This document shows, one piece after another, positions 1-64,000 of a DNA stretch of 64,000 nt. The notes beneath the pieces are model-generated. The model was not told the DNA's origin. It made no database searches and saw nothing but the letters and a program-made list of their open reading frames with translations. The stretch is from positions 48,176,001-48,240,000 of the forward strand of contig NC_086097.1 of the NCBI RefSeq assembly GCF_963921235.1, written 5' to 3'. The stretch comes from Mobula hypostoma. Lineage: Eukaryota. A program made the translations under genes and the position numbers. Each line of letters begins with the position of its first letter. The first letter of the stretch is position 1.

Positions 1-128
1 TTTAATATCCCATGTATTAACTGGGTTTATATTTATATATGATAATTACAACAATGACTGTATGATTACTATGTTATTTTAATCTTTATCATTACGATAC
101 TAATAAAAAGATTGATAAAGAAAGAAAA
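1..128 (+). mobile_element. Probable 3' tail of an L1-like LINE that extends upstream of the window
   Basis: AT-rich tract ending aataaaaagattgataaagaaagaaaa, similar to the 3' end (aataaaaagatttaaaaaa) of the L1 at 44153-44171. Confidence 0.4.
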
Positions 129-1854
129 TATTCTGGAAATCAGCACTTCACTGGTTCTGTTTCATCCCAGTTTCCTGTTCTTTTACTCTAACCTTATGGG
201 CACTTTCTTTTTATTAATATTTCCAGTTTAAGGAGTGTGGATTTTGGCTGACTCTGGAAGAACATGGGTACCTGAACAAAGACGAATAAAATCTAATCCC
301 TTCCTTTAATCTTTGAACCTCCACAGAACAGTTGTGATACAACTGCATAAAGCATAGTACGGGTGCGGCTGAGATGATGTGAAGTTGGCACTCTAGATGA
401 ATGACATTGAAGTATTAGCTGATTCTAATACGAAACAGCTCAATTTTAATATGTAAAATATTAAAAATATGTCAGCTGAATCTGGTCAGTGATTTATACT
501 TATTAAATTGGAATGCACGAAGTCACTTTCTCATTGATTCTACCATCAGGTTTCATGTGGGAATAAATCACTGCTGTCCAAATGTTTACTGTGTAACTAC
601 ATCGATTATTATATCTTTCATTCTGGACATTGCTCGAAGAAAAATAATCTGAGGAGGAGACCACCCCTTGACAGAAAAACCATGATTTATAAGGCAGCAG
701 GCTGCAATGCAGTTATTTGTTTCAAAACCTAGATACTGTGACTACATACTTCTCTTTATTTCCGTGTAAACGTAGAAGCTATTTATTCATCAGAGCATCC
801 AAAGGACATTTAAGACAACATTTTATTGGATTTCTATCAGACAATTTGATTTGTCTTAAGAAAAATCAATTGCATTTTTGATTAATCTCCAAAATTCACA
901 AAACTAGCACAAAAGGGCCATTTGCAATAATTGTTATTTTCCCGAGAGAATTTAGAATGGGAAAGGTTGCCTTCTCTGCTTTTTCTTGACCTTTCTCCCT
1001 GGTGTTGCAATGACTTAAAGCTGGGTTTCATTGGCACCAGCTGCTGGCCAGCGCCCCACACAATGTCCATTCCTTGGGTGATGATTGACGATATCTGTGA
1101 GCTGTTTGACAGTGTGGATCGTTACCACTAAACTCAGTCCTTCCTTAATTTGAATTTGCACTTGCATTTGAAGACACTGAGCTGCGGAGAGATGTGTTAG
1201 AAGTTTGCTCTGGTCCAGACGTTCCTAAGCACTGGTAACTGCATGCCAGGGCATCTCAACACATTGCTGGGTCATTTACAGCAGAAGCTGGACCTAGTAC
1301 CAGGCCCCAAGACTTGGCTGCATCATAGGTGACCCATTGCTGGTCTCTGGGTCGGACAGGAGTGCTGACTAATTTGATGTAGGAAGTTTCTGTTGTACTA
1401 ACGCCAGCAGAAAGAATGGTGAAGGAGAGTCATATGGTGGCCAAGATATACACTGATGTAGTTTCTCCTGCCGTGACCCTCTCAGGATAAAACAGATGCG
1501 CAATCTGTACAGGTACTTCACCCTGGGACCATCCCGCTGCCAGCTGACACAGAGCACTCACCTCATCTGGGCACGGTGCTGGTTTTAGCCTGTCAGTGTT
1601 ATAGTTGCTGCTGATCTCCTCACCAACATATGCTAGTGCGGATACTTGGACAGATGGCGGATCTAGAAAGTTGGGTGCCTTAGAAAAGATCGGAAATGTC
1701 TTGCCTGGACCAAAGGCTGTTCCAATGTCTTTCAACAGGCTGGGATGTACAAATGGTGTTGAGGTAGAAGATGAGTTGTGAACTTAATAAATGGTGGAGC
1801 TCATTCAAAGGACTGGATGGCCTATTGCTGTTCTTATTTTTATATTTTTTTGTG

Positions 1855-3660
1855 GTTCAAGATTGCTTGATGTCATTTCCTGTACACAAGTGTAAAGGAG
1901 ATACAAAAAAATGTTACTGTGGGTCCGATGCAACACACACAAAAAAGAACACAATAATAACAAAAAACACAATAAATATAAATCCATAAGCTAGTTTATA
2001 TACATAGATTGAATGTATGTCTATAAAGTGATGCTAGGCTGTTCATAAGGTGACTAACAGAAAATAATAAACTAGCGGTGCAGGTATTGATCCGTCTTAC
2101 TGTTTGGGGAAAGTAACTCTTTTTGAATCTGGTGATTCTGGTGTGGATGTCACGTAGCCTCTTCCCTGATGGGAGAGGGGCAACCAGTCCATGACCAGGG
2201 TGTGTGAGATCCTTCATGATGTTACTGGCCTCTTTCTCTAACATCTCTCTGTATAGATGTCCTTGATGGTGGCTGGGCTGGTGCCAGTGACTCATTGGGC
2301 AGTTTTGACGACCTGATGTAGAGCCTTCTGTGCACAGTTTCCATGCCAAGCAATGAGGCAGCTTGTCAGGATGCTGTCTACTCAGTGTCAGTAGAGTGTC
2401 GTGAGTATGGATGTGCAAAGTCCAGCTCACTTCAGCCTCCTCAGAAAGCAGAGGTGTTGGTGAGCTTCCTTGATTTGTGTAGGATGTGTTCTGGAGCCAT
2501 GAGAGGTTGGTGTGTGATGGGCACTCCCAGGAGTTAGAAACTGCTTGTGGCCTGGTGAGTTCCTCCATCACCTCGTGTGGGTTGCAGCTGATGTAAAGGG
2601 GGTGTGAGTGTGACTGGTGCGAATTCTCCTGAAGTTGATAACAATCTCCTTGTCTTGGTGACATTAAGGGAATGGTTATTTGCCTGGCACCAGGCCCCAA
2701 GCTCTTCCACCTCCTCTCTGTTCGTTGTCTCATGGTTGTTGGTGATAAGCACCAACACTGTTGTGTCATCAGAGAACTTGATGATGTGATTGCTTGAGTG
2801 TTTGGCTGTGCAGTCAAGCGTGAGCAATGGGCTCAGCACACTGGCCTAGGGGCCGGGTGCCCATGCTGAGGATTATAGGGAGGGAGGAGCGATTGTGCAC
2901 CCTGTCCGTCAGAGGCCAGTTTGTTCATCAAGATCTGTGGGACAATAGTGTTGCATGCCGAACTGGAGCGGTTGTGCATGCTGACTGTCTGAGGTCTGTT
3001 CATTAGGAAGTGCAACACCCAGTTTCACAGTAGTGTATTTAGACCAAGGAGTAGGAGTTTGTTCACCGGGGTCTGTGAGACAGTAGTTTTGGATGCCAAA
3101 CTGAAAGCCAGAAACAGCAATCTGACATAAGTGTCCTTGTTTCCATGTATGTTAGGACCAGATGCATGACAGATGCTATGGCATCTGTCGTAGAACAATT
3201 TTTGTTGGCAAGCATATTGGTGAGTGAATGTGGTAGGAATAGAGTTTTTGATATATGCCATTATCAAAGCACTTCATGACGATTGGTGTCAGTGCCACTG
3301 GGCAGTAGTTTTTTAACACTGAAAGTGTAGAGTTCTTTAGTACAGGGATGAAGGAGGCTGATTTGAAGTGTGTGGGGACAGCAGTCTAGATGAGTGAAGT
3401 GTTGAAGATGTCTGGGAGGACATCAGTGAGCTGGTGTGCACACTCCCTCACTACTCAGCCTGGGATGTTGTCTTTGCCCAGCTGCCTTATGGGGGTTGAC
3501 TCTCTGCAGAGTGAAAACCTAGTTTCCATCCATTCCCAGTGGCTTTGATCTTTCCAGCATTGTAGCTGCTGGTCCATGTTGCCTTGTGCATTAAAGCAAT
3601 GTTGCAGAAGTGTACTTTATCTTCACACCAGACTAAATCCTCCCTGGCGTGCCTAAGGTA
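1855..3660 (-). mobile_element. Degenerate Rex1/Babar-type non-LTR retrotransposon (RT and 3' part)
   Basis: Broken ORFs contain IIKFSDDTTV...REEVEELGAWCQANNHSLNVTKT, YVRLLFLAFSLA and DLTHPGHGL..LPSGKRLR..SYFPQTVR. Boundaries approximate. Confidence 0.75.
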
Positions 3661-3761
3661 GCAAGGCAAAAGTCAGACTTGTATTGTTTCCTGTAGTTGG
3701 GCATTGTAGTTGTGTTAATTTTGCATCCATTCCATTTTGAAAGTGGAACTTCTGCTAAATA

Positions 3762-3973
3762 TACACACACAAAATGCTGGAGGAACTCAGCAGGCCAGGC
3801 AGCATCTATGGAGAAGAGTAACCAGGACTGATGAGTCATGAGTTCTGTTGAAGGGTCTTGGCCTGAAATGTCAACTGTACTCTTTTCCATAGATGCTGAC
3901 TGAACTGCTGAGTTCCTCCAGCATTTTGTGTGTGTTGCCTCGGATGTCCAGCATCTGTGGATTTTCTTGCATT
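3762..3973. mobile_element. Short palindromic Penelope-derived element with 9-bp TSD
   Basis: Inverted arms acacacaaaatgctggaggaactcagcag / ctgctgagttcctccagcattttgtgtgt. tgctaaata is duplicated at 3753-3761 and 3974-3982. Confidence 0.7.
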
Positions 3974-5761
3974 TGCTAAATAACATGGCCGCCTTCATAC
4001 CCATTTCAAATAGGAAAAGACACAGATTTTTTTAAACTGTGCTCCATGTATTGATCCATGTAGCAAATCTTCCTTTCTGTCTCTTGACTCATGAAATACA
4101 GCTTCATGTTGTCCTAGCAGGACTTCTGGTACCTCTGTGCATGGAAACTGAACATTGGCCAATTAGTTTTCAGTGTTGCATTATGAATGAGACTTACCCC
4201 TATCAACTGTACACATTTTACAGAAAGAGGTTTTGAAAACCAATCAAGGCACAAAATGCTGGCATATACTGTATATTGCCTTTCTCAAGCTCAGACAGAT
4301 CACTGAATTCCAGTCACCTTTGTCAGTTCAACTGATTTCAGCCGAGGCTGTCAGAAGCCGGTATGCGTGGCAACGCTGCAGCAAGCAGTCTCTTTCACCA
4401 CCCACCAACACTAGAAAATAAATAATTGCTCCTCTTTTTTTAGCACCAAATAATAACAATATCTTTTAATTATATAGTCCCCTTAGTGTTGTGAAGTGTT
4501 GCTGGATTGCCTATTGGAGTGTTGTCTAAAAGTCTCCTTCTGCTGTCCCTCAGTATCAAGTTATTTGGCATGAGTGCTTTTAAGATCGATCAGCAAAAAT
4601 AATGGTTCATATTATAAAACATCCTGTGTGCAATTTGAAATTTTGGTTTGAAAATCTTACATCACTTTCAAACTGTTGGTGTGATTCTGATTTCATGTGT
4701 TTGGTTGTATTGTGTCATGGAAACCTCTTCACAAACAGAAAATGTACAGTGCATTCTATGAACTTTCAAGTCCTCTGATCTTATAAATAGCTAACGTGAT
4801 TGCGCAGAAGTGAACAATTTTGTTGTGTATCTCTTTATAATAGGCATATTGATCATTTTGAATTGAGACAGCCTCCTGGTATAATGGACTAAGCAAAATA
4901 AAGGGTCAGATGCATTTCTTGTGATGTGGTTTTTCACATTTGATGTGAGCAAGAGGGAAATTCATACAACAGCGGAAAGGCTGAATCAGATAAGGACATG
5001 GATTTTAAATGACAAAGAAATTAGTTTCCTGGGTCCTTTGAGCGATTTTCTTTTGAACCCTGTGGAGCCACACTGAAAGTTTCAGTTAATGTGAAGCTGT
5101 TATCAACTAAAGTAATCAAATACCGGGATGTATCTCAAAGATTTTTCTCTCTAAATCAAAACAACTTTTCTAACCTCATATAGGTCAGTAATGGTTTGAA
5201 AATTTTTCACCTCCATGCATTGGCTGGCTTTTCCCTACCTTGCTTCGTTTGCTGCTGAAACCCCCATCCAGGCCTTTGTTAGTGCTAGACCTGATCATTC
5301 AATAGTCCTCAGCCTCTATCTTTTGCAAATAATGTTGCTTATATCTTAACTCATAGCAAGTCAAGTACACCCATCCTGTGTTTGCTGACTTAAATTGGCT
5401 CACAGTTAAGTGACACTTTGAGTTTAGAATTCTTATCCCTTTTTCAAATGTTTTTCCCTGCACTATCTCTGTAACCTGCTCCAAGCCTCCAATGGTATGA
5501 GTTAACAGTGTTCTATAATTCTGGGCTCTTGCTTATCCTCGAGCGAATTACTCATTGTTGGTGGCTGTGCCTTCAGCTGTCAAGACTCATTGCTACCAGA
5601 TAACGAATTCCTGGGTTTGGACCCAACATCACGGAAGGTTATAATTTTCCAAGTCAGATGCTGTGTGTGTCTTGGAGGGGAACTTGCAGGGACTGGTGTT
5701 CTCCTGTACCGTGACCTTCTCCTTCTAGGTGGTTAAGATTATACGTTTTGGCGATGATACT

Positions 5762-6346
5762 AGAGTAACATGAGGTTGTATAAGGCATTGGTGAGGCCGA
5801 ATCTGGAGTATTGTGTTCAGTTTTGGTCACCAAATTACAGGAAGGATATAAATAAGGTTGAAAGAGTGCAGAGAAGGTTTACAAGGATGTTGCCGGGACT
5901 TGAGAAACTCAGTTACAGAGAAAGGTTGAATAGGTTAGGACTTTATTCCCTGGAGCGTAGAAGAATGAGGGGAGATTTGATAGAGGTATATAAAATTATG
6001 ATGGGTATAGAGAGTGAATGCAAGCAGGCTTTTTCCACTGAGGCAAGGGGAGAAAAAAACCAGAGGACATGGGTTAAGGGTGAGGGGGGAAAAGTTTAAA
6101 GGGAACATTGTGGGGGGGCTTCTTCACACAGAGAGTGGTGGGAGTATGGAATGAGTTGCCAGACGAGGTGGTAAATGCAGGTTCTTTTTTAACATTTAAG
6201 AATAAATTGGATAGATACATGGATGGGAGGTGTATGGGGGGATATGGTCCGTGTGCAGGTCAGTGGGACTAGGCAGAAAATGGTTCGGCACAGCCAAGAA
6301 GGGCCAAAAGGCCTGTTTCTGTGCTGTAGTTTGTCTATGGTTTCTA
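5762..6346 (+). mobile_element. CR1 LINE 3' fragment
   Basis: LYKALVRPNLEYCVQFWSP...LERRRMRGDLIEVYKIM, followed by a CR1-type 3' UTR ending ctatggtttcta. Confidence 0.9.
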
Positions 6347-6800
6347 ACTTCATGGCCTCCTCTTTTGCCATGATGAGGCCACTCTCAGACTGGAGGAGAA
6401 ACACCTCATATTCTGTTTAGGTAGCCTCCAACCTGATGGCATGAGCATTTATTTCTCCTTCCAGAAAAAGAAAAAATTCCCTCCACTTTCTCTCTTCTTC
6501 TATTCCAAACTCTGGCCTCTTACTTCTTCTCTTCACCTGCCTATCACATTCCGCTGGTGTCCCTCCTTTTTCCTTCTCCTCTCCTATCAAATACTTTCTT
6601 CTCCAGTCTTTTACCTTTCCCACCCACTTATCACCTTCTAGCTGGTCCTCCTTCAACTCCTCCCACCTTTTAATTCTGGCATCTTCCCCCTACTTTTCCA
6701 GTCCTGAAGAAGGGCCTTGGCCTGAAACATCAACAGTTTTTTTTTCATTTCCATCAGTGTTGTCTCACCTGCTGAGTTTCTCCAGAATCGTGTGTGTACT
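6347..6800 (+). mobile_element. Penelope-like element 3' fragment
   Basis: Similar to 27980-28468 (catggcctcctc...ggtagcctccaacctgatggcatga..., pyrimidine tract, cctgaagaaggg...gaaa). Confidence 0.7.
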
Positions 6801-6949
6801 GCTCTGGGTGAGTAACTATCCTGTATTGTGTGATAGTTACGTTGTAGCAACAGTGTTTTGATGGTGAAGGGAGTGAATAATCAATAGTCAAGTAAACTGC
6901 TTAAAACAGGAAAAATATTTAACGATGAGAGAAAGTCGAGGGGCATTTA

Positions 6950-8600
6950 TTCTAGTTCAAATTTATTGTTTTCTGACTGCACAAACAACTAAATGAAACA
7001 ATGTGCCTCTGGACCATTGTGCTGCCTCAGAACATATACCACACACAGCACATAAAACAAAATATTGCCACAAATAAGTTAATACAATTTAATTTAAAGT
7101 GCATGTAGTGTGCAGCACAGGTAAACAGTAAACAGCTCACTGTCCTAGTGACGAGACCTTGGTGGTGTCAGGGTCTCAGAGCCTGAGGGAAGAGGCTATT
7201 ATCCAATCTGGCAGTCCTGGTCCTGATGCCCCTGTACCTCCTTCCTGTTGGTAGAGGGTTAAAGAGATAGTTGAATGGGTGGTTGGGATCCTCAACAATG
7301 CTTCAGGCCCTTAGTACTCAATGTGCCCAGGAAATATCACAAATAGAGGGGAGCGAGACTCCGGTGACCTTTTTGGTGGTCTTTACTATCCCCTGAAGGG
7401 TCTTGTAGTCGATGCCTTGCAGCTTCCATACTACACAGTGATGATGTCAGACAGGACACTGTCGATGGTGGCCCTGTAGAAAGTTGTTAAAATGGGAGCG
7501 AGGAGCCTTGCACGCCTCAGTCTCCTCAGAAAATGTAGATGCTGCTGTGCCTTCTTGACTGATGAGGAAGTGTCGTGGGTCCAGGTTAGATTGTCCATTG
7601 TGTGCACACAAAGAAACTTTGTGCTCTTCCCACTGATGTGCAATGGAGAGTGGTTGACCTGTGCCTTCCTGAAATCCACAATCATCTCTTTCATCTTGTC
7701 CATGTTGAGACGCGGGTTGCTCTCACACCATTTGACAAGCCTTTCTACCTCCTCTCTGCATACCAACACATTTTTGCTGATGAGGCCAACCACTGTTGTA
7801 TCATTAGCAAACTTAATGATGTACTTTGATCTGGATCTGGCTGTGCATTTGTGAGTCAGCAGTGTGAATGGCTCTGGTGGGTACCAGTGCTTGAGATGTT
7901 GCTGCTGATTCAGACTGACTGGGGTCTTTCTGTCAAGAAGTCCAAGATCAGTTACAGAGAGGGGTACTGAGTCTCAGTGAGGACAGGTTACCCACCAGCC
8001 TCTGAAGGATGATCATGTAAAATGTGAGCTGAAGTCGATGAAAACAACCTGGCATATAAGGCATCGTTTCTATGTGCGACAGGACAGAGTAAAGGGCCGA
8101 GGATATGGCATCATCAGTGCACCAATATAAGCAGTAGGTAAACTGAAAAGGGTCCAATGTAGCTGGAAAGTGGGAATTTATATGATCCATTACAACCTGC
8201 TCAAAGCACTTCATGATTGTTGAGGTCTGTGCCACTGGGCAGTAATTGTTTTAGGACAATCACTCTCTTGGGCACTGGAATGATGGTGGGTGCCTTGGAG
8301 CTTGCAGAGACAGTGGACTGTTGCAAAGAAATATTAAAGGTTTCAATTTAGACCTCTGTCATCTGGGCTGTACAACTCTTCAGCATCCAACCAGGTGTGG
8401 GTTTACCTGGCTGGGATCCTCTTCATCTCGACTGCAGCTGGACAGGGTGTCTGTTCCTCAGGGGGGAAAAGGACTTTCCTTGATATCACATCATTCATTG
8501 CAACAAATCGTGTATAGAAGGCATTCAGCCTCTTAGGAAGGGAGGTGTCGCCATTGTGAGAGCAAATATGGAAACTCCGTGAACCTCAGAATTATGTTCT
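6950..8600 (-). mobile_element. Degenerate Rex1/Babar-type LINE
   Basis: ORF remnants TSTIMKCFEQVV..LDPFQF..TDDAI and REEVERLVKWC..KEMIVDFRK..KKAQQHLHFLRRL..FYRATIDSVL. Boundaries approximate. Confidence 0.78.
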
Positions 8601-8879
8601 GTGGAGGAAATGTTATGATTAAGTTTGGGAAAATTGGTAGTAGATTATTTTTTAAGAACTATTTGGGTCATCTCTTCCTCACCTCTTAATCTCCTGTCTA
8701 GCTTTACATCATCTACAAACTCAGATTCGTTATGCTCATTCTTGCAATACTAAGTCTCTTTTATGGTGAGTAAATGAGCAAAGTTCAAGTACTAATTTTG
8801 TGCAGTTGGCACATTATTGAAGGCTTTTTCCATGTTCACTGGTTCCCCAACATTTAGTCTGGATGAATTTCGACAACTG

Positions 8880-9700
8880 ACCCAGGGGAAACATTATTTC
8901 TGGATTGACCATGTCAAGCTCTATAGGAATTTTGTATATTTCAGTGAGATCATCTCTTATTCTTCTGAACTACAGAAAGCATAAGTCCAGACTGCTTGTT
9001 TCCTTTTTATAGTTCAATACCCCTCATCCCAGCAATCAATCTGGTGAATAACATTGCATTCCCTCTATCAGAAGTATACCCTTCCGTAGATAAGGAGACT
9101 AGACTTACACACACCATTCCAGATACAGGCTCATCAGGGCTCCATACTATCATAGTAAGGTGTCTTTATTCTTAAATGCAAATATTTTTTCTAATTCAGG
9201 CCAATATACTACATTCCTTCCTCGTTTCTTACTGTAGCTGTATTCTAATGTTTAGTGTAGTTCAGGCTTGTGTACGATTTTCAATCACTTACAGGACGTC
9301 TCTATTTGTATTCCATCTGGCTTGCCCTTACCTATTCACTTAGCCTTTCTATGTCTCTTCGAAGCTTCTCTTCAATATCCTTACAATTCAGTCTGTCATC
9401 GAGCTTTGCATCATCACTCAATTTGGATGCTCATACTCAGTCTCCTCATTCAAACTTTTCTTTGGCTCTATGGCAAATTTTAGTGAAGGCTTTTTGGTGC
9501 TCTGGTTTCCCCCAGTTTAGTCTACAATGTTTGAGAAACCTGACCCAGGGAAAACTCAGTGTCCTCATCATAATTATTTTATTCATAGTGAATGTTGATT
9601 TTTTAAAAAATATGTTCTTTTATGGGGTCTCTAATCGATTCCAACATTTTCTCTTCCACCAATGTCGGAACAATTTTCCCCTACTTCTATATCCATTCTC
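8880..9700 (-). mobile_element. Old, highly degenerate CR1-like remnants
   Basis: Reverse strand resembles CR1 ORF2 C-terminal DNA (e.g. cacaccattccagata..., cttattcttctgaac); no intact ORF. Confidence 0.4.
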
Positions 9701-9749
9701 CATACCTTATTCAGTTGTGTGGGTAGACTTGCCACATGAATTTCTGTGG

Positions 9750-9941
9750 TTAACCTGAACTGGTCTAGCCATATAAACACTGCGGCTACCAGAGTAGGTC
9801 AAAGGCTAGGAATTCTGTGGCGTGTAACTCACCTCCTGACTCCCTAAAGCCTGTCCACCATCGACAAGGCTCAGGTCAGGAGTGTAATGGAATACTCGCC
9901 AATCGCCTGGATGAGTGCAACTCCATTAACACTCAAGAAGC
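9750..9941 (+). mobile_element. CR1/L2-group LINE RT C-terminal fragment
   Basis: Translates SHINTAATRVGQRLGILWRV...KAQVRSVMEYSPIAW with one internal stop. Confidence 0.55.
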
Positions 9942-10340
9942 TTTCTCTCTGCGTGTAAGTAGTACGAATGGTGGACGCAGGCAAGTTCAACGCACGCACA
10001 ATGTCTTTATTTCGTTCACCACGATCGAAACACTTAATTACGTCCAGTTTTACGCTAAGCGTAACACCCTTACGAGCTCTCTTAGGCTTTTCTGATACCT
10101 TAGGACACAACTTGCTAACGGATGCACAAAATAAATCGAGATAAAGCACTCTCGCTGCTCAGGGTGCGCACTGCGTCTATAACAGCTCGCTGCAAAGCAA
10201 ACACTGAACGCTATTTTTGCTTTTCGTAACACCCTTATGAGCTCTCTTAGGCTTTTATACAAGGGACTTGAGTATCCGCGAATTTTGGTATCTGTGGGGG
10301 GTCCCAGAACCAGTCTCCCGCGGATACGGAAGACTGACTG
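9942..10340 (-). mobile_element. Tigger/pogo DNA transposon fragment (one terminus plus CENP-B-type HTH)
   Basis: ORF 9871-10149(-) contains KRARKGVTLSVKLDVIKCFDRGERNKDIVRALNLPASTIRT. Terminus ...gactgactg|TA at 10340-10342. Confidence 0.75.
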
Positions 10341-11464
10341 TAAAATAAATCTAGTGAGGCCCTCCAGAATGTAGGAAACTCCAGAGATCAATCTATCTAC
10401 CAGTGCTATATCCTGTTTTCTCAAAACCTTCAACTTCGGCCTATCAGGAGATGTATCGGCACCTAATCTCATTGATTCCTTCATTGCCACTTCTCTACTA
10501 ATCCTAATTTCTGAAATTCATTTCTCAGGAGGAATTTAATGGAACTTCCATTTGTGTTGTTAAGTAAGTGGAATAAATTCCAGAATAGAATAGGTTTTAT
10601 ATATCAATTGTGTTGTTTTTTTTAAATCTTTGCTTTTTTTTCATTTTACAGAAAAGTTAGGTGAAGTTTCTTCAGTTCAATCATTTATGAATTAACAATT
10701 ACCTTCTGCATTTTCTGTTAATGCTGGAGGGCATCAATTTCCTAAATATAAACCAATATTTTTGTTAGCAGAATGCATTATTGGGCAAATTTCCTGCTTA
10801 TTGACAATGATGATAATTTTCAAAAATTAAATATGATAAAATAATGTTTTCTTGGCTGATAGATAAATGTCATTACAATAATCTCTTGCTTTGCGGTGCT
10901 CCACATGAGTCTGACTTTCCCACATTTCTTGTCTCTCCTGTCACACTACATTTTTGTTGTTTCTTTAAAAGCTTTCAGTCAAGGAGTGACATGTTCTCAC
11001 CTTCACAAGTGTACAGGGGAGATGACACCCTGCAGTTAATACATTAAAGTTCTTATCCTTTCTGGATCTCCAGGTGTAACTTTTTATGGAAGGGTGCATA
11101 TTTTTACAGATTAAATTAATGCATTTTCACAGGCTTGTTAAGGTTAAGTAGGTACCTCTGCGATATTTCAATTGTGAATTTAGTTAACGGAAATTGCCTA
11201 ACTCGTGCGTGTTTCTGTCATTTCACACCTATTCTTTAAGCTATTCTTTATGTCCTTCGAAGTGGGAGAAACATTAAGTGAGTTTCCTTCACAGCGGGCG
11301 GGGCGGGGCGGGGGGAAGGACGCACAGGGAAAAAGGCGTGTGAATTGCATCATAGAACAGGGCAAAAAGCTTCGCAACTTCTTGTCACAATGTGCCAGAC
11401 TGCAGTTTGAATGGAACTGTTACTTTTCACATCAAATCTTAGTACAGAGGCAAACCATTAGGTA

Positions 11465-12346
11465 CAGCGCCTTGAAAATGTATTCAGCCCCCAACCATTT
11501 GTTCACATAAGTGAGTCTTACAACCAGGGATTTTGATCAATTTAACTAAGAAATTTTATTTGTGAATCACACGCTCCCCTTTTTCATAGTAGAGTCCCCA
11601 AAAAAAGGAAATTTCTGAAGCATGTAAACTAAAAATTGAAAAATTGAAATGTCAGCAGTTTAAAAGTATTCATCCTCCTTTGCTCAGTACTGAGCAGAAC
11701 CACCTCTCACAGCTATTACAGCCAGTAGTCTTTTTGGATAAGTCTCTACTAGCTTTGCACAATGTGATGGAGCAAGATGTGCCCATTCCTCCTTGCAAAA
11801 TTGCCCAGACTGTGCCAGGTTGCAGTATCTTCTAAGTGACGCTTTGCAAAGTCTTTACGGGCAAAGATATGCTTTTTTTTAGCAGCATGTATGGCATAAA
11901 TAAGAGATTACACATCTGATATTGTACATCAGCTAGGTAATAGCATTCCTATTGGAGGTAGAGTGTACACTGGAGGTATGGAGGAGGTAGTATTACGCAA
12001 TGGGGTGGCTTTTCAGCAGCAGAGTCTGGAAATCCAGCCAGAATTGATGGGAAGGTGAATGCTGCTAAATACAGAGAGATCCTGGATAAGAACCTGCTAG
12101 CCTCTGCTCGAAAGCTTAAACTGGAGGTGAATACTTTTGAACTGCTGACGTTTCAGTTTTGTTAGTTTGAATTGTTAGTTTTTCATGCTTTAGAATTTTC
12201 CCTGGTTTGGGGCTCTAGTGTGGGGGAAAAATAGGAGCATGTGATTCACAAATAAAAATTCTCAGTTGAAATGATCAAAATCCCTGGTTGTAATACTCAT
12301 TTATGTGAACAAAGGGTTGGGGGCTAAATACTTTTTCAAGGCACTG
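11465..12346. mobile_element. Non-autonomous Tc1 derivative with long TIRs and TA TSD
   Basis: TA|cagcgccttgaaaatgtattcagccccc ... gggggctaaatactttttcaaggcactg|TA. Inverted similarity extends >110 bp; transposase fragments inside. Confidence 0.85.
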
Positions 12347-12643
12347 TAACAATTACAGGTTGGCTCAGCCATAATATTGAAACCTGACCCAACCATGGCT
12401 AGCTACCAGAACCCCTCCCCAAGTGCTTAAGTTTTCCCATACCCGACCCAAGCCAGAGGCATTTCCAGAAAGAAATGACACGCTGACTTGTGCATCTGGA
12501 TTAAGGAACAGTAAAAGTAAGCAGACTATGCTGACCTGGATCAAGTATTAAACTGCCCTGATCCAACCTAAATATTTCAGCATATTATATCATGCATAGC
12601 TGTGTCCCCTTGGGCCCAGACTGGGTAGCCAATCTGCACTAGC

Positions 12644-12726
12644 GACATCCTATGTAAGCGTTCTGCTAGAATATAGACAAATGTTGACATCCTATGTAAG
12701 CTTTCTGCTAGAATGTAGACAAATGT
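12644..12726. repeat. 42-bp tandem duplication (2 copies)
   Basis: gacatcctatgtaagc(g/t)ttctgctagaat(a/g)tagacaaatgt starts at 12644 and at 12686. Confidence 0.9.
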
Positions 12727-12839
12727 CACAATGTGTTCAAAGCTTATTCAGGAACATGGAATTTAAACTAAAGAAGATTTTAGGAGGAGGAAGGTTCAAA
12801 AACATAAAATCAATGTGAGAGAACCTAACAGTTGTATCT

Positions 12840-13620
12840 ACTCTAATGTCGAAGAGGTTCGTGAGCTTCTCACAGATGTAACAATAGAAGAATTTAAGGA
12901 TATGTTTGCTGCTTTAATTAGGTGTCGTGGGCAACTCAAGGAGTGCAATCTAGATTGAGCCAAAAATTTTATGGATGGGTCAGGGTGAACAGCCTGAATA
13001 GGAGAAAGTACTTATTTATCTTGGGACTGCAATATAAAGTTGAAGTTAGGGAGTGAGTTAAGATCTGGATACGGAAATATTGTGGTGACTGAAGGCCCTC
13101 TTGTAACTTGGAAATTGGAATTCATACGTGGCACAAGAGAAACTTTTCCAGGCATAGGAAAATGATCGGTGCATTTTGGTATTGGGGGATGCAAGGGAGC
13201 TGGTTAGAGATGGGAAATGAAAGCACAGATTGCAAAAGGCAAATGGCTTTGTACATAACTTGCTCAAAGTGACATTTAAAAATGAACAAGCCCAGAGAGC
13301 AAATGTTGACAAGGTCTAATATAAGAAATGTGGTTAGCAGCATTAACAACTTTTAATTTGAGGTTTGACCTGAGTAACTGTGATGGATATTCATTTAATT
13401 TAACAAAGCACCAGCTAGAAGTTGATTCCAAATTAATGTTCACAATGGAATATCTTCAATAAGCAATCTAGTTGAATGGATTGCCGGATATCACTGAAAA
13501 TAAAGATTTACCAAAATATTTCTAAAATATAAAGTCTTTGACTTGGTGCTTCAGATAGATTGCAATTTCGGATTGCAGAGTTAATGCTGTATTCAATCCT
13601 GATTTAGAATGGGGACTTTT
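12840..13620 (+). mobile_element. Old degenerate CR1-like remnant
   Basis: Purine-rich stretch with decayed CR1-like motifs; no clean ORF. Confidence 0.3.
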
Positions 13621-15224
13621 ACACTAAGATTACTTTATTGATTGTAAAATTAAGCTTGGTGTTGCTCATGTCCTTCCGTTTTCTCTTCTGGTATTGCTGA
13701 CTCATGATGGGCATGTTTTCTTCAGAAACCAAATACCCAAGTGGCCATACCTCATGCAATAGTGTGAGAAGTCTATTGATTACGAAGGTTACATTGAGCT
13801 TTCCAGCAGATGTCACTGGCCACTGATCAAGAAGAAGAAATCTTGCCTGTTTTTCTCTCCCTAGCTTTGGGCCATGGAAACTCACTATAATGCCTCAGTA
13901 GTTTCTGTGGCTTAGATCAACAGATTTTCTCCACACCAATGATTGAAACATGGCCTACTTTGTGTGCTCATCTACAACATATGAGGGGCTCCTAATATAA
14001 TTTTGATGGAATATAAGGTTACTGAGCATGACACTTCAACTACTTAAACCGTGTTAATAATTTTAAAAAGGATTTTTTTTGAATGCGCTTGTAACTTAAA
14101 TGAGAATCCTGCAGTCACTATGACCTTTGCCGAGGGAATATTTGGTCAAGGGTATGCTACTCAGAAATCTTCTGTTGAGGATTATTTTTGTTTATTGTTG
14201 CCTCTGACATCCTGTGCTTGGTGAAAAAGTATCCCTGGTTGTACTAGCTATCCCCTTTGTAACCTATAATTGTCATGGGGCATGATATAAGAGCTTTTAG
14301 TTGGTCAGCTTCCATGTGTGGCATTAGTTTTGGTGGCAGCTTTATATTGTGCAGGATTTAATCTCTTTCTAAAGCTTTCACCAACGTACACAGGGGGCTG
14401 ACTCTTGAGTGTTTTTGCACTGATAGCTGAAATATCTTGCCGCTGTGGAAAAATAATGACAGCACAGGGCTTTGGGACCCTGAAAACTGAATAACCATGA
14501 AACAAGTTTAAGGGGATTGCTTGCAAAAGGAACAAAATAAATTAACCAGCAGCAAAGAAGTGGCATTTGCCTTTGAATCATCCCCTTAGTGGAAGCATTT
14601 TCACACTTCAGAGGGTGGCTGTGAACTACAGAACTGTGACTGATAGCTTGCAGGTTCACAGGCAATGCCACAACTGTCTAGGTCAGAGCTGTTTAAAATT
14701 TGGTCACTCTGCCCTGGCACACCAGGAAGCCCAAACATATTCTCAAAACAAGGTCTTTGTTAATGTACCTGGTGGGTTATTCATTGCTAAGGGCAAGGGT
14801 TATACTACAACAATTTATCAGTAGACATTAAGTTGTTCAGAATGCTATGAGGCTTATTTTCCCTCTGATGAGATTTTGCACAAAAGGGCTCCTTTGTGAC
14901 ATATTAATGTTTTCATTAATAAGGCTCACTAACCAAATTCTCTCCTGAGTGTTAAAGACACAGTTACTCTCAACTCTTTGATGCAGAGCTAATTATTAGT
15001 GTAAATAGATGGGTAGTTATCAGGTATGCAAGCAGCATCAGTTTGTTTTTGATAATTATTTTTATTTTTTGCATATGGATACGATTCAGGAATCAATTAT
15101 GTCTGTGAGTCAAAGCTACATGTAGATTTGTGGAAATTTAATGTCATCAGGAATGTGACTGTGGAGCTAATAAGGATAATTTGCAATTAGTCCAAGTTAG
15201 TTACTGTTTCTTTCCTGTTTACAG

Positions 15225-15731
15225 GACCCAGGATTTTCTGCATTTATTTTTGACAAGCTTCAAGTGCCTGACTCTTCAAAACGAAGTCGAAATGAAAGTG
15301 AGAGCAGATGTGAGATTTGTGCAACCCACCTAAATCAGCTGCGAAAGGAAGCCATTCAGATGGTCCATAATCTTGACCAGGAATCCAGTCAGGACATACC
15401 TGAGTTGCCACACTGTTCCAACGCCATTTCTTCGAGCAATGCTTCCCAAAATGTGCTCACGCTTTCCTCACAAAGAGATTGGCCCTTTGTCAAAGGACAA
15501 ATGAGCAGACAGCCTGTAAAATCGGGAAATGTAATAAATGGCATGGAGAGACGGAAAGGATCTGGCTGGTCTCAGGGTACAAGCAGCCTTTCAAAGTCCA
15601 GTGTTCAAGTAACTGTTGGTTCCAGTGGTCTGAGCAGTGCTCTGAACTCAGTCACCATTCAGGCACAGCAGTACCTTGAGGGTATGTGGAGTATCTCCAG
15701 AGTCAACAACTTCCTTCCTCATGCCTATCTG
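15225..15731 (+). CDS. KIF26A: Internal coding exon (507 bp, phase 0/0) of kinesin-like protein KIF26A, N-terminal region
   Basis: Acceptor tttcctgtttacag| and donor |gtgagt. Translates DPGFSAFIFDKLQVP...RCEICATHLNQLRKEAIQMV...LNSVTIQAQQYLEGMWSISRVNNFLPHAYL, which matches the KIF26 family N-terminus as I recall it. Confidence 0.88.
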
Positions 15732-16069
15732 GTGAGTAATTTGTTGTTCAATTCTGAAGAAAACAATATCTGTAGATTTAAAGCTTGTTAATTCAAGGAT
15801 CTAGCATTTCCAAAAAAAAAGTTGGAAACAAATGAATACTTGCTTGATACTTCTCAATTTATTAAACTAAAACATATTCTGTTTCCCTCTCAGAGTTTGA
15901 GTTAGGGCAGGTGTGGAGAATGGAATAGGTATAGTGATGTTGAAGCGGATGTTATTTGTGTTGGAAAGATAAAGGGAGTAGAAACAGACACAGGATGGCC
16001 TAATTCTGTTCCTATGTCATATAGTCTTATAGATTGGACTAGTTTAACAGAAGACAGTGGCTGGAGAGA

Positions 16070-16430
16070 GATAGAACATAGGACAGAGAAATCTACAGCA
16101 TGTTACAGGCCCTTCGGCCCACAATGTTGTGCTGACCATGTAACCTACTCTACAAACTGCCTAGAATTACCCTACCGCATAGCCCTCTATTTTTCTAAAC
16201 TCCATGAACCTATCTAAGAGCCTCTTAAAAGACCCTAATGTATCCACCCGCACCAGCGTCGCCGGCATTGTGTTCCATGCACTCACCACTCTCTGTGTGA
16301 AAAACCTATCTCTGTTATCCTCTCTGTACCTACTTCCAAGTACCTTAACACTATGCCCCTCCCCCCACCGAGTGTTCTGTCCTGTGGAAAAGCCTCTGGC
16401 CATCTTCACGATCAATGCCTCTCATCATCT
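16070..16430 (-). mobile_element. CR1 LINE 3' end
   Basis: GHSVKV...FFTQRVVSAWN..P...SFKRLLDRFM plus a CR1 3' UTR tail (atagaacatag on +). Confidence 0.85.
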
Positions 16431-17549
16431 CAGATGTAGAATCTATGCTAAGGAGGCAATTGAGGAACCTAGGATGGCGGCTTTGGTCATGCTAATATTT
16501 AATCAGGGAAACCTGATTTCAGATAAACAGATTGACTCAGTGTAGGGATCAGGAGTCATCCTAATCTCTGGTCATAGCCGGCTATATATACTGCCTTTCA
16601 TTGAGTAAAATATCGGAAGACACTTCACACTATCATTATCATCAATCAGATGCAGATACTGAACCACAGAGAAAAAATGAACAACAAAAATAGACTTTAT
16701 GGAGCATTGTGAAGCACTGAGTGATCTCCAGGGTTTACGTCTCTGAAGGATGGATGAATAACACAGGCCCAATTAAATTCAAGAAGGATTAAATAACCAG
16801 AACTAGACTCACATACAAGTTGTACAGGGGTCTGAAGTTAGAAAAGATAACAGGGATAAGGAGAAGGATGAATGGGATTCCATGGATGCTTAGATATGGC
16901 CAGAGGAGATTAGGATGACTCCTGACCCACTCATCCAGGGCATTCCCTCTTCTCCCCCACCCCCACTCCCACTGGGCAGAAGCCTGGAAGCGGGGACCAA
17001 CAGGCTCAATAACAGCTTCTATCCCAGTTATAAGACCTTGTATGATATGATGGATGCTTAATCTACCTCATTATGATCCTGTGCCTTATTGTTAACCTTC
17101 AATGCACTTTCTCTGTAACCGTAGCACTCCATTTTGCATTCTGTTATTGTTATACCTTGTATTACCTCAGTATATTGTTCTAATGAATTGATCTGAATTA
17201 AAAAGGTATGTGAGACAGGTTTTTCACTGTACTTCAGTGCATGAGACAATAGTAAACCAATTTACCAGTTAGGTTCTACCTGAGCATCACAATACCAATT
17301 CCAGAGTCCATGCCTGTCCTACTCATCTTCCACGGGAACTCTCAGCATGTTTTCGTCAGTTTCAATCCTGCATATCCCTGTGTGTTTGTGGTTATTTCTC
17401 ATGTTCAACTCTTCATTAATTTGGCATTATGAAATATCTCTAATGCTCAGATCTAAACCTGCTTAATGTTGCCTAGTCTTCAGAGACTCCGCCCTGGAGC
17501 TGATCCTGCGATAAGATGGCCTAGCCTTTTTTGTATCTCTTCTGGACAG

Positions 17550-17815
17550 CCCAGTGGTGGACATAGTAGAGGTGTTGCATCCAGGTTTAATCCTGACCTC
17601 CAGTGTGAAGTTTGCAGGCTCTACTTGGTCCGATTTCCTCCCATTTCCCAAAGATCTGTGGATCAGAAGATAAAATATGTTCAAGCAGTGGAATCTAGGG
17701 GATTGCAGGGAGAATAAAATGGATTAGTGTTTGGATTAGAGTAAATGGGTGCTAGTTGTTTGGTACAGACTCGATGGGCTGAAGGGCTGGTTTCCATGTT
17801 GGATGACTCTATAAC
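17550..17815 (+). mobile_element. Degenerate V-SINE/HE1-like SINE with CR1-derived tail
   Basis: ggtttaatcctgacctcc..gaagtttgca..tttcctcccatttcccaaaga core; tail gatgggctgaagggctggtttcc. Confidence 0.55.
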
Positions 17816-18315
17816 TCATCTAAGTAGATACTGATGTAGGAACATGAGCATCTTTGTTGAGCCTTACATTCACTTGCATGGAGGTAGGAGTAGGTTATTT
17901 TAACTAATTTGTGGATATGTGTGTCGCTGGATATTCCTAATTGTCCGTGCCTTGAACCAAATGGTGAAGGTACCAGGGGCTGATGATGGAATAGGGATAT
18001 ATTTCCACGTCAAGTTGATGTATGATGTGCGGTGAAACCCAGGGATTGTGGGTTTGGAAGATGAGCCCTGTTAGGTACTTGCAGTGAGTTTTGTGCATAA
18101 TATATACTGCAGTGACTGTATGCTGATCGTGGAGGACATTCAAGGTGATGTATGGGTTATCATTCAAGCAGGCTCTTACTACGAATGAACGTTTATGGTA
18201 TTGGTTGTACTTTGTACTTCACCTCTGAAGCAACCTCTGTTGAAGTGGAAACCCACCAACATCTGGAGCTGATATGGAAGCTGAGCATAATATACAGGCA
18301 CCATATTGTTCATTT

Positions 18316-18605
18316 GTGGTGTATGGCCAAGTGGTTAGGGCATTGAGCTCACGATCTGAAGGTTGTGGGTTCGAGTCTCGGCCGGGGCAGCATATTGTGT
18401 CTTTAAGCAAGACACTTAACCACACACTGCTCCAGTCCACCCAGCTGAAAATGGGTACCGGCAAATGCTAGGGGTTAACCTCACGATAGACTGGCGACCT
18501 ATCGAGGGGGGGGGGGGAGTCTCGTACTCTCAGTCGCTTCACGCCACAGAAACCAGCATAAGCACCAGCCTGATGGGCCACAGCTCGGGACAGAATTTGA
18601 CTTTG
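18316..18605 (+). mobile_element. tRNA-derived SINE with 13-bp TSD
   Basis: Pol III A box tggccaagtgg and B box ggttcgagtc; tail tttgactttga. TSD atattgttcattt at 18303-18315 and 18606-18618. Confidence 0.88.
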
Positions 18606-18606
18606 A

Positions 18607-18676
18607 TATTGTTCATTTAGCACAAGTAACTGGGAATGGTTTTCTATTCCTAGTTACTTGTGCTAAATGAACAATA
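18607..18676. repeat. Near-perfect 70-bp palindrome (hairpin; possible tiny MITE)
   Basis: 25-bp perfect arms tattgttcatttagcacaagtaact / agttacttgtgctaaatgaacaata, plus 8 further pairs (two G-U) around a tttt loop. Confidence 0.85.
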
Positions 18677-18799
18677 CAGTGTTGTCCTTTACACACTGGT
18701 TGAATGCCTAAGTTGATTCTATCCAACTTGAGCATTTCATTGATTCTATTATGGATTTATTGTGTATGCTCACAAGAAAATGAATCTCAGGGTTGAATA

Positions 18800-18971
18800 T
18801 CATTTTTCTCAATAAATAAATGAACCAGTATAATATTTTTGTGTAAATTATTTAATTGGGTTCTCTTTATCTAGTTTTATGATTTACATGAAGATCTGAT
18901 CAGATTTTAGATCATATTTATGCAGAAATAGAGAAAATTCTGCAGGGTTCACAACCATTCTAGCACCACTG
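18800..18971. mobile_element. Isolated Tc1-like terminal fragment
   Basis: Ends gggttcacaaccattctagcaccactg|ta, a Tc1-type CAGTG terminus in reverse. Confidence 0.4.
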
Positions 18972-20934
18972 TATAGTTCTTGTCCTTATCTGGGCTACTG
19001 CCCTGGTGAGTCCAAAGCATTGATCTTTGCTCCCTCTCAGTCTTCCAACCTCCTTAGTGTTCTGCACTCCACCTTCTTTCAGGCTCTCCAGTCCTCTTAA
19101 AGATCATTTTCCATGCCTTCCTTGATCACATCTCAAACCTTCCTCATGAACCACTGCCCAAAATCTACCTCTAGAATTATTTTCCTCTCTTCCTCCCTTG
19201 TGATTGCAGGTCCTCTTCCTGTTGCCCTCACCCCCTCTGTTCCACGAGCCCTCTCCTATCTACTGTCCAACTGGATCCTTGTGTAAGAATCATTGTTGTC
19301 TTGGGGCCTTGCACAATACCTGTATGCCCCCCTCCCCGCTTTAAGTTCCAGCCGAGAATTTTGGACACTTGTGTTTGTCTCACCTGGAGCCTCACTTTCT
19401 GAAGTGCAGTACCAACTGTGGCAGGAATCCACTGTGGAAAACATCCACAAGTGATGATAGAATTTATTAATCTGTGAGCAACAGGAGCTTATGTGATAAC
19501 CAGATGATGTTGGCAAATGGGTAAGCCAGATAGCATATGCAGAGTTCTTTTGCAATTGTAGTGTCATTAGTAGACTGTGTTATATCATTAATGCAATAAA
19601 GATATTTTGGATTCCCACAGCTTCCACCATCTGTTATCATACGGGAAACTGCATGTACTATTTTTCAAACCCTCTTTTTTTTTCATGTGTAATTTTTGAT
19701 GAGAGTCTTTTTGAATATTGCAGAGCTATTCATTCTGTAAACTAACCAGACCAGTTTTACAGTTCTCTCCCTCGATTCAGCTCCCTCATGGCCCCGCTCC
19801 TTGCAATCTGCCAGCCGTACAGCTCTCTGTTCCTCCAATCTGTATGGGAGATCCCCTGACCCGAGTACAGCACGAATGCTGTTCACTCTCCACCCAAGCC
19901 CGAAAGTAAACTGAACTTGAGAAAAGCCTGGCAGGAATACGGGAATATTGCCTTCAGCTGTTTCCCTTCCACTCACACACATTCCTGGCTTGCAAATGTA
20001 TTGCTGCTCCTTAGTTGTTGCTGGGTCCGAATTATGAAACCCCTCCCTCGCAGTACGCAGTGACTCATGCATGGTCATTCCACGGTCATTGGAGGATAGA
20101 TTCTACACTCATCTGTGCTGTCAGTGACCTAACATAATCTCCTCAGTCAAATGCCTTGTATGTCTCAAGGTAGAGTTACACTTCCATAGCTGAGCTTTGG
20201 GCAGAGGTGGGAACATGTTCTTCTGATGAAAGGTATGAATGATAACTGTTTTTATTCCACAGATGCTGCCTGACCTACTGAGTAGCGCAGCATTTTCTGT
20301 TTTTATCTGTATTGTTCATGTTCTTCTTGGAGGAAATTTTGAATGTAGTGTTCAGTAACAGTAAGTAGCACATCATGTTCCCTTGTGTGAAGGCTGGGCT
20401 TAAACTGTGTCAAGCCACAGGTATTTGTGAGTTGTTTAACAATGGCATTGCACTGTCTCCCGTCATGTTTTAGTTTTACAATGGTTAACTGCTTATAATC
20501 TAATTATTTTTTGGGCCTCTTACTTTTTTAATGAGATACAAAGTCGATTGACTTCTTATACACAGAAAATATGGAGAATTTAAAGTCTTGTGTTCAGTGA
20601 GATGGAATATCATGGCCACATATAATTTGCTCTTCCCATGTTTGTGGCATTGAGGGTTTTTAGTAATGAATTTGTCCGGTGAAGACTAGTGATTTATAAT
20701 TGATGGACTTGGCAAGGTTTTTATAATGTTGTCAAAAGTTATTTCTCTCTTTGTTTATTGGGGTCCTTGTTTAAATTGGATAGTTGTTTGTGTATGGCAA
20801 CAGTGATAATAAAGGCAGTCAAGAGGATACCTATCATGTTATTGCTATAAAGAGACTCAGGAAGGAGTAGTAACTTGTAGAAGAGTCCCGCCCAAGTCTG
20901 GTGAAAAGCTTCACCCAGTCTCCATAAAAGAGGG

Positions 20935-23920
20935 GAACCATGCAGCAGAGCGGCCATCGTGGGAGCAGTTGGCGTTGGAGTGGTCTGAGTCAGAGTGGTA
21001 AGGCTTTGGCTCAACAGGGCTTCAGCGAGAACTGGCGGAGGCAAGATAAGTAGTTAAGTTGATTCCTTATTTCTTATTTCTTTTTCTTATTTAACTCTTG
21101 AGAGAACAGGGGGTATGTCTACAGAGCCAGTGTTCTGTTCTAGGTGTCAGATGTGGGATTTCCAGGAGACTACCAGCCTCCCCGATGGCCACACCTGCAC
21201 CAGGTGCATGGAGATGACCTTCGGATTGTTAGGGAAAGTGAAGAGGTGATAGACAGGAGCTACAGGGAGGTAGTCACCCCCGGGGTGACAGGAGACAGAT
21301 AAATGGTTGACTGTCAGGAGAGGGAAGGGAGAACATCAGAGAGTGGAGAGCACCCCTGTGGCTATTCCCCTCAACAATAAGTACTCCATTTTGAGTACTG
21401 TTGGGCGGGGTGGGGCGACCTACTTGGGGGAAGCAACAGCGGTTGTGCCTCTGGCACTGTGTCTGGCCCTGTGGCTCAGAAGGGAAGGGAGCTGAAGAGG
21501 ATGGCAACGGTAATAGGGGACTCAATATTTAGGGGGATGGATAGGTGAATCTGTGGACACAAAGAAGAAACACGGATGGTCGTTTACCTCAAAGCTGACA
21601 GGGTCCACAATGTTTCTGAACACATCTACCATAACCTAAAAAGGGAGGGTGAGCAGCCAGGAGTCCTGGTGCATATTGGTTTCAGTGACATAGATAAAAA
21701 AAGGGAGGAGGTCCTGAAAGCAGAATACAGGGAGTTAGGAAGGAAGCTGAGGAGCAGGACCTCAAGGGTAATAATCTTGGGATTGCTGCCTATGCCACAC
21801 AGGAATGAAGACAGGAATAGAATGGGGTGGTAGATAAATGTGCGGCTGAAGAATTGGAGCAGGGGACAGGAATTCAGATTTCTGTATAATTGGGACCTCT
21901 TCTAGGGCGGGTGTGACCTATACAAAAGGGACAGGTTGCACTTGAATCTGAGTGGGACCAATATTCCTGCTAGCAGCTGTTGGGAGCAGCTTAAAATAAT
22001 ATGGAAGGAGAAGGGAACTAGTATGATAGAGCTGAGGATGAGCCAGCAGGTTTACAAGTAGGTGATAGGCGTAACATGAGTGTAAGGAAGTACAAGCCAA
22101 TGATTGGGACAAGTGCAGGCAGAGCAAAGAGTTAAATTGTACCACGGAGGCAACATTCAAAAGGGTGAAGGATGCAGGACTGAAGGTGCTGTATTTAAAT
22201 GCATGCAGCATTCAGAACAAGGTGGACAAACTTGTGGCGCAATTAGAGATTGGTCAGTATGATGTTATGTGTATCACTGAGTCGTGGCTGAAAGAAGGCC
22301 ATAGATGGGAGCTTAATATCAAAGGATATACTTTATATCGAAAGGACAGGCAGGAAGGCAGAGATGGTGGTGTGACTCTGTTGGCAAGATATGGAATTAC
22401 ATCTTGAAAAAGAGGTGACATAGAGTCAGAGAATGTTGAATCTTTGTGGGTAGAGTTAAGAAACTGCAAAGGTGAAAAAAACGCATTATGGGAATTATAT
22501 AAAGGCCTCCAAATAGCCAAGGAGTAGGGTTGAAATTGAAAAGGGAGCTGGAAAAGGCATGTAATAAGGGCAATATCACAATTGTAATGGAGGACTTCAA
22601 TATGCAAGGGGATTGGGAAAATCAGGTTGGTGTCGGATCGCAAGAGAGGGAATTAGTTGAATGCCTATGAGATGGCTTTTTAGAGCAGTTTGTGCTTGAG
22701 CCTACTCAGGGAAAAGCTATCTTAGATTGGGCATTGTTTAATAAACCAGATCTTATTAGAGAGCTTAATATAAAGGAACCGTTAGGAGGCACTGATCATG
22801 ATATGATTGAATTCATATTGCGGTTTGAGAGGGAGAAGAATAAGTCACATGTATCAGTATCATAATGGAATAAAGAAAATTGCAGAGGCATGAGAGAGGA
22901 GCTTGCACAGTTGGATTGGAGGAGGATGCTGGCGGGGATGACAGCAGAGCAGAGGCGGCTGAAGTTTCTTGGAATAGTTCACAAGGCGCAGGATAGATAT
23001 GTCCCACAGAAGAAGAAATTCTCATGGTAGTGGTAGGCAGCTGTGGCTGACAAGGGAAGTTAAGACTGCATAAAAGCCAATGAAAGGGCATATAAGGTAG
23101 CAAAAGTGAATGGGAAGTTGGATGATTGGGAAGCTTTTAAAATCCAACAAAAGGCAACTAAAAGAGCTATAAGAAGGGAAAAGATAAAATATGAGGGCAA
23201 ACTGGCCAGTAATATAAAGAAGGATACTAAAAGGTTTTTCAGTTATATAAAGAGTAAAAGGGAAGTGAGAGTTGATATTGGACCACTGGACTTAGGAATC
23301 TTTGTGCAAGACTCACAGAAGGTTAATTTACAAGTTGAGTCTGTGGTAAAGAAGGCAAATGGCAATGTTGGCATTTATTTCAAGGGAAATAGAATAGAAA
23401 AACAAGGAGATAATGCTGAGGTTTTATAAGACACTAGTCAGGTTGCACTTGGAAAATTATCAACGGTTTTGGGCCCCATCTCACAGAAAAGATGTGTTGT
23501 CATTGGAGAGAGCCCAGAGGAGGTTCAAGATGATGATTCCGGGAATGAAGGGGTTAAGATATGGGGAGTGTTTGGCAGCATTGGGCCTGTACTCACTGGA
23601 ATTTTAAAAAATGCGGGGGGATCTCATTGAAACCTACCAAATGTTGGAAGGACTAGATAGGATGGATGTGGAGAGGATGTCCAGAACTAAAGGGCACAGC
23701 CTCAAAGTTGATAGGCAATCTTTTAGAAAAGAAATAAGGAGGAATTTCTTTAGCCAGAGAATAGTGAATCTGTGGAATGCTCTGCCACAGACTGTGGTGG
23801 AGGCCAGGTCTGTGGATTTATTTAAAGTGGAAGTTGATAGTTTCCTGATTGGTCAGGGCATCAAAGGGTGTGGCAGGGAGGCAGATGAATGGGGTTGAGT
23901 GGGATCTGGAATGAGCCATG
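20935..23920 (+). mobile_element. CR1 LINE with 5' UTR, ORF1 (SGNH esterase-like) and APE endonuclease; RT core deleted
   Basis: ORF1 remnants VIGDSI and VLVHIGFSDI..SRVIILGLLP. EN: LKVLYLNACSIQNK..CITESWL. KTLVRLHLE..FWAP and FFSQRIVNLWN follow directly after RVDIGPL. Many stops and frameshifts. Confidence 0.85.
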
Positions 23921-24084
23921 ATGCAAAGGTGGCAAAAACTCACTGTTCTTAAGACCAGGCCTATTATTTTTGATTATAAACACACAGAAGAATGGCTCTC
24001 AGCATCAAGAAATCAAACAAAGTACATCATTCAAATATTTTGTGTTACAAATGTAGCTCAGTTCGGAGTCAGTTTGGGAGCAAT

Positions 24085-25580
24085 ATTAGAATATCTTTCA
24101 AGAGGGTGAACCCTTGCAAGGCGCGAGGCCCAGATCCCAGATGTTGTACTTGGTGGGGGGCTGAAAGCCTGTGCCAGCCAGCTGGATGGAGAATGCAAGG
24201 ACACCTTCAATCTCTCACTACTGCAGTCGTAGTTCCCCATGCGCTTCAAAAGACCATCAACCACACTGGTACTCAAGAAAAGCAGGGTGAGCTGCCTAAG
24301 TGACTTTTGCCCTTTAGTGCTCACATCTGCTGTGATGAAGTGCTTTGAGAGCTTGGTCATGGCTAGAATTAACTGCTGCTTGAACTAGGGTCTGAACCCA
24401 TTGCTACAGTCGGTCTACAGCGGATGCAATCTCAATGGCTTTCCACTTGGCCTTGGACCACCAGGACAACAGCAATATCAAAGTCATGCTGCTATATATC
24501 AATTACAACTCAGTGTTCAACACTACCACTGCCCACCCCTCAGTACCAATCAACAAGTTTCTAAAACTAGGCTTCTGTAACTGGATCCTTGACTTCCTCG
24601 TTGGGAGATCACAGTCAGTGCGGATCGGTTATTACATCTTCTCATTGACAACCAACGCAGGTGGACTTCAAGGATGTGTGCTGAGCACACTGCTCTACTC
24701 TCTCTAGAATCATGACTGTATGGCTAAGCACAGCTCAACCACCATCTGTAAATTCACTCATGACATCACCGTTGGTGGCAGAATCTCAGAAGGCAAGGTG
24801 GAGCATACAGGAGTGAGACAGATCAGCAGGTTGAGCACTGTTGCAACAATAAACTTGAGTTCAATGTCAGTAAAACCAAGGAACTGATTGTGGACTTCAG
24901 GAAGTGGAAGGCGGGAGAACACACACCAGTCCTCAGTGAGGGGTCGGAAGTGGAAAAGATGAACAGCTTCACACTCCTGGGTGTCAACATCTTAGATCCT
25001 GAGCCCAATGTATTGATGTGATCATATAGAAGGTACACCAGTGCCTATACTTCATTAGAAGTTTGAGGAGATTTGATCTGTCACCAAAGACTCTAGCTAA
25101 TATCTACAGGTGTACCCTGGAGAGTATTTTGACTGGTTGCATCACCACCTGGTATAGAGGGTCCAATACACAGGACTGGGAGATAGCTCTAGAAGGTTCA
25201 GCTCCATCATGGGCACACACCCCCCCCCCACCATCGAAGACATCTTCAAGAGGTGGTGCCTCGAGAAGGTGATGACCATCATTAAGGACCCTCACTGTCT
25301 AGGACATGCCTTCTTCTCATTGCTACTGTAAGTGAGTAGATACAGAAGCCCAAAGGCGCACATTCGATGTCTTAGGAACAGCTTCTTCCCTTCTGCCATC
25401 AGATTCATGAACAGTCCATGAATACTACCTCATTGTTTTGCTCTCTTTTCGCACTAATTATTTATCTTGCGTTTCTTAGAATAACCTATAGCAATTTATT
25501 AATGTGTTGCACTGTGCTGCTGTTGCAAAACAACAAATTTCACAACGTATATCAGTGACAATAAACCTGATTCTGATTCT
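24085..25580 (+). mobile_element. Degenerate Rex1/Babar-type LINE, 3' portion
   Basis: CNWILDFL..QGCVLSTLLYSL and YRCTLESILTGCITTWY; tail aataaacctgattctgattct. Confidence 0.8.
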
Positions 25581-26206
25581 TCTTTCTGTTCAAATGCAAT
25601 AGAGCAGGCAGTCATCAACAGAAAATTATAGAGACAGTTTGGCTTCTTCACTCTGAATTTTTCATAGATTCAATTTAATGTAAATTAAACCTGCACTTGT
25701 CTAATGAGGTTTGTGTTTTAAAGTATTTACCAGTTGAAGGAATCATTACTTAAAATTATTTTTGGGATTTTAAAGTCATTTGGGTTGCTTCAATATTGCA
25801 TTTATCAAATATAATTTTTTAAAATTTGCCTTGTTGCATTGACTTGAACCTGCTGTTCTGCCAGTAATTGATATTTAATTCCCATTTGATTCTATGACTC
25901 AATGTGAGACCATTGGTTATATAAAGTGAATTTAATTCAGGGCTGAGGTAATATAAAACGAGCAGATATCACTATATGACGTAAGTATCAGCCAATAAGA
26001 ACTTGTGAAAATAGTCAGCAACAACATGTGTAGAGACTAACAAAGCTACTGGTTCTGTGGAAGATTTTTAACCTTTTGTCTATTGGTATATTTACTATAG
26101 CTCATCAACAATTTGCTTAACACTTAAGGAGAAAAAGTATGCCTGTACGTGATACAAAAGTATGCTGTATGCCTGTAGCATACAGACACAAACACTCTGT
26201 AACAAA

Positions 26207-26699
26207 CACTCCATAGCCACCTTTTTTAGGTACCTCCTGTACACTGTATAAATAACGTGGCCACTGAGTGTATGCTCATAGTCTCCTTCTGCTGTAGCCC
26301 ATCCACTTCAAGATTCAACGTGTTTTGCATTCAGAGATGCTCTTCTGCACACCAATGTTGTAACGCGTGTCTATTTGAGTTACTGTCACCTGCTGGTCTG
26401 CTTGAACCAGTCTGGCCATAATCCTCTGACCACTCTCAATAAACAAGACCCAGGGAACTGCTGCTCACTGGTGCTTATCCCCCCAGTTTTTCGCACCATT
26501 CTCTATAAACTTCAGAGACTGTTCTGTGTGAAAATCCCAAGGGATCAGCAGTTTCTGAATTACCCAACCCGCCCCGCCAAGCACTAACAACCTTTCCACA
26601 GTCAAAGTCACTTAGATCAATCATATTCCTTTCCCATTCTGATGTTTGGTGATGCATTTCATTTACCAGCAGGTACCAAACAAAACGGCCGCTTGAGTG
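26207..26699 (-). mobile_element. Non-autonomous Tc1-derived element (same family as 30649-31187)
   Basis: Degenerate termini of the cactcagtggccac type. Minus strand encodes a Tc1 N-terminal HTH-like peptide DLSDFDCGKVVSAWRGG..SETADPLGFSHRTVSEVYREWC. Confidence 0.7.
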
Positions 26700-27063
26700 T
26701 CTGTGTCTATATATAATAGCTCGGAACCTCTGAACATTTTCAGCATATCATACACATGATAGAGATATTGAAACAATTATTTAACTAGGGAAATTTTTAA
26801 AAATTTGATTATTCCAATTTTATTTGCAAACTTCTTGATTGTTAGAGTCATATTCTAGAAATAAGCATCAAAACATTAGATTAGATTAGATCAGATTATG
26901 AGGACAGGTCCTTGTTTATCGTCATTTAGAAATGCATGCATTAAAAAATGATAGAATGTTCCTCCAGAGAGATATCACAGAAACACAGGAAAAACCAAGA
27001 CTAAAACTGACAAAACCACATAATTATAACATATAGTTACAACAGTGCAAAGCAATACTGTAA

Positions 27064-28478
27064 ACACGAGGAATTCTGCAGATGCTGGAAATTCAAGCAA
27101 CACACATCAAAGTTGCTGGTGAACGCAGCAGGCCAGGCAGCATCTCTAGGAAGAGGTACAGTCAACGTTTCGGGCCAAGACCCTTCGTCAGGACTAACTG
27201 AAGGAAGAGCTAGTAAGAGATTTGAGAGGGGGAGGGGGAGATCCAAAATGACGGGAGAAGACAGGAGGGGGAGGGATGGAGCCAAGAGCTGGACAGGTGA
27301 TAGGCAAAAGGGATATGAGAGGATCATGGGACAGGAGGCCCAGGGAGAAGGAAAAGGGGGAGGAGGGGAAAAACTCAGAGTATGGGCAAGGGGTATAGTC
27401 AGAGGGACAGAGGGAGAAAAAGGAGAGAAAGAGAAAGAATGTGTGTATATAAATAAATAACGGATGGGGTACAAGGGGGAGGTGGGGAATTAGCGGAAGT
27501 TAGAGAAGTCAGTGTTCATGCCATCAGGTTGGAGGCTACCCAGACGGAATATAAGGTGTTGTTCCTCCAACTTGAGTGTGGCTTCATCTTTACAGTAGAA
27601 GAGGCCGTGGATAGACATATCAGAATGGGAATGGGATGTGGAATTAAAATGTGTGGCCACTGGGAGATCCTGCTTTCTCTGACGGACAGAGCATAGGTGT
27701 TCAGCAAAACAATCACCCAGTATGTGTCGGGTCTCGCCAATATATAGAAGGCATTCAGGGCCCCAGACAGTCCTTCCAGGTGAGACAACACTTCACCTGT
27801 GAGTCGGCTGGGGTGATATACTGCGTCTGGTGCTCCCGATGTGGCCTTCTTTATATTGGCGAGACCCGATGCAGACTGGAAGATCGTTTTGATGAACACC
27901 TATGCTCTGTCCGCCAGAGAAAGCAGGATCTCCCAGTGGCCACACATTTTAATTCCACATCCCATTCCCATGCTGATATGCTTATCCATGGCCTCCTCTA
28001 CTGTAAAGATGAAGCCACACTCAGGTTGGAGGAACAACACCTTATATTCTGTCTGGGTAGCCTCCAACCTGATGGCATGAACATTGGCTTCTCTAACTTC
28101 CGCTATGCCCCACCTCCCCCTTGTACCCCATCCGTTATTTATTTATATACACACATTCTTTCTCTTTCTCTCCTTTTTCTCCTTCTCTGCCCCTCTGACT
28201 ATACCCCTTGCCCATCCTCTGAGTTTTCCCCCCTTCCCCTTTTCCTTCTCCCTGGGCCTCCTGTCCCATGATCCTCTCATATCCCTTTTGCCTATCACCT
28301 GTCCAGCTCTTGGCTCCATCCCTCCCCCTCCTGTCTTCTATCATTTTGGATCTCCCCCTCCCCCTCCCACTTTCAAATCTCTTACTAGCTCTTCCTTCAG
28401 TTCGTCCTGACGAAGGGTCTCGGCCCAAAACGTTGACTGTACCTCTTCCTAGAGATGCTGCCTGGCCTTCTGTGTTCG
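27064..28478. mobile_element. Penelope-like retroelement: two truncated copies in inverted orientation, with GIY-YIG endonuclease remnant and 15-bp TSD
   Basis: FTCESAGVIYCVWCSRCGLLYIGETRCRLEDRFDEH..VATHFN. 27130-27752 is the inverted copy of 27844-28468. TSD aaagcaatactgtaa at 27049-27063 and 28479-28493. Confidence 0.88.
27160..27195 (-). ncRNA. Candidate minimal hammerhead ribozyme motif in the Penelope-like terminal repeat
   Basis: Minus strand reads agtc-CTGACGA-a-ggg-tcttgg-ccc-GAAA-cg-TT-gact: helix I agtc/gact, both core boxes, helix II ggg/ccc, palindromic ACGT helix III, GUU triplet. Confidence 0.6.
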
Positions 28479-29479
28479 AAAGCAATACTGTAATTTGATA
28501 AAGAGCAGACCCATGGGCACGGTAAAAAAAAGTCTCAAGTCCTGATAGCCCATCATCTCAAGCAGATGGGAGAAGAGAGAAACTCTCCTTGCCCTGAACT
28601 CCAAGCGCCGCAAACTTGTCGATGCATTGGAAGCACCCGATCGCAGCCGACTCTGAGTCCATCCAAAAACTTCGAGCCTCCGACCAGCCCTCTGACACCA
28701 AGCACTGAGCACCATCTCTGCCGAGCGCTTCGACCCAGCCCCGGCTGCCAAGCAACAAGCAAAACCGAGGACTCGGGGCCTTCCCCTCTGGAGATTCTGG
28801 ATCACACAGTAGCAGTGGCAGCGAAGCAGGCCTTTCAGAAGTTTCACAGATGTTCCTCCGTGCTCTCACGTCTGTCTCCGTCAAATCAGGATTGTGCACA
28901 GCACCCTACTTGACAGATAACAGATATTCACCGGAGTGACTGCTGCACGCTGTGTCACGCTGCCATCTTCTCCTCCCGCCCATGATGTTTGCTTTGACTT
29001 AGCACCGTTCCTTTGTAAAGTACAAGACGTGTATTATGGCTGGTGTACCTCTCTGCCCAATACTGTCAGTATGCTATGACTTTAAGTGTCCTGATATGGC
29101 AGTTCTGAGATCTTGAAGATACGGTAACACTATTCTTTTCCACCTTTGTACTTAACCAACATACAGGCCTTGTAGACTGAATGCATGATGGCAATCAATG
29201 CTCAGATACTGAGAATACTGGCACAGCAGTGCAGTGTGCATTGTGAAAATGCCAGAACCTATCTTCCAAACAGTTGGTAGATGTTGGGACAATTGAAACT
29301 TCCAGAATTTGACTGTACAAGGTTAGGGCATTGACGAACGCAGATTGGTAATGCAGAAATGGGGATTTTTAATTGGTCACAGTTACTGCCAACACTGCCT
29401 AATTGATACTGAACAGGAAAGCCATTAAAAGTCAATCACAGTGATTCTGGAGCAAGGATTGTGATGAGGTTCCTGATGC

Positions 29480-30550
29480 CATTTTGGCCAAAAATGCCGA
29501 ACACATAATCCACAGAGAGGTGTAAATTGGATCTCAGGTTAGTTCTGTGAGAGGAAATGAGAGGTAATTGTTGAAGGACATTTTAATGATTTAAACTCTT
29601 TTACCAGTGGGATTTTAATAGTCTCGGTACTTGGTCCTTTGCATTTTGAAATGTACATGAATAATTAAAGTTTAATTGTGAGAGGCATAATAAAAGACTT
29701 TTCAGATTATATAGAATTTAGCTGTGTGGTTGACCGTAAATAGGAAAGGTTTAGAGTACACAAAGTTATAGGAGGTTTTGTAAGAAAGTGGGAAGGAAAT
29801 ATAATCTGGAGCGGTGTAAGTAATGTATCTGGGGAGATAAAACAAGGCCAGGAAATACACAAAAAGTGGAATGATATTGAGAATGAAAAAATCTTCAGAT
29901 GCTGGATATCCGAAATAAAGCAGAAACTACTGGAGACACTCAGATGGTCGGGTAGAATCTGTAGAAAGAGAAATTGTTAATACCTAAGCCTGCGACCTAG
30001 CATCAGAATAGAAGGATATCGAGTGTTGGGGAAGATTAAGGGAATCCTGGAATGTATGTCCACGTATCCTTACCAACAGTAGAAAAGGCCAAAAGGGTGA
30101 ATAAGGAAACACAGAATGGAATGAGCTGTGTTAGAACATGTACATTGCTACTGAAACTACAATTCGAATTTTGCACATTGTAGTTCACCACATTATAGGA
30201 AAGATGTGATTGCACTTGAGATGGTACTGAGGAGATTTATAAGGATGTTATAAATGTTGAAAACATTTAGCTCAAGGCAGGACTGAATTAGCCAGATTAG
30301 CTTTCTATGGAGTCTGATTTAAATGGCAGGTATAAAATTATGAGGGGTCTGGATAGAGTCAATGGGAAGGATTTGTTAAAAACCCAGGGACATAGATTTA
30401 AAGTGATTAGTGGAGATGTCAGCAGATCCTTTCTTTCACCCAGAGTGTGGTAGGGGTTTTGAAATTACCGCATGAAAGTGTGGTGACTGTGTACTTGAAG
30501 AAATGTGACCTGCAGAACTTTGTAACTAGTGTTAAGAAGTGGGATTAGTG
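29480..30550 (+). mobile_element. Old degenerate CR1 RT/3' fragment, interrupted near 29880-30010 by a Penelope-like terminal repeat
   Basis: Decayed motifs (ctcggtacttggtcctttgcatttt; cacattataggaaagatgtgattgcacttgag; ctttttcacccagagtgtgg-like). Confidence 0.55.
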
Positions 30551-30648
30551 AACAAATTTCACACCACATGCCGCTGATAATAAACCTGATTCTGATTCTG
30601 ATGAGATCGATGTAGCATTTTCTGGACCAGCATAAACAAGATGAACTA

Positions 30649-31187
30649 TGCTCGGTGGCACTTTATTAGGTACCCTCTGTACCTAATAAAGTGGCCATTG
30701 AGTGTATGTTCATGGTCTTCTGCTGCTGTCACCCATCCACTTCAAGATTTGACATGTGGTGCATTCAGAGATGCTCTTCTGCATACCACTGATGTAACGT
30801 ATGGTTATTCGAGTTTCTGTTGCCTTTTTGTCTGCTTGAACCAATCAGGACATTCTCTCCTCTGATCTTTCTCACTAAGGCTGTTTAACCCATAGAACTG
30901 CCACTCACTGAATGTTCTTATTGTTTTTTCAAACCATTCTCTGTAAACCCTAGAGACTGTTGTGCATGAAAATCCCAGGAAGTTCAGCCGTTTCCAAGGT
31001 ACTCAAACCACCCTGTCTGGCACCAATAATCATTCCATGGTCATAGTCACTTAGATCACAGCAACTGAACCTCTTGACCATGTCTGCATGTTTTTATGCA
31101 TTGAGTTATTGCCACAGGATTGACTGATTAAATATTTGCATTAACGAGCAGGTGTACAGGTGTACCTAATAAAGTGGCCACTAAGTG
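30649..31187 (-). mobile_element. Non-autonomous Tc1-derived element
   Basis: Termini gtggcactttattaggtac ... gtacctaataaagtggccactaagtg; interior homologous to 26207-26699. Confidence 0.78.
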
Positions 31188-32477
31188 AACATAACCTTCC
31201 TCAGTAATAGAAATAGCTTCTGATTCTCTACTAGGCCTGACGTGGTAAAGGTGGTGTTTCCACTCATGATGATTTGATTTGCCATGATCAGATGTGATGG
31301 CAAAACAGGCTTCAAGGCTATGTCATCTTTCTAGTCCCATGTAAATATGTAGTTACACTGAGTTTTTGCTAATCAAAAGATTTAAAAATTGTCATTCAAT
31401 CTCACTGTCAAAAGATATTGTAGCAATTATATCCCATCCTCCACTTCTGAAATTTAGTGCTTTTGATGTCAATGGAGCTGAATTTTAGTAGCAAGAGGTT
31501 CAGTTGTGACTGTACAGTGCCACTAACAAGAATGACTTGAAAACAGTTGTCTATTTTTCCTCAGTCTGTAATGGGTTATTTGGAAAACCATTTTATTTAA
31601 GCAAAACTGTTTCATTTTATACAATGGTGCTTAAGCAACAAAGCAAGTAAATCTTTTGTTCGCGGTTTATGGCTGAAGAGAAGAGCTGTAAAACTTTAAA
31701 GTTATGTACCTATTCTGAATAAACATCTGAACAAATCCTAAAGAGGGTTGTCATAGGCTTGCCAAATTCCTCACCTCGCAATTGTGTACCTTCTGTCAAC
31801 GCATTCAGATGAGTAAAAATTACGACATAGCAAGTATGTGTCACCTATTGAACAGTGGAAGACTTGCCTTGGTCCTTTTGTCCTTTGGGTTAAATGCGAC
31901 AATATAAAAATCACAGTCTGAGCAAACAGCATTCACAGCTTTAATTCTTGTGGCAATACAGTTTATAGTTTGTTTGAAATCTTCTGTTTAGAAGGTGGGG
32001 GGGGTTAATATAGCAACTTATATCTTCAATGAAAATTACAAGCAAATTAAAAATCACTTCATACAATTTATTATTTAAATTAAGGCTCAAGAGAAGATCA
32101 ATCTCCCACTAACACTATTATAACTATGAGCAATTTCTGTACACACCTGCTCTTCAAGTTCCCGCTGACTATTTGGGGTGGGGATCTATAATGCAAACCC
32201 AAGAAAGTGTCCCTCCCCTTCTTGTTTCTACCCATGTAACCTCACTGCAATATCCTCCAAGAATGTCATCTTTAATTACTGCTGTTATGTTCTCCTTTAT
32301 CTAAAAGGCTACACCCCTTCTGTCACACCTGTTGAATCTGTATCCTGGAATACTGAGCTGCCAGTCCTTTCCTCTTCTCAGCCACCTTGCTGTAATGACA
32401 AAGCTCGATGCAGGATTTTGCTTTACAAATAATTGCCTTTGCATATATGTAGAAATACATTGACATCATTGACATGG

Positions 32478-32603
32478 TACATGGAGCTTAGAAAAATAGA
32501 GGGCTATGGGCAACCCTAGGTAACTTCTAAAGTAAGTACATGTTCGGCACAGCATTGTGGACCGAAGGGCCTGTATTGTGCTGTAGGTTTTCTATGTTTC
32601 TAT
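32478..32603 (+). mobile_element. CR1 3' terminal fragment
   Basis: ggagcttagaaaaatagagggctatg...gaagggcctgtattgtgctgtaggttttctatgtttcta; same family as 16070-16430. Confidence 0.75.
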
Positions 32604-33913
32604 CTTATCGGAAGAGACATAGAAACAGTGATTAGTAAATGTAAAAATCAAAATGGGTCAGAGAAACGTGATCTATAAGAGACTAAATATATTGAGTAGT
32701 CATAAATGGTCCAATTAAGATGCTGGTCTGGCCTTAAAAGTTAGATTAGTAACTGATGGATGGGGAAGCATTGTTCATAGGGACTTAAACAAAGCTTGTG
32801 ACTCCTTACTGTAATACGGTCAGCTAGTCTCCTTCCTTTATTTCCCATGTTCTCCTCGTTTAATTTCTCTGACCAAATCATCTAAAACCCAGTGGTTGCA
32901 TTTATTGATTCAGCAAATTAAACAAAAGATTAAATTAGTATGAAGGACACTGTATCTGAAACTTACTTTCAAAGTTACGCTGACAATTTGGAATTAACCA
33001 CACACACCAGGTGTTTCAGTCCAGCTTGGACCAATGGCCAAATTTCCTCTTTTAGTAATGATGCTATTCATATTTATCTCATCTTTATTGCAAAATATTT
33101 CTTATTTGATTATTAGACACATGGAATTGTTCTGGATGCGATGCCAGTAGACTAATAAATTCACTTCCAAGAAGAGTCTCTAATGAGCATGCTTCTTTTT
33201 TAATTGGAGAGCTATTAAAGTGCCCATCATTGTGTTTTAGTGTGAGTGATTTGAAAAGTACAATATTTCACTTTACTATACTTCAGCAATTATACCAGAT
33301 AGTTGTTTTAAATTAATCTAGTTTGTGTGTACATATGTTGTAATTATACGCTTGGACAGTTCTCTTTAGGAAGCTTAAAATACTATCTGTTCATTGAAGG
33401 TACGGTGCTATGCTATTTTTAAAATATAATTTTAAAATTCTGAGTTCAAAGAAGTGGTCGTTTCAAAGAGGGAAGGGGAACGACCTTGCAAAGAGTGTGA
33501 TTCATTACATTTGTATGAGCTGCCACTTAAACAGGTAGTAACCCTAAGTGATAGACTGCTGAGAAACAGATATTCATTACAAAAGGCAAGCGACTCTGCA
33601 ATTGAATGATAAAATGTGTGACAATAATGGAAATCGGTTTATATTTCTCCATTACTTCATGGTTGTCAGGCTGTTTAACTGTGCATTACTCCGACCAAAG
33701 CCTCTTAGTTGTATGCTCCTTGTCTAGTGAATTCCTGGTTGTAACCTTCTAATGCTGGACATCGTAAGACATGCTTGTCCACATTAATTAATTTTAGTTG
33801 TCACCGCTGTAATTGGTGCAATGAATGAGGGAGCTAGACAGCAATGATATAAAGCAAGATGCTTCACAAGTCAGTTCACCATCCATCCTTTACTGTTTAC
33901 TTTTTGCTTTCAG

Positions 33914-34083
33914 ACACAAACAGCAATGACGGAGAGTGGAAAGGAAGGTTTATCGCAAGAAGCCATCATCCAGCAGAAGAGCAGCAGTCAGCCCTGGGCA
34001 GCAGGGGCACCGGCCTCTCAGAATTCATTACTGCCTGGAAGGGTTTCTTCTGGCACTTCCGCTGCAGCTTCTTTCTTCATCAG
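33914..34083 (+). CDS. KIF26A: Next coding exon (170 bp, phase 0/2) of KIF26A
   Basis: Acceptor tttttgctttcag| and donor AG|gtatca; phase is compatible with the previous exon. Ends in SAAASFFIR. From recall, KIF26A has FFIR and KIF26B has FFAR, so the paralogue call is moderately sure. Confidence 0.85.
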
Positions 34084-34314
34084 GTATCAGATTATTTCAT
34101 TTGTCAATGGGAAGCTTTAAATTGGATTAAACATTTTCAGTCAAGTTTGATTGGTTGATGTGATTTTCACTTAAAAGCTTAAAAATGGTTGAGCTTTAGA
34201 AACTGATTTTTGAAGTAAATTATTGCATTATTAGGTAATTTGATACAAATGATTTCTCTCCCTGTCATTTTGTAAGTTGATTTTCTCTTATCTTTTTGGG
34301 GTAGATCTTTATTT

Positions 34315-34600
34315 TATTGATAGATACAGTATGGAACAAGTGCTTCCAGCCAACGAGCTGCACTGCCCAGCAGCTCATCTATTTAACCCCATCCTAGTCA
34401 CAGGACAATTTGCAGTGACCAATTAAACTACTAACTGGTACGTCTTTGGACTGTGGGAGGAAAGTGGAGCACCGGGAGGAGATCCATACACTCACAGGAA
34501 GAACATGCAGACTTTCTCAGAGATGATGCTGGAGTTGAACTCCTTAACTCCGATGGCCTGCGCTGTAATAGCTTTGCACTAGCCGCTGCGCTGCTCTGGC
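34315..34600 (-). mobile_element. V-SINE/HE1-like SINE
   Basis: gtctttggactgtgggaggaaagtggagcacc is the reverse of the V-SINE-type core ggtgctcc..tttcctcccaca.tccaaagac. Confidence 0.65.
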
Positions 34601-36529
34601 ACCTTTGGCATTGGAGTCAGTGACATTAGATATTGCAGGAGAGCTAAAGCAGACACTCCTCTTGTTATTATCTAGCCAAGGAGAATCTCGCCTTTTATAT
34701 CTGCTTTCTCTCCTATTACGCTTTGTATGTTCAAAGCATACATCGCCAGTCCTCTGTCCAAACTTCTTCTGTGTGTGTGTGTAACTGCATTTTGGAATCT
34801 CTGATTTTCCTTTCTCTGTTCTGAATGGTTTTTCAGACAGGCTGGAGGAAATCCACCTTTGAAAGATGGGATTTGGGTATTTTTATTGTATGAAAGACCC
34901 TAACCTTCTACCATTCTTCTTGTCATAATATACAATGTAAATACTGAAGGGAAAAGAATAATAAGGCTTTGGGTTAAGGGCAAGAAGGTTAGATTAATTA
35001 GACAGCTCCATTGTGTGTTAATAGGGCAAATGGCTCCCTGCTGTGCTTATATAATTTTATAATTCCATGAATAATAATAGAGTTCCTGACATATCATGGC
35101 AATTAACCTTTGTCAGTTTGTCCACAACAGACAAGAATATGAATCCAGGAAGCCCAACAACAGGAGAGAATTGGGGATCCATAGATTAAAAGAGTTCCTT
35201 TGTTTCCTTTTTTTCCTGAAATCGATATATTTTTGAAAAATATTATTATTGAAAGAATTCTATGTATTTTTTTGAATAAATCAACATTGTTTACAGAATT
35301 TTTCTAGTCAGTCTATTCCATGGATTGAGCACAGTGGAAGTGAAATCTCTGGGTGAATTAAAATACTTTTATGGTATGATAAAGCTTTGAACTGTGAAAA
35401 CATCCAAATCAGCTAACTCTATAGAGGTATGAGAGATACTACTATTTTTGATTTGCCATAACCTCCCAGTTTATTTGTTTCTCTGTTTCCAATATAAATC
35501 TTGCAGGGCAGATGGTAGGTAGGATAACGTTGATCTGATCAAAGTGATGTCCATCTGCAGAACCTGAACCCTGCTGATCTTTTCTCCCCTGCTCTACAAC
35601 AAAATTGAAACCTCTTTCCGTGTAGATCCCTGAACAAGCATGTGTAAGAAAAGCTGCTACACCGGCCACCCTTAATATTATGAACGGAAATAAAAAGAAG
35701 TGATACATAGACTCCTGGCACTTCTTATATTATGATACAAACTGCCATTGCCATGTGGGTCAGTCAGTGAAAACAATTTAGAAGTCTCAGTTAATGTCAG
35801 AGATAATGGATTCAAACCTGCTTTTTTTTTGTAAAAAGCTTTTGCTGCAGTATCTAAGCAACCCGATTTGTTTGCTTTTGAGTTTATGGAAGATTTTATT
35901 CTGGGTATCTCATGTACTCTGGCAGAGGTGCACTGTGGTCTCTGGTAATCCTCTGTTTCAGGGTTCCCAAACTGGGGTCACCTCGGTTGGTGGTAGGTCC
36001 ATGGCATAAAAAATGCTTGGGATCCCCTGCTCTATTAAAAAGATGAGTTATGCCTCTGTATAATGCAGGAATACAGTCCCACGCCAGCTTTGGCCCCTGA
36101 TCCTACTATGGTGTGTTTCTCTGCATCAGATTTTCTGGCAGGCTGTGTTAGTTTTGAGGGCTGGCACCATGATTCTGCTCCTTTGAGACCTCTGCCACAA
36201 TAAACATCCGTGTTATGCACTAGAAAGTCAGTATATATCAATAATCACTGTGTAGCTCCTGTATTGACAACTTCCTCCATTAACTCTATGGTGATTGAAT
36301 GATTCTTTCTCAGTGCTTTTACAGAGTAACTGCTTTTGGAAGTTGAATATTCAATATAGAAGAGATTCAGTTAATGTTAAAACAGTTTTTTATTTGTATT
36401 GATGAAATGTGGACATAAATTTTGGAATAAGAGAAATGCAGGGGGATTATATAAAAAGAAGAAAATACTAGATAAGCTTAGCCGATTGGATTTGCATCTG
36501 TAGTAAAAAGTTGCCGACTGATCTCTTAA

Positions 36530-36700
36530 GCACCTCCAGCATTTCCTTCTGAAGGGTTTCGGCCGGAAAAGTCAACTGCACTTTTTTTCCATTGATGCTC
36601 CCTGGCCTGCTGAGTTCCTCCAGCATTTTGTGTGTGTTACTTGGATTTCCAGCATCCGCAGATTTTCTCTTGTTTGTATCCAGCATTTTCTGTTTAGGTT
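36530..36700 (+). mobile_element. Penelope-derived terminal repeat fragment(s)
   Basis: gaagggtttcggccggaaaagtcaactg...ctgctgagttcctccagcattttgtgtgtg...gcagattttctcttgttt. Confidence 0.7.
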
Positions 36701-37339
36701 GCAGATTTCCTTTGTATCCACGAGACCTGGCTGGAAATGCAATCGTGAGATCTCCATGTGGTATGTCAGTGTTCTGGTTGGGAGAAACCACAATTTGATC
36801 TGCAACACTGAATAGCTTTACTGTTGCACAGAAGGTATTGTGCATTTATTTTGTAAATTGTACTGCACAAACAGTGTCTAAAGGTACGGGGAAGTAGGCT
36901 CATTGTGGACACAGTGCCGAAAAACAATGCAAGGCCACTTCACAGGAAAGCAGAGAGTGAGTTTTGTTAGCAGTGTCTCCAAAATTTGTTTTGGGACTCG
37001 GTAGCTGAAGATTTTGTGTTAGCTTTGGAAAATCAAGGATGTTTGGAGTAACAGACAAAAGCACAAAATGATAGAAACACTCAGGATGTCAGGACAGATC
37101 TGTGGAAAGGAAAATATTTCAGGGCACGGACCCTTTGTCAGACTGTTAGTCAGATTTGGCACTCCTGTGCTGAGTTTTCTGACCACTCCATTTTCCAACA
37201 ACTATCTTCCTGCATGCCCCCCTCACTCCCTCACATCCCCTCGCACCCCCTCGCCTACTCAGTGGAGCTTTGCAGCTGGACTGTCCTTCATCCACAACAC
37301 GTAAGGTACAGACAACTCCTCTGTGCAGCTAGTATCACA

Positions 37340-37560
37340 GGTGGAAGCTGGATGTTTTACAGCACCAGTTGTAAGATCAGAGTTCTATCCCTGCCACGAT
37401 CTGCAAGGAGCTTGTACGCTCCTCCCCGTGACTGCATGGGTTTCCTCCAGGTGCTCCAGTTTCCTCCCACATTCCCAAGATGTATTGCTCGGGTTGGTAA
37501 GTTGTAGGCATGCTATATTTACGCCAGGAGCATGGCAACACTTGCAGAATGCTCAGCACA
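37340..37560 (+). mobile_element. V-SINE/HE1-like SINE
   Basis: ctccccgtgactgcatgggtttcctccaggtgctccagtttcctcccacattcccaaga core. Confidence 0.7.
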
Positions 37561-37841
37561 ATGCTCGCTGATTAGATGAGTAAACCATATTTAACTCACA
37601 TAACTTTTTCATATCACAAGGTTTGTCATTTTTAACTGACTTTTGAACTCATCAGTTTATTAAGATCTAGTAGACCACAGGCTCACCATTTACATGCACC
37701 AGACAATTAGCATTCTCAGTGATGCCCTTTACAAAGGTCCCACTTGTAACATATGAAGGAGAAAGATGTAATCTGCCACTGGTGGATCAGACTAGCAATG
37801 AGCCTCAGTGTTCAACACATTAAAGAGTTTTATGATATCCT

Positions 37842-38282
37842 AAGCAACACACACAAAATGTTGGAGGAACTCAACAGGTCAGACAGCATCCATGGAAATG
37901 AATAAACAGTCAACGTTTCGGGCCGAGACCCTTCTCCAGGACTGAAAAGGAAGGGGGAAGACTCCAGAATAAAAAGGTGGGTGGTGGGGAAGGAGACTAG
38001 CTTAGAAGATGCTGAGGTAGTGAGTCTGGGTGAACCCTCCCACTCCTCAGCCATGCACTCACCCAGACCTGCTACCACAGCACCTTCTAGCTAACCTCCT
38101 TCTTTCCCCTGCAGCTTTTTATTCTGGAGTCTTTCCCCCTTCCATTTCATCCTGAAGAAGGGTCTCAGCCCAAAATGTCGACTGTTTATTCATTTCCAGA
38201 GACGCTGCCTGGCCTGCTGAGTCCCTCCAGCATTTTGTGTGTGTTGCTCTGGATTTCCAGCCTCTGCAGCGACTTTCCCGTG
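37842..38282. mobile_element. Palindromic Penelope-derived mini-element with 13-bp TSD
   Basis: Arms ~37843-37975 and ~38115-38248 are inverted copies. tttatgatatcct is duplicated at 37829-37841 and 38283-38295. Confidence 0.8.
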
Positions 38283-40934
38283 TTTATGATATCCTGCTGC
38301 TTGTGATGTCACCTAGACTAGTCGGTGGATTAAAATCTTGCAGGCATTTTGTGTGAGATTTCTCTAAATAATCAACTGCACCTGTGTAAGGCACATCATT
38401 ATTAATGTGCAGACTGATTGGCCACGTAACCCATCATTATTGGATCACATATGTCAGTGCTCACTCAGCCCTTTTCCACAGAAAACTAGGTCTAACAATT
38501 AATAGCCCAAGCATCCTTTCAGTGACATAATGGTTGTCGGTTATTGTCAATTAACCTGTCTTGCCCAGTGTGAAATACGCTGGAGAAGTTCCTAGTTAAT
38601 TTCTAAAAAGAGTGGATACATTTCTTTTTTCCTCTTTCATATCTTCCTTTTAAGGTAATATTCTTTCTCCTTCTTTCTTTCTTTTCCTATACCTGCCTGG
38701 ATATTTGTTCACCCACCCACGTTCACCCTCTTTCTTATATTTTCTACTCTTTTTAAAATTTGTCCCTTTAATATCATTGGATCTGCTGTTGGCCTTGTTC
38801 TTCATCAAGATGCTCTACTGTCCTCATCACACTGTTATTAGCTAACACTTCCAGTATTACCATAGCTTCCACATGCAAACTAGTCTAATGAACACTGCAA
38901 AAGGTCCCACCTCAGTAATATTTGTGCCTGGATGGAATGCTGTTAGCTGGCAGACACACCAGGTGATTTCCTGCTGAGCCCTCTTTCAGTCTCTGATTTC
39001 TTCTTGTCATTTCCCTGTTAAATACGCACTCATGCAATACTTCTAACTTTCGAAGTGTGGTTTTATAATCAATTCTAAAGGTACAGTTTAGTGGGAAAAC
39101 TAAAAACAGAAGAGCCAAGGAATGCTCTTTCTCTTTAATCAAATCTTAGTTTCTCACAGAAATGGAAATTTTGAAAGTCTCTGATGAAAGTAAAAGCACA
39201 GACTAGTGTTATTTTAATGAGTGTGGTGTTGCAATGCGCAATTTGTAAATTTGGTAGCAGGAAGTTAAAAAGATCAAAGTGGGCATATCAAAGGTTTCAG
39301 AGACTGATTTTGAAAGAATCTTCTAATTCTTACATTGTATTTGCAATTTTCATTTAAGATGCAACAAAAATTAGAGGTATGCAAATTTCAATACCATTGT
39401 GACATTTAGCCATTTGTTGGGTGATCTGCAGCATATTAATAGCAATTCAAGTACAAGGGAATGTTGTGAACTAAGCATTGGGCTTTCATGTCAGGTCATT
39501 TCTAGATTTAACACAGAAAAATATTGGCAAAATATTCTAAAAAGAGAATGTATAGATCATTTTAATAATCAAAGTATTAATTAGCCTGACTTGATACCAA
39601 GTGAAAAACTACATCAGCTCTCAGTACCAACCTGAAATGTTTCTTTCTCTTTCTACAGATGCCGTTTGATCTGACTATTTGCAGGTCTTTCTGTTTCTAT
39701 TTCACGTTTCAATATCCATCGTATTTTCTTTTCTACCATATTCACTCAACTTTGTTAAACCCCAGTTAGGATGCTAAGCTGCACTAATTCTTGCTATGTG
39801 AATAAGAGAAATTCCCAGGACAACAACGCTACTCAAATAATGTCATGTGCAAACAATTGTAAATATTTGCAATTACAAAGAACACTTAACAACCTGGTGA
39901 ATTTTGTTAGCCTGACACAGCTGTAGCTTATGATTATTAACCTGAAAGGCTGTGCAAATTATTATTTTAAAGGATGTGGACAAAATATAATTTTCCTTGT
40001 GTAGTTTGTATTTAGAAATGAATAGTTGCTGAATATGTTCCATCTTGAGCCAACAGCAGTGATAAGAATGCTGCCTCCGTATAATGTTAAACCATATGGC
40101 AGTCACTGACACTTGATGGGTCACTGATAAGCATTTGGTTATTAGAATCGGCCATGAAATGCCTTCTACATAATTGAGGTTACTCAAAAGAACAGGTACC
40201 TTATCAGCTTTTAGCTGTGGGGGCACAGCTTGCTGATGCTCAATGTACTGATTGTTCTGTGACCAAGCATATGATTAGTGTATCGAGGCAGTTTGTTCTT
40301 AATGAAATGGCAGCAAAATGCATATCAGTAACACCAGTGCCGAAAAATGACTAATTTGATGTTCTTCAGTGCATTTCACTGTTTAATTAGTAACTATAAA
40401 CTCTGAGGCATCAATTTGCTTTAACTGTAATGATCAGATGGGTTCCTGCTAAACATTACAGGGAAGGTAATCTTACTGCCTCACTCATTAATTTTTCTCA
40501 TGCCTCCGTTTTATGTTGAGACTGAAATTCAGTGATTGGACCTCTTGGTGTGCCTTGAATCTGCCTTAATTAGTTTGTTGCTGCAGCCAATCCATGTTAC
40601 CGGTTCATGGACAGTGACCTCGAATGTCTATTGTGCAGCCACTTTCTGTGCACTTCCCGATTTTTCAAGCAAACTCCTTGCGCTTATGAATGGTGCCCAC
40701 TGAGCATGTGCAGAACATTGTGAAGCACTCATTCTTAAGGTCACATGGACTCAACAAAGGTGTACAGACTTGGTTTATGAATACCAGGGGCCCTATATAC
40801 TGAACCCACACCTAACTGGAAAGCTGGTGTCTGTATCACTATCATGTAAGAGGATCTATTTCATCTGGACAATTGACAGAGAGGTAGATGGAGTTATCCT
40901 TATAGATGATGTCCTTAAGTTTCTTTGCTCTTCC

Positions 40935-43900
40935 TTCCGTTGCTTTGAGGAAGAAACAGAAGCAGGAGGAGATGGCAATTGTGGACAAGATTAAAGAAAT
41001 TGATAAGAAATATGTTATGGCTCCTTCTGAGGAGCTATACAAACAAAGAACTGAACTTCAAATGGAACACAGTTTACTACTCTCGTCCTCGATTGTAAAC
41101 CAATTAAAGAAAACAAGAAGTGATTTTTATGTTCACAGTGATAAAATTGGCAAGCTGCTGGCTAATCAATTGAAATCTAATTATGTTAAATCTCAAATCA
41201 ATCAGATTTATAACCAAAATGATCGATTGATATTGGATCATGTGGGGATTAATCAAACCTTTTGTGATTTTTATTCTTCTTTATATCAATCAGAGTCTCC
41301 TCGAGATTCTAAATATATGAATGATTTTTTAGATAAGTTAGACTTCCCTCAGATTTCACAGGATATGTCTTCTTTATTAGATACTTCCATTACAATGGAT
41401 GAGATTAAGAATGTTATTTTTTCTATGAATCTGGGGAAAGCTCCTGGCCCTGATGGGTTTACCGTTGAATTTTATAAATGTTTTGCTTCTTTATTGATTC
41501 CTTGGCTCTATAAGGTTTTTGAGGCTTCTTTGAAACTTGGTAAACTTCCGGAATCTTTTAATAGAGCATCAATTTCTTTAATACTAAAGAAGGATAAAGA
41601 CCCTGCTCAATGTGCATCTTATAGACCAATATCTTTATTAAATGTTGATTCTAAAGTTTTTTCCAAGTTATTAGCAAATAGACTAGAAAAAGTACTTCCT
41701 TCTATTATTTCGGAAGACCAAACGGGTTTTATTAAAGGTCGTTACTCTTTTTATAATATTCGTACATTGTTAAATATCGTTTATACTCCCTCACAAAATG
41801 TTCCTGAGTGTGTTATTTCTTTAGATGCCGAGAAAGCTTTTGATAGAGTAGAATGGCCTTATTTATTTAAGGTGCTTGAAATGTTTAATTTTAGCTTGAA
41901 ATTTATATCCTGGATTAAACTGTTATATCACTCCCCTGTAGCCTCGGTTCGTACTAACTCCTTAAACTCACCTTTTTTTCCTCTCTTTCGTGGTACTCGA
42001 CAAGGCTGTCCTCTTAGTCCCCTATTATTTGATATTGCATTAGAACCTCTTGCAATTGCTATTCGAGAATCTTCAAATATTACTGGGATAACTTGGGGAT
42101 TAAAGTCCCATAAATTATCACTCTATGCTGATGATTTACTTTTATATATTTCTAATCCTGAGAGATCCATTCCTGCTGTTTTAGAGTTATTAGCACAATT
42201 TGGTCTTTTCTCAGGTTATAAATTAAATCTTAGTAAGAGTGAACTTTTTCTGATTAATAAACATCTTCCCTTATATTATAAATTTCCATTTAAATTGATT
42301 AATAATTACTTTTCATATCTTGGGATTAAAATTACTTGTAAACATAAAGATTTATTTAAGACTAACTTTTTACCATTAATAGACCATATTACTCAACTTT
42401 CATCTAAATGGTTTCCCTTATATTTAACTTTGATTGGTCGTATTAATGCAGTTAAGATGTTTTTTTTGCCAAAATTTTTATATGTGTTTCAGGCATTACC
42501 AATTTTCGTTCCTAAATCTTTTTTTGATAAAGTTGACTCTAAAATTTCTTCATTTATTTGGCAGAATAAGAATCCGAGACTGGGTAAAATACATTTACAG
42601 AAAGCTAAGAGAGATGGAGGTTTAGCATTACCTAACTTTAGATTTTATTATTGGGCTATTAATATTCGACATATGAAATTTTGGTTACTTGACCGGGACA
42701 TACTATCTATTCCTAAATGGGTAGCATTGGAATTACAATCTGTTCAGGGTTATACACTTGGTTCTATTTTAGGTTCCTCTCTTCCTTTTGATTCGAAACG
42801 CCTTAAGCAGGTCTCTAACCCGATAGTTAAATATGCTTTGCGCATTTGGTTTCAATTCAGAAAATTTTTTGATCTTAATCAATTCGGGTTAGCGATTCCT
42901 ATTTTAGGTAACATATTTTTTCCTCCCTCTTTTACGGATCGCGCTTTTCAAACTTGGAAGACTAAGGGTATTTTACGGTTTTTGGATTTATTTTTAGATG
43001 GTTCCCTTATGTCTTTTGAACAATTATCTAATAAATATAACTTATCAAGAATACATTTTTTTAGATATTTACAAGTTAGAAATTTCCTAAGTACTATACT
43101 TTCTTCCTTTCCAATGCTTCCTCCTATATATATTTTAGATTCGATAATTAACCTTAATCCATGTCAGAAAGGTGCATCGGCTATGATTTATAATATTATT
43201 ATGAAACTTAGGAAAGCTACATTTGATAAGATTAGGGTAGATTGGGAACAGGAATTGGGGCTTACCATTTCTGTGGATGATTGGGGGCAGATTTTACAAT
43301 TAGTTAATACTTCCTCTATTTGTGCTAAACATTCCCTAATTCAATTTAAAGTGGTTCATAGAGCACATATGTCCAAAGATAAGTTAGCGCGTTTTTACTC
43401 GCATATTAATCCTTTCTGTGATAGATGTTCGGGGCAGATAGCCTCTTTAACTCATATGTTTTGGTCTTGCCCTACTTTGGAAACTTTTTGGAGAGATATT
43501 TTCAATATTATTTCTAAGGTATTAAATATAGATATCTCTCCTCACCCTATTACTGCTATCTTTGGACTACCTAAAATTTCTAGTAATCTTTCCCCTTCAG
43601 CCCGTAGAATGATTGCATTTCTTACTTTAATGGCGAAAAGATGTATTTTACAACATTGGAAAGAGCTTAATGCTCCAACTACCTTTTTTTGGTTTTCTCA
43701 GACGATTTTATGTTTGAATCTGGAGAAAATTAGAAGTAACCTTTATGATTCTTCATTTAAATTTGAACAGATTTGGGGACCTTTTATTCGATATTTTCAT
43801 TTAATGTAATATTTACCCTTCTTGTTTTTTTTTTCACTGTTTTAATGGAGGTCGGGATTGAGGACGTGATTTTAAGTTTAACTCTGTTTGGTTTCAAGTT

Positions 43901-44169
43901 AGCCCATTGCTTTGCTTTGCTTTTAGGTAGTTGCACGGTGGGTTTTTTTTTGGGGGGTTTTTTTTTCTTTTTTCTTTTTTTTTCCATTGATATATATAAA
44001 ATCTAGTATACTATTATGTTATCTTGGTTTCTTATGCTTAAATTACATTGTTTGTAGTATTTTCTTTTTGGTATTGTTATCTTTTGGAATTTTATTGTAC
44101 TTTAACATTGTATTAATGTTTATATGGCTTACCTTTTTTTGTATACTTACTCAATAAAAAGATTTAAAA
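40935..44169 (+). mobile_element. 5'-truncated L1-clade LINE with 18-bp TSD
   Basis: TSD aagtttctttgctcttcc at 40917-40934 and 44170-44187; T-rich 3' UTR; AATAAA at 44153 and a short A-rich tail. Confidence 0.95.
40936..43809 (+). CDS. L1 ORF2 remnant (RT plus C-terminal CCHC; endonuclease missing), uninterrupted
   Basis: GKAPGPDGF, YRPISLLN, SLDAEKAFD, RQGCPLSP, YADD, YLGI, CDRC..LTHMFWSC. No stops across ~957 codons. Confidence 0.9.
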   Translation, partial: SVALRKKQKQEEMAIVDKIKEIDKKYVMAPSEELYKQRTELQMEHSLLLSSSIVNQLKKTRSDFYVHSDKIGKLLANQLKSNYVKSQINQIYNQNDRLILDHVGINQTFCDFYSSLYQSESPRDSKYMNDFLDKLDFPQISQDMSSLLDTSITMDEIKNVIFSMNLGKAPGPDGFTVEFYKCFASLLIPWLYKVFEASLKLGKLPESFNRASISLILKKDKDPAQCASYRPISLLNVDSKVFSKLLANRLEKVLPSIISEDQTGFIKGRYSFYNIRTLLNIVYTPSQNVPECVISLDAEKAFDRVEWPYLFKVLEMFNFSLKFISWIKLLYHSPVASVRTNSLNSPFFPLFRGTRQGCPLSPLLFDIALEPLAIAIRESSNITGITWGLKSHKLSLYADDLLLYISNPERSIPAVLELLAQFGLFSGYKLNLSKSELFLINKHLPLYYKFPFKLINNYFSYLGIKITCKHKDLFKTNFLPLIDHITQLSSKWFPLYLTLIGRINAVKMFFLPKFLYVFQALPIFVPKSFFDKVDSKISSFIWQNKNPRLGKIHLQKAKRDGGLALPNFRFYYWAINIRHMKFWLLDRDILSIPKWVALELQSVQGYTLGSILGSSLPFDSKRLKQVSNPIVKYALRIWFQFRKFFDLNQFGLAIPILGNIFFPPSFTDRAFQTWKTKGILRFLDLFLDGSLMSFEQLSNKYNLSRIHFFRYLQVRNFLSTILSSFPMLPPIYILDSIINLNPCQKGASAMIYNIIMKLRKATFDKIRVDWEQELGLTISVDDWGQILQLVNTSSICAKHSLIQFKVVHRAHMSKDKLARFYSHINPFCDRCSGQIASLTHMFWSCPTLETFWRDIFNIISKVLNIDISPHPITAIFGLPKISSNLSPSARRMIAFLTLMAKRCILQHWKELNAPTTFFWFSQTILCLNLEKIRSNLYDSSFKFEQIWGPFIRYFHLM

Positions 44170-44934
44170 AAGTTTCTTTGCTCTTCCAAATTTAAATTCA
44201 CACCTTCTTGATTGTTTTTCTAAACACTTCCCTCCCCTTCCATGCAATCCACCCATTTCCTCTCTTCCAGATCTTTCCACTCTTAACCTGCTGCCCAAGT
44301 CACTCTGTGATCTCTGCTCTCTGTGTTGGAGAAAATGCGATAAAGGCTGGTGTGTGACGTTCTTCATGTGTGCTTCATTCTAATGCTCACGAGGTCTTGG
44401 TCTTCACACACAATAGAATATCTCCCGGGAAACATTGCCCTAAACAGACTTATGTTGCTGCTTTAACACACATTTCTGGCATATTATAACTTCTAGATCA
44501 GGACATCAGTTGTGTTGTGCAAATGTATGGAAGCTCCCAAATTCAGATGTGATAAGTAGGAAGTGGACTTGTCAGATTCTGGATCATTTCATTGCTGATG
44601 GTTTGTGAATTTTAGCTAAACTCAGGGCAGGGTGGTGTCATACACTTGTCGGTATAACAGAGGAAATGATTGCTGCTAACAATTTAATGGCATTGAGAAA
44701 ACCAATTTTCTTTTAGATGCTGGTTAAATTTTGTGACTATTTTGCCAACATGATAAAAAGTTTAATAGTATATTAACAAATGAACAAACCATGCAATTAT
44801 CCTGAGTTCCATTTCTAAAAATATGCTGTTTACACTGTATGTATAGTTCATAAAAACTAGAACACCAATGATTTGGCTCAAAGCTGTCTATGATCAGCAC
44901 TGTTGAAATTTTTAGGAGTAAAATTGTCTCTGTG

Positions 44935-45163
44935 TGAAGCACCTTCAATAACTCCAAAAGACGGAGGTTTGGTAAAATACTGAAAGGCTTTTATTCGCTG
45001 TACAATGCGACCTCCACAGTGAGTGTTTGCCCCCGGACTGAGGGGGAGGGGCAAGGCGAACACCTTTATACAGGACTCTGTGGGAGGAGCCACAGGGGCA
45101 GTCAGCAGAGGGGTGTGTCCAGACAGGTAGCCGAGTTACAACATATATACATGGTTTACCACA
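44935..45163 (-). repeat. 3' LTR (229 bp)
   Basis: Minus strand tgtggtaaacc...gcttca; direct repeat of 49158-49407. Confidence 0.95.
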
Positions 45164-45181
45164 TTCACCCCTCCTTTTTTT
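45164..45181 (-). other. Polypurine tract
   Basis: Minus strand aaaaaaaggaggggtgaa, directly before the 3' LTR. Confidence 0.85.
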
Positions 45182-45232
45182 AAAAAGAGCCCCGCGGGGT
45201 GAAGTGACTGACAATAGTTACAAGAAGTATAT

Positions 45233-48200
45233 TTACAGGTTAAGTCTATCAGGCGGTCGAGTCCGTCGCTGTGATCTACGTAGCACCGGCGATGGCGGTT
45301 GTGCTGGCTCCGGCCTGACTTCAGGTGCCAGCACGTTAGGCGTCGGTAATCCCTCGTGCGTATGCGTCGCGCCCGGTATGGGAGTGTCGTGTGGTGTCTG
45401 TATAGGGTTTGGGGTGCACGGTGTCTTGTAGGTACATACATTGGTGGGTACGGGGTCAATAGTCACCACGGAGTGTTCAGGGTAGGGGCCCGGAGCTCCT
45501 GCAGGCGCCAGGTCGTGGATGGAGACCGTGTCCTCCTGCCCATCAGGTAAAACCACGTAGGCATACTGGGGGTTCGCATGAAGTAAGTGAACCCTCTCGA
45601 CTATCGGGGAGTATTTATTGCTCCTCGCATGTTTCTGAAGCAGCACTGGCCCCGGGGACGTCAGCCAAGTTGGTAGGGTGGTTCCAGTGGTCGATTTTCT
45701 GGGAAAAGAAAAAAGCCGCTCATGAGGGGTGGCATTGGTGGCTGTGCGTAACAGGGAGCGGATGGAGTGGAGTGCCTCGGGAAGGACCTCCTGCCAGCGG
45801 GAGACCGGCAGTCCCTTTGACCTGAGGGCTGAGTGTGGCTTTCCACACTGTGCCATTCTCCTTCTCTACCTGTCCATTCCCCCGGGGATTATAGCTCGTG
45901 GTCCTACTGGTTGCAATTCCCCTAGTCAGTAGATATTGGCGCAGCTCGTCACTCATAAACGAGGACCCTCCGTCACTGTGGATATAGCATGGGTATCCGA
46001 ACAGAGTGAAGAGCTTGCGCAAGGCTTTTATAACTGACATGGTAGTGGTGTCGGGGCAGGGGATGGCGAAGGGGAACCGCGAGTACTCGTCAATTGCGTT
46101 AAGAAAGTACACATTGCGGTCGATGGAGGGCAGGGGGCCCGTAAAGTCAACACTCAGTTGCTCAAAGGGGTGGGTGGCCTTGATTAGTTGTGCCTTTTCG
46201 GGTCGGTAGAAGTGCGGTTTGCACTCTGCGCAGATTTGGCAGTCCCTGGTCATCATCCTGATCTCCTCAAGGGAGTAAGGCAGGTTCTGGGCTTTCACGA
46301 AGTGGAAAAGCCGGGTGACTCCCGGGTGGCAAAGGTCTACATGTAGGGTGTATAGCCGGTCGATCTGCGCGCTGGCACATGTTCCCCGGGATAGGGCATC
46401 GGAGGGCTCGTTGAGCTTCCCAGGCCTGTACATGATGTCATAGTTGTAGGTGGAGAGTTCGATTCTCCACCTCAGAATTTTATCATTTTTGATTTTGCTC
46501 CGCTGCTGATTATTAAACATGAACGCGACTGAGCGCGCTGGTCAGTTAGCAGGGTGAACCTTTTGCCGGCAAGATAGTGCCTCCAGTGCCTTATAGCTAC
46601 TATGGCCTGGACCTCTTTCTCTACCGCAGAGTGCCGAATCTCAGGGCCTTGAAGGGTACGGGAGAAGAACGCCACTGGTCTTCCTGCCTGGTTGAGGGTA
46701 GCAGCCAGTGCAAAGTCGGAGGCGTCACTCTCCACTTGGAAGGGAATGGCCTCATCCACCGCATGCATTGCTGCTTTGGCAATGTCCCCTTTTATGCGGT
46801 TGAAGGCCGTGTGGGCCTCGGCAGAGAGGGGGAATGTGGTGGACTTGACCAGGGGGCGGGCCTTGTCTGCATAGTTAGAGACCCATTGGGCGTAATATGA
46901 AAAGAAGCCCAGGCACCTTTTGAGGGCTCTGAGGGTGTTGGGAAGAGGGAGTTCCAACAGGGGGTGCATACGGTCAGGGTCAGGGCCAATGACTCCATTC
47001 TCCATGACACACCCAAGGATAGCAAGTCGGGTGGTCCCAAATACACACTTGTCCTTGTTATAGGTGAGGTTGAAAGATTTGGCCGCTTGGAGAAATTTTT
47101 GTAGGTTGTTGTCGTGATCCTGCTGGTCGTGACCGCAGATGGTGATGTTATCCAGATATGGGAACATGGCCTTCAGTTGGCACTGGTCCACCATCTGGTC
47201 CATTGCCCTCTGGAAGACAGATACACCATTTGTGACACCAAAGGGGACGCGCAGGAATTGATAAAGCCCGCCGTCCGCCTCGAAGGCAGTGTAAGGGCAG
47301 TCCTCCCGGCGGATGGGGAGCTGATGGTAAGCGGATTTTAGGTCTATGGTCGAGTACACCTTGTACTGTGCTATCTGATTGACCATATCCGCGATGCGGG
47401 GTAGAGGGTACGCATCGAGCTGTGTGAACCTATTGATGGTCTGGCTATAGTCCACGACCATCCTATTCTTCTGCCCGTTCCGAACAACGACCAGCTGCGC
47501 CCTCCAAGGACTTGTGCTTGCCTCAATGACCCCCTCCCTGAGCAGCCGCTGCACCTTCGACTTAATGAAAGCTCTGTCCCCCGTGCTGTACCTCCTGCTT
47601 TTAGTTGCCACAGGTTTACAGTCAGGGGTCAGGTTGGCGAACAGTGGTGGGAAAGGGATCCTGAGGGTGGAGAGGCCGCAATTGGTGTCGGTAGTGTGGC
47701 AGTTGGCATGGTGTTGGGTGGGATGTGCAAGTCGGTGTGTGTGTGTGCTCAGTAGCGGGGTATGTGACATATCTCTACAAAACAGGGGATTTATGACAGT
47801 AATTGGTGGGAGGGGCCCATCATACTTCATTGTCACGCTTTTCAGGTGGCTCTGGAAGTCCAACCCCAACAGCACAGGGGCACACAGTTGAGGCAAGACC
47901 AGTAACTTAAAGTCCCGATATTCTGTACCCTGCACCACTAGCGTCGCTACACAACCCCCCCGGATGTCTGTTGTATGCGACCCGGAGGCCATGGTGACCC
48001 TCTGACTTACCGGCCGTATCATAAGTCCACAATGCTGCACCGTGGCCAGGTGGATAAAACTCTCTGTGCTGCCAGTGTCAAACAGGCAGCTTGTCCTGTG
48101 CCCCTCCACCAGGATGTCCATCATTGACCTTGCGAGCTGCTGGGGAGCGCTTTGGTCGAGGGTCACGGAAGCCAGGGTGGAGTCGCTGTCTTGGTCCGGC

Positions 48201-49131
48201 GTGGTGGGGTGGCCCGTGAGCACCTGTTGGTCGTAGGTGGTGGGAGGTGGCGCCGACCAAGATGGCCGCCCCCATGTCTCGCACGTGGTGGCAGCGTGCA
48301 GGGAAGATGGCGGCCCCCATGTCTCACACGTGGTGGCAGTGTGCAGGGAAGATGGCGACCCCCATGTCTCGCATGCGGCGCTGCTCGATCCCGCTCGCGG
48401 TTTTGACTTACAGACCTTGGCGAAGTGGCCCTTCTTTCCACAGCTGGAACAGGTAGCTTGTCGGGCCGCGCAGCGTTTCCGGGGGTGCTTCTCCAGTCCG
48501 CAGAAGTAGCACTTCGTGGACTCACGACTGACTGCAGCCGAGGTCGATTCGCCGGCGGGTTGCGATGTCTGCGGCGCCCACGAGGCCATCGGGGGATCGC
48601 GTGCAGAGCCTCGGAGTTATGCAGAGCGGCCTCCAACGTATCAGCCAGCTCGATCGCCGAACTTAGGGTAAGATCGGCTTTTTCCAGCAGCCGCTGGCGC
48701 ACGTACACTAACCTGGTCCCGGTAACAAAGGCGTCTCTCACTAGGAGTTCTGCATGCTGCGCCGCCGTCAGCTCCTGGCGATTTCAGGCCCGTGCGAGTG
48801 TCTGTAGGGCCCGGACAAACTCAGCACTCGATTCCCCGGACCGTTGTTGCCGTGTCGCTAAGCGATGCCGAGCATAGACGCTGTTTATCGGCCGCAGGTA
48901 TTGTCTTTTGAGTGCGTTCATCGCGCTGTCGTAGTTCGGCTGGTCTCTGATCAGCGAATAAACCCGTGGACTGACCCTGGAGAGTAGAACTCTGCGCTTT
49001 GCTACGGGGTCGGTCGCTTTAATCTCCTCTAGATACGCTTCGAAGCAGGCCAGCCAGAGTTCGAAAGTGTTTCCAGCATCAGGCATTTGCGGATCGAGGT
49101 CTAATTTGTCTGGTCTCAGGGACTGTTCCAT
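45233..49131 (-). pseudogene. Gypsy gag-pol, broken by about 4 frameshifts
   Basis: Gag MEQSLRPDKLDLDP; zinc knuckles CYFC..H..C and CSSC..H..C; protease LFDTGS; RT IDLKSAYHQ, VPFG, YLDN; RNase H ESDAS..AVEKE..TD; integrase HHCC and D,D,E (SVDF, HSDG, QVEK). No chromodomain seen. Confidence 0.9.
48259..48373. repeat. 45-bp in-frame tandem repeat (~2.6 copies) in the gag-protease linker
   Basis: aagatggc..cccccatgtctc.cacgtggtggcag.gtgcaggg-like units start at 48259, 48304 and 48349. Confidence 0.9.
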
Positions 49132-49157
49132 GTTTTAAAATGTACAGCGAATAAAAT

Positions 49158-49407
49158 TGAAGCACTTTCAATTACTCCAAAAGACTGAGGTTTGATAAAA
49201 TACTGAAAGGCTTTTATTCGCTGTACAATACGACCTCCACAGTGAGTGGCTGCCCCCGGACTGAGGGGGAGGGGCAAGGCGAACACCTTTATACAGGACT
49301 CTGTGGGAGGAGCCACAGGGGCAGTCAGAGGAGCCACAGGGGCAGTCAGCAGAGGTGTGTGTCCAGACAGGTAACCGAGTTACAACATATATACATGGTT
49401 TACCACA
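49158..49407 (-). repeat. 5' LTR (250 bp, includes a 21-bp tandem duplication)
   Basis: Direct repeat of the 3' LTR with an extra gaggagccacaggggcagtca. Confidence 0.95.
49259..49293 (-). promoter_or_regulatory. Putative LTR core promoter (TATA box plus initiator)
   Basis: Minus-strand TATAAA at 49293-49288 and TCAGTC with its A at 49262, 31 nt from the TATA start. AATAAA follows at 49218-49213. Confidence 0.6.
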
Positions 49408-52400
49408 CTGTGTTAGGATTCAGACTTCTGACATTTGACCTTGAAAGTAACCATAGTAACATATGCATCATAAAAAAAACGATTATCCATTTCCCTCTAT
49501 TGCAAGTGTGTTGTATAGGCCTTAAACTTTGCCCTTGACAATAAATTGTATGAAGAATTGCTGTGGTCAGTTTGCAAATAAAATGCTTGCTTAGCTATAG
49601 CTGTTAAATGTACCGGATGTAAGACGCTGGTTACATAGATTCTGAAGAAATTCAGTGATAAATAATTGTTTATTTTCCACCCCAGGTTTGCATTATATAC
49701 CAAGTTATTCACATGAGAAAAAGTGACAGCAGTATAATGTGTCAAACATGTTGCTATGTACACAGTGGTTGACTTGGAAAGCTAAAGGTCACTGATTTGT
49801 ATTTAAATAAGACAAATGTGAAGTGATAATAGTCTAGCTGATCATAATGAATTCAAACTAATGGGAATGTCAGTGGGTTGCATGATCAGAAAGGGTCAGG
49901 AACTAATAGCTCAATTCTTCATGGCCAGAATGTTTCCAAAAGACATAAAAGGAAGGAAGTTTATTCATCTTATGAATGCATTAAAAAACAAAAAGCCTCT
50001 TCTATATCAGAGCGAAAATAAGGAAATAAGTCGGAAATAGAACTATTCAGTAAATTATTGTGATCCTCAATTAAACACAATGAAGCTGATAGTACAAAGG
50101 AAAAACATAACTTGGAATCTGATATGAAAACAGAATTTGCTGCAAATGCTCAGCAAATTCAACTGGTATTTGTTGAAAGAGAATCAGGGTTAATTTTATA
50201 GGTCAAATAGTGATTATGAAATCTGTTTAGTGAATTTTGTCCCAAGCTTCTAAGTGTCAGATATGCCTGACTGAGGACGTAACACACAAAAGTCTTTCAG
50301 CAGTTTTTAGTGGCAAATCACTAATGTTGAAATATTTACTTCATGATGTTAAGATTTAGCAGTTTTATTTCTGTTAGTTCATGGTATCACTGTGCATCTT
50401 TAAAGTTCCTACTTCTATCAATATATTCTCCCAAGCTACGTATTGACCACCCTTTGACTTACATAAAAGGGTAGGATAGTATGGCAAATTATGAAGTCAG
50501 GTCACTTACTGATCCATTCACGTTAGTGTCCTGTCCACGGTGAAGAGCTTTGGGCAGGAGTCAGCATCCACTTCACCCATTTGCACTGCCCACAGCTCCA
50601 TAGTTGTGCCTGCTTGTTGATGCCTGCAGTTTGATGTTGCCACCTACCTGACCTCTCATCATGGTTACGTGTGAACAATGGAGAGCACCAAACTTGATGG
50701 AGATCAGCTGCCTCTCTGATGGCAGAACCACTCCATTCAATGTCAATGCCAGAGTGTTTTACTGTCAAGAGCAAAGGAGAGCAGATGCAAGGCTGGCAGC
50801 ATATCAATCTTCACTGAATACTGGCTGGTCAAATGATAGCTCAGACACATCTTCACACAGCATCCAAGCACAAGCAGCTCCTGAAGAAGACTATTTTGGG
50901 AGAAAATAGCAGTTGGGAGGTTTCTGCTGCCCATCACACAGGACAGGGATCTGTGGATGACTTTCCTTTTGTTTGCCTAAAGGTATTTTGTTGGTTTGTC
51001 TTTTGAACTGCTGCCGAGTTGAGTTCAGCAAATCCAAGCACCTGTGCATTAACATTTTTGATAAATCTTGCTGTGTGTTTTTCCTGCTGTCATTAGACTC
51101 ATTTTCCCACATCCAGGTAATCCCTCTTAATATTCTATACAGTGATTTGTATTAAATTCATTGGTAGTTTTTTTCCTTTTAATCAATTTTTCATCTGTGT
51201 TCACTCAATTTGAAAACAGAATGGCTGTGTCTTTAGAACAATTAATCCTATTCCAAATGGGGTTTAAATCCAGTTCTCACTCATGCAGGCATATTGTGTA
51301 GTAATAGATGTGTTAAGATGAGAAACCAGCAAAGGACAGATGTCAGATTAATTCTGTTCCGGTTGGTTTAGTATGTTCTCTGATCCATTGAAAGTTGCAT
51401 CACATCACTGTTAGTGAGAATATTATTGCCAATTAGATAATTATGCTGGAGAAACAAAAATGTAAGAAAGGTTAGTCTAAAAGTTTTCAAGGCAAGTAAA
51501 ACATCTGTTTGAGAGAAGGAGAAATATTGACAATGAGAGAGATATAGATGTTCAGCTTTAAAAATATGCAGCACCTTGGAATTTGTTCAGTTCCTTTTCC
51601 AGAGAAATATTTATTGTTTTATTCGTTACTTTTATAACTTAACCAGTCTTGCACAAATGGGTGCATTTGTTGCACAAGGATATTAGCTACATCATTCTCT
51701 TTTAGAAATATATGTTACCCAGGGGAGAAAGCCTGAGCCTTATTAGCAGTTCACTAAATGTAGTCAGCAGGTCTGTTCCGAGCTGTTGAAAAAGTAAGTG
51801 ACATTAACTCTTCCTTGCAAGTATGTAGGACCAAGCCTTCCAAAATATTTAAAAAATCTATCAGTTGGCAAGTTTACTTCGTGACTTAGTGGGTAAGTAC
51901 ATCAATGGGTAGTGTGTCAGACAACATGAGCATGTCCTGCGTTCAAGCCCTTTGCAGGTGAGTTGGGTGAGCAGAGCTTGGGTCACCGTGATTGGTCTCA
52001 GTGACTCAGGGTTAAGATCAAAGTTGCCAGCCAGGGCTTCTGGTCCCAGTTGTTACTTGTTGATTGATGTTGAAATGAAGGCGCAAGAGCTGAAGGGGTT
52101 AGAACTTGACAGAGTCCAATGATTCCAAGAATCAGTGGCTGAAGAAGTTAATTACTAACACAGAAAACAGAGTTGGTTGAATCTGGAACACACACTAAGT
52201 TGTTGCTTGTGGTATTGAATTGTTGCCTGTAAAGGTTAACAACCGCATCTACGCAGCATGGGTCCCGATAGAGAAGGAAATCAGTGCTTATGATTTGAAT
52301 CCTTTACTAATAAATAGATTTTGATTTTAGTAATAAAAACATTATTAAGCTAATTCACAAACTTGATGGAAAACATGACAGAGGTAAAGAAGGGCCATTC

Positions 52401-52629
52401 TGAATGGTATTGAGAACCTCGGGTCCCTGCAACAAAAGCAACAAAGAGTATGGTTTCACTCTCCAAGCGACTTGTGCCTGGCCTATCAGTGACCTCCTGC
52501 CTCAAATGTAGAAGAGGCTGCTGTCCCACATTGGCCTCTGCCATCACCGCATAACCCACATAACCAGAGAACAGGAAACTCATTCAATTCCAAGATACCT
52601 CAAAAAAAAGGGAAAAAATATAATTACAA

Positions 52630-53030
52630 TATTTTGTTGTATTCTGCCACTAATGATTTAGCTTGGGAAGGATCTGAAGCTCATGGGAAAGTGCAGAAAA
52701 GATTGATCAGAATGGCCTGTAGAATAAGGGATCTCAGTTTCAAAGTTACTGGGGCGGAGGGGCTGTACGAGAGAAGTGTACAAGATCATGATGAATATGG
52801 AGAGGGAACATTGAAGTTCACAGTTTTTGTTTCCAGATGGTACGAGGAGCAGAGACAGTTTCAAACTGATGGTTAATGATACAGCGGTGCATGAGAATAA
52901 TGTTTGGTGGTTCTGATCTGGTGTTCACTTTCTCAAGGTGGAGACAGGTATTTAGCGCTTTGAAAACGGATTAGGAAAGTCACTTGAGGAAAAATAATTT
53001 GCAGAGCTATGGTGAAAGAGCTGGGCTGAC
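52630..53030 (+). mobile_element. Old CR1 3' remnant
   Basis: Decayed KVQKRLIRM-like peptide and CR1-like 3' sequence. Confidence 0.4.
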
Positions 53031-53304
53031 TGGATTGTTCTGCAAAATGTTGCCATTGACAGTGAACCAAATTGCTGCCTCCTGTGCCATAAAAAATAAA
53101 TGGCTCTGTATGAGTAGTTTTTGGCAATGTTTAAATTGTGTAGAAGATAATTACATTGCAATGAAGAAGCTATTAAAGATAATAATAGATTGCTGGTCGA
53201 ATGTTTTATGGTTTGCATTTTTGGGATTAATTCTCTGTTCTGCTTTGCAATTTGCACTGTGCATTGCTGTTCGGATATTTGAGTTAAATGCCTTGTTTTT
53301 TCTA

Positions 53305-53475
53305 GAAACTGCAGGTGCTGCAGTCTGGAGCAACATGCAAGATGCTGGAGGAACTCAGCAGTCTCTTCCCTCCACTTCTTTATACCTGCCATCTCCTGTC
53401 TAGTCCAGATGAAGGGTCTCAACTTGAAATGTCGACTGTTCATTTCCTTCCATGGCTGTTGTCTGACCCTCTGAA
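53305..53475. mobile_element. Degenerate inverted Penelope-derived mini-element
   Basis: gatgctggaggaactcagcag arm followed by the opposite-orientation agtccagatgaagggtctcaacttgaaatgtcgactg. Confidence 0.6.
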
Positions 53476-54694
53476 TTCTGTTTTGCCTGCTGACCGGTTA
53501 GCAGTTTGTACAATTGTACAGTTCCTACAATTGTAACTGAGGCACCTTTGGGTCATTCTCAAAAATTCTGCTCTGAGTTTTGGGTTTTGTCTGCCATTCA
53601 ATTATTTCAATGGACAGAAATTTACCCTGTTTTCTTTTGATATGTGTGGGTGAGAGCTCATGCCAAATTTGTAAAATGGCTGGTTTTATCTTCTCAACTC
53701 CTTTGTGTCATTATAAATATTATTGTCTAATCCTTTATTTTGTCATCAGGACTTCACCAGAACAAATCTGGCAATTTAATATGCTCCCACATAACAAATC
53801 CACAATACAGAGTGTAAAATTGAGCTCTGATGTACTGTATCTATTTATGTTTCATGAACTTCAACTTGAAATTCCACGTGAATTGTATTTCACGTTCCAT
53901 TAGTTACATTGGACAGAGACCGATCAGACAGCCAGAACAAACTACTTCAGTTTTGTTTCCGAACTGTAGTGAATTTCACTGACGTGTTTTATTATGGTCT
54001 TTATCAGTATCTCAATCCATATATCTTTGACCAGAGAGTCAAAAATTTAACAATTCCCTGTCTCATAAATATTATGGGAAATGAACTGAGTGGAAGCCTG
54101 GGCAGTTCATATCATTCATAGGCTTGATATGAAGGGATTTAATGGCTGAGTATGTGGTGTTATTCAAGATGTGGATTGGAAAGCAGTAAACAACAGCCTA
54201 AAGCTTCCATTAGACCCCACCTTTAAACAGTTGCACTTCCTCTGTAGCTAGTGTTGGATGTCAAATAGATATTTTTAAACATCGAATGGAACTGGGACTA
54301 GTCTTTCCAGTCTGTAGCATTCTGACAACTATTGTAGTCTGATTCTGACAACTATTGTAGTGCCTGTTGTTCTCCTCCTCCATTAGTACTAGCCCCCCCC
54401 CCACCCCGTCCCATGCTTGTCCACCCTTGGTACCTACCTGACGACTGTTGCCATCTGGAAATGACAGGATAATTGGAGGCCTGAAATGGAAAATGAGCTC
54501 AAGATTGGAGATGAGTACAGGGGAAATAACAGAAAGGGGACCAGAGAACATGAGGGGAAACAAGAATAAGTGAATGGGGATTCAGGCAAATGAAAAGTAT
54601 GAGGAAAATCTTCAGCCTGGACATATGTATTGGTCAAATGGATTCATTTAAGGATACAAGGATTAACGTAATTCACCATATACATTTATATGTA

Positions 54695-55492
54695 CAGTGG
54701 ATTCCGGTTAATTGGGACACATTGGGACCAGTATATTTTTGCCAAATTAAGTGGCTGTCCCAATTAGCTAAAGTTTCCTGGAAATAATTTAAAAGGTATA
54801 AAAATACAAGCTAATTTTAACTGAATAACAAATTATATATTTAAATGAAATACAGAACTAATGAGAACACCACCAGTACTGTAAAACTGTGTATTAGAGT
54901 TTAATTGTTCTTGATGAAGGAATTCTCTACTGCCATGTTCTTTTGAACAAAATCAGTGCAGGCATCTAGTGCAGATAATGATTTCCTTTATATAATGCTT
55001 TCAATGCTTACTTCTTCCAAATATTAATTTTGATTGTAACATTTTAAATGATTGTTGATATCTTTAAATCTTTATAGTTCTAACTTGTTGAAGTAGTAAA
55101 ATTTTTTCAATTTCACTCCTGGCCATTTCTTGCATCTCCAAGTCTGAATGATTGAAACCACAGTGAACAAAATAGTTTGGAGTTGTTTTACTGCTTATTT
55201 CTCACCAACTATCAGTGGCAAAAATAATTGCTTTTTGAACACAAACACACAGAACTGAAGCTATTTAAAAACTGTTCACTCTAAGTAGTGTATAATGACC
55301 ACACAAGTGCAGGCGACTGACGCTAGTTAGAAACTGTCTGGCAACAGTCTTCTGTCCCAATTAAGTGGCACCGTGTCCCAATCAACAAAAGGAATCCTGG
55401 CTATTTTCACAATTAGTTTTTATTCTTTGAGAGTTGTCCCGAATAAGTGGCTACCCTGAAAAATCAATGGCCCAATTAACTGGAATCTGCTG
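54695..55492. mobile_element. Non-autonomous Tc1/mariner-superfamily (Tigger-like) element with TA TSD
   Basis: TA|cagtggattccggttaattggg ... cccaattaactggaatctgctg|TA, with subterminal cccaatta-type repeats. Confidence 0.8.
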
Positions 55493-56096
55493 TATAGGGA
55501 ATTTGCTGTGGTGTTTTGGCACAGCATGCAACAAAAAGAATCAACAACTATAAGAACAAATAATTATACAAAATTAAGTTAGAAGTTAAAGTAAACAGTG
55601 CAATGCAGTGAATGAAGTAATAGCTTGAAGTAAATAATTCTCTTTACAGGGTCGTGCAGTGAATGAGGTAATAGACAGAGGGGAGCAGTTGAACTGTCTG
55701 GGCGAAGAAACTTCTAAGATGGCATTAAGTTTTTGATTTACTAAGCTGAGAGCACTTTCCAGAAGGAAACTTTTGGAAAAGGAATTTTGCTGGGTGGATA
55801 GTGTTATAATGATTTTTCCCTGCTGGGTTCTTTCTCCTGCACTGATACAAGTCCTGCAGTGATGGTAGACTGCACCCACTGAACTTTTCAGCTGCTCTGA
55901 CAGTTCACTGTACTTCTCATATATTGGAAGAAGATGCTGCACCAAATCACATGGTAATGCCTTATGTGAGAATCCTCTCTGCGATGGCAGTGTACAATTG
56001 CACCAGTACATTCTGAGGAAGATGGCATTTTAACAACTGCTGCAAGAAGTACACTATATCCTCTGCCAAGTTCTTTTGTTAATTAAGGAGATACAA

Positions 56097-57677
56097 CAGT
56101 GCCTATAAAAAGTCCCCCCATTGGAAGTTTTCATGTTTTATTGTTTTCCAACATTGAATCACAATTTAATTTGGCTTTTTTGACACTGATCAACAGAAAA
56201 GGACTTTTTCATGTCAAAGTGAAAACAGATCTCAACAAAGTGATCTAAATTAATTACAAATAAAAAACACAAAATAATTGATTGCGTAAGTATTCATCTC
56301 CCCTTTAATGTGATACACCGAATCATCACTGGTGCAGCCAATTGGTTTTAGAAGTCACATAATGAGTTAAATAGAGATCAATTTTTGAGACCTGTGTGCA
56401 GTCAAGTGCTTCAATTGATTGTCGTAAAATTACACCTGTATCTGGAAGGTCCAATTGCTGGTGAGTCAGTATCCTGGCAAAGACTACACCACGAAGACAA
56501 AAGAACACTCCAAGCAACTCTGTGGGTAGAATATTGAAAAGCACAAGTCAGGGGATGGATACAAGATATTTTCTGAATATCCCTTGGAGTACAGTTGTCA
56601 ATCACCAAGAAATGGATAGAATATGGCACAGCTGTAAAAACTGAGTGACCGTGCAAGAAGGAGACTAGATTGGGAGGCCACCAGCAGACCTATGAGAGCC
56701 CTGGAAACTTCAGAGTCTGAGATGGGAGAGTCTGTGCATTCAACTGCTGCCCGGGTGCTTCACCAGTTGTAGCTTTATGAGAGAGTGGCGAAGAGAAAAC
56801 CACTGTTGAAAAAACTCAAGTGAATTTTTGGCTAGAGTTTGCCAGAAGGCATGTAGGAGACTCTGAAGTCAGCTGGAAGAATGCTGTATGGTCTGATGAA
56901 ACCAATATTGAGCTTTTTAGCCATCAGACTAAATGCTGTTTAGCATAAGCCAAACACTGCACATCATCAAAAACACACCATCCTTACCATGAAGAATGGT
57001 GATGGCTGCATCATGCTGTAGGGATGCTTCACTGCAGCAGGCTCTGGAAGGCTTGTGAAGGTAAAGGGTAAAATGAATGCAGCAAAATACAGGGAAATCC
57101 TGGAGGAAAACCTGATGCAGTTTGCAAGAGAGTGGAGACTTGGGAGATGACTTGTTTTCCAGCAAGACAATGACCCTGACCTTAAAGCCAAAGCTATACA
57201 GGAATGGCTTAAAACAACAAAGTTAATGTCCTGGAGTGGCCAACTCAGAGTCTAGACCTTAATCCAATTGAGAATTTGTGGCTAGCCTTGAAAAGGGCTG
57301 TTTCCTCATGATCCCCATGCAATCTGACAGAGCTTGAGCAGTTTTGTAAAGAAGAATGGGGGAACATTGCAGTATTCCGATGTGCAAAGCTGATAGAGAC
57401 CTATCCAAACAGATTTAAGGCTGTAATTGCTGCCAAAGGTGCATCTACTAAATTCTGACTTGAAGGTGGTGAATACTTATGCAATCAATCATTTTGTGTT
57501 TTATATTTGTAATTAATTTAGATCACTTTGTTGAGATCTGTTTTCACTTTGACACAAAAGAGTCTTTTTCCATTGATCAGTGTCAAAAAAGCCAAATTAA
57601 ATCCACTGTGAATCAATGTTGTAAAACAATAAAACATGAAAACTTTCAAGGGGGGTGAATACTTTTTGTAGGCAGTG
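56097..57677 (+). mobile_element. Full-length decayed Tc1 transposon with ~200-bp IR/DR-type terminal repeats
   Basis: cagtgcctataaaaagt... / ...actttttgtaggcagtg|TA; ~56097-56303 is inverted relative to ~57464-57677. Confidence 0.92.
56491..57458 (+). pseudogene. Tc1 DDE transposase pseudogene
   Basis: (ACG)KTKEHSKQL..., [50 protein letters not shown]. Contains frameshifts and stops. Confidence 0.88.
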
Positions 57678-58031
57678 TAGTTGATAATGATACCTAGGAT
57701 CTTGAAAGTTGAAACTATGTTAACTGTAGATTTGTTGATGATGAGTGGGTGGAGATGAGACAAATTTCTTCTGAGGCTGAAATTAATTTCCATGGTTTTG
57801 AAGTTGTGATAGTACCAGGATACTAGCTTGTTTGCTTCCTGATGATCTGTCACCTCTGGTGAATAGTCATTGGTCAAAGCTTCAACTTGTGAGACAATTT
57901 TGTAACAATGCCAAATAGTGGCAACTTTGGTATCAAATTTGTTTGGTTTTAAAATAAAACATTCTTGTAATAAGTTATATAGAAGTATGCATTTACATGA
58001 TCTGGGATTTACTGTCTTTGACCAGAAATAA

Positions 58032-58123
58032 ATAGATAGATAGATAGATATACTTTATTGATCCCGAGGGAAATTGGGTTTCGTTACAGCCGCACCAACC
58101 AAGAATAGAGCATAAATATAGCA
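58032..58123 (-). mobile_element. (TAGA)n microsatellite tail plus a very short retroposon 3' end
   Basis: tagatagatagatagatatactttattgatcc...; minus strand has aataaa followed by (tcta)n. Confidence 0.5.
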
Positions 58124-58304
58124 GTAGAAGGTCCGGAGTGGATCTCTTGAGTGGTTTTGGCTTCATTCCATTTAATGGCGCAGACTGATGAGTTATACAT
58201 CCAAAACCTGAAATTTACTGGGTGGGTTTGCACACCTTACTGGTGCTTTAAAGTTACATGTGTGTCTTCATGTTTCTACCTCCCAATGGTCTTTCTATAG
58301 CTAG

Positions 58305-58430
58305 ACTACAAATTCTGCAGATGCTGGAAATCTCGAGCAACACACACAACATGTTGGAGCAACTCAGCAGGTCAGGTAGCATCTATAGAAGGGAATAAAC
58401 AGTCAATATTTTGGGCAGAGACCCTTCGGC
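58305..58430 (-). mobile_element. Penelope-derived terminal repeat fragment
   Basis: ttctgcagatgctggaaatctcgagcaacacacac...cagtcaatattttgggcagagacccttc. Confidence 0.75.
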
Positions 58431-61400
58431 ACCATGCCTGCTGGGGACAACTTAATGGATATGCTTTGAAAGAAAATTATTTCTGAAAATGTTGTGGGAA
58501 ACCATTTCTTTACAATAGAGATCCATTTATTTACCATAGAAATGTAAGAGGACCATTGTTGTTCAAGGAAATGTAGATATAACCCCATTTTAGGACTCAG
58601 TTACATCGATAAAATCACCATTGGCTGCAGAGTGGAGTAACATCCTGAATATGTGCCGCTTGGTTAGTTGGCCTCTGTAAATGATTCCTGCTGTAGGTAA
58701 GCAGGGAAGAAACAATGGGGAGCCAATAGGCAAAAGTGCATGGCCATAGCAAGATAAGTTGAGAGAAAATTGGGTTGTTGTCTCAGAAGTTGGCATGGGC
58801 ACACCGGGTCAACCAGCCTCCTGCTATGTTGTAATAAGTAGGTGTTTTATGAGGGATATGTGATAAGACTATTTATAGGAAGCTGCAGGCAAATATTGGT
58901 TCTAGATGTATTGTTAGATTATCTGTTTATTTGTTAAATTTAGTATTGAAATGTTAAAGAACTATAATTATCATGGTGCCATTGCTATCACTGTGCTAAT
59001 TTGAAATTAGTATTAAAACTTACAGTTAACATATACTGAGAAACAAGATTCAATAAATGTAACCTGTCTTACGGATGAGGTTTGTGTCAGAAATCATAAA
59101 AATCATTTGTTTAATCTGTTTTATTTACTGAATGAGGATATGCTAGCAAGATTATGCAAGGTATGGTATATAAAGAACATACACAATAAAAGGCGGTAAA
59201 TAGGTGTCATTTTAAAATCTGTTTTTTAAAGTTTATATCCTTATTACGTGCTTTTGTTAATTAAGTTTTTGTTTGAGGTAACAAGAATAGAGTGATCAAA
59301 AATCTGCTTCTTCAAATGAGCATTATGCTTACAATGCAACTTACTTTAATGTCTTCTGACTTCACCACATTGCCAGATGTTTTGAAATCCTCTTCTTTTG
59401 ACAGTTATGCTGCTAATGGGAAAACAGCAATCAATACATTATAGTACCCTGGTGCTCCATTCTTCCTTCAGAAGTAGAAGTCATGCATTACTAAAAATCA
59501 CCTCATCCATCTCATTTCCTTTATTCCTATGATCTCAATATACATTACGCAGTAGCGCTAAATTGTGAAGTTGTTCACTGCCTGGGGCAGCAGGTTAGGG
59601 ACCCTCCCTTGACACTTGATCTTTGAGTGTTTCTGGATGCGTTGTATATTACTATCCTCTGCCATGTGGCTTGCCCTGAAAAAAGAACTCTCCAGAGCGT
59701 CTTAAAAGACAGCTTCTATTAACCATAAAAACAGGTTAAGTGAAATCCAACTGTATACTGAAATCAGAAAAATGGAGCAAAGTTGCACAGTGCAAATGTA
59801 ATTATCAGAAGAGAAAATGTATAAGAAGCATAAACCTTAAAAATAATGTAGAAAGCTTAGCACAAGTGCTAGGTTCCTTGTTTGTGTACTTAAAAAGATA
59901 ACACTTATCCTTTGGGGATTTCTATTCAATCTGCCCCTTAGCCATATCCTGCAGTTTGACAGGATTTTTGCTGAAAGCAAGACAATACAAAAAAACAATA
60001 AAAAGCATTGCAAATCTCAGCGTTTGATCATGCTTTTGATAACTGTTTCATTTAAAGAATTATAGAAAATATACTATTCAGAATTTAAACCATTAAGTTT
60101 AGCTATTTCATATTTTCAATGCCTTAAAACCATGAAAAAGCACTAGTAGTTTGAAAAGAACAGTGGGGATTAACGATGTGTGTTCTATTTTCAAGACAAT
60201 ATTCAATCATAAATTGAAATTCATACTTCTGAACATTTTTATAATATGTGCTAATCAAGTTAATAGTCTGAATGAGTGAATATTGGACAGCTGAAATCAT
60301 TTTCCAATTAACTGACGAAGATTGCCTTCAATTGTCCTCTACAGAATAACAGAATTTATATAAACAAAGATATTATAATTACAAATTTCTTTTAACACGT
60401 TTTTAATCAATGGCTTCAGAATACTCCAATTATCTTTTGTTAATTGAACAATTGACCACAGTGATAAGTGTTGATATACAGTATCAACAACTGGTCAAAT
60501 AGTGGTTAAAAGTGTGTTTCCAAACAACTACCTCCCCAACCAAAATACAAGTAAAGGTTGCTATAGATTGTGTTCTGGGTAATTTAGCAAGAGGCAAATG
60601 TCTGTTGTGTTGATATGGGTCTCCCTTGACTCACAAAAGTAATGCCTTCCTGAAAAAAACTGTTAAATGAAATTTTGTAAATAAAACCAGATTGAGTGAA
60701 ATGAATCACTGGCACTTTGTGTTCCTACAAGCAAAAGTCTATTTATTCTTGTGGTGGAGTGTAGATTCATAAATCGAATGTTCATACCCCAAAGAAAATG
60801 GTGTTACAGTGAATATTTGTAAATCTAACATTCATTATCATGGCAACAAAATCTTCAAAGTCATTTTCTAAGATACAGTAAATTGCTATACTTGAGTCAA
60901 AAGGTTTAAATTAGTTGAGCTTAATTAATGCTATAACAATGTACCTGATAAGTAAAACCTTGTTGATAAACATCGAACAATTCTACTACTTCATTTTGAT
61001 TTAGTATATAATAATTGCCAGTTTATCATTGTTGCATTTTGAGATTAATGTAGTGACATCACACAATTAATGTTAACAGGCTTGGAACATTATCTGTTGT
61101 TTGTATATATTCTTGATATAAAATAAAGCACTGGTCATAAAGTAATGGAAATAGAAACAAGGGTAGTTGCACATCTAGAAAGTAAAGGGCACAGTTTACA
61201 CAAAAGGTATTCTTCCCCACTTGCAAGGCAGATCAGATGTCCTGCGGAAAGTTTGCACAGTACCAGATGGGTCAGATAAGATGATTACAAGCTTCTAGTT
61301 TGAGGCATTGTATGCATTGAGCCAATGAGAGGAACAGCCAGGATGTAATGCCAAAAAATATCTGTGAAGGTTTAAATTCAAGATCTACAAACAGAACTCA

Positions 61401-62439
61401 GAACATTGAAGTTTTCACAAATAGAATACAGGAACCACCTTTTGATGGCTACCTATTGAAATTTGTCATGGGAACCAATTAATATAGATCGATGAATAAT
61501 TTTGGCAACGAAGTACAAAGTGCTGGAATGTTGCCCCGCTTTGATCTCATCCTTTGCTCTTGATGATATTCACATTGTTTTCTTCCTATGGAAGTACTGT
61601 TGGTCTTTAAGCACAAAATATTGTGAGCTATGATTTCCTTTCGTAACGAACCAGAATTAGGTTTAATATCACCAGCATATGTCATGAAAATGATATCCTT
61701 TATTGATTTCTAGTGTTTAAAAAGAATCCTAATTCAATGAAAATTTGGGCTTCCAACTGGGCTCCTTCCAAGTTAGAGCCAGTTAACTGAATATAGCTAC
61801 AAATGAAAGCTCAGCATGGCTCTCACTCAAGCATAGTTGCAAAAATCGGTTCCATTACTTGCTGCAAGAGGCTGTGAAGAACTGTAAGATGCAAAAGTGG
61901 GTTCTTATTAAATAAATCAAATGGCACCAACCATAATGCATGCAAAGTAGATGAGACTGCAGGTACAGTAAAACTCCAATAATCCTTGACCCGACTATTC
62001 AGTATCTGGCTCGACAGGCCATGTTTGGCCTTCGAACTCATCCCACTTCCTGCACAACTTCTTTACTCACTAGGGTCCCAGATCCTGAGGTCCCTTGAAA
62101 ATGACTGGGGCTTTGTTTCCACATTCCCTTTAAAATTGCTAGATCCACTGGAACACTTATTATTCTAATTTGGAACTGTTTAAAAAATGTGATCTAATAT
62201 TGTATTGGAGTATTAGTAACATCCAACAGTCTGTAAAATCTGCCAGTCCAGCGCTACCGAAAAACTGAGTATTACCAGTTTAATTGTATATTTTGCCGTT
62301 ATTCCTGAATGCTCCAAATTTTATATTGGAGTGAATCTTGAGAATGTTGCATACAGAAATACGCCCTTCTGCCCAATGTGGTTGCATTACTGGTTCTGTC
62401 CACTGACCTCCCTCCTGGCACCTACAGCACGCCTGCCCC

Positions 62440-63150
62440 TATACTTTCTCCCTCACCATCATTCGTAGTACATCTTGGGAGCCTGTCGGGGCCACCTATT
62501 GTATCTGCTGCTCCCAGTGTGGTCTCCTCTACATCAGTGAGACCCGACACCGACAAGGAGACAGCTTCATCCAGCATTTTCGGTCTGTTGCTGCAAAATA
62601 ACAAAACTCCTGGTGGCTACCTATTTCAATTTGACCTCCCATTCTATACGGACATGTTGGTCCATGGCCTTCTCTAATGCCATGATGAGGCCTATCTCAG
62701 GTTGGAGGAGCAACACCCCATATTCTGTCTGGGTAGCTTCCAGTCTGATGGCATGAACATTGATTTCTGCAACTCCTGGTAATTTCTCCCCCCTGCCTGC
62801 TTTTTCTATTTGCCATTCTGGTAACTCTCTCCTCTCTTACCCATCACTTCCCTGTGGTTCCACTCCTCTCTCCTCTTTATTGGCCTAATGTTTTCCTCAG
62901 TCCTTCACCTCTTCTACCTATCACTTTCCAGCTTCTCATTTTATCTCCTTCCTCCCCCCCCCTCACCTGGTCTCACCCATCACCTGTCATCTTCTCTGTA
63001 CTCCTTCCCCCCACCCCCCAACCTTCTTATTTCAGCTTCTTCCCCCTTCCTTTCCTCAGAAAGAATGCTGGCCATAAATATCAACTGGTTATTCTTCTCT
63101 GTAGATGCTGCCTGACTTGCAGGATTATTCCAGCCTTTTGTGCGTGTTGT
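62440..63150 (+). mobile_element. Older Penelope-like 3' fragment with GIY-YIG remnant
   Basis: tgtggtctcctctacatcagtgagacccga translates CGLLYISETR; ctcaggttggaggagcaacac..ctgggtagcttccagtctgatggcatgaac matches 28020-28085. Confidence 0.75.
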
Positions 63151-64000
63151 TTTCCGCAAAGTATTTAGACCTGATTTTTTGAATGGATGCCTGTGGTCAA
63201 GAATCTGATTAGGTGCAGGCTGAGAAACTGCAGGTGGGTTGCAAGCAAAATTCCTAGTTGCTGGCCAAAATGGGAAAATCTAACAGCACTATCCTTTTGT
63301 TTTTCTTTATTGTTTAATATGGAATATCTTATTTTCTTTGAAAACAGGTCTCAACAACAGGGGTGTGATAAGAGTCCCAGTTTACTAACTATGGAGACTA
63401 CCTGTCACTCCATATGAAGTGCATGTCAAATGATCTAATGGACATGCTGCATTATATTTTTGTGAAGGATAAGCAATATTTTGGAGGCTTCCAATATGAT
63501 ACAGATGTGATTCAGCTCCCAGCTGTATGCTTCCCATCTCAGTGTCAGAGAAAATGGTGGTTGATAAAATGAACTGGTTCAAATTTTAATCTTTTTTAAA
63601 ATGAGCGTTCACTTTGCAATCAACCTGTTTGACAGCTCAGATACTTTTGTTTACTTCCACCACATTGGCATTTGCTAAATGAATCAAGATGCATTTGATT
63701 AGTTTATATATATCAATCCTATTTGGGGATTTATTGCTTAATTGGTGAACCCTCCTGTTCAACACTTTGGTCCTATATGGAGATAAGTTCAAAAGCAATA
63801 CTGTAAGATAACTGGATAGAGATGTAAAAAGGATTTGGCTGAGGGGCAGGCTAAGAGGGCTCAACAAATAAATATTCCAGAGGGCCAGCACCAACTTATT
63901 TGACTGAATGGTCTTTCTCTGTGTTCTATAGTTCAAAATAAGTGTAATATCTTCAGCTGACATGCAATAGCTTTAAGATATGGTGCATTCATGTCCTGTA

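Follow-up and report, generated by a model that had tools for sequence, protein, structure and literature searches.

The 64,000-nucleotide stretch of Mobula hypostoma DNA analysed here, hereafter the window, contains two exons of a gene for a KIF26A/B-like kinesin and eight insertions of a Penelope-like element (PLE), the 3' end of which carries a short repeated motif laid out like a minimal type-I hammerhead ribozyme (Table 1). Since the exon at 15225..15731 is encoded on the plus strand, this is the sense strand of the host gene, and with three homologues as queries no further KIF26A/B-like exons were found in the window beyond the two. The insertion at 27064-28478, which lies between the two, is thus intronic, and the motif copies outside it are probably located in neighbouring introns of the same gene.

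Table 1. Host exons, element insertions and motif copies, numbered from the first base of the window.
Feature	Position	Strand	Remarks
Source window	Mobula hypostoma NC_086097.1, 48,176,001-48,240,000	forward	64,000 nt
Host exon, KIF26A/B-like kinesin	15225..15731	+	Pfam PF23081; 83% to sawshark protein; splice sites
Next host exon	~33914..34084 (start approximate)	+	tblastn
Target-site duplication, left	27049..27063	+	15 bp
Left arm of main insertion, 5'-truncated Penelope-like copy	27064..27752	-	GIY-YIG end, pyrimidine-rich 3' region, hammerhead, 100 nt after H17
One-sided tail	27064..27112	-	3' extension on left arm only, 56 nt beyond right arm
Intact minimal type-I hammerhead motif	27159..27196	-	only intact copy; antisense to host gene
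Right arm, same insertion	27744..28478	+	GIY-YIG remnant, 3' region, hammerhead, 44 nt after H17
Hammerhead copy	28402..28439	+	G12-to-A (CpG-type), helix I mismatch; sense to host gene
Target-site duplication, right	28479..28493	+	15 bp
Short inverted insertion	3762..3973		9-bp target-site duplication (3753-3761, 3974-3982); hammerhead 3841-3876(+)
Truncated copy	6334..6805	+	GIY-YIG end (6348-6458), hammerhead 6699-6736
Micro-insertion starting at motif's 5' edge	36545..36678	+	10-bp target-site duplication (36535-36544, 36679-36688)
Second inverted insertion	37842..38282		13-bp target-site duplication (37829-37841, 38283-38295); hammerheads 37907-37944(-), 38147-38184(+)
Short inverted tail piece (-), then hammerhead 53402-53437(+)	53305..53480		no target-site duplication found
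Micro-copy	58311..58436	-	no target-site duplication found
Older truncated copy	62428..63160	+	GIY-YIG remnant (62428-62773), motif ~63051-63088

The element and its insertions

The insertion at 27064-28478 consists of two inverted arms that differ by 28 mismatches in 627 aligned bases, and the GIY-YIG remnant of the right arm, which in translation retains a CxxC and two histidines, matches PF01541 with E = 1.3e-5, above the curated cut-off. In two public runs 99 and 66 contig records exit the window at 27063 and continue like the right flank; they represent the empty site as it exists in further copies of the host repeat interrupted here. The sequence on the two sides of the insertion (26915-27063 and 28494-28900) is another high-copy repeat which the insertion interrupts, and there is no second copy of it in the window. 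The 3' end of the element family is furthermore marked by loose ends at 27062, found in 817 and 794 contigs.

Of 23 candidates nine were returned as homologues, the top six (67-91%) coming from Mobula and Hypanus: the best is a Mobula hypostoma protein with 91% identity, and the next five are proteins of Hypanus sabinus. All four homologues that were scanned have a CX2-5CxxC linker and the endonuclease CxxC, and three of the four have a YxDD-like RT motif upstream; the 91% homologue from Mobula hypostoma has the RT, linker and GIY-YIG motifs together. The RT region is absent from the window copies, which are truncated, the window arms beginning just downstream of the linker. According to PMC8557442, the CX2-5CxxC linker marks Neptune and Nematis elements; an assignment to the one or the other would rest on this linker motif, which is common to both, and on the vertebrate host. 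Within the element the GIY-YIG end is followed after about 310 nt by the motif, which in turn is separated from the 3' end by 44-105 nt. The Penelope origin that the original prediction had assumed is thus upheld by the GIY-YIG match, the 91% homologue, the inverted 5'-truncated arms, the one-sided tail and the target-site duplication. It should also be mentioned that three ray gene models named after host genes (P0003, P0004 and P0009) contain pieces of the element's open reading frame, a sign of either annotation fusion or exon capture.

The ten motif copies represent eight insertions, and the nine listed earlier represent seven, since the copies at 27160 and 28403 are the inverted arms of a single insertion bounded by target-site duplications and the same applies to those at 37907 and 38147. 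Together the eight insertions amount to about 3.7 kb or 5.8% of the window. Target-site duplications were found for four of the eight and not for those carrying the copies at 6700, 53402, 58400 and 63050, and the chance expectations of the duplications of 13, 10 and 9 bp are about 0.0002, 0.007 and 0.03, respectively, the 9-bp duplication of the short inverted insertion being the weakest among those found. A partial-tandem element, with two direct pLTRs around a full open reading frame and two same-strand motifs, is not present in the window, as is to be expected for truncated copies. The large genomic load of the motif that had been proposed is supported qualitatively, the family being very abundant in public contigs: the contig records matching 431 bases at 80% likeness number 129,523 and 77,290 in two of four public runs, the other two yielding no reads and hence no test, and these figures do not represent copy number. 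Exact patterns of the tail matched no locus in viral or metagenome contigs, a result that carries no information.

Several of the arms begin close to the motif. Four arm 5' ends (3830, 3841, 36545 and ~58430) are found within about 10 nt of the 5' edge of the motif, and none at the cut site. In the short inverted insertion at 3762..3973 both arms start at helix I, 10 nt apart; the minus arm (3762-3840) has retained just the opening 8 nt of the motif, and the sequence that follows helix I comes almost immediately after these, so that about 30 nt of the ribozyme interior are missing. Public contigs likewise have a heap of loose ends (628 and 555 contigs, agreement 0.4) at 27195, where helix I has its 5' edge, and these may be a mix of another subfamily and of insertions starting there.

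Anatomy and decay of the motif

The nine motif copies of the original prediction were all recovered at the positions and on the strands given there, and when the 27160-27195(-) copy was used as query on both strands, with up to 13 mismatches in 36 allowed, these nine and no others were hit, at 0-11 mismatches. A tenth and more decayed copy at about 63051-63088(+), absent from the earlier list, emerged from repeat finding and alignment, and the length of the repeated motif is 38 bases. When a strict minimal type-I descriptor was used, comprising a 4-bp helix I, CUGANGA, an optional extra base, a helix II of 3-8 bp, GAAA, a palindromic spacer and UH, the only match in the 64 kb had its C3 at 27191(-), and dinucleotide-shuffled windows gave any match in 1 of 300 cases. 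Rfam covariance models gave no hammerhead match at E-values up to 1 for the 64 kb or up to 10 for 161 bases, and the Rfam matches to miRNA, snoRNA and lncRNA models were dropped, being far below the gathering scores.

The 5' half of the intact copy at 27159-27196(-) is made up of a 5-bp helix I, CUGACGA (C3 = 27191) and an extra A, and the 3' half of GAAA (G12 = 27171), the palindrome ACGU and a GUU triplet (H17 = 27164); all boxes are complete, U16.1 is present and H17 is not G. Helix II had been described as 3 bp with 6 nt, but it is really 4 bp closed by a 4-nt loop, the fourth pair being U-G in eight of the ten copies and C-G and U-A in one each. The pair 10.1-11.1 is G-C in five copies and G-U in three, the extra A after A9 is found in all ten, and the palindrome ACGU is kept in three, the others having mostly CpG-type changes. 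A pyrimidine tract upstream of the motif, with an AG after it that falls inside helix I, resembles a 3' splice acceptor at 27192-27220(-), 6675-6703(+), 37940-37968(-) and 53377-53405(+).

Most copies, as had been claimed, are mutated in the core, both catalytic boxes being unchanged in only two of the ten (27160 and 6700), and in the 6700 copy helix I pairs and the palindrome are lost. The core is changed by A6-to-U in the 3841 copy, at both G5 and A6 in the 36542 copy, by A6-to-G as the sole core change in the 37908 copy and by U4-to-A in the 53402 copy; the 38148 copy combines G12-to-A with a disrupted helix I, the 58401 copy is truncated inside the first box (CUGANGA) and has G12-to-A in addition, and the 63050 copy has many changes. 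The 3841 copy was furthermore thought to have kept its helix I pairing, and a U-A pair at 2.1-1.1 is indeed present, but 292 of 500 shuffles reach the same level, so that the compensation this implies does not exceed chance, and the G-to-A half of the pair is a CpG change which is uncompensated in three other copies. Covariation in helices I and II amounts to one two-sided change in 90 cells, which is not above shuffles, ten decayed copies giving this comparison little power.

Within copies, the catalytic boxes had been expected to be conserved above the flanking background, and this was not found, since 87 of 99 box positions are conserved as compared with 318 of 379 in the tail (p = 0.43; nine copies, that at 28403 being dropped as the sibling arm of 27160). 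Such a lack of core excess is what neutrally decaying insertions give, and the motif is therefore not refuted by it. The comparison between subfamilies is the informative one, and here the 37908 and 27160 copies agree at 34 of 37 positions in the motif and at 8 of 30 upstream, 5 of 12 in the linker and 26 of 39 in the tail, while the other non-sibling copies agree with 27160 at 22-30 of 37 positions in the motif and at between 4/10 and 11/30 upstream. The boundaries of conservation are sharp at both ends of helix I, and the resulting conserved island, as it appears in these alignments, favours the motif.

Single copies decay after insertion, mostly at CpG. Among the variants listed from the public contigs (40 of 56 entries), the eight inside the motif are all CpG-type transitions, and their frequencies are weighted by contig depth and not by copies. 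On this measure the commonest of those listed are at H17 (76-80%), in the loop (72-79%) and at C11.1, which is changed to U (42-43%), all three being structurally tolerated, and G12-to-A, which affects the same CpG as C11.1, is found at 11-12%, much as either half of the palindrome CpG is changed at 11-13%. This suggests, as a hint only, that U11.1 has been amplified by active sources and A12 has not; by simple arithmetic, the chance that three common variants all fall outside the 11 core positions is about one third.

Possible functions of the motif

We consider it highly probable, judging from the sequence, that the introns of this KIF26A/B-like gene hold a type-I hammerhead layout in the 3' end repeat of 5'-truncated PLEs, which is likely to be the relic of an RNA-processing ribozyme and of which the copies present here are likely inert. 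In a source element of the partial-tandem kind, the transcript would contain two same-strand motifs, the ACGU palindromes of which would pair with each other to form helix III, and the RNA would then be cut after the GUC or GUU triplet (at H17), slowly and probably helped by the element's own protein, as in related elements. Such a cut would process the RNA of the element, and reverse transcription, starting 44-105 nt further downstream in the tail, would usually end early. Being close to the 3' end and always within the short cDNAs, the motif would be copied into the genome more often than any other part of the element. The notion of slow and assisted cutting is in agreement with the reports that minimal hammerheads do not cut as monomers and cut weakly as dimers (PMC4209133) and that the motif of an Anolis element cuts only with the element's protein (PMC11167929). 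In the latter study no RNA-seq reads ended at the cut site, which speaks against the proposed mechanism.

Folding predictions speak against easy activity. Taken by itself, the intact copy has a predicted fold no better than that of shuffles (z = -1.5), and by nearest-neighbour energies the double hammerhead (-16.1 kcal/mol) is disfavoured relative to inactive rods (-11.3 as monomer, -32.7 as duplex), models of this kind omitting the tertiary contacts of the core. A dimer formed in cis by the copies at 27160 and 28403 is ruled out by their being on opposite strands: as the arms are opposite in strand, one transcript carries only one sense motif and no double hammerhead can arise from it. In the predicted fold of the whole insertion, 35 of the 38 bases of each motif are paired with the other motif, and the lone sense motif is predicted to be held together with its antisense partner in a duplex of 600 bp. 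In the host pre-mRNA the region 27064-28478 is predicted to form a hairpin of more than 600 bp with 92% of its bases paired, and a hairpin of this size, if formed, is a possible substrate for A-to-I editing or for small-RNA production.

A more far-reaching proposal is that the family constitutes a natural mutational scan, in which the core would be required in source elements, C11.1U would spread and the lethal G12A would not, while intact copies would cut host pre-mRNA, either as dimers in trans or with protein, and selection would purge them from sense introns; this we regard as unlikely.

It is also conceivable, if distinctly unlikely, that the motif is derived from a hammerhead but has been kept in source elements for another job and does no cutting in vivo, candidate jobs being a signal for protein binding or reverse transcription, the start of a transcript, or a 3' splice acceptor formed by the AG of helix I. 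This idea is in agreement with the observation that hammerhead mutants are without effect on insertion of the Anolis element in vitro, for which the motif is thus dispensable (PMC11167929), and it is furthermore in line with the pyrimidine tract, which has 0.80-0.88 C+T in all seven copies with element-derived upstream sequence (0.50 in the window) and is followed by AG at -4/-3 in four of these seven. An intron of the D. virilis Penelope is likewise reported to end at the 5' end of helix I (PMC4209133), and the four arm 5' ends near the 5' edge of the motif, with none at the cut site, would fit as well. However, the U-rich upstream stretch belongs to the general consensus of minimal hammerheads (PMC4209133), and related motifs do cut, as dimers in vitro (PMC4209133) or with protein (PMC11167929). 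In addition, subfamilies with unrelated flanks, and likewise different phyla, have in common the unpaired core bases (CUGANGA, GAAA), the extra base and the palindrome, and this is what catalysis predicts.

A function in the host, by which intronic sense-strand motifs would cut or regulate the KIF26 pre-mRNA in the manner of a domesticated intronic hammerhead, is very improbable. In its favour, seven of the ten copies are host-sense, and the original prediction was right in placing several on this strand (six of the nine it named); conserved intronic hammerheads are moreover known from amniote genes (PMC6155905). All seven sense copies have however suffered core or helix changes, and the sole intact copy is antisense, although intactness of 0/7 sense and 1/3 antisense copies does not differ significantly (p = 0.3). 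Since every sense-strand copy is broken, the effect on host pre-mRNA that had been implied is left without support, and a domesticated intronic hammerhead is rejected for the same reason. Furthermore, the insertion at 27064-28478 is private and lies inside another repeat which has empty sites elsewhere, and its sense arm is predicted to be sequestered in the long duplex.

Finally, a chance match of the end sequence of a repeat family to the hammerhead would be in keeping with the absence of an Rfam hammerhead match and of covariation in the window and with the weak folding z-score, but it can largely be dismissed, given the 1/300 rate of descriptor matches in shuffled windows, the position in the end repeat, which is the published one (PMC4209133, PMC8557442), the exact fit to the consensus (PMC4209133) and the abrupt change in conservation at either end of helix I.

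Relation to known hammerhead-bearing elements

The identification of the motif as a minimal PLE hammerhead in a terminal repeat, as originally proposed, agrees with the published consensus (PMC4209133, Fig. S3). Shared features are the type-I topology, CUGANGA with one extra base, the pair G10.1-C11.1, GAAA, a palindromic 15.2-16.2 without loop 3, a helix I of 4-5 bp and a U-rich upstream flank, and the published motifs are likewise mainly solo copies in truncated elements, with opposite-strand pairs near each other. The alignment in the same source includes triplets of the GUU type as well as a G-U pair at 10.1-11.1. With 4 bp, helix II is short here, the consensus showing about 6 bp and Caenorhabditis 3-4 bp, and the vertebrate records in PMC4209133 are of about 4,000 and 9,000 motifs per genome, as compared with the 10 copies in 64 kb found here. 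A search of supplementary file 2 of that paper, as available, for shark, skate, Callorhinchus and Leucoraja found no shark or ray rows.

With the Neptune and Nematis PLEs of PMC8557442 the ray family shares a C-terminal GIY-YIG with CCHH and, in its nearest homologues, the CX2-5CxxC linker, and also 5' truncation, an inverted truncated partner and a tail at one end, although the tail difference is 56 nt here and 30-40 bp there. The Anolis Poseidon element PAc (PMC11167929) is alike in having a hammerhead in the pLTR, AT-rich target sites and alternative 3' ends, the latter explained there by two internal RT start sites. It belongs however to another clade, Penelope/Poseidon, without the linker Zn finger, its open reading frame starts in stem II, and its activity has been measured and is protein-assisted. 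Non-LTR retrozymes (bioRxiv 10.64898/2026.07.22.740005) likewise have type-I hammerheads from PLE pLTRs and are reported in one chondrichthyan, but they form head-to-tail tandem arrays, whereas the ray copies are dispersed or inverted and some have endonuclease remnants. There are no such arrays in the window and a tandem retrozyme is therefore rejected.

The kind of motif was thus already published in 2014 (PMC4209133), and the ray family is a further example. No description of the family itself was found in the literature as far as the sources were available, and since the preprint 10.64898/2026.07.22.740005 reports PLE-derived retrozymes in one chondrichthyan, a prior mention is possible. 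As it stands the finding has little significance: PLE hammerheads have been known since 2014 and the window copies look like relics. It has been suggested that PLE ribozymes are possibly parasitic on PLEs (PMC8557442), and a family this abundant could show from sequence whether the ribozymes matter in vivo, of which the window gives hints only.

The window also contains other repeats. An LTR retrotransposon at 44935-49407(-) has terminal repeats of 95-98% likeness and encodes, in separate frames, domains of protease, RT, RNase H and integrase, and a 967-codon open frame at 40906-43809(+) with RT and zf-RVT domains is a LINE ORF2-like piece. The remnant of a CENP-B-type DNA-binding domain and two pairs of long inverted repeats (9871-10158, 11463-12348 and 56164-57602) are probably DNA transposon relics, and the short near-perfect hairpins at 18607-18676 and 30641-30713, which gave sub-threshold matches to Rfam miRNA families, are probably MITE-like repeats.

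Follow-up and report, generated by a model that had tools for sequence, protein, structure and literature searches.

We show here by sequence comparison that in a Ty3/Gypsy element of Mobula hypostoma and in its relatives the primer-binding-site (PBS) position pairs, as read from the predicted folds, with an R-region arm of the element's own LTR, that the pairing lies 1 nt after U5, and that it is followed by a second, RCC/GGY stem. The tRNA-independent priming through LTR/leader pairing that the initial annotation had suspected in an element without chromodomain is supported by this pairing, by its covariation and by the absence of TGG. We consider it quite probable that the element primes itself in the manner of Tf1, with a cut at the 3′ end of the arm.

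The element is 4.5 kb long and occupies the minus strand from 49407 to 44935 of the window, by which we mean the whole stretch of 64,000 nucleotides that was analysed (Table 1). It is a Ty3/Gypsy LTR retrotransposon: it has LTRs bounded by TG and CA, a target-site duplication, a polypurine tract (PPT) and the domain order PR-RT-RH-IN, i.e., the Gypsy order, and its top match in the PDB is the reverse transcriptase (RT) of Ty3 (E = 2e-42). The gag-pol of this copy is split over five reading-frame pieces. The two LTRs are identical at 220 of 229 aligned bases, and the 5′ LTR additionally holds a 21-bp duplication. All coordinates given earlier for the leader without TGG behind the 5′ LTR hold.

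Table 1. Features of the element and of its LTR/leader hairpin (window coordinates).
Feature	Position	Strand	Description
Target-site duplication, upstream copy	49408-49412	minus	5 bp, CACAG
5′ LTR	49158-49407	minus	250 bp, TGT...TCA (49407-49158 on the element strand)
Predicted TATA box	49288-49293	minus	sequence motif at −82 from the arm end
Initiator-like TCAGTC	49259-49264	minus	predicted upstream transcription start at 49262 (−51)
LTR arm, predicted self-primer	49212-49227	minus	16 nt
11-nt arm core	49222-49212	minus	49222 is A(−11), the other candidate for the start; 49221 is the invariant G(−10)
AATAAA poly(A) signal within the arm	49213-49218	minus	sequence motif
Predicted cleavage point (arm end/RCC)	49211-49212	minus	would give the primer 3′-OH; from the fixed pairing end, the conserved A/RCC junction and the Tf1 analogy
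Inner stem P2 and loop	49164-49211	minus	begins at the RCC directly after the arm; partner strand near 49170-49164
Leader	49157-49132	minus	26 nt, between 5′ LTR and gag ATG
Single-base spacer	49157	minus	between LTR CA and leader arm
Leader arm at the PBS position	49141-49156	minus	exact complement of the LTR arm, no TGG
gag ATG	49131	minus	
gag-pol	45233-49131	minus	Gag with two zinc knuckles, protease, RT, RNase H, integrase
PPT	45164-45181	minus	
3′ LTR	44935-45163	minus	229 bp; second copy of the arm at 44989-45004
Target-site duplication, downstream copy	44930-44934	minus	5 bp

Some further observations concern the element and its surroundings. The PPT/LTR junction (45164-45170) ends in AA/TG in the window copy and in most of the readable relatives, and three 45-nt tandem repeats (48259-48393) lie between the zinc knuckles and the protease. 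On the plus strand the element is adjoined by a LINE open frame of 967 aa (40906-43809; RVT_1, zf-RVT), and farther away there are an exon-like frame with a match to the KIF26A/B tri-helical domain (15201-15791, plus) and a weak GIY-YIG match (27648-28271, plus; E = 6e-5) that may be a Penelope-like remnant. An ALKBH8_N match at 7431-7973 (minus) is presumably a LINE fragment. ARAGORN reports a 91-nt tRNA-Gly at 46386-46476 (plus), antisense to pol, which is probably a false call.

Positions in the hairpin are numbered backwards, with −1 (49212) as the last base of the LTR arm that is paired. Several claims of the initial annotation were reproduced: all 16 nt of the leader arm are the reverse complement of the LTR arm, the pairing begins 1 nt past the LTR CA, the 16-mer is intact in the 3′ LTR, and the suggested inner pairing of ctttca with tgaaag appears in the predicted fold of the window copy. 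The LTR-leader region folds with z = −6.4, none of 200 shuffles being equally stable, and none of 3000 shuffled leaders had more than 11 bases complementary to the LTR of the window copy, compared with the 16 observed. The AATAAA is paired in the predicted 5′ fold and mostly unpaired in the predicted fold of the 3′ LTR. At 49166 the window copy has an A where the sister copies have a G, which gives these a stronger inner pairing.

The 3.48 Gb genome of M. hypostoma yielded 2100 first-look candidates for the LTR-leader-gag stretch, of which 80 loci were read (78 places, two of them fetched twice, the window copy included). At least 14 of the 16 arm pairs are kept in 72 of these loci and at least 12 in 78; both loci below 12 pairs have deletions. 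A TGG-type PBS in sister copies had been named as the mark of a one-off rearrangement; TGG stands at the LTR edge in none of the 80. In a sister subfamily, B (21 loci), both arms have different letters, with compensatory changes at −8, −11 and −15; the arm pair is unmutated in 11 of the 21, one locus has an additional compensated change at −9, and four others show a G-U intermediate in the arm. Many copies of subfamily A have G-U at −16. When the genome was searched for gag with a diverged protein, only subfamilies A and B were found among the 30 loci cut out, and a second gag search listed largely the same places.

The nearest named protein, 78% identical over RT-RNase H, is from the ray Narcine bancroftii. 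In the databases the relatives consist of one ORF of about 1240-1300 aa and lie mostly on contigs of 4-4.5 kb; the named ones (Narcine, Myxine, Trichuris, Periplaneta, Palaemon and Trichinella) are known from their proteins alone, and the hairpin counts rest on metagenome and own-genome DNA. A scan of metagenomes gave 80 loci; 34 of them have a gag start plus upstream DNA, which makes 35 starts. The RTs of the metagenome relatives are 43-62% identical to that of the window copy. Without any motif filter, at least 10 of 11 bases are paired between LTR arm and leader in 30 of the 35 starts (perfectly in 27), with compensatory changes, and in 26 of these 30 the duplex is spaced 1 nt from the LTR CA. 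Complementarity is thus kept in diverged relatives, on which the initial annotation had made its reading depend. In the shuffle control at least 10 pairs were found in 15 of 210 cases, one of them at CA+1. Several of the metagenome loci share families, so that the counts represent about 20 independent families. The five starts that fail are from L040 (arm off the contig), L085 (no recognisable LTR), L093 and L095 (decayed) and a second element in L105 (unclear). Target duplications of 5 bases are readable in 7 of the 15 metagenome loci with paired LTRs. A viral contig collection yielded one distant locus among 74 candidates, and a search of the ESM Atlas generic Gag clusters only.

Further evidence for the helix comes from covariation, the check that had been suggested for the leader and the LTR 16-mer. 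In 18 aligned families 12 of the 16 pairs change on both sides, and double-change cells number 59 as compared with 16.8 in shuffles. The covariation score is 0.563 (shuffled, 0.160; with slid partners, 0.07-0.13), and RNAalifold finds the helix unaided, with 13 pairs. On average an arm pairs over 14 nt with its own leader and over 4.5 nt with the leaders of other families. The rows used for the covariation test and for this comparison of own and foreign leaders were picked for a repeat of at least 10 bp, and some are related; because of this choice the perfect core is partly a product of selection, and the unfiltered metagenome count is the unbiased one.

Some letters are conserved across the families. 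In 20 rows AAA occupies −3 to −1, G stands at −10 in all 20, A at −11 in 17 and T in the remaining three, and the arm is directly followed by RCC or RCT. The inner RCC/GGY stem has at least 4 bp in 15 of 19 rows, and its clade-wide length sum is 79, compared with a shuffled mean of 52 and a maximum of 69 in 2000 shuffles. A duplex of the leader 3′ of the PBS with the loop is weak at best (115 vs. 105.9, p about 0.05). A reading of the pyrimidine-AG motif as a splice acceptor is rejected, since three of the 20 rows have T in place of the A, whereas the G never varies. The arms of L051, L032 and L035 look, by eye, as if slipped by one base (internal loss, gain of a terminal A); in each the arm still ends 11 nt from A(−11), as if measured with a ruler.

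From these findings and by analogy with Tf1 we propose the following sequence of events. The 5′ end of the transcript would fold back on the leader, and the element's RNase H, a domain found in 39 of 39 intact relatives, would cut at the junction of the two helices, between 49212 and 49211. The freed 3′-OH of the arm would then be extended over the unpaired end of U5 to give minus-strand DNA. This strong-stop DNA could jump to the 3′ end via the R sequence downstream of the cut. As a side benefit the same fold would hide the 5′ AAUAAA.

Where the priming RNA starts can be argued in two ways. For an upstream start at the TATA/initiator (Inr) pair speaks that 69 of the 78 loci of the genome have a TATAAA/AATAAA variant at a distance of 30-34 nt from the Inr (by motif pattern), and that the distance from the TATA-like box to TCAGTC is 31 nt in subfamily A and 33 nt in subfamily B, with a diverged spacer between them. 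In the metagenome relatives a fixed TATA spacing was not found, and no fixed downstream element was seen by eye. Pairing extends beyond −11: at −12 to −16 it amounts to 72/100 (permuted, 40.5; maximum 64 in 20000 permutations) and falls to background beyond −16, and L041 and L076 have duplexes of 18-19 bp. A primer beginning at −11 leaves the pairing at −12 to −16 without explanation. Together with the conserved TATA/Inr this pairing points to an internal arm, for which the compensation at −15 in subfamily B also counts.

Other features of the alignment favour a 5′-terminal primer of 11 nt as in Tf1. The motif H-H-A-G-Y places A at −11 in 15 of 18 rows, as compared with 0.35 per position elsewhere. 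It resembles the animal initiator consensus. The initiator is given as TCAKTY in PMC3601003. Two relatives, L092 and L108, have very short LTRs (L092:1266-1356, 91 bp; L108:1373-1455, 83 bp), in which A(−11) is preceded by no more than 34 and 41 nt, and in both exactly 11 positions pair. L108, which lies outside the filter, keeps the 11-position duplex from AG on and the inner stem, with an arm that ends in AAGA and has no TAAA. The invariant G(−10), the usual A(−11), the Inr-like context and these two short-LTR relatives thus suggest a terminal primer.

We give somewhat less than an even chance to a start of the priming RNA at 49222, with an 11-nt terminal primer as in Tf1. About the same weight, again a little short of even, goes to a start at 49262, which would make a 51-nt primer with an unpaired 5′ tail of 35 nt. 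Both starts may be used. In Tf2, according to PMC5341516, alternative start sites decide whether an RNA can be reverse-transcribed, and for this reason starts at both −51 and −11 could be real. The different priming geometry postulated initially, with the arm at +36 to +51, thus agrees with the conserved TATA/Inr; the 11-nt spacing of AG speaks against it and suggests a terminal primer like that of Tf1. In an RNA from 49262, bases +2 to +11 (49252-49261) are predicted to pair with the first gag codons (49113-49123, minus strand), and at one position subfamily B has A-U where the window family has G-U (by eye), a weak hint for the upstream start.

The bases beyond −11 are also what recommends another primer, the copy of the arm in the 3′ LTR, which holds them whatever the start site. 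The 3′ R would be trimmed to the arm end and would anneal to the leader, within a circle or from one RNA to another. The 3′ LTR has the arm without any change, and the mostly unpaired AATAAA in the 3′ fold fits as well. Such a primer demands, however, the exact removal of the poly(A) tail and of the rest of R, and only in the local 5′ fold is an inner stem stacked on the duplex, framing the U5 template. We know of no precedent and hold this explanation to be improbable. In a milder form of it the 5′ primer is kept, and the 3′ copy invades the leader via a toehold at −12 to −16, which would guide strand transfer.

A slightly poorer prospect, in our estimate, is that the hairpin merely hides the 5′ poly(A) signal, allowing read-through of the 5′ LTR, and that another primer is used. 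Masking had been suggested for the window copy, and 12 of 20 rows have A(A/T)TAAA inside the arm; the signal is paired in the 5′ fold and mostly free in the 3′ fold. In the other 8 rows, however, the arm has no hexamer; in L032 it is found 26 nt downstream of the arm and in L031 in the inner loop, and the arm of L108 is without TAAA altogether. Hiding a signal does not require that the pairing starts exactly at CA+1, as it does in 26 of 30 starts, and the leaders of 15-35 nt hold no other primer site. Masking thus fits the window copy but not the clade; it is plausible as a side effect and at most secondary to priming.

Priming by a host tRNA, a tRNA half or another small RNA, with the LTR match being incidental, is very improbable. 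Most LTR elements are primed by tRNA, and some copia lineages are known to use half-tRNAs (PMC6317226). Against it stands the lack of TGG in the window copy and in the own-genome loci. An Rfam scan of the region gave no tRNA or ribozyme family even at E = 10, its three matches being at chance level. Each leader matches its own LTR and not the LTRs of others, so that a different host RNA would be needed for each family; as far as sequences can tell, the covariation largely refutes this explanation. A one-off inversion or fold-back artefact, for which nothing speaks beyond the decay of the window copy, is refuted by the hairpins of the sister copies, by subfamily B with its different letters and by the relatives with 43-62% RT identity, and we give it practically no weight.

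The self-priming in the manner of Tf1 that we prefer would occur in elements that differ from the chromoviruses. The initial annotation had described an element without chromodomain, and in fact a Pfam search of the C-terminal piece of the window copy found no match to this domain, nor was one found in any of 39 intact relatives (Pfam, E 0.01). The GPY/F module (SH3_Tf2-1) is likewise found in 0 of 39; the same model does find other elements in the Mobula genome, where Gypsy elements with SH3_Tf2-1 are abundant (5456 first-look candidates). Four of these were fetched as a control; they were too decayed for a comparison of LTRs, and two gave partial RTs. In a quick maximum-likelihood tree, in which no named Tf1/sushi sequence was included, the clade has an SH-aLRT support of 99 on a long stem, and the chromodomain-bearing proteins are separate (96). 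An AU test did not reject a grouping with the chromovirus P0189 (p = 0.076). The RT is about 30-32% identical to those of elements bearing a chromodomain or SH3. The clade likely acquired self-priming independently of the chromoviruses.

The clade may already have a name. Cigr-1 measures about 4.2 kb and is compact, with a single ORF. The Mag lineage has Gags with two zinc knuckles and 5-bp target duplications, and some of its members use tRNA primers. The Cigr-1 clade and the Mag lineage resemble the window clade in these traits of size, ORF, Gag and duplication and are candidate names. No named Cigr-1 or Mag reference was among the database matches, and a motif search of five supplementary files of PMC6238403 gave no match. 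Saci-2 was set aside: its Gag is of the CCCH type, and its relatives have 4-bp duplications and tRNA sites.

The likeness to Tf1 and Tf2 of Schizosaccharomyces pombe and to the Tf1/sushi chromoviruses (Tj1, Tosmo1-3, Tcry1, Tcn1) is that there is no tRNA site, that the PBS position pairs with the element's own LTR and that extra helices lie beside the primer duplex. The primer of Tf1 consists of the first 11 bases of its RNA, which are paired to the PBS and severed from base 12 by RNase H (PMC7175516); a unit of 11 nt recurs here as the fixed distance from A(−11) to the arm end. Tf1 RNA adopts a "pretzel" fold of three duplexes (PMC10085805). Unlike Tf1/sushi, the clade lacks chromodomain and SH3_Tf2-1, and its RT is on a separate long branch. 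Its duplex usually runs upstream to 13-19 bp and does not end at the 5′ end as in Tf1, its second helix is the local RCC/GGY stem, with the downstream duplex of the pretzel (PMC10085805) weak or absent, and the predicted promoter of the window family lies 40 nt further upstream.

The copia elements of the TAR lineage (Houba, Osr-1) are predicted self-primers, too, with an LTR region complementary to the sequence 0-5 nt past the 5′ LTR, on computation only (PMC6317226). They are, however, plant elements of the Copia superfamily, whereas the window element has the Gypsy domain order. A canonical PBS is also missing from the fungal GalEa, which has a conserved hairpin site, from Dictyostelium Skipper with its polypyrimidine tract, and from bivalve TRIMs; a complementarity of the LTR to the PBS position is not reported for these in the available portions of PMC5445492 (GalEa), PMC5006619 (Skipper) and PMC6934838 (bivalve TRIMs), whereas the window clade is defined by it.

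A literature search, with Repbase/GyDB and key older papers outside its reach, found no description of self-priming in the clade, and an earlier mention is quite possible. In the available parts of the articles consulted, self-priming is named only for Tf1/sushi, Tcn1 and TAR copia (PMC3601003, PMC6317226, PMC6934838, PMC12471100, PMC2582038, PMC7175516, PMC6238403), and the same restriction holds for the accessible text of a further group (PMC5006619, PMC8220671, PMC5341516, PMC10085805, PMC13524379, PMC5445492).

So far Tf1 alone has been shown to prime itself, and the trait is described as characteristic of the Tf1/sushi chromoviruses, with the TAR copia elements as a computational extension. 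A probable self-primer with strong covariation is now seen in a second Gypsy clade, the proteins of which are found in rays, hagfish, nematodes, an insect and a shrimp. Priming without tRNA must then be either old or have arisen repeatedly, which bears on the question whether hairpin priming preceded tRNA priming, raised in PMC3601003. Our more specific proposal, that a widespread, so far undescribed animal Gypsy clade gained self-priming independently of the chromoviruses and that in the window lineage the primer is an arm inside R, carried by a capped fragment of about 51-54 nt, is tentative, with the chances rather against it. If it is true, the primer needs no free 5′ end at the duplex, a single helix does duty for priming and for masking the poly(A) signal, and it could depend on the start used, −51 or −11, whether an RNA goes into translation or into reverse transcription.

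The elements of this clade would be overlooked or mislabelled by any annotation for which a tRNA site is required. Silencing by 3′ tRNA fragments directed at the PBS would, we expect, not reach them. The natural alignment offered by the clade points to the probable cut site and to one G-C pair that does not vary.
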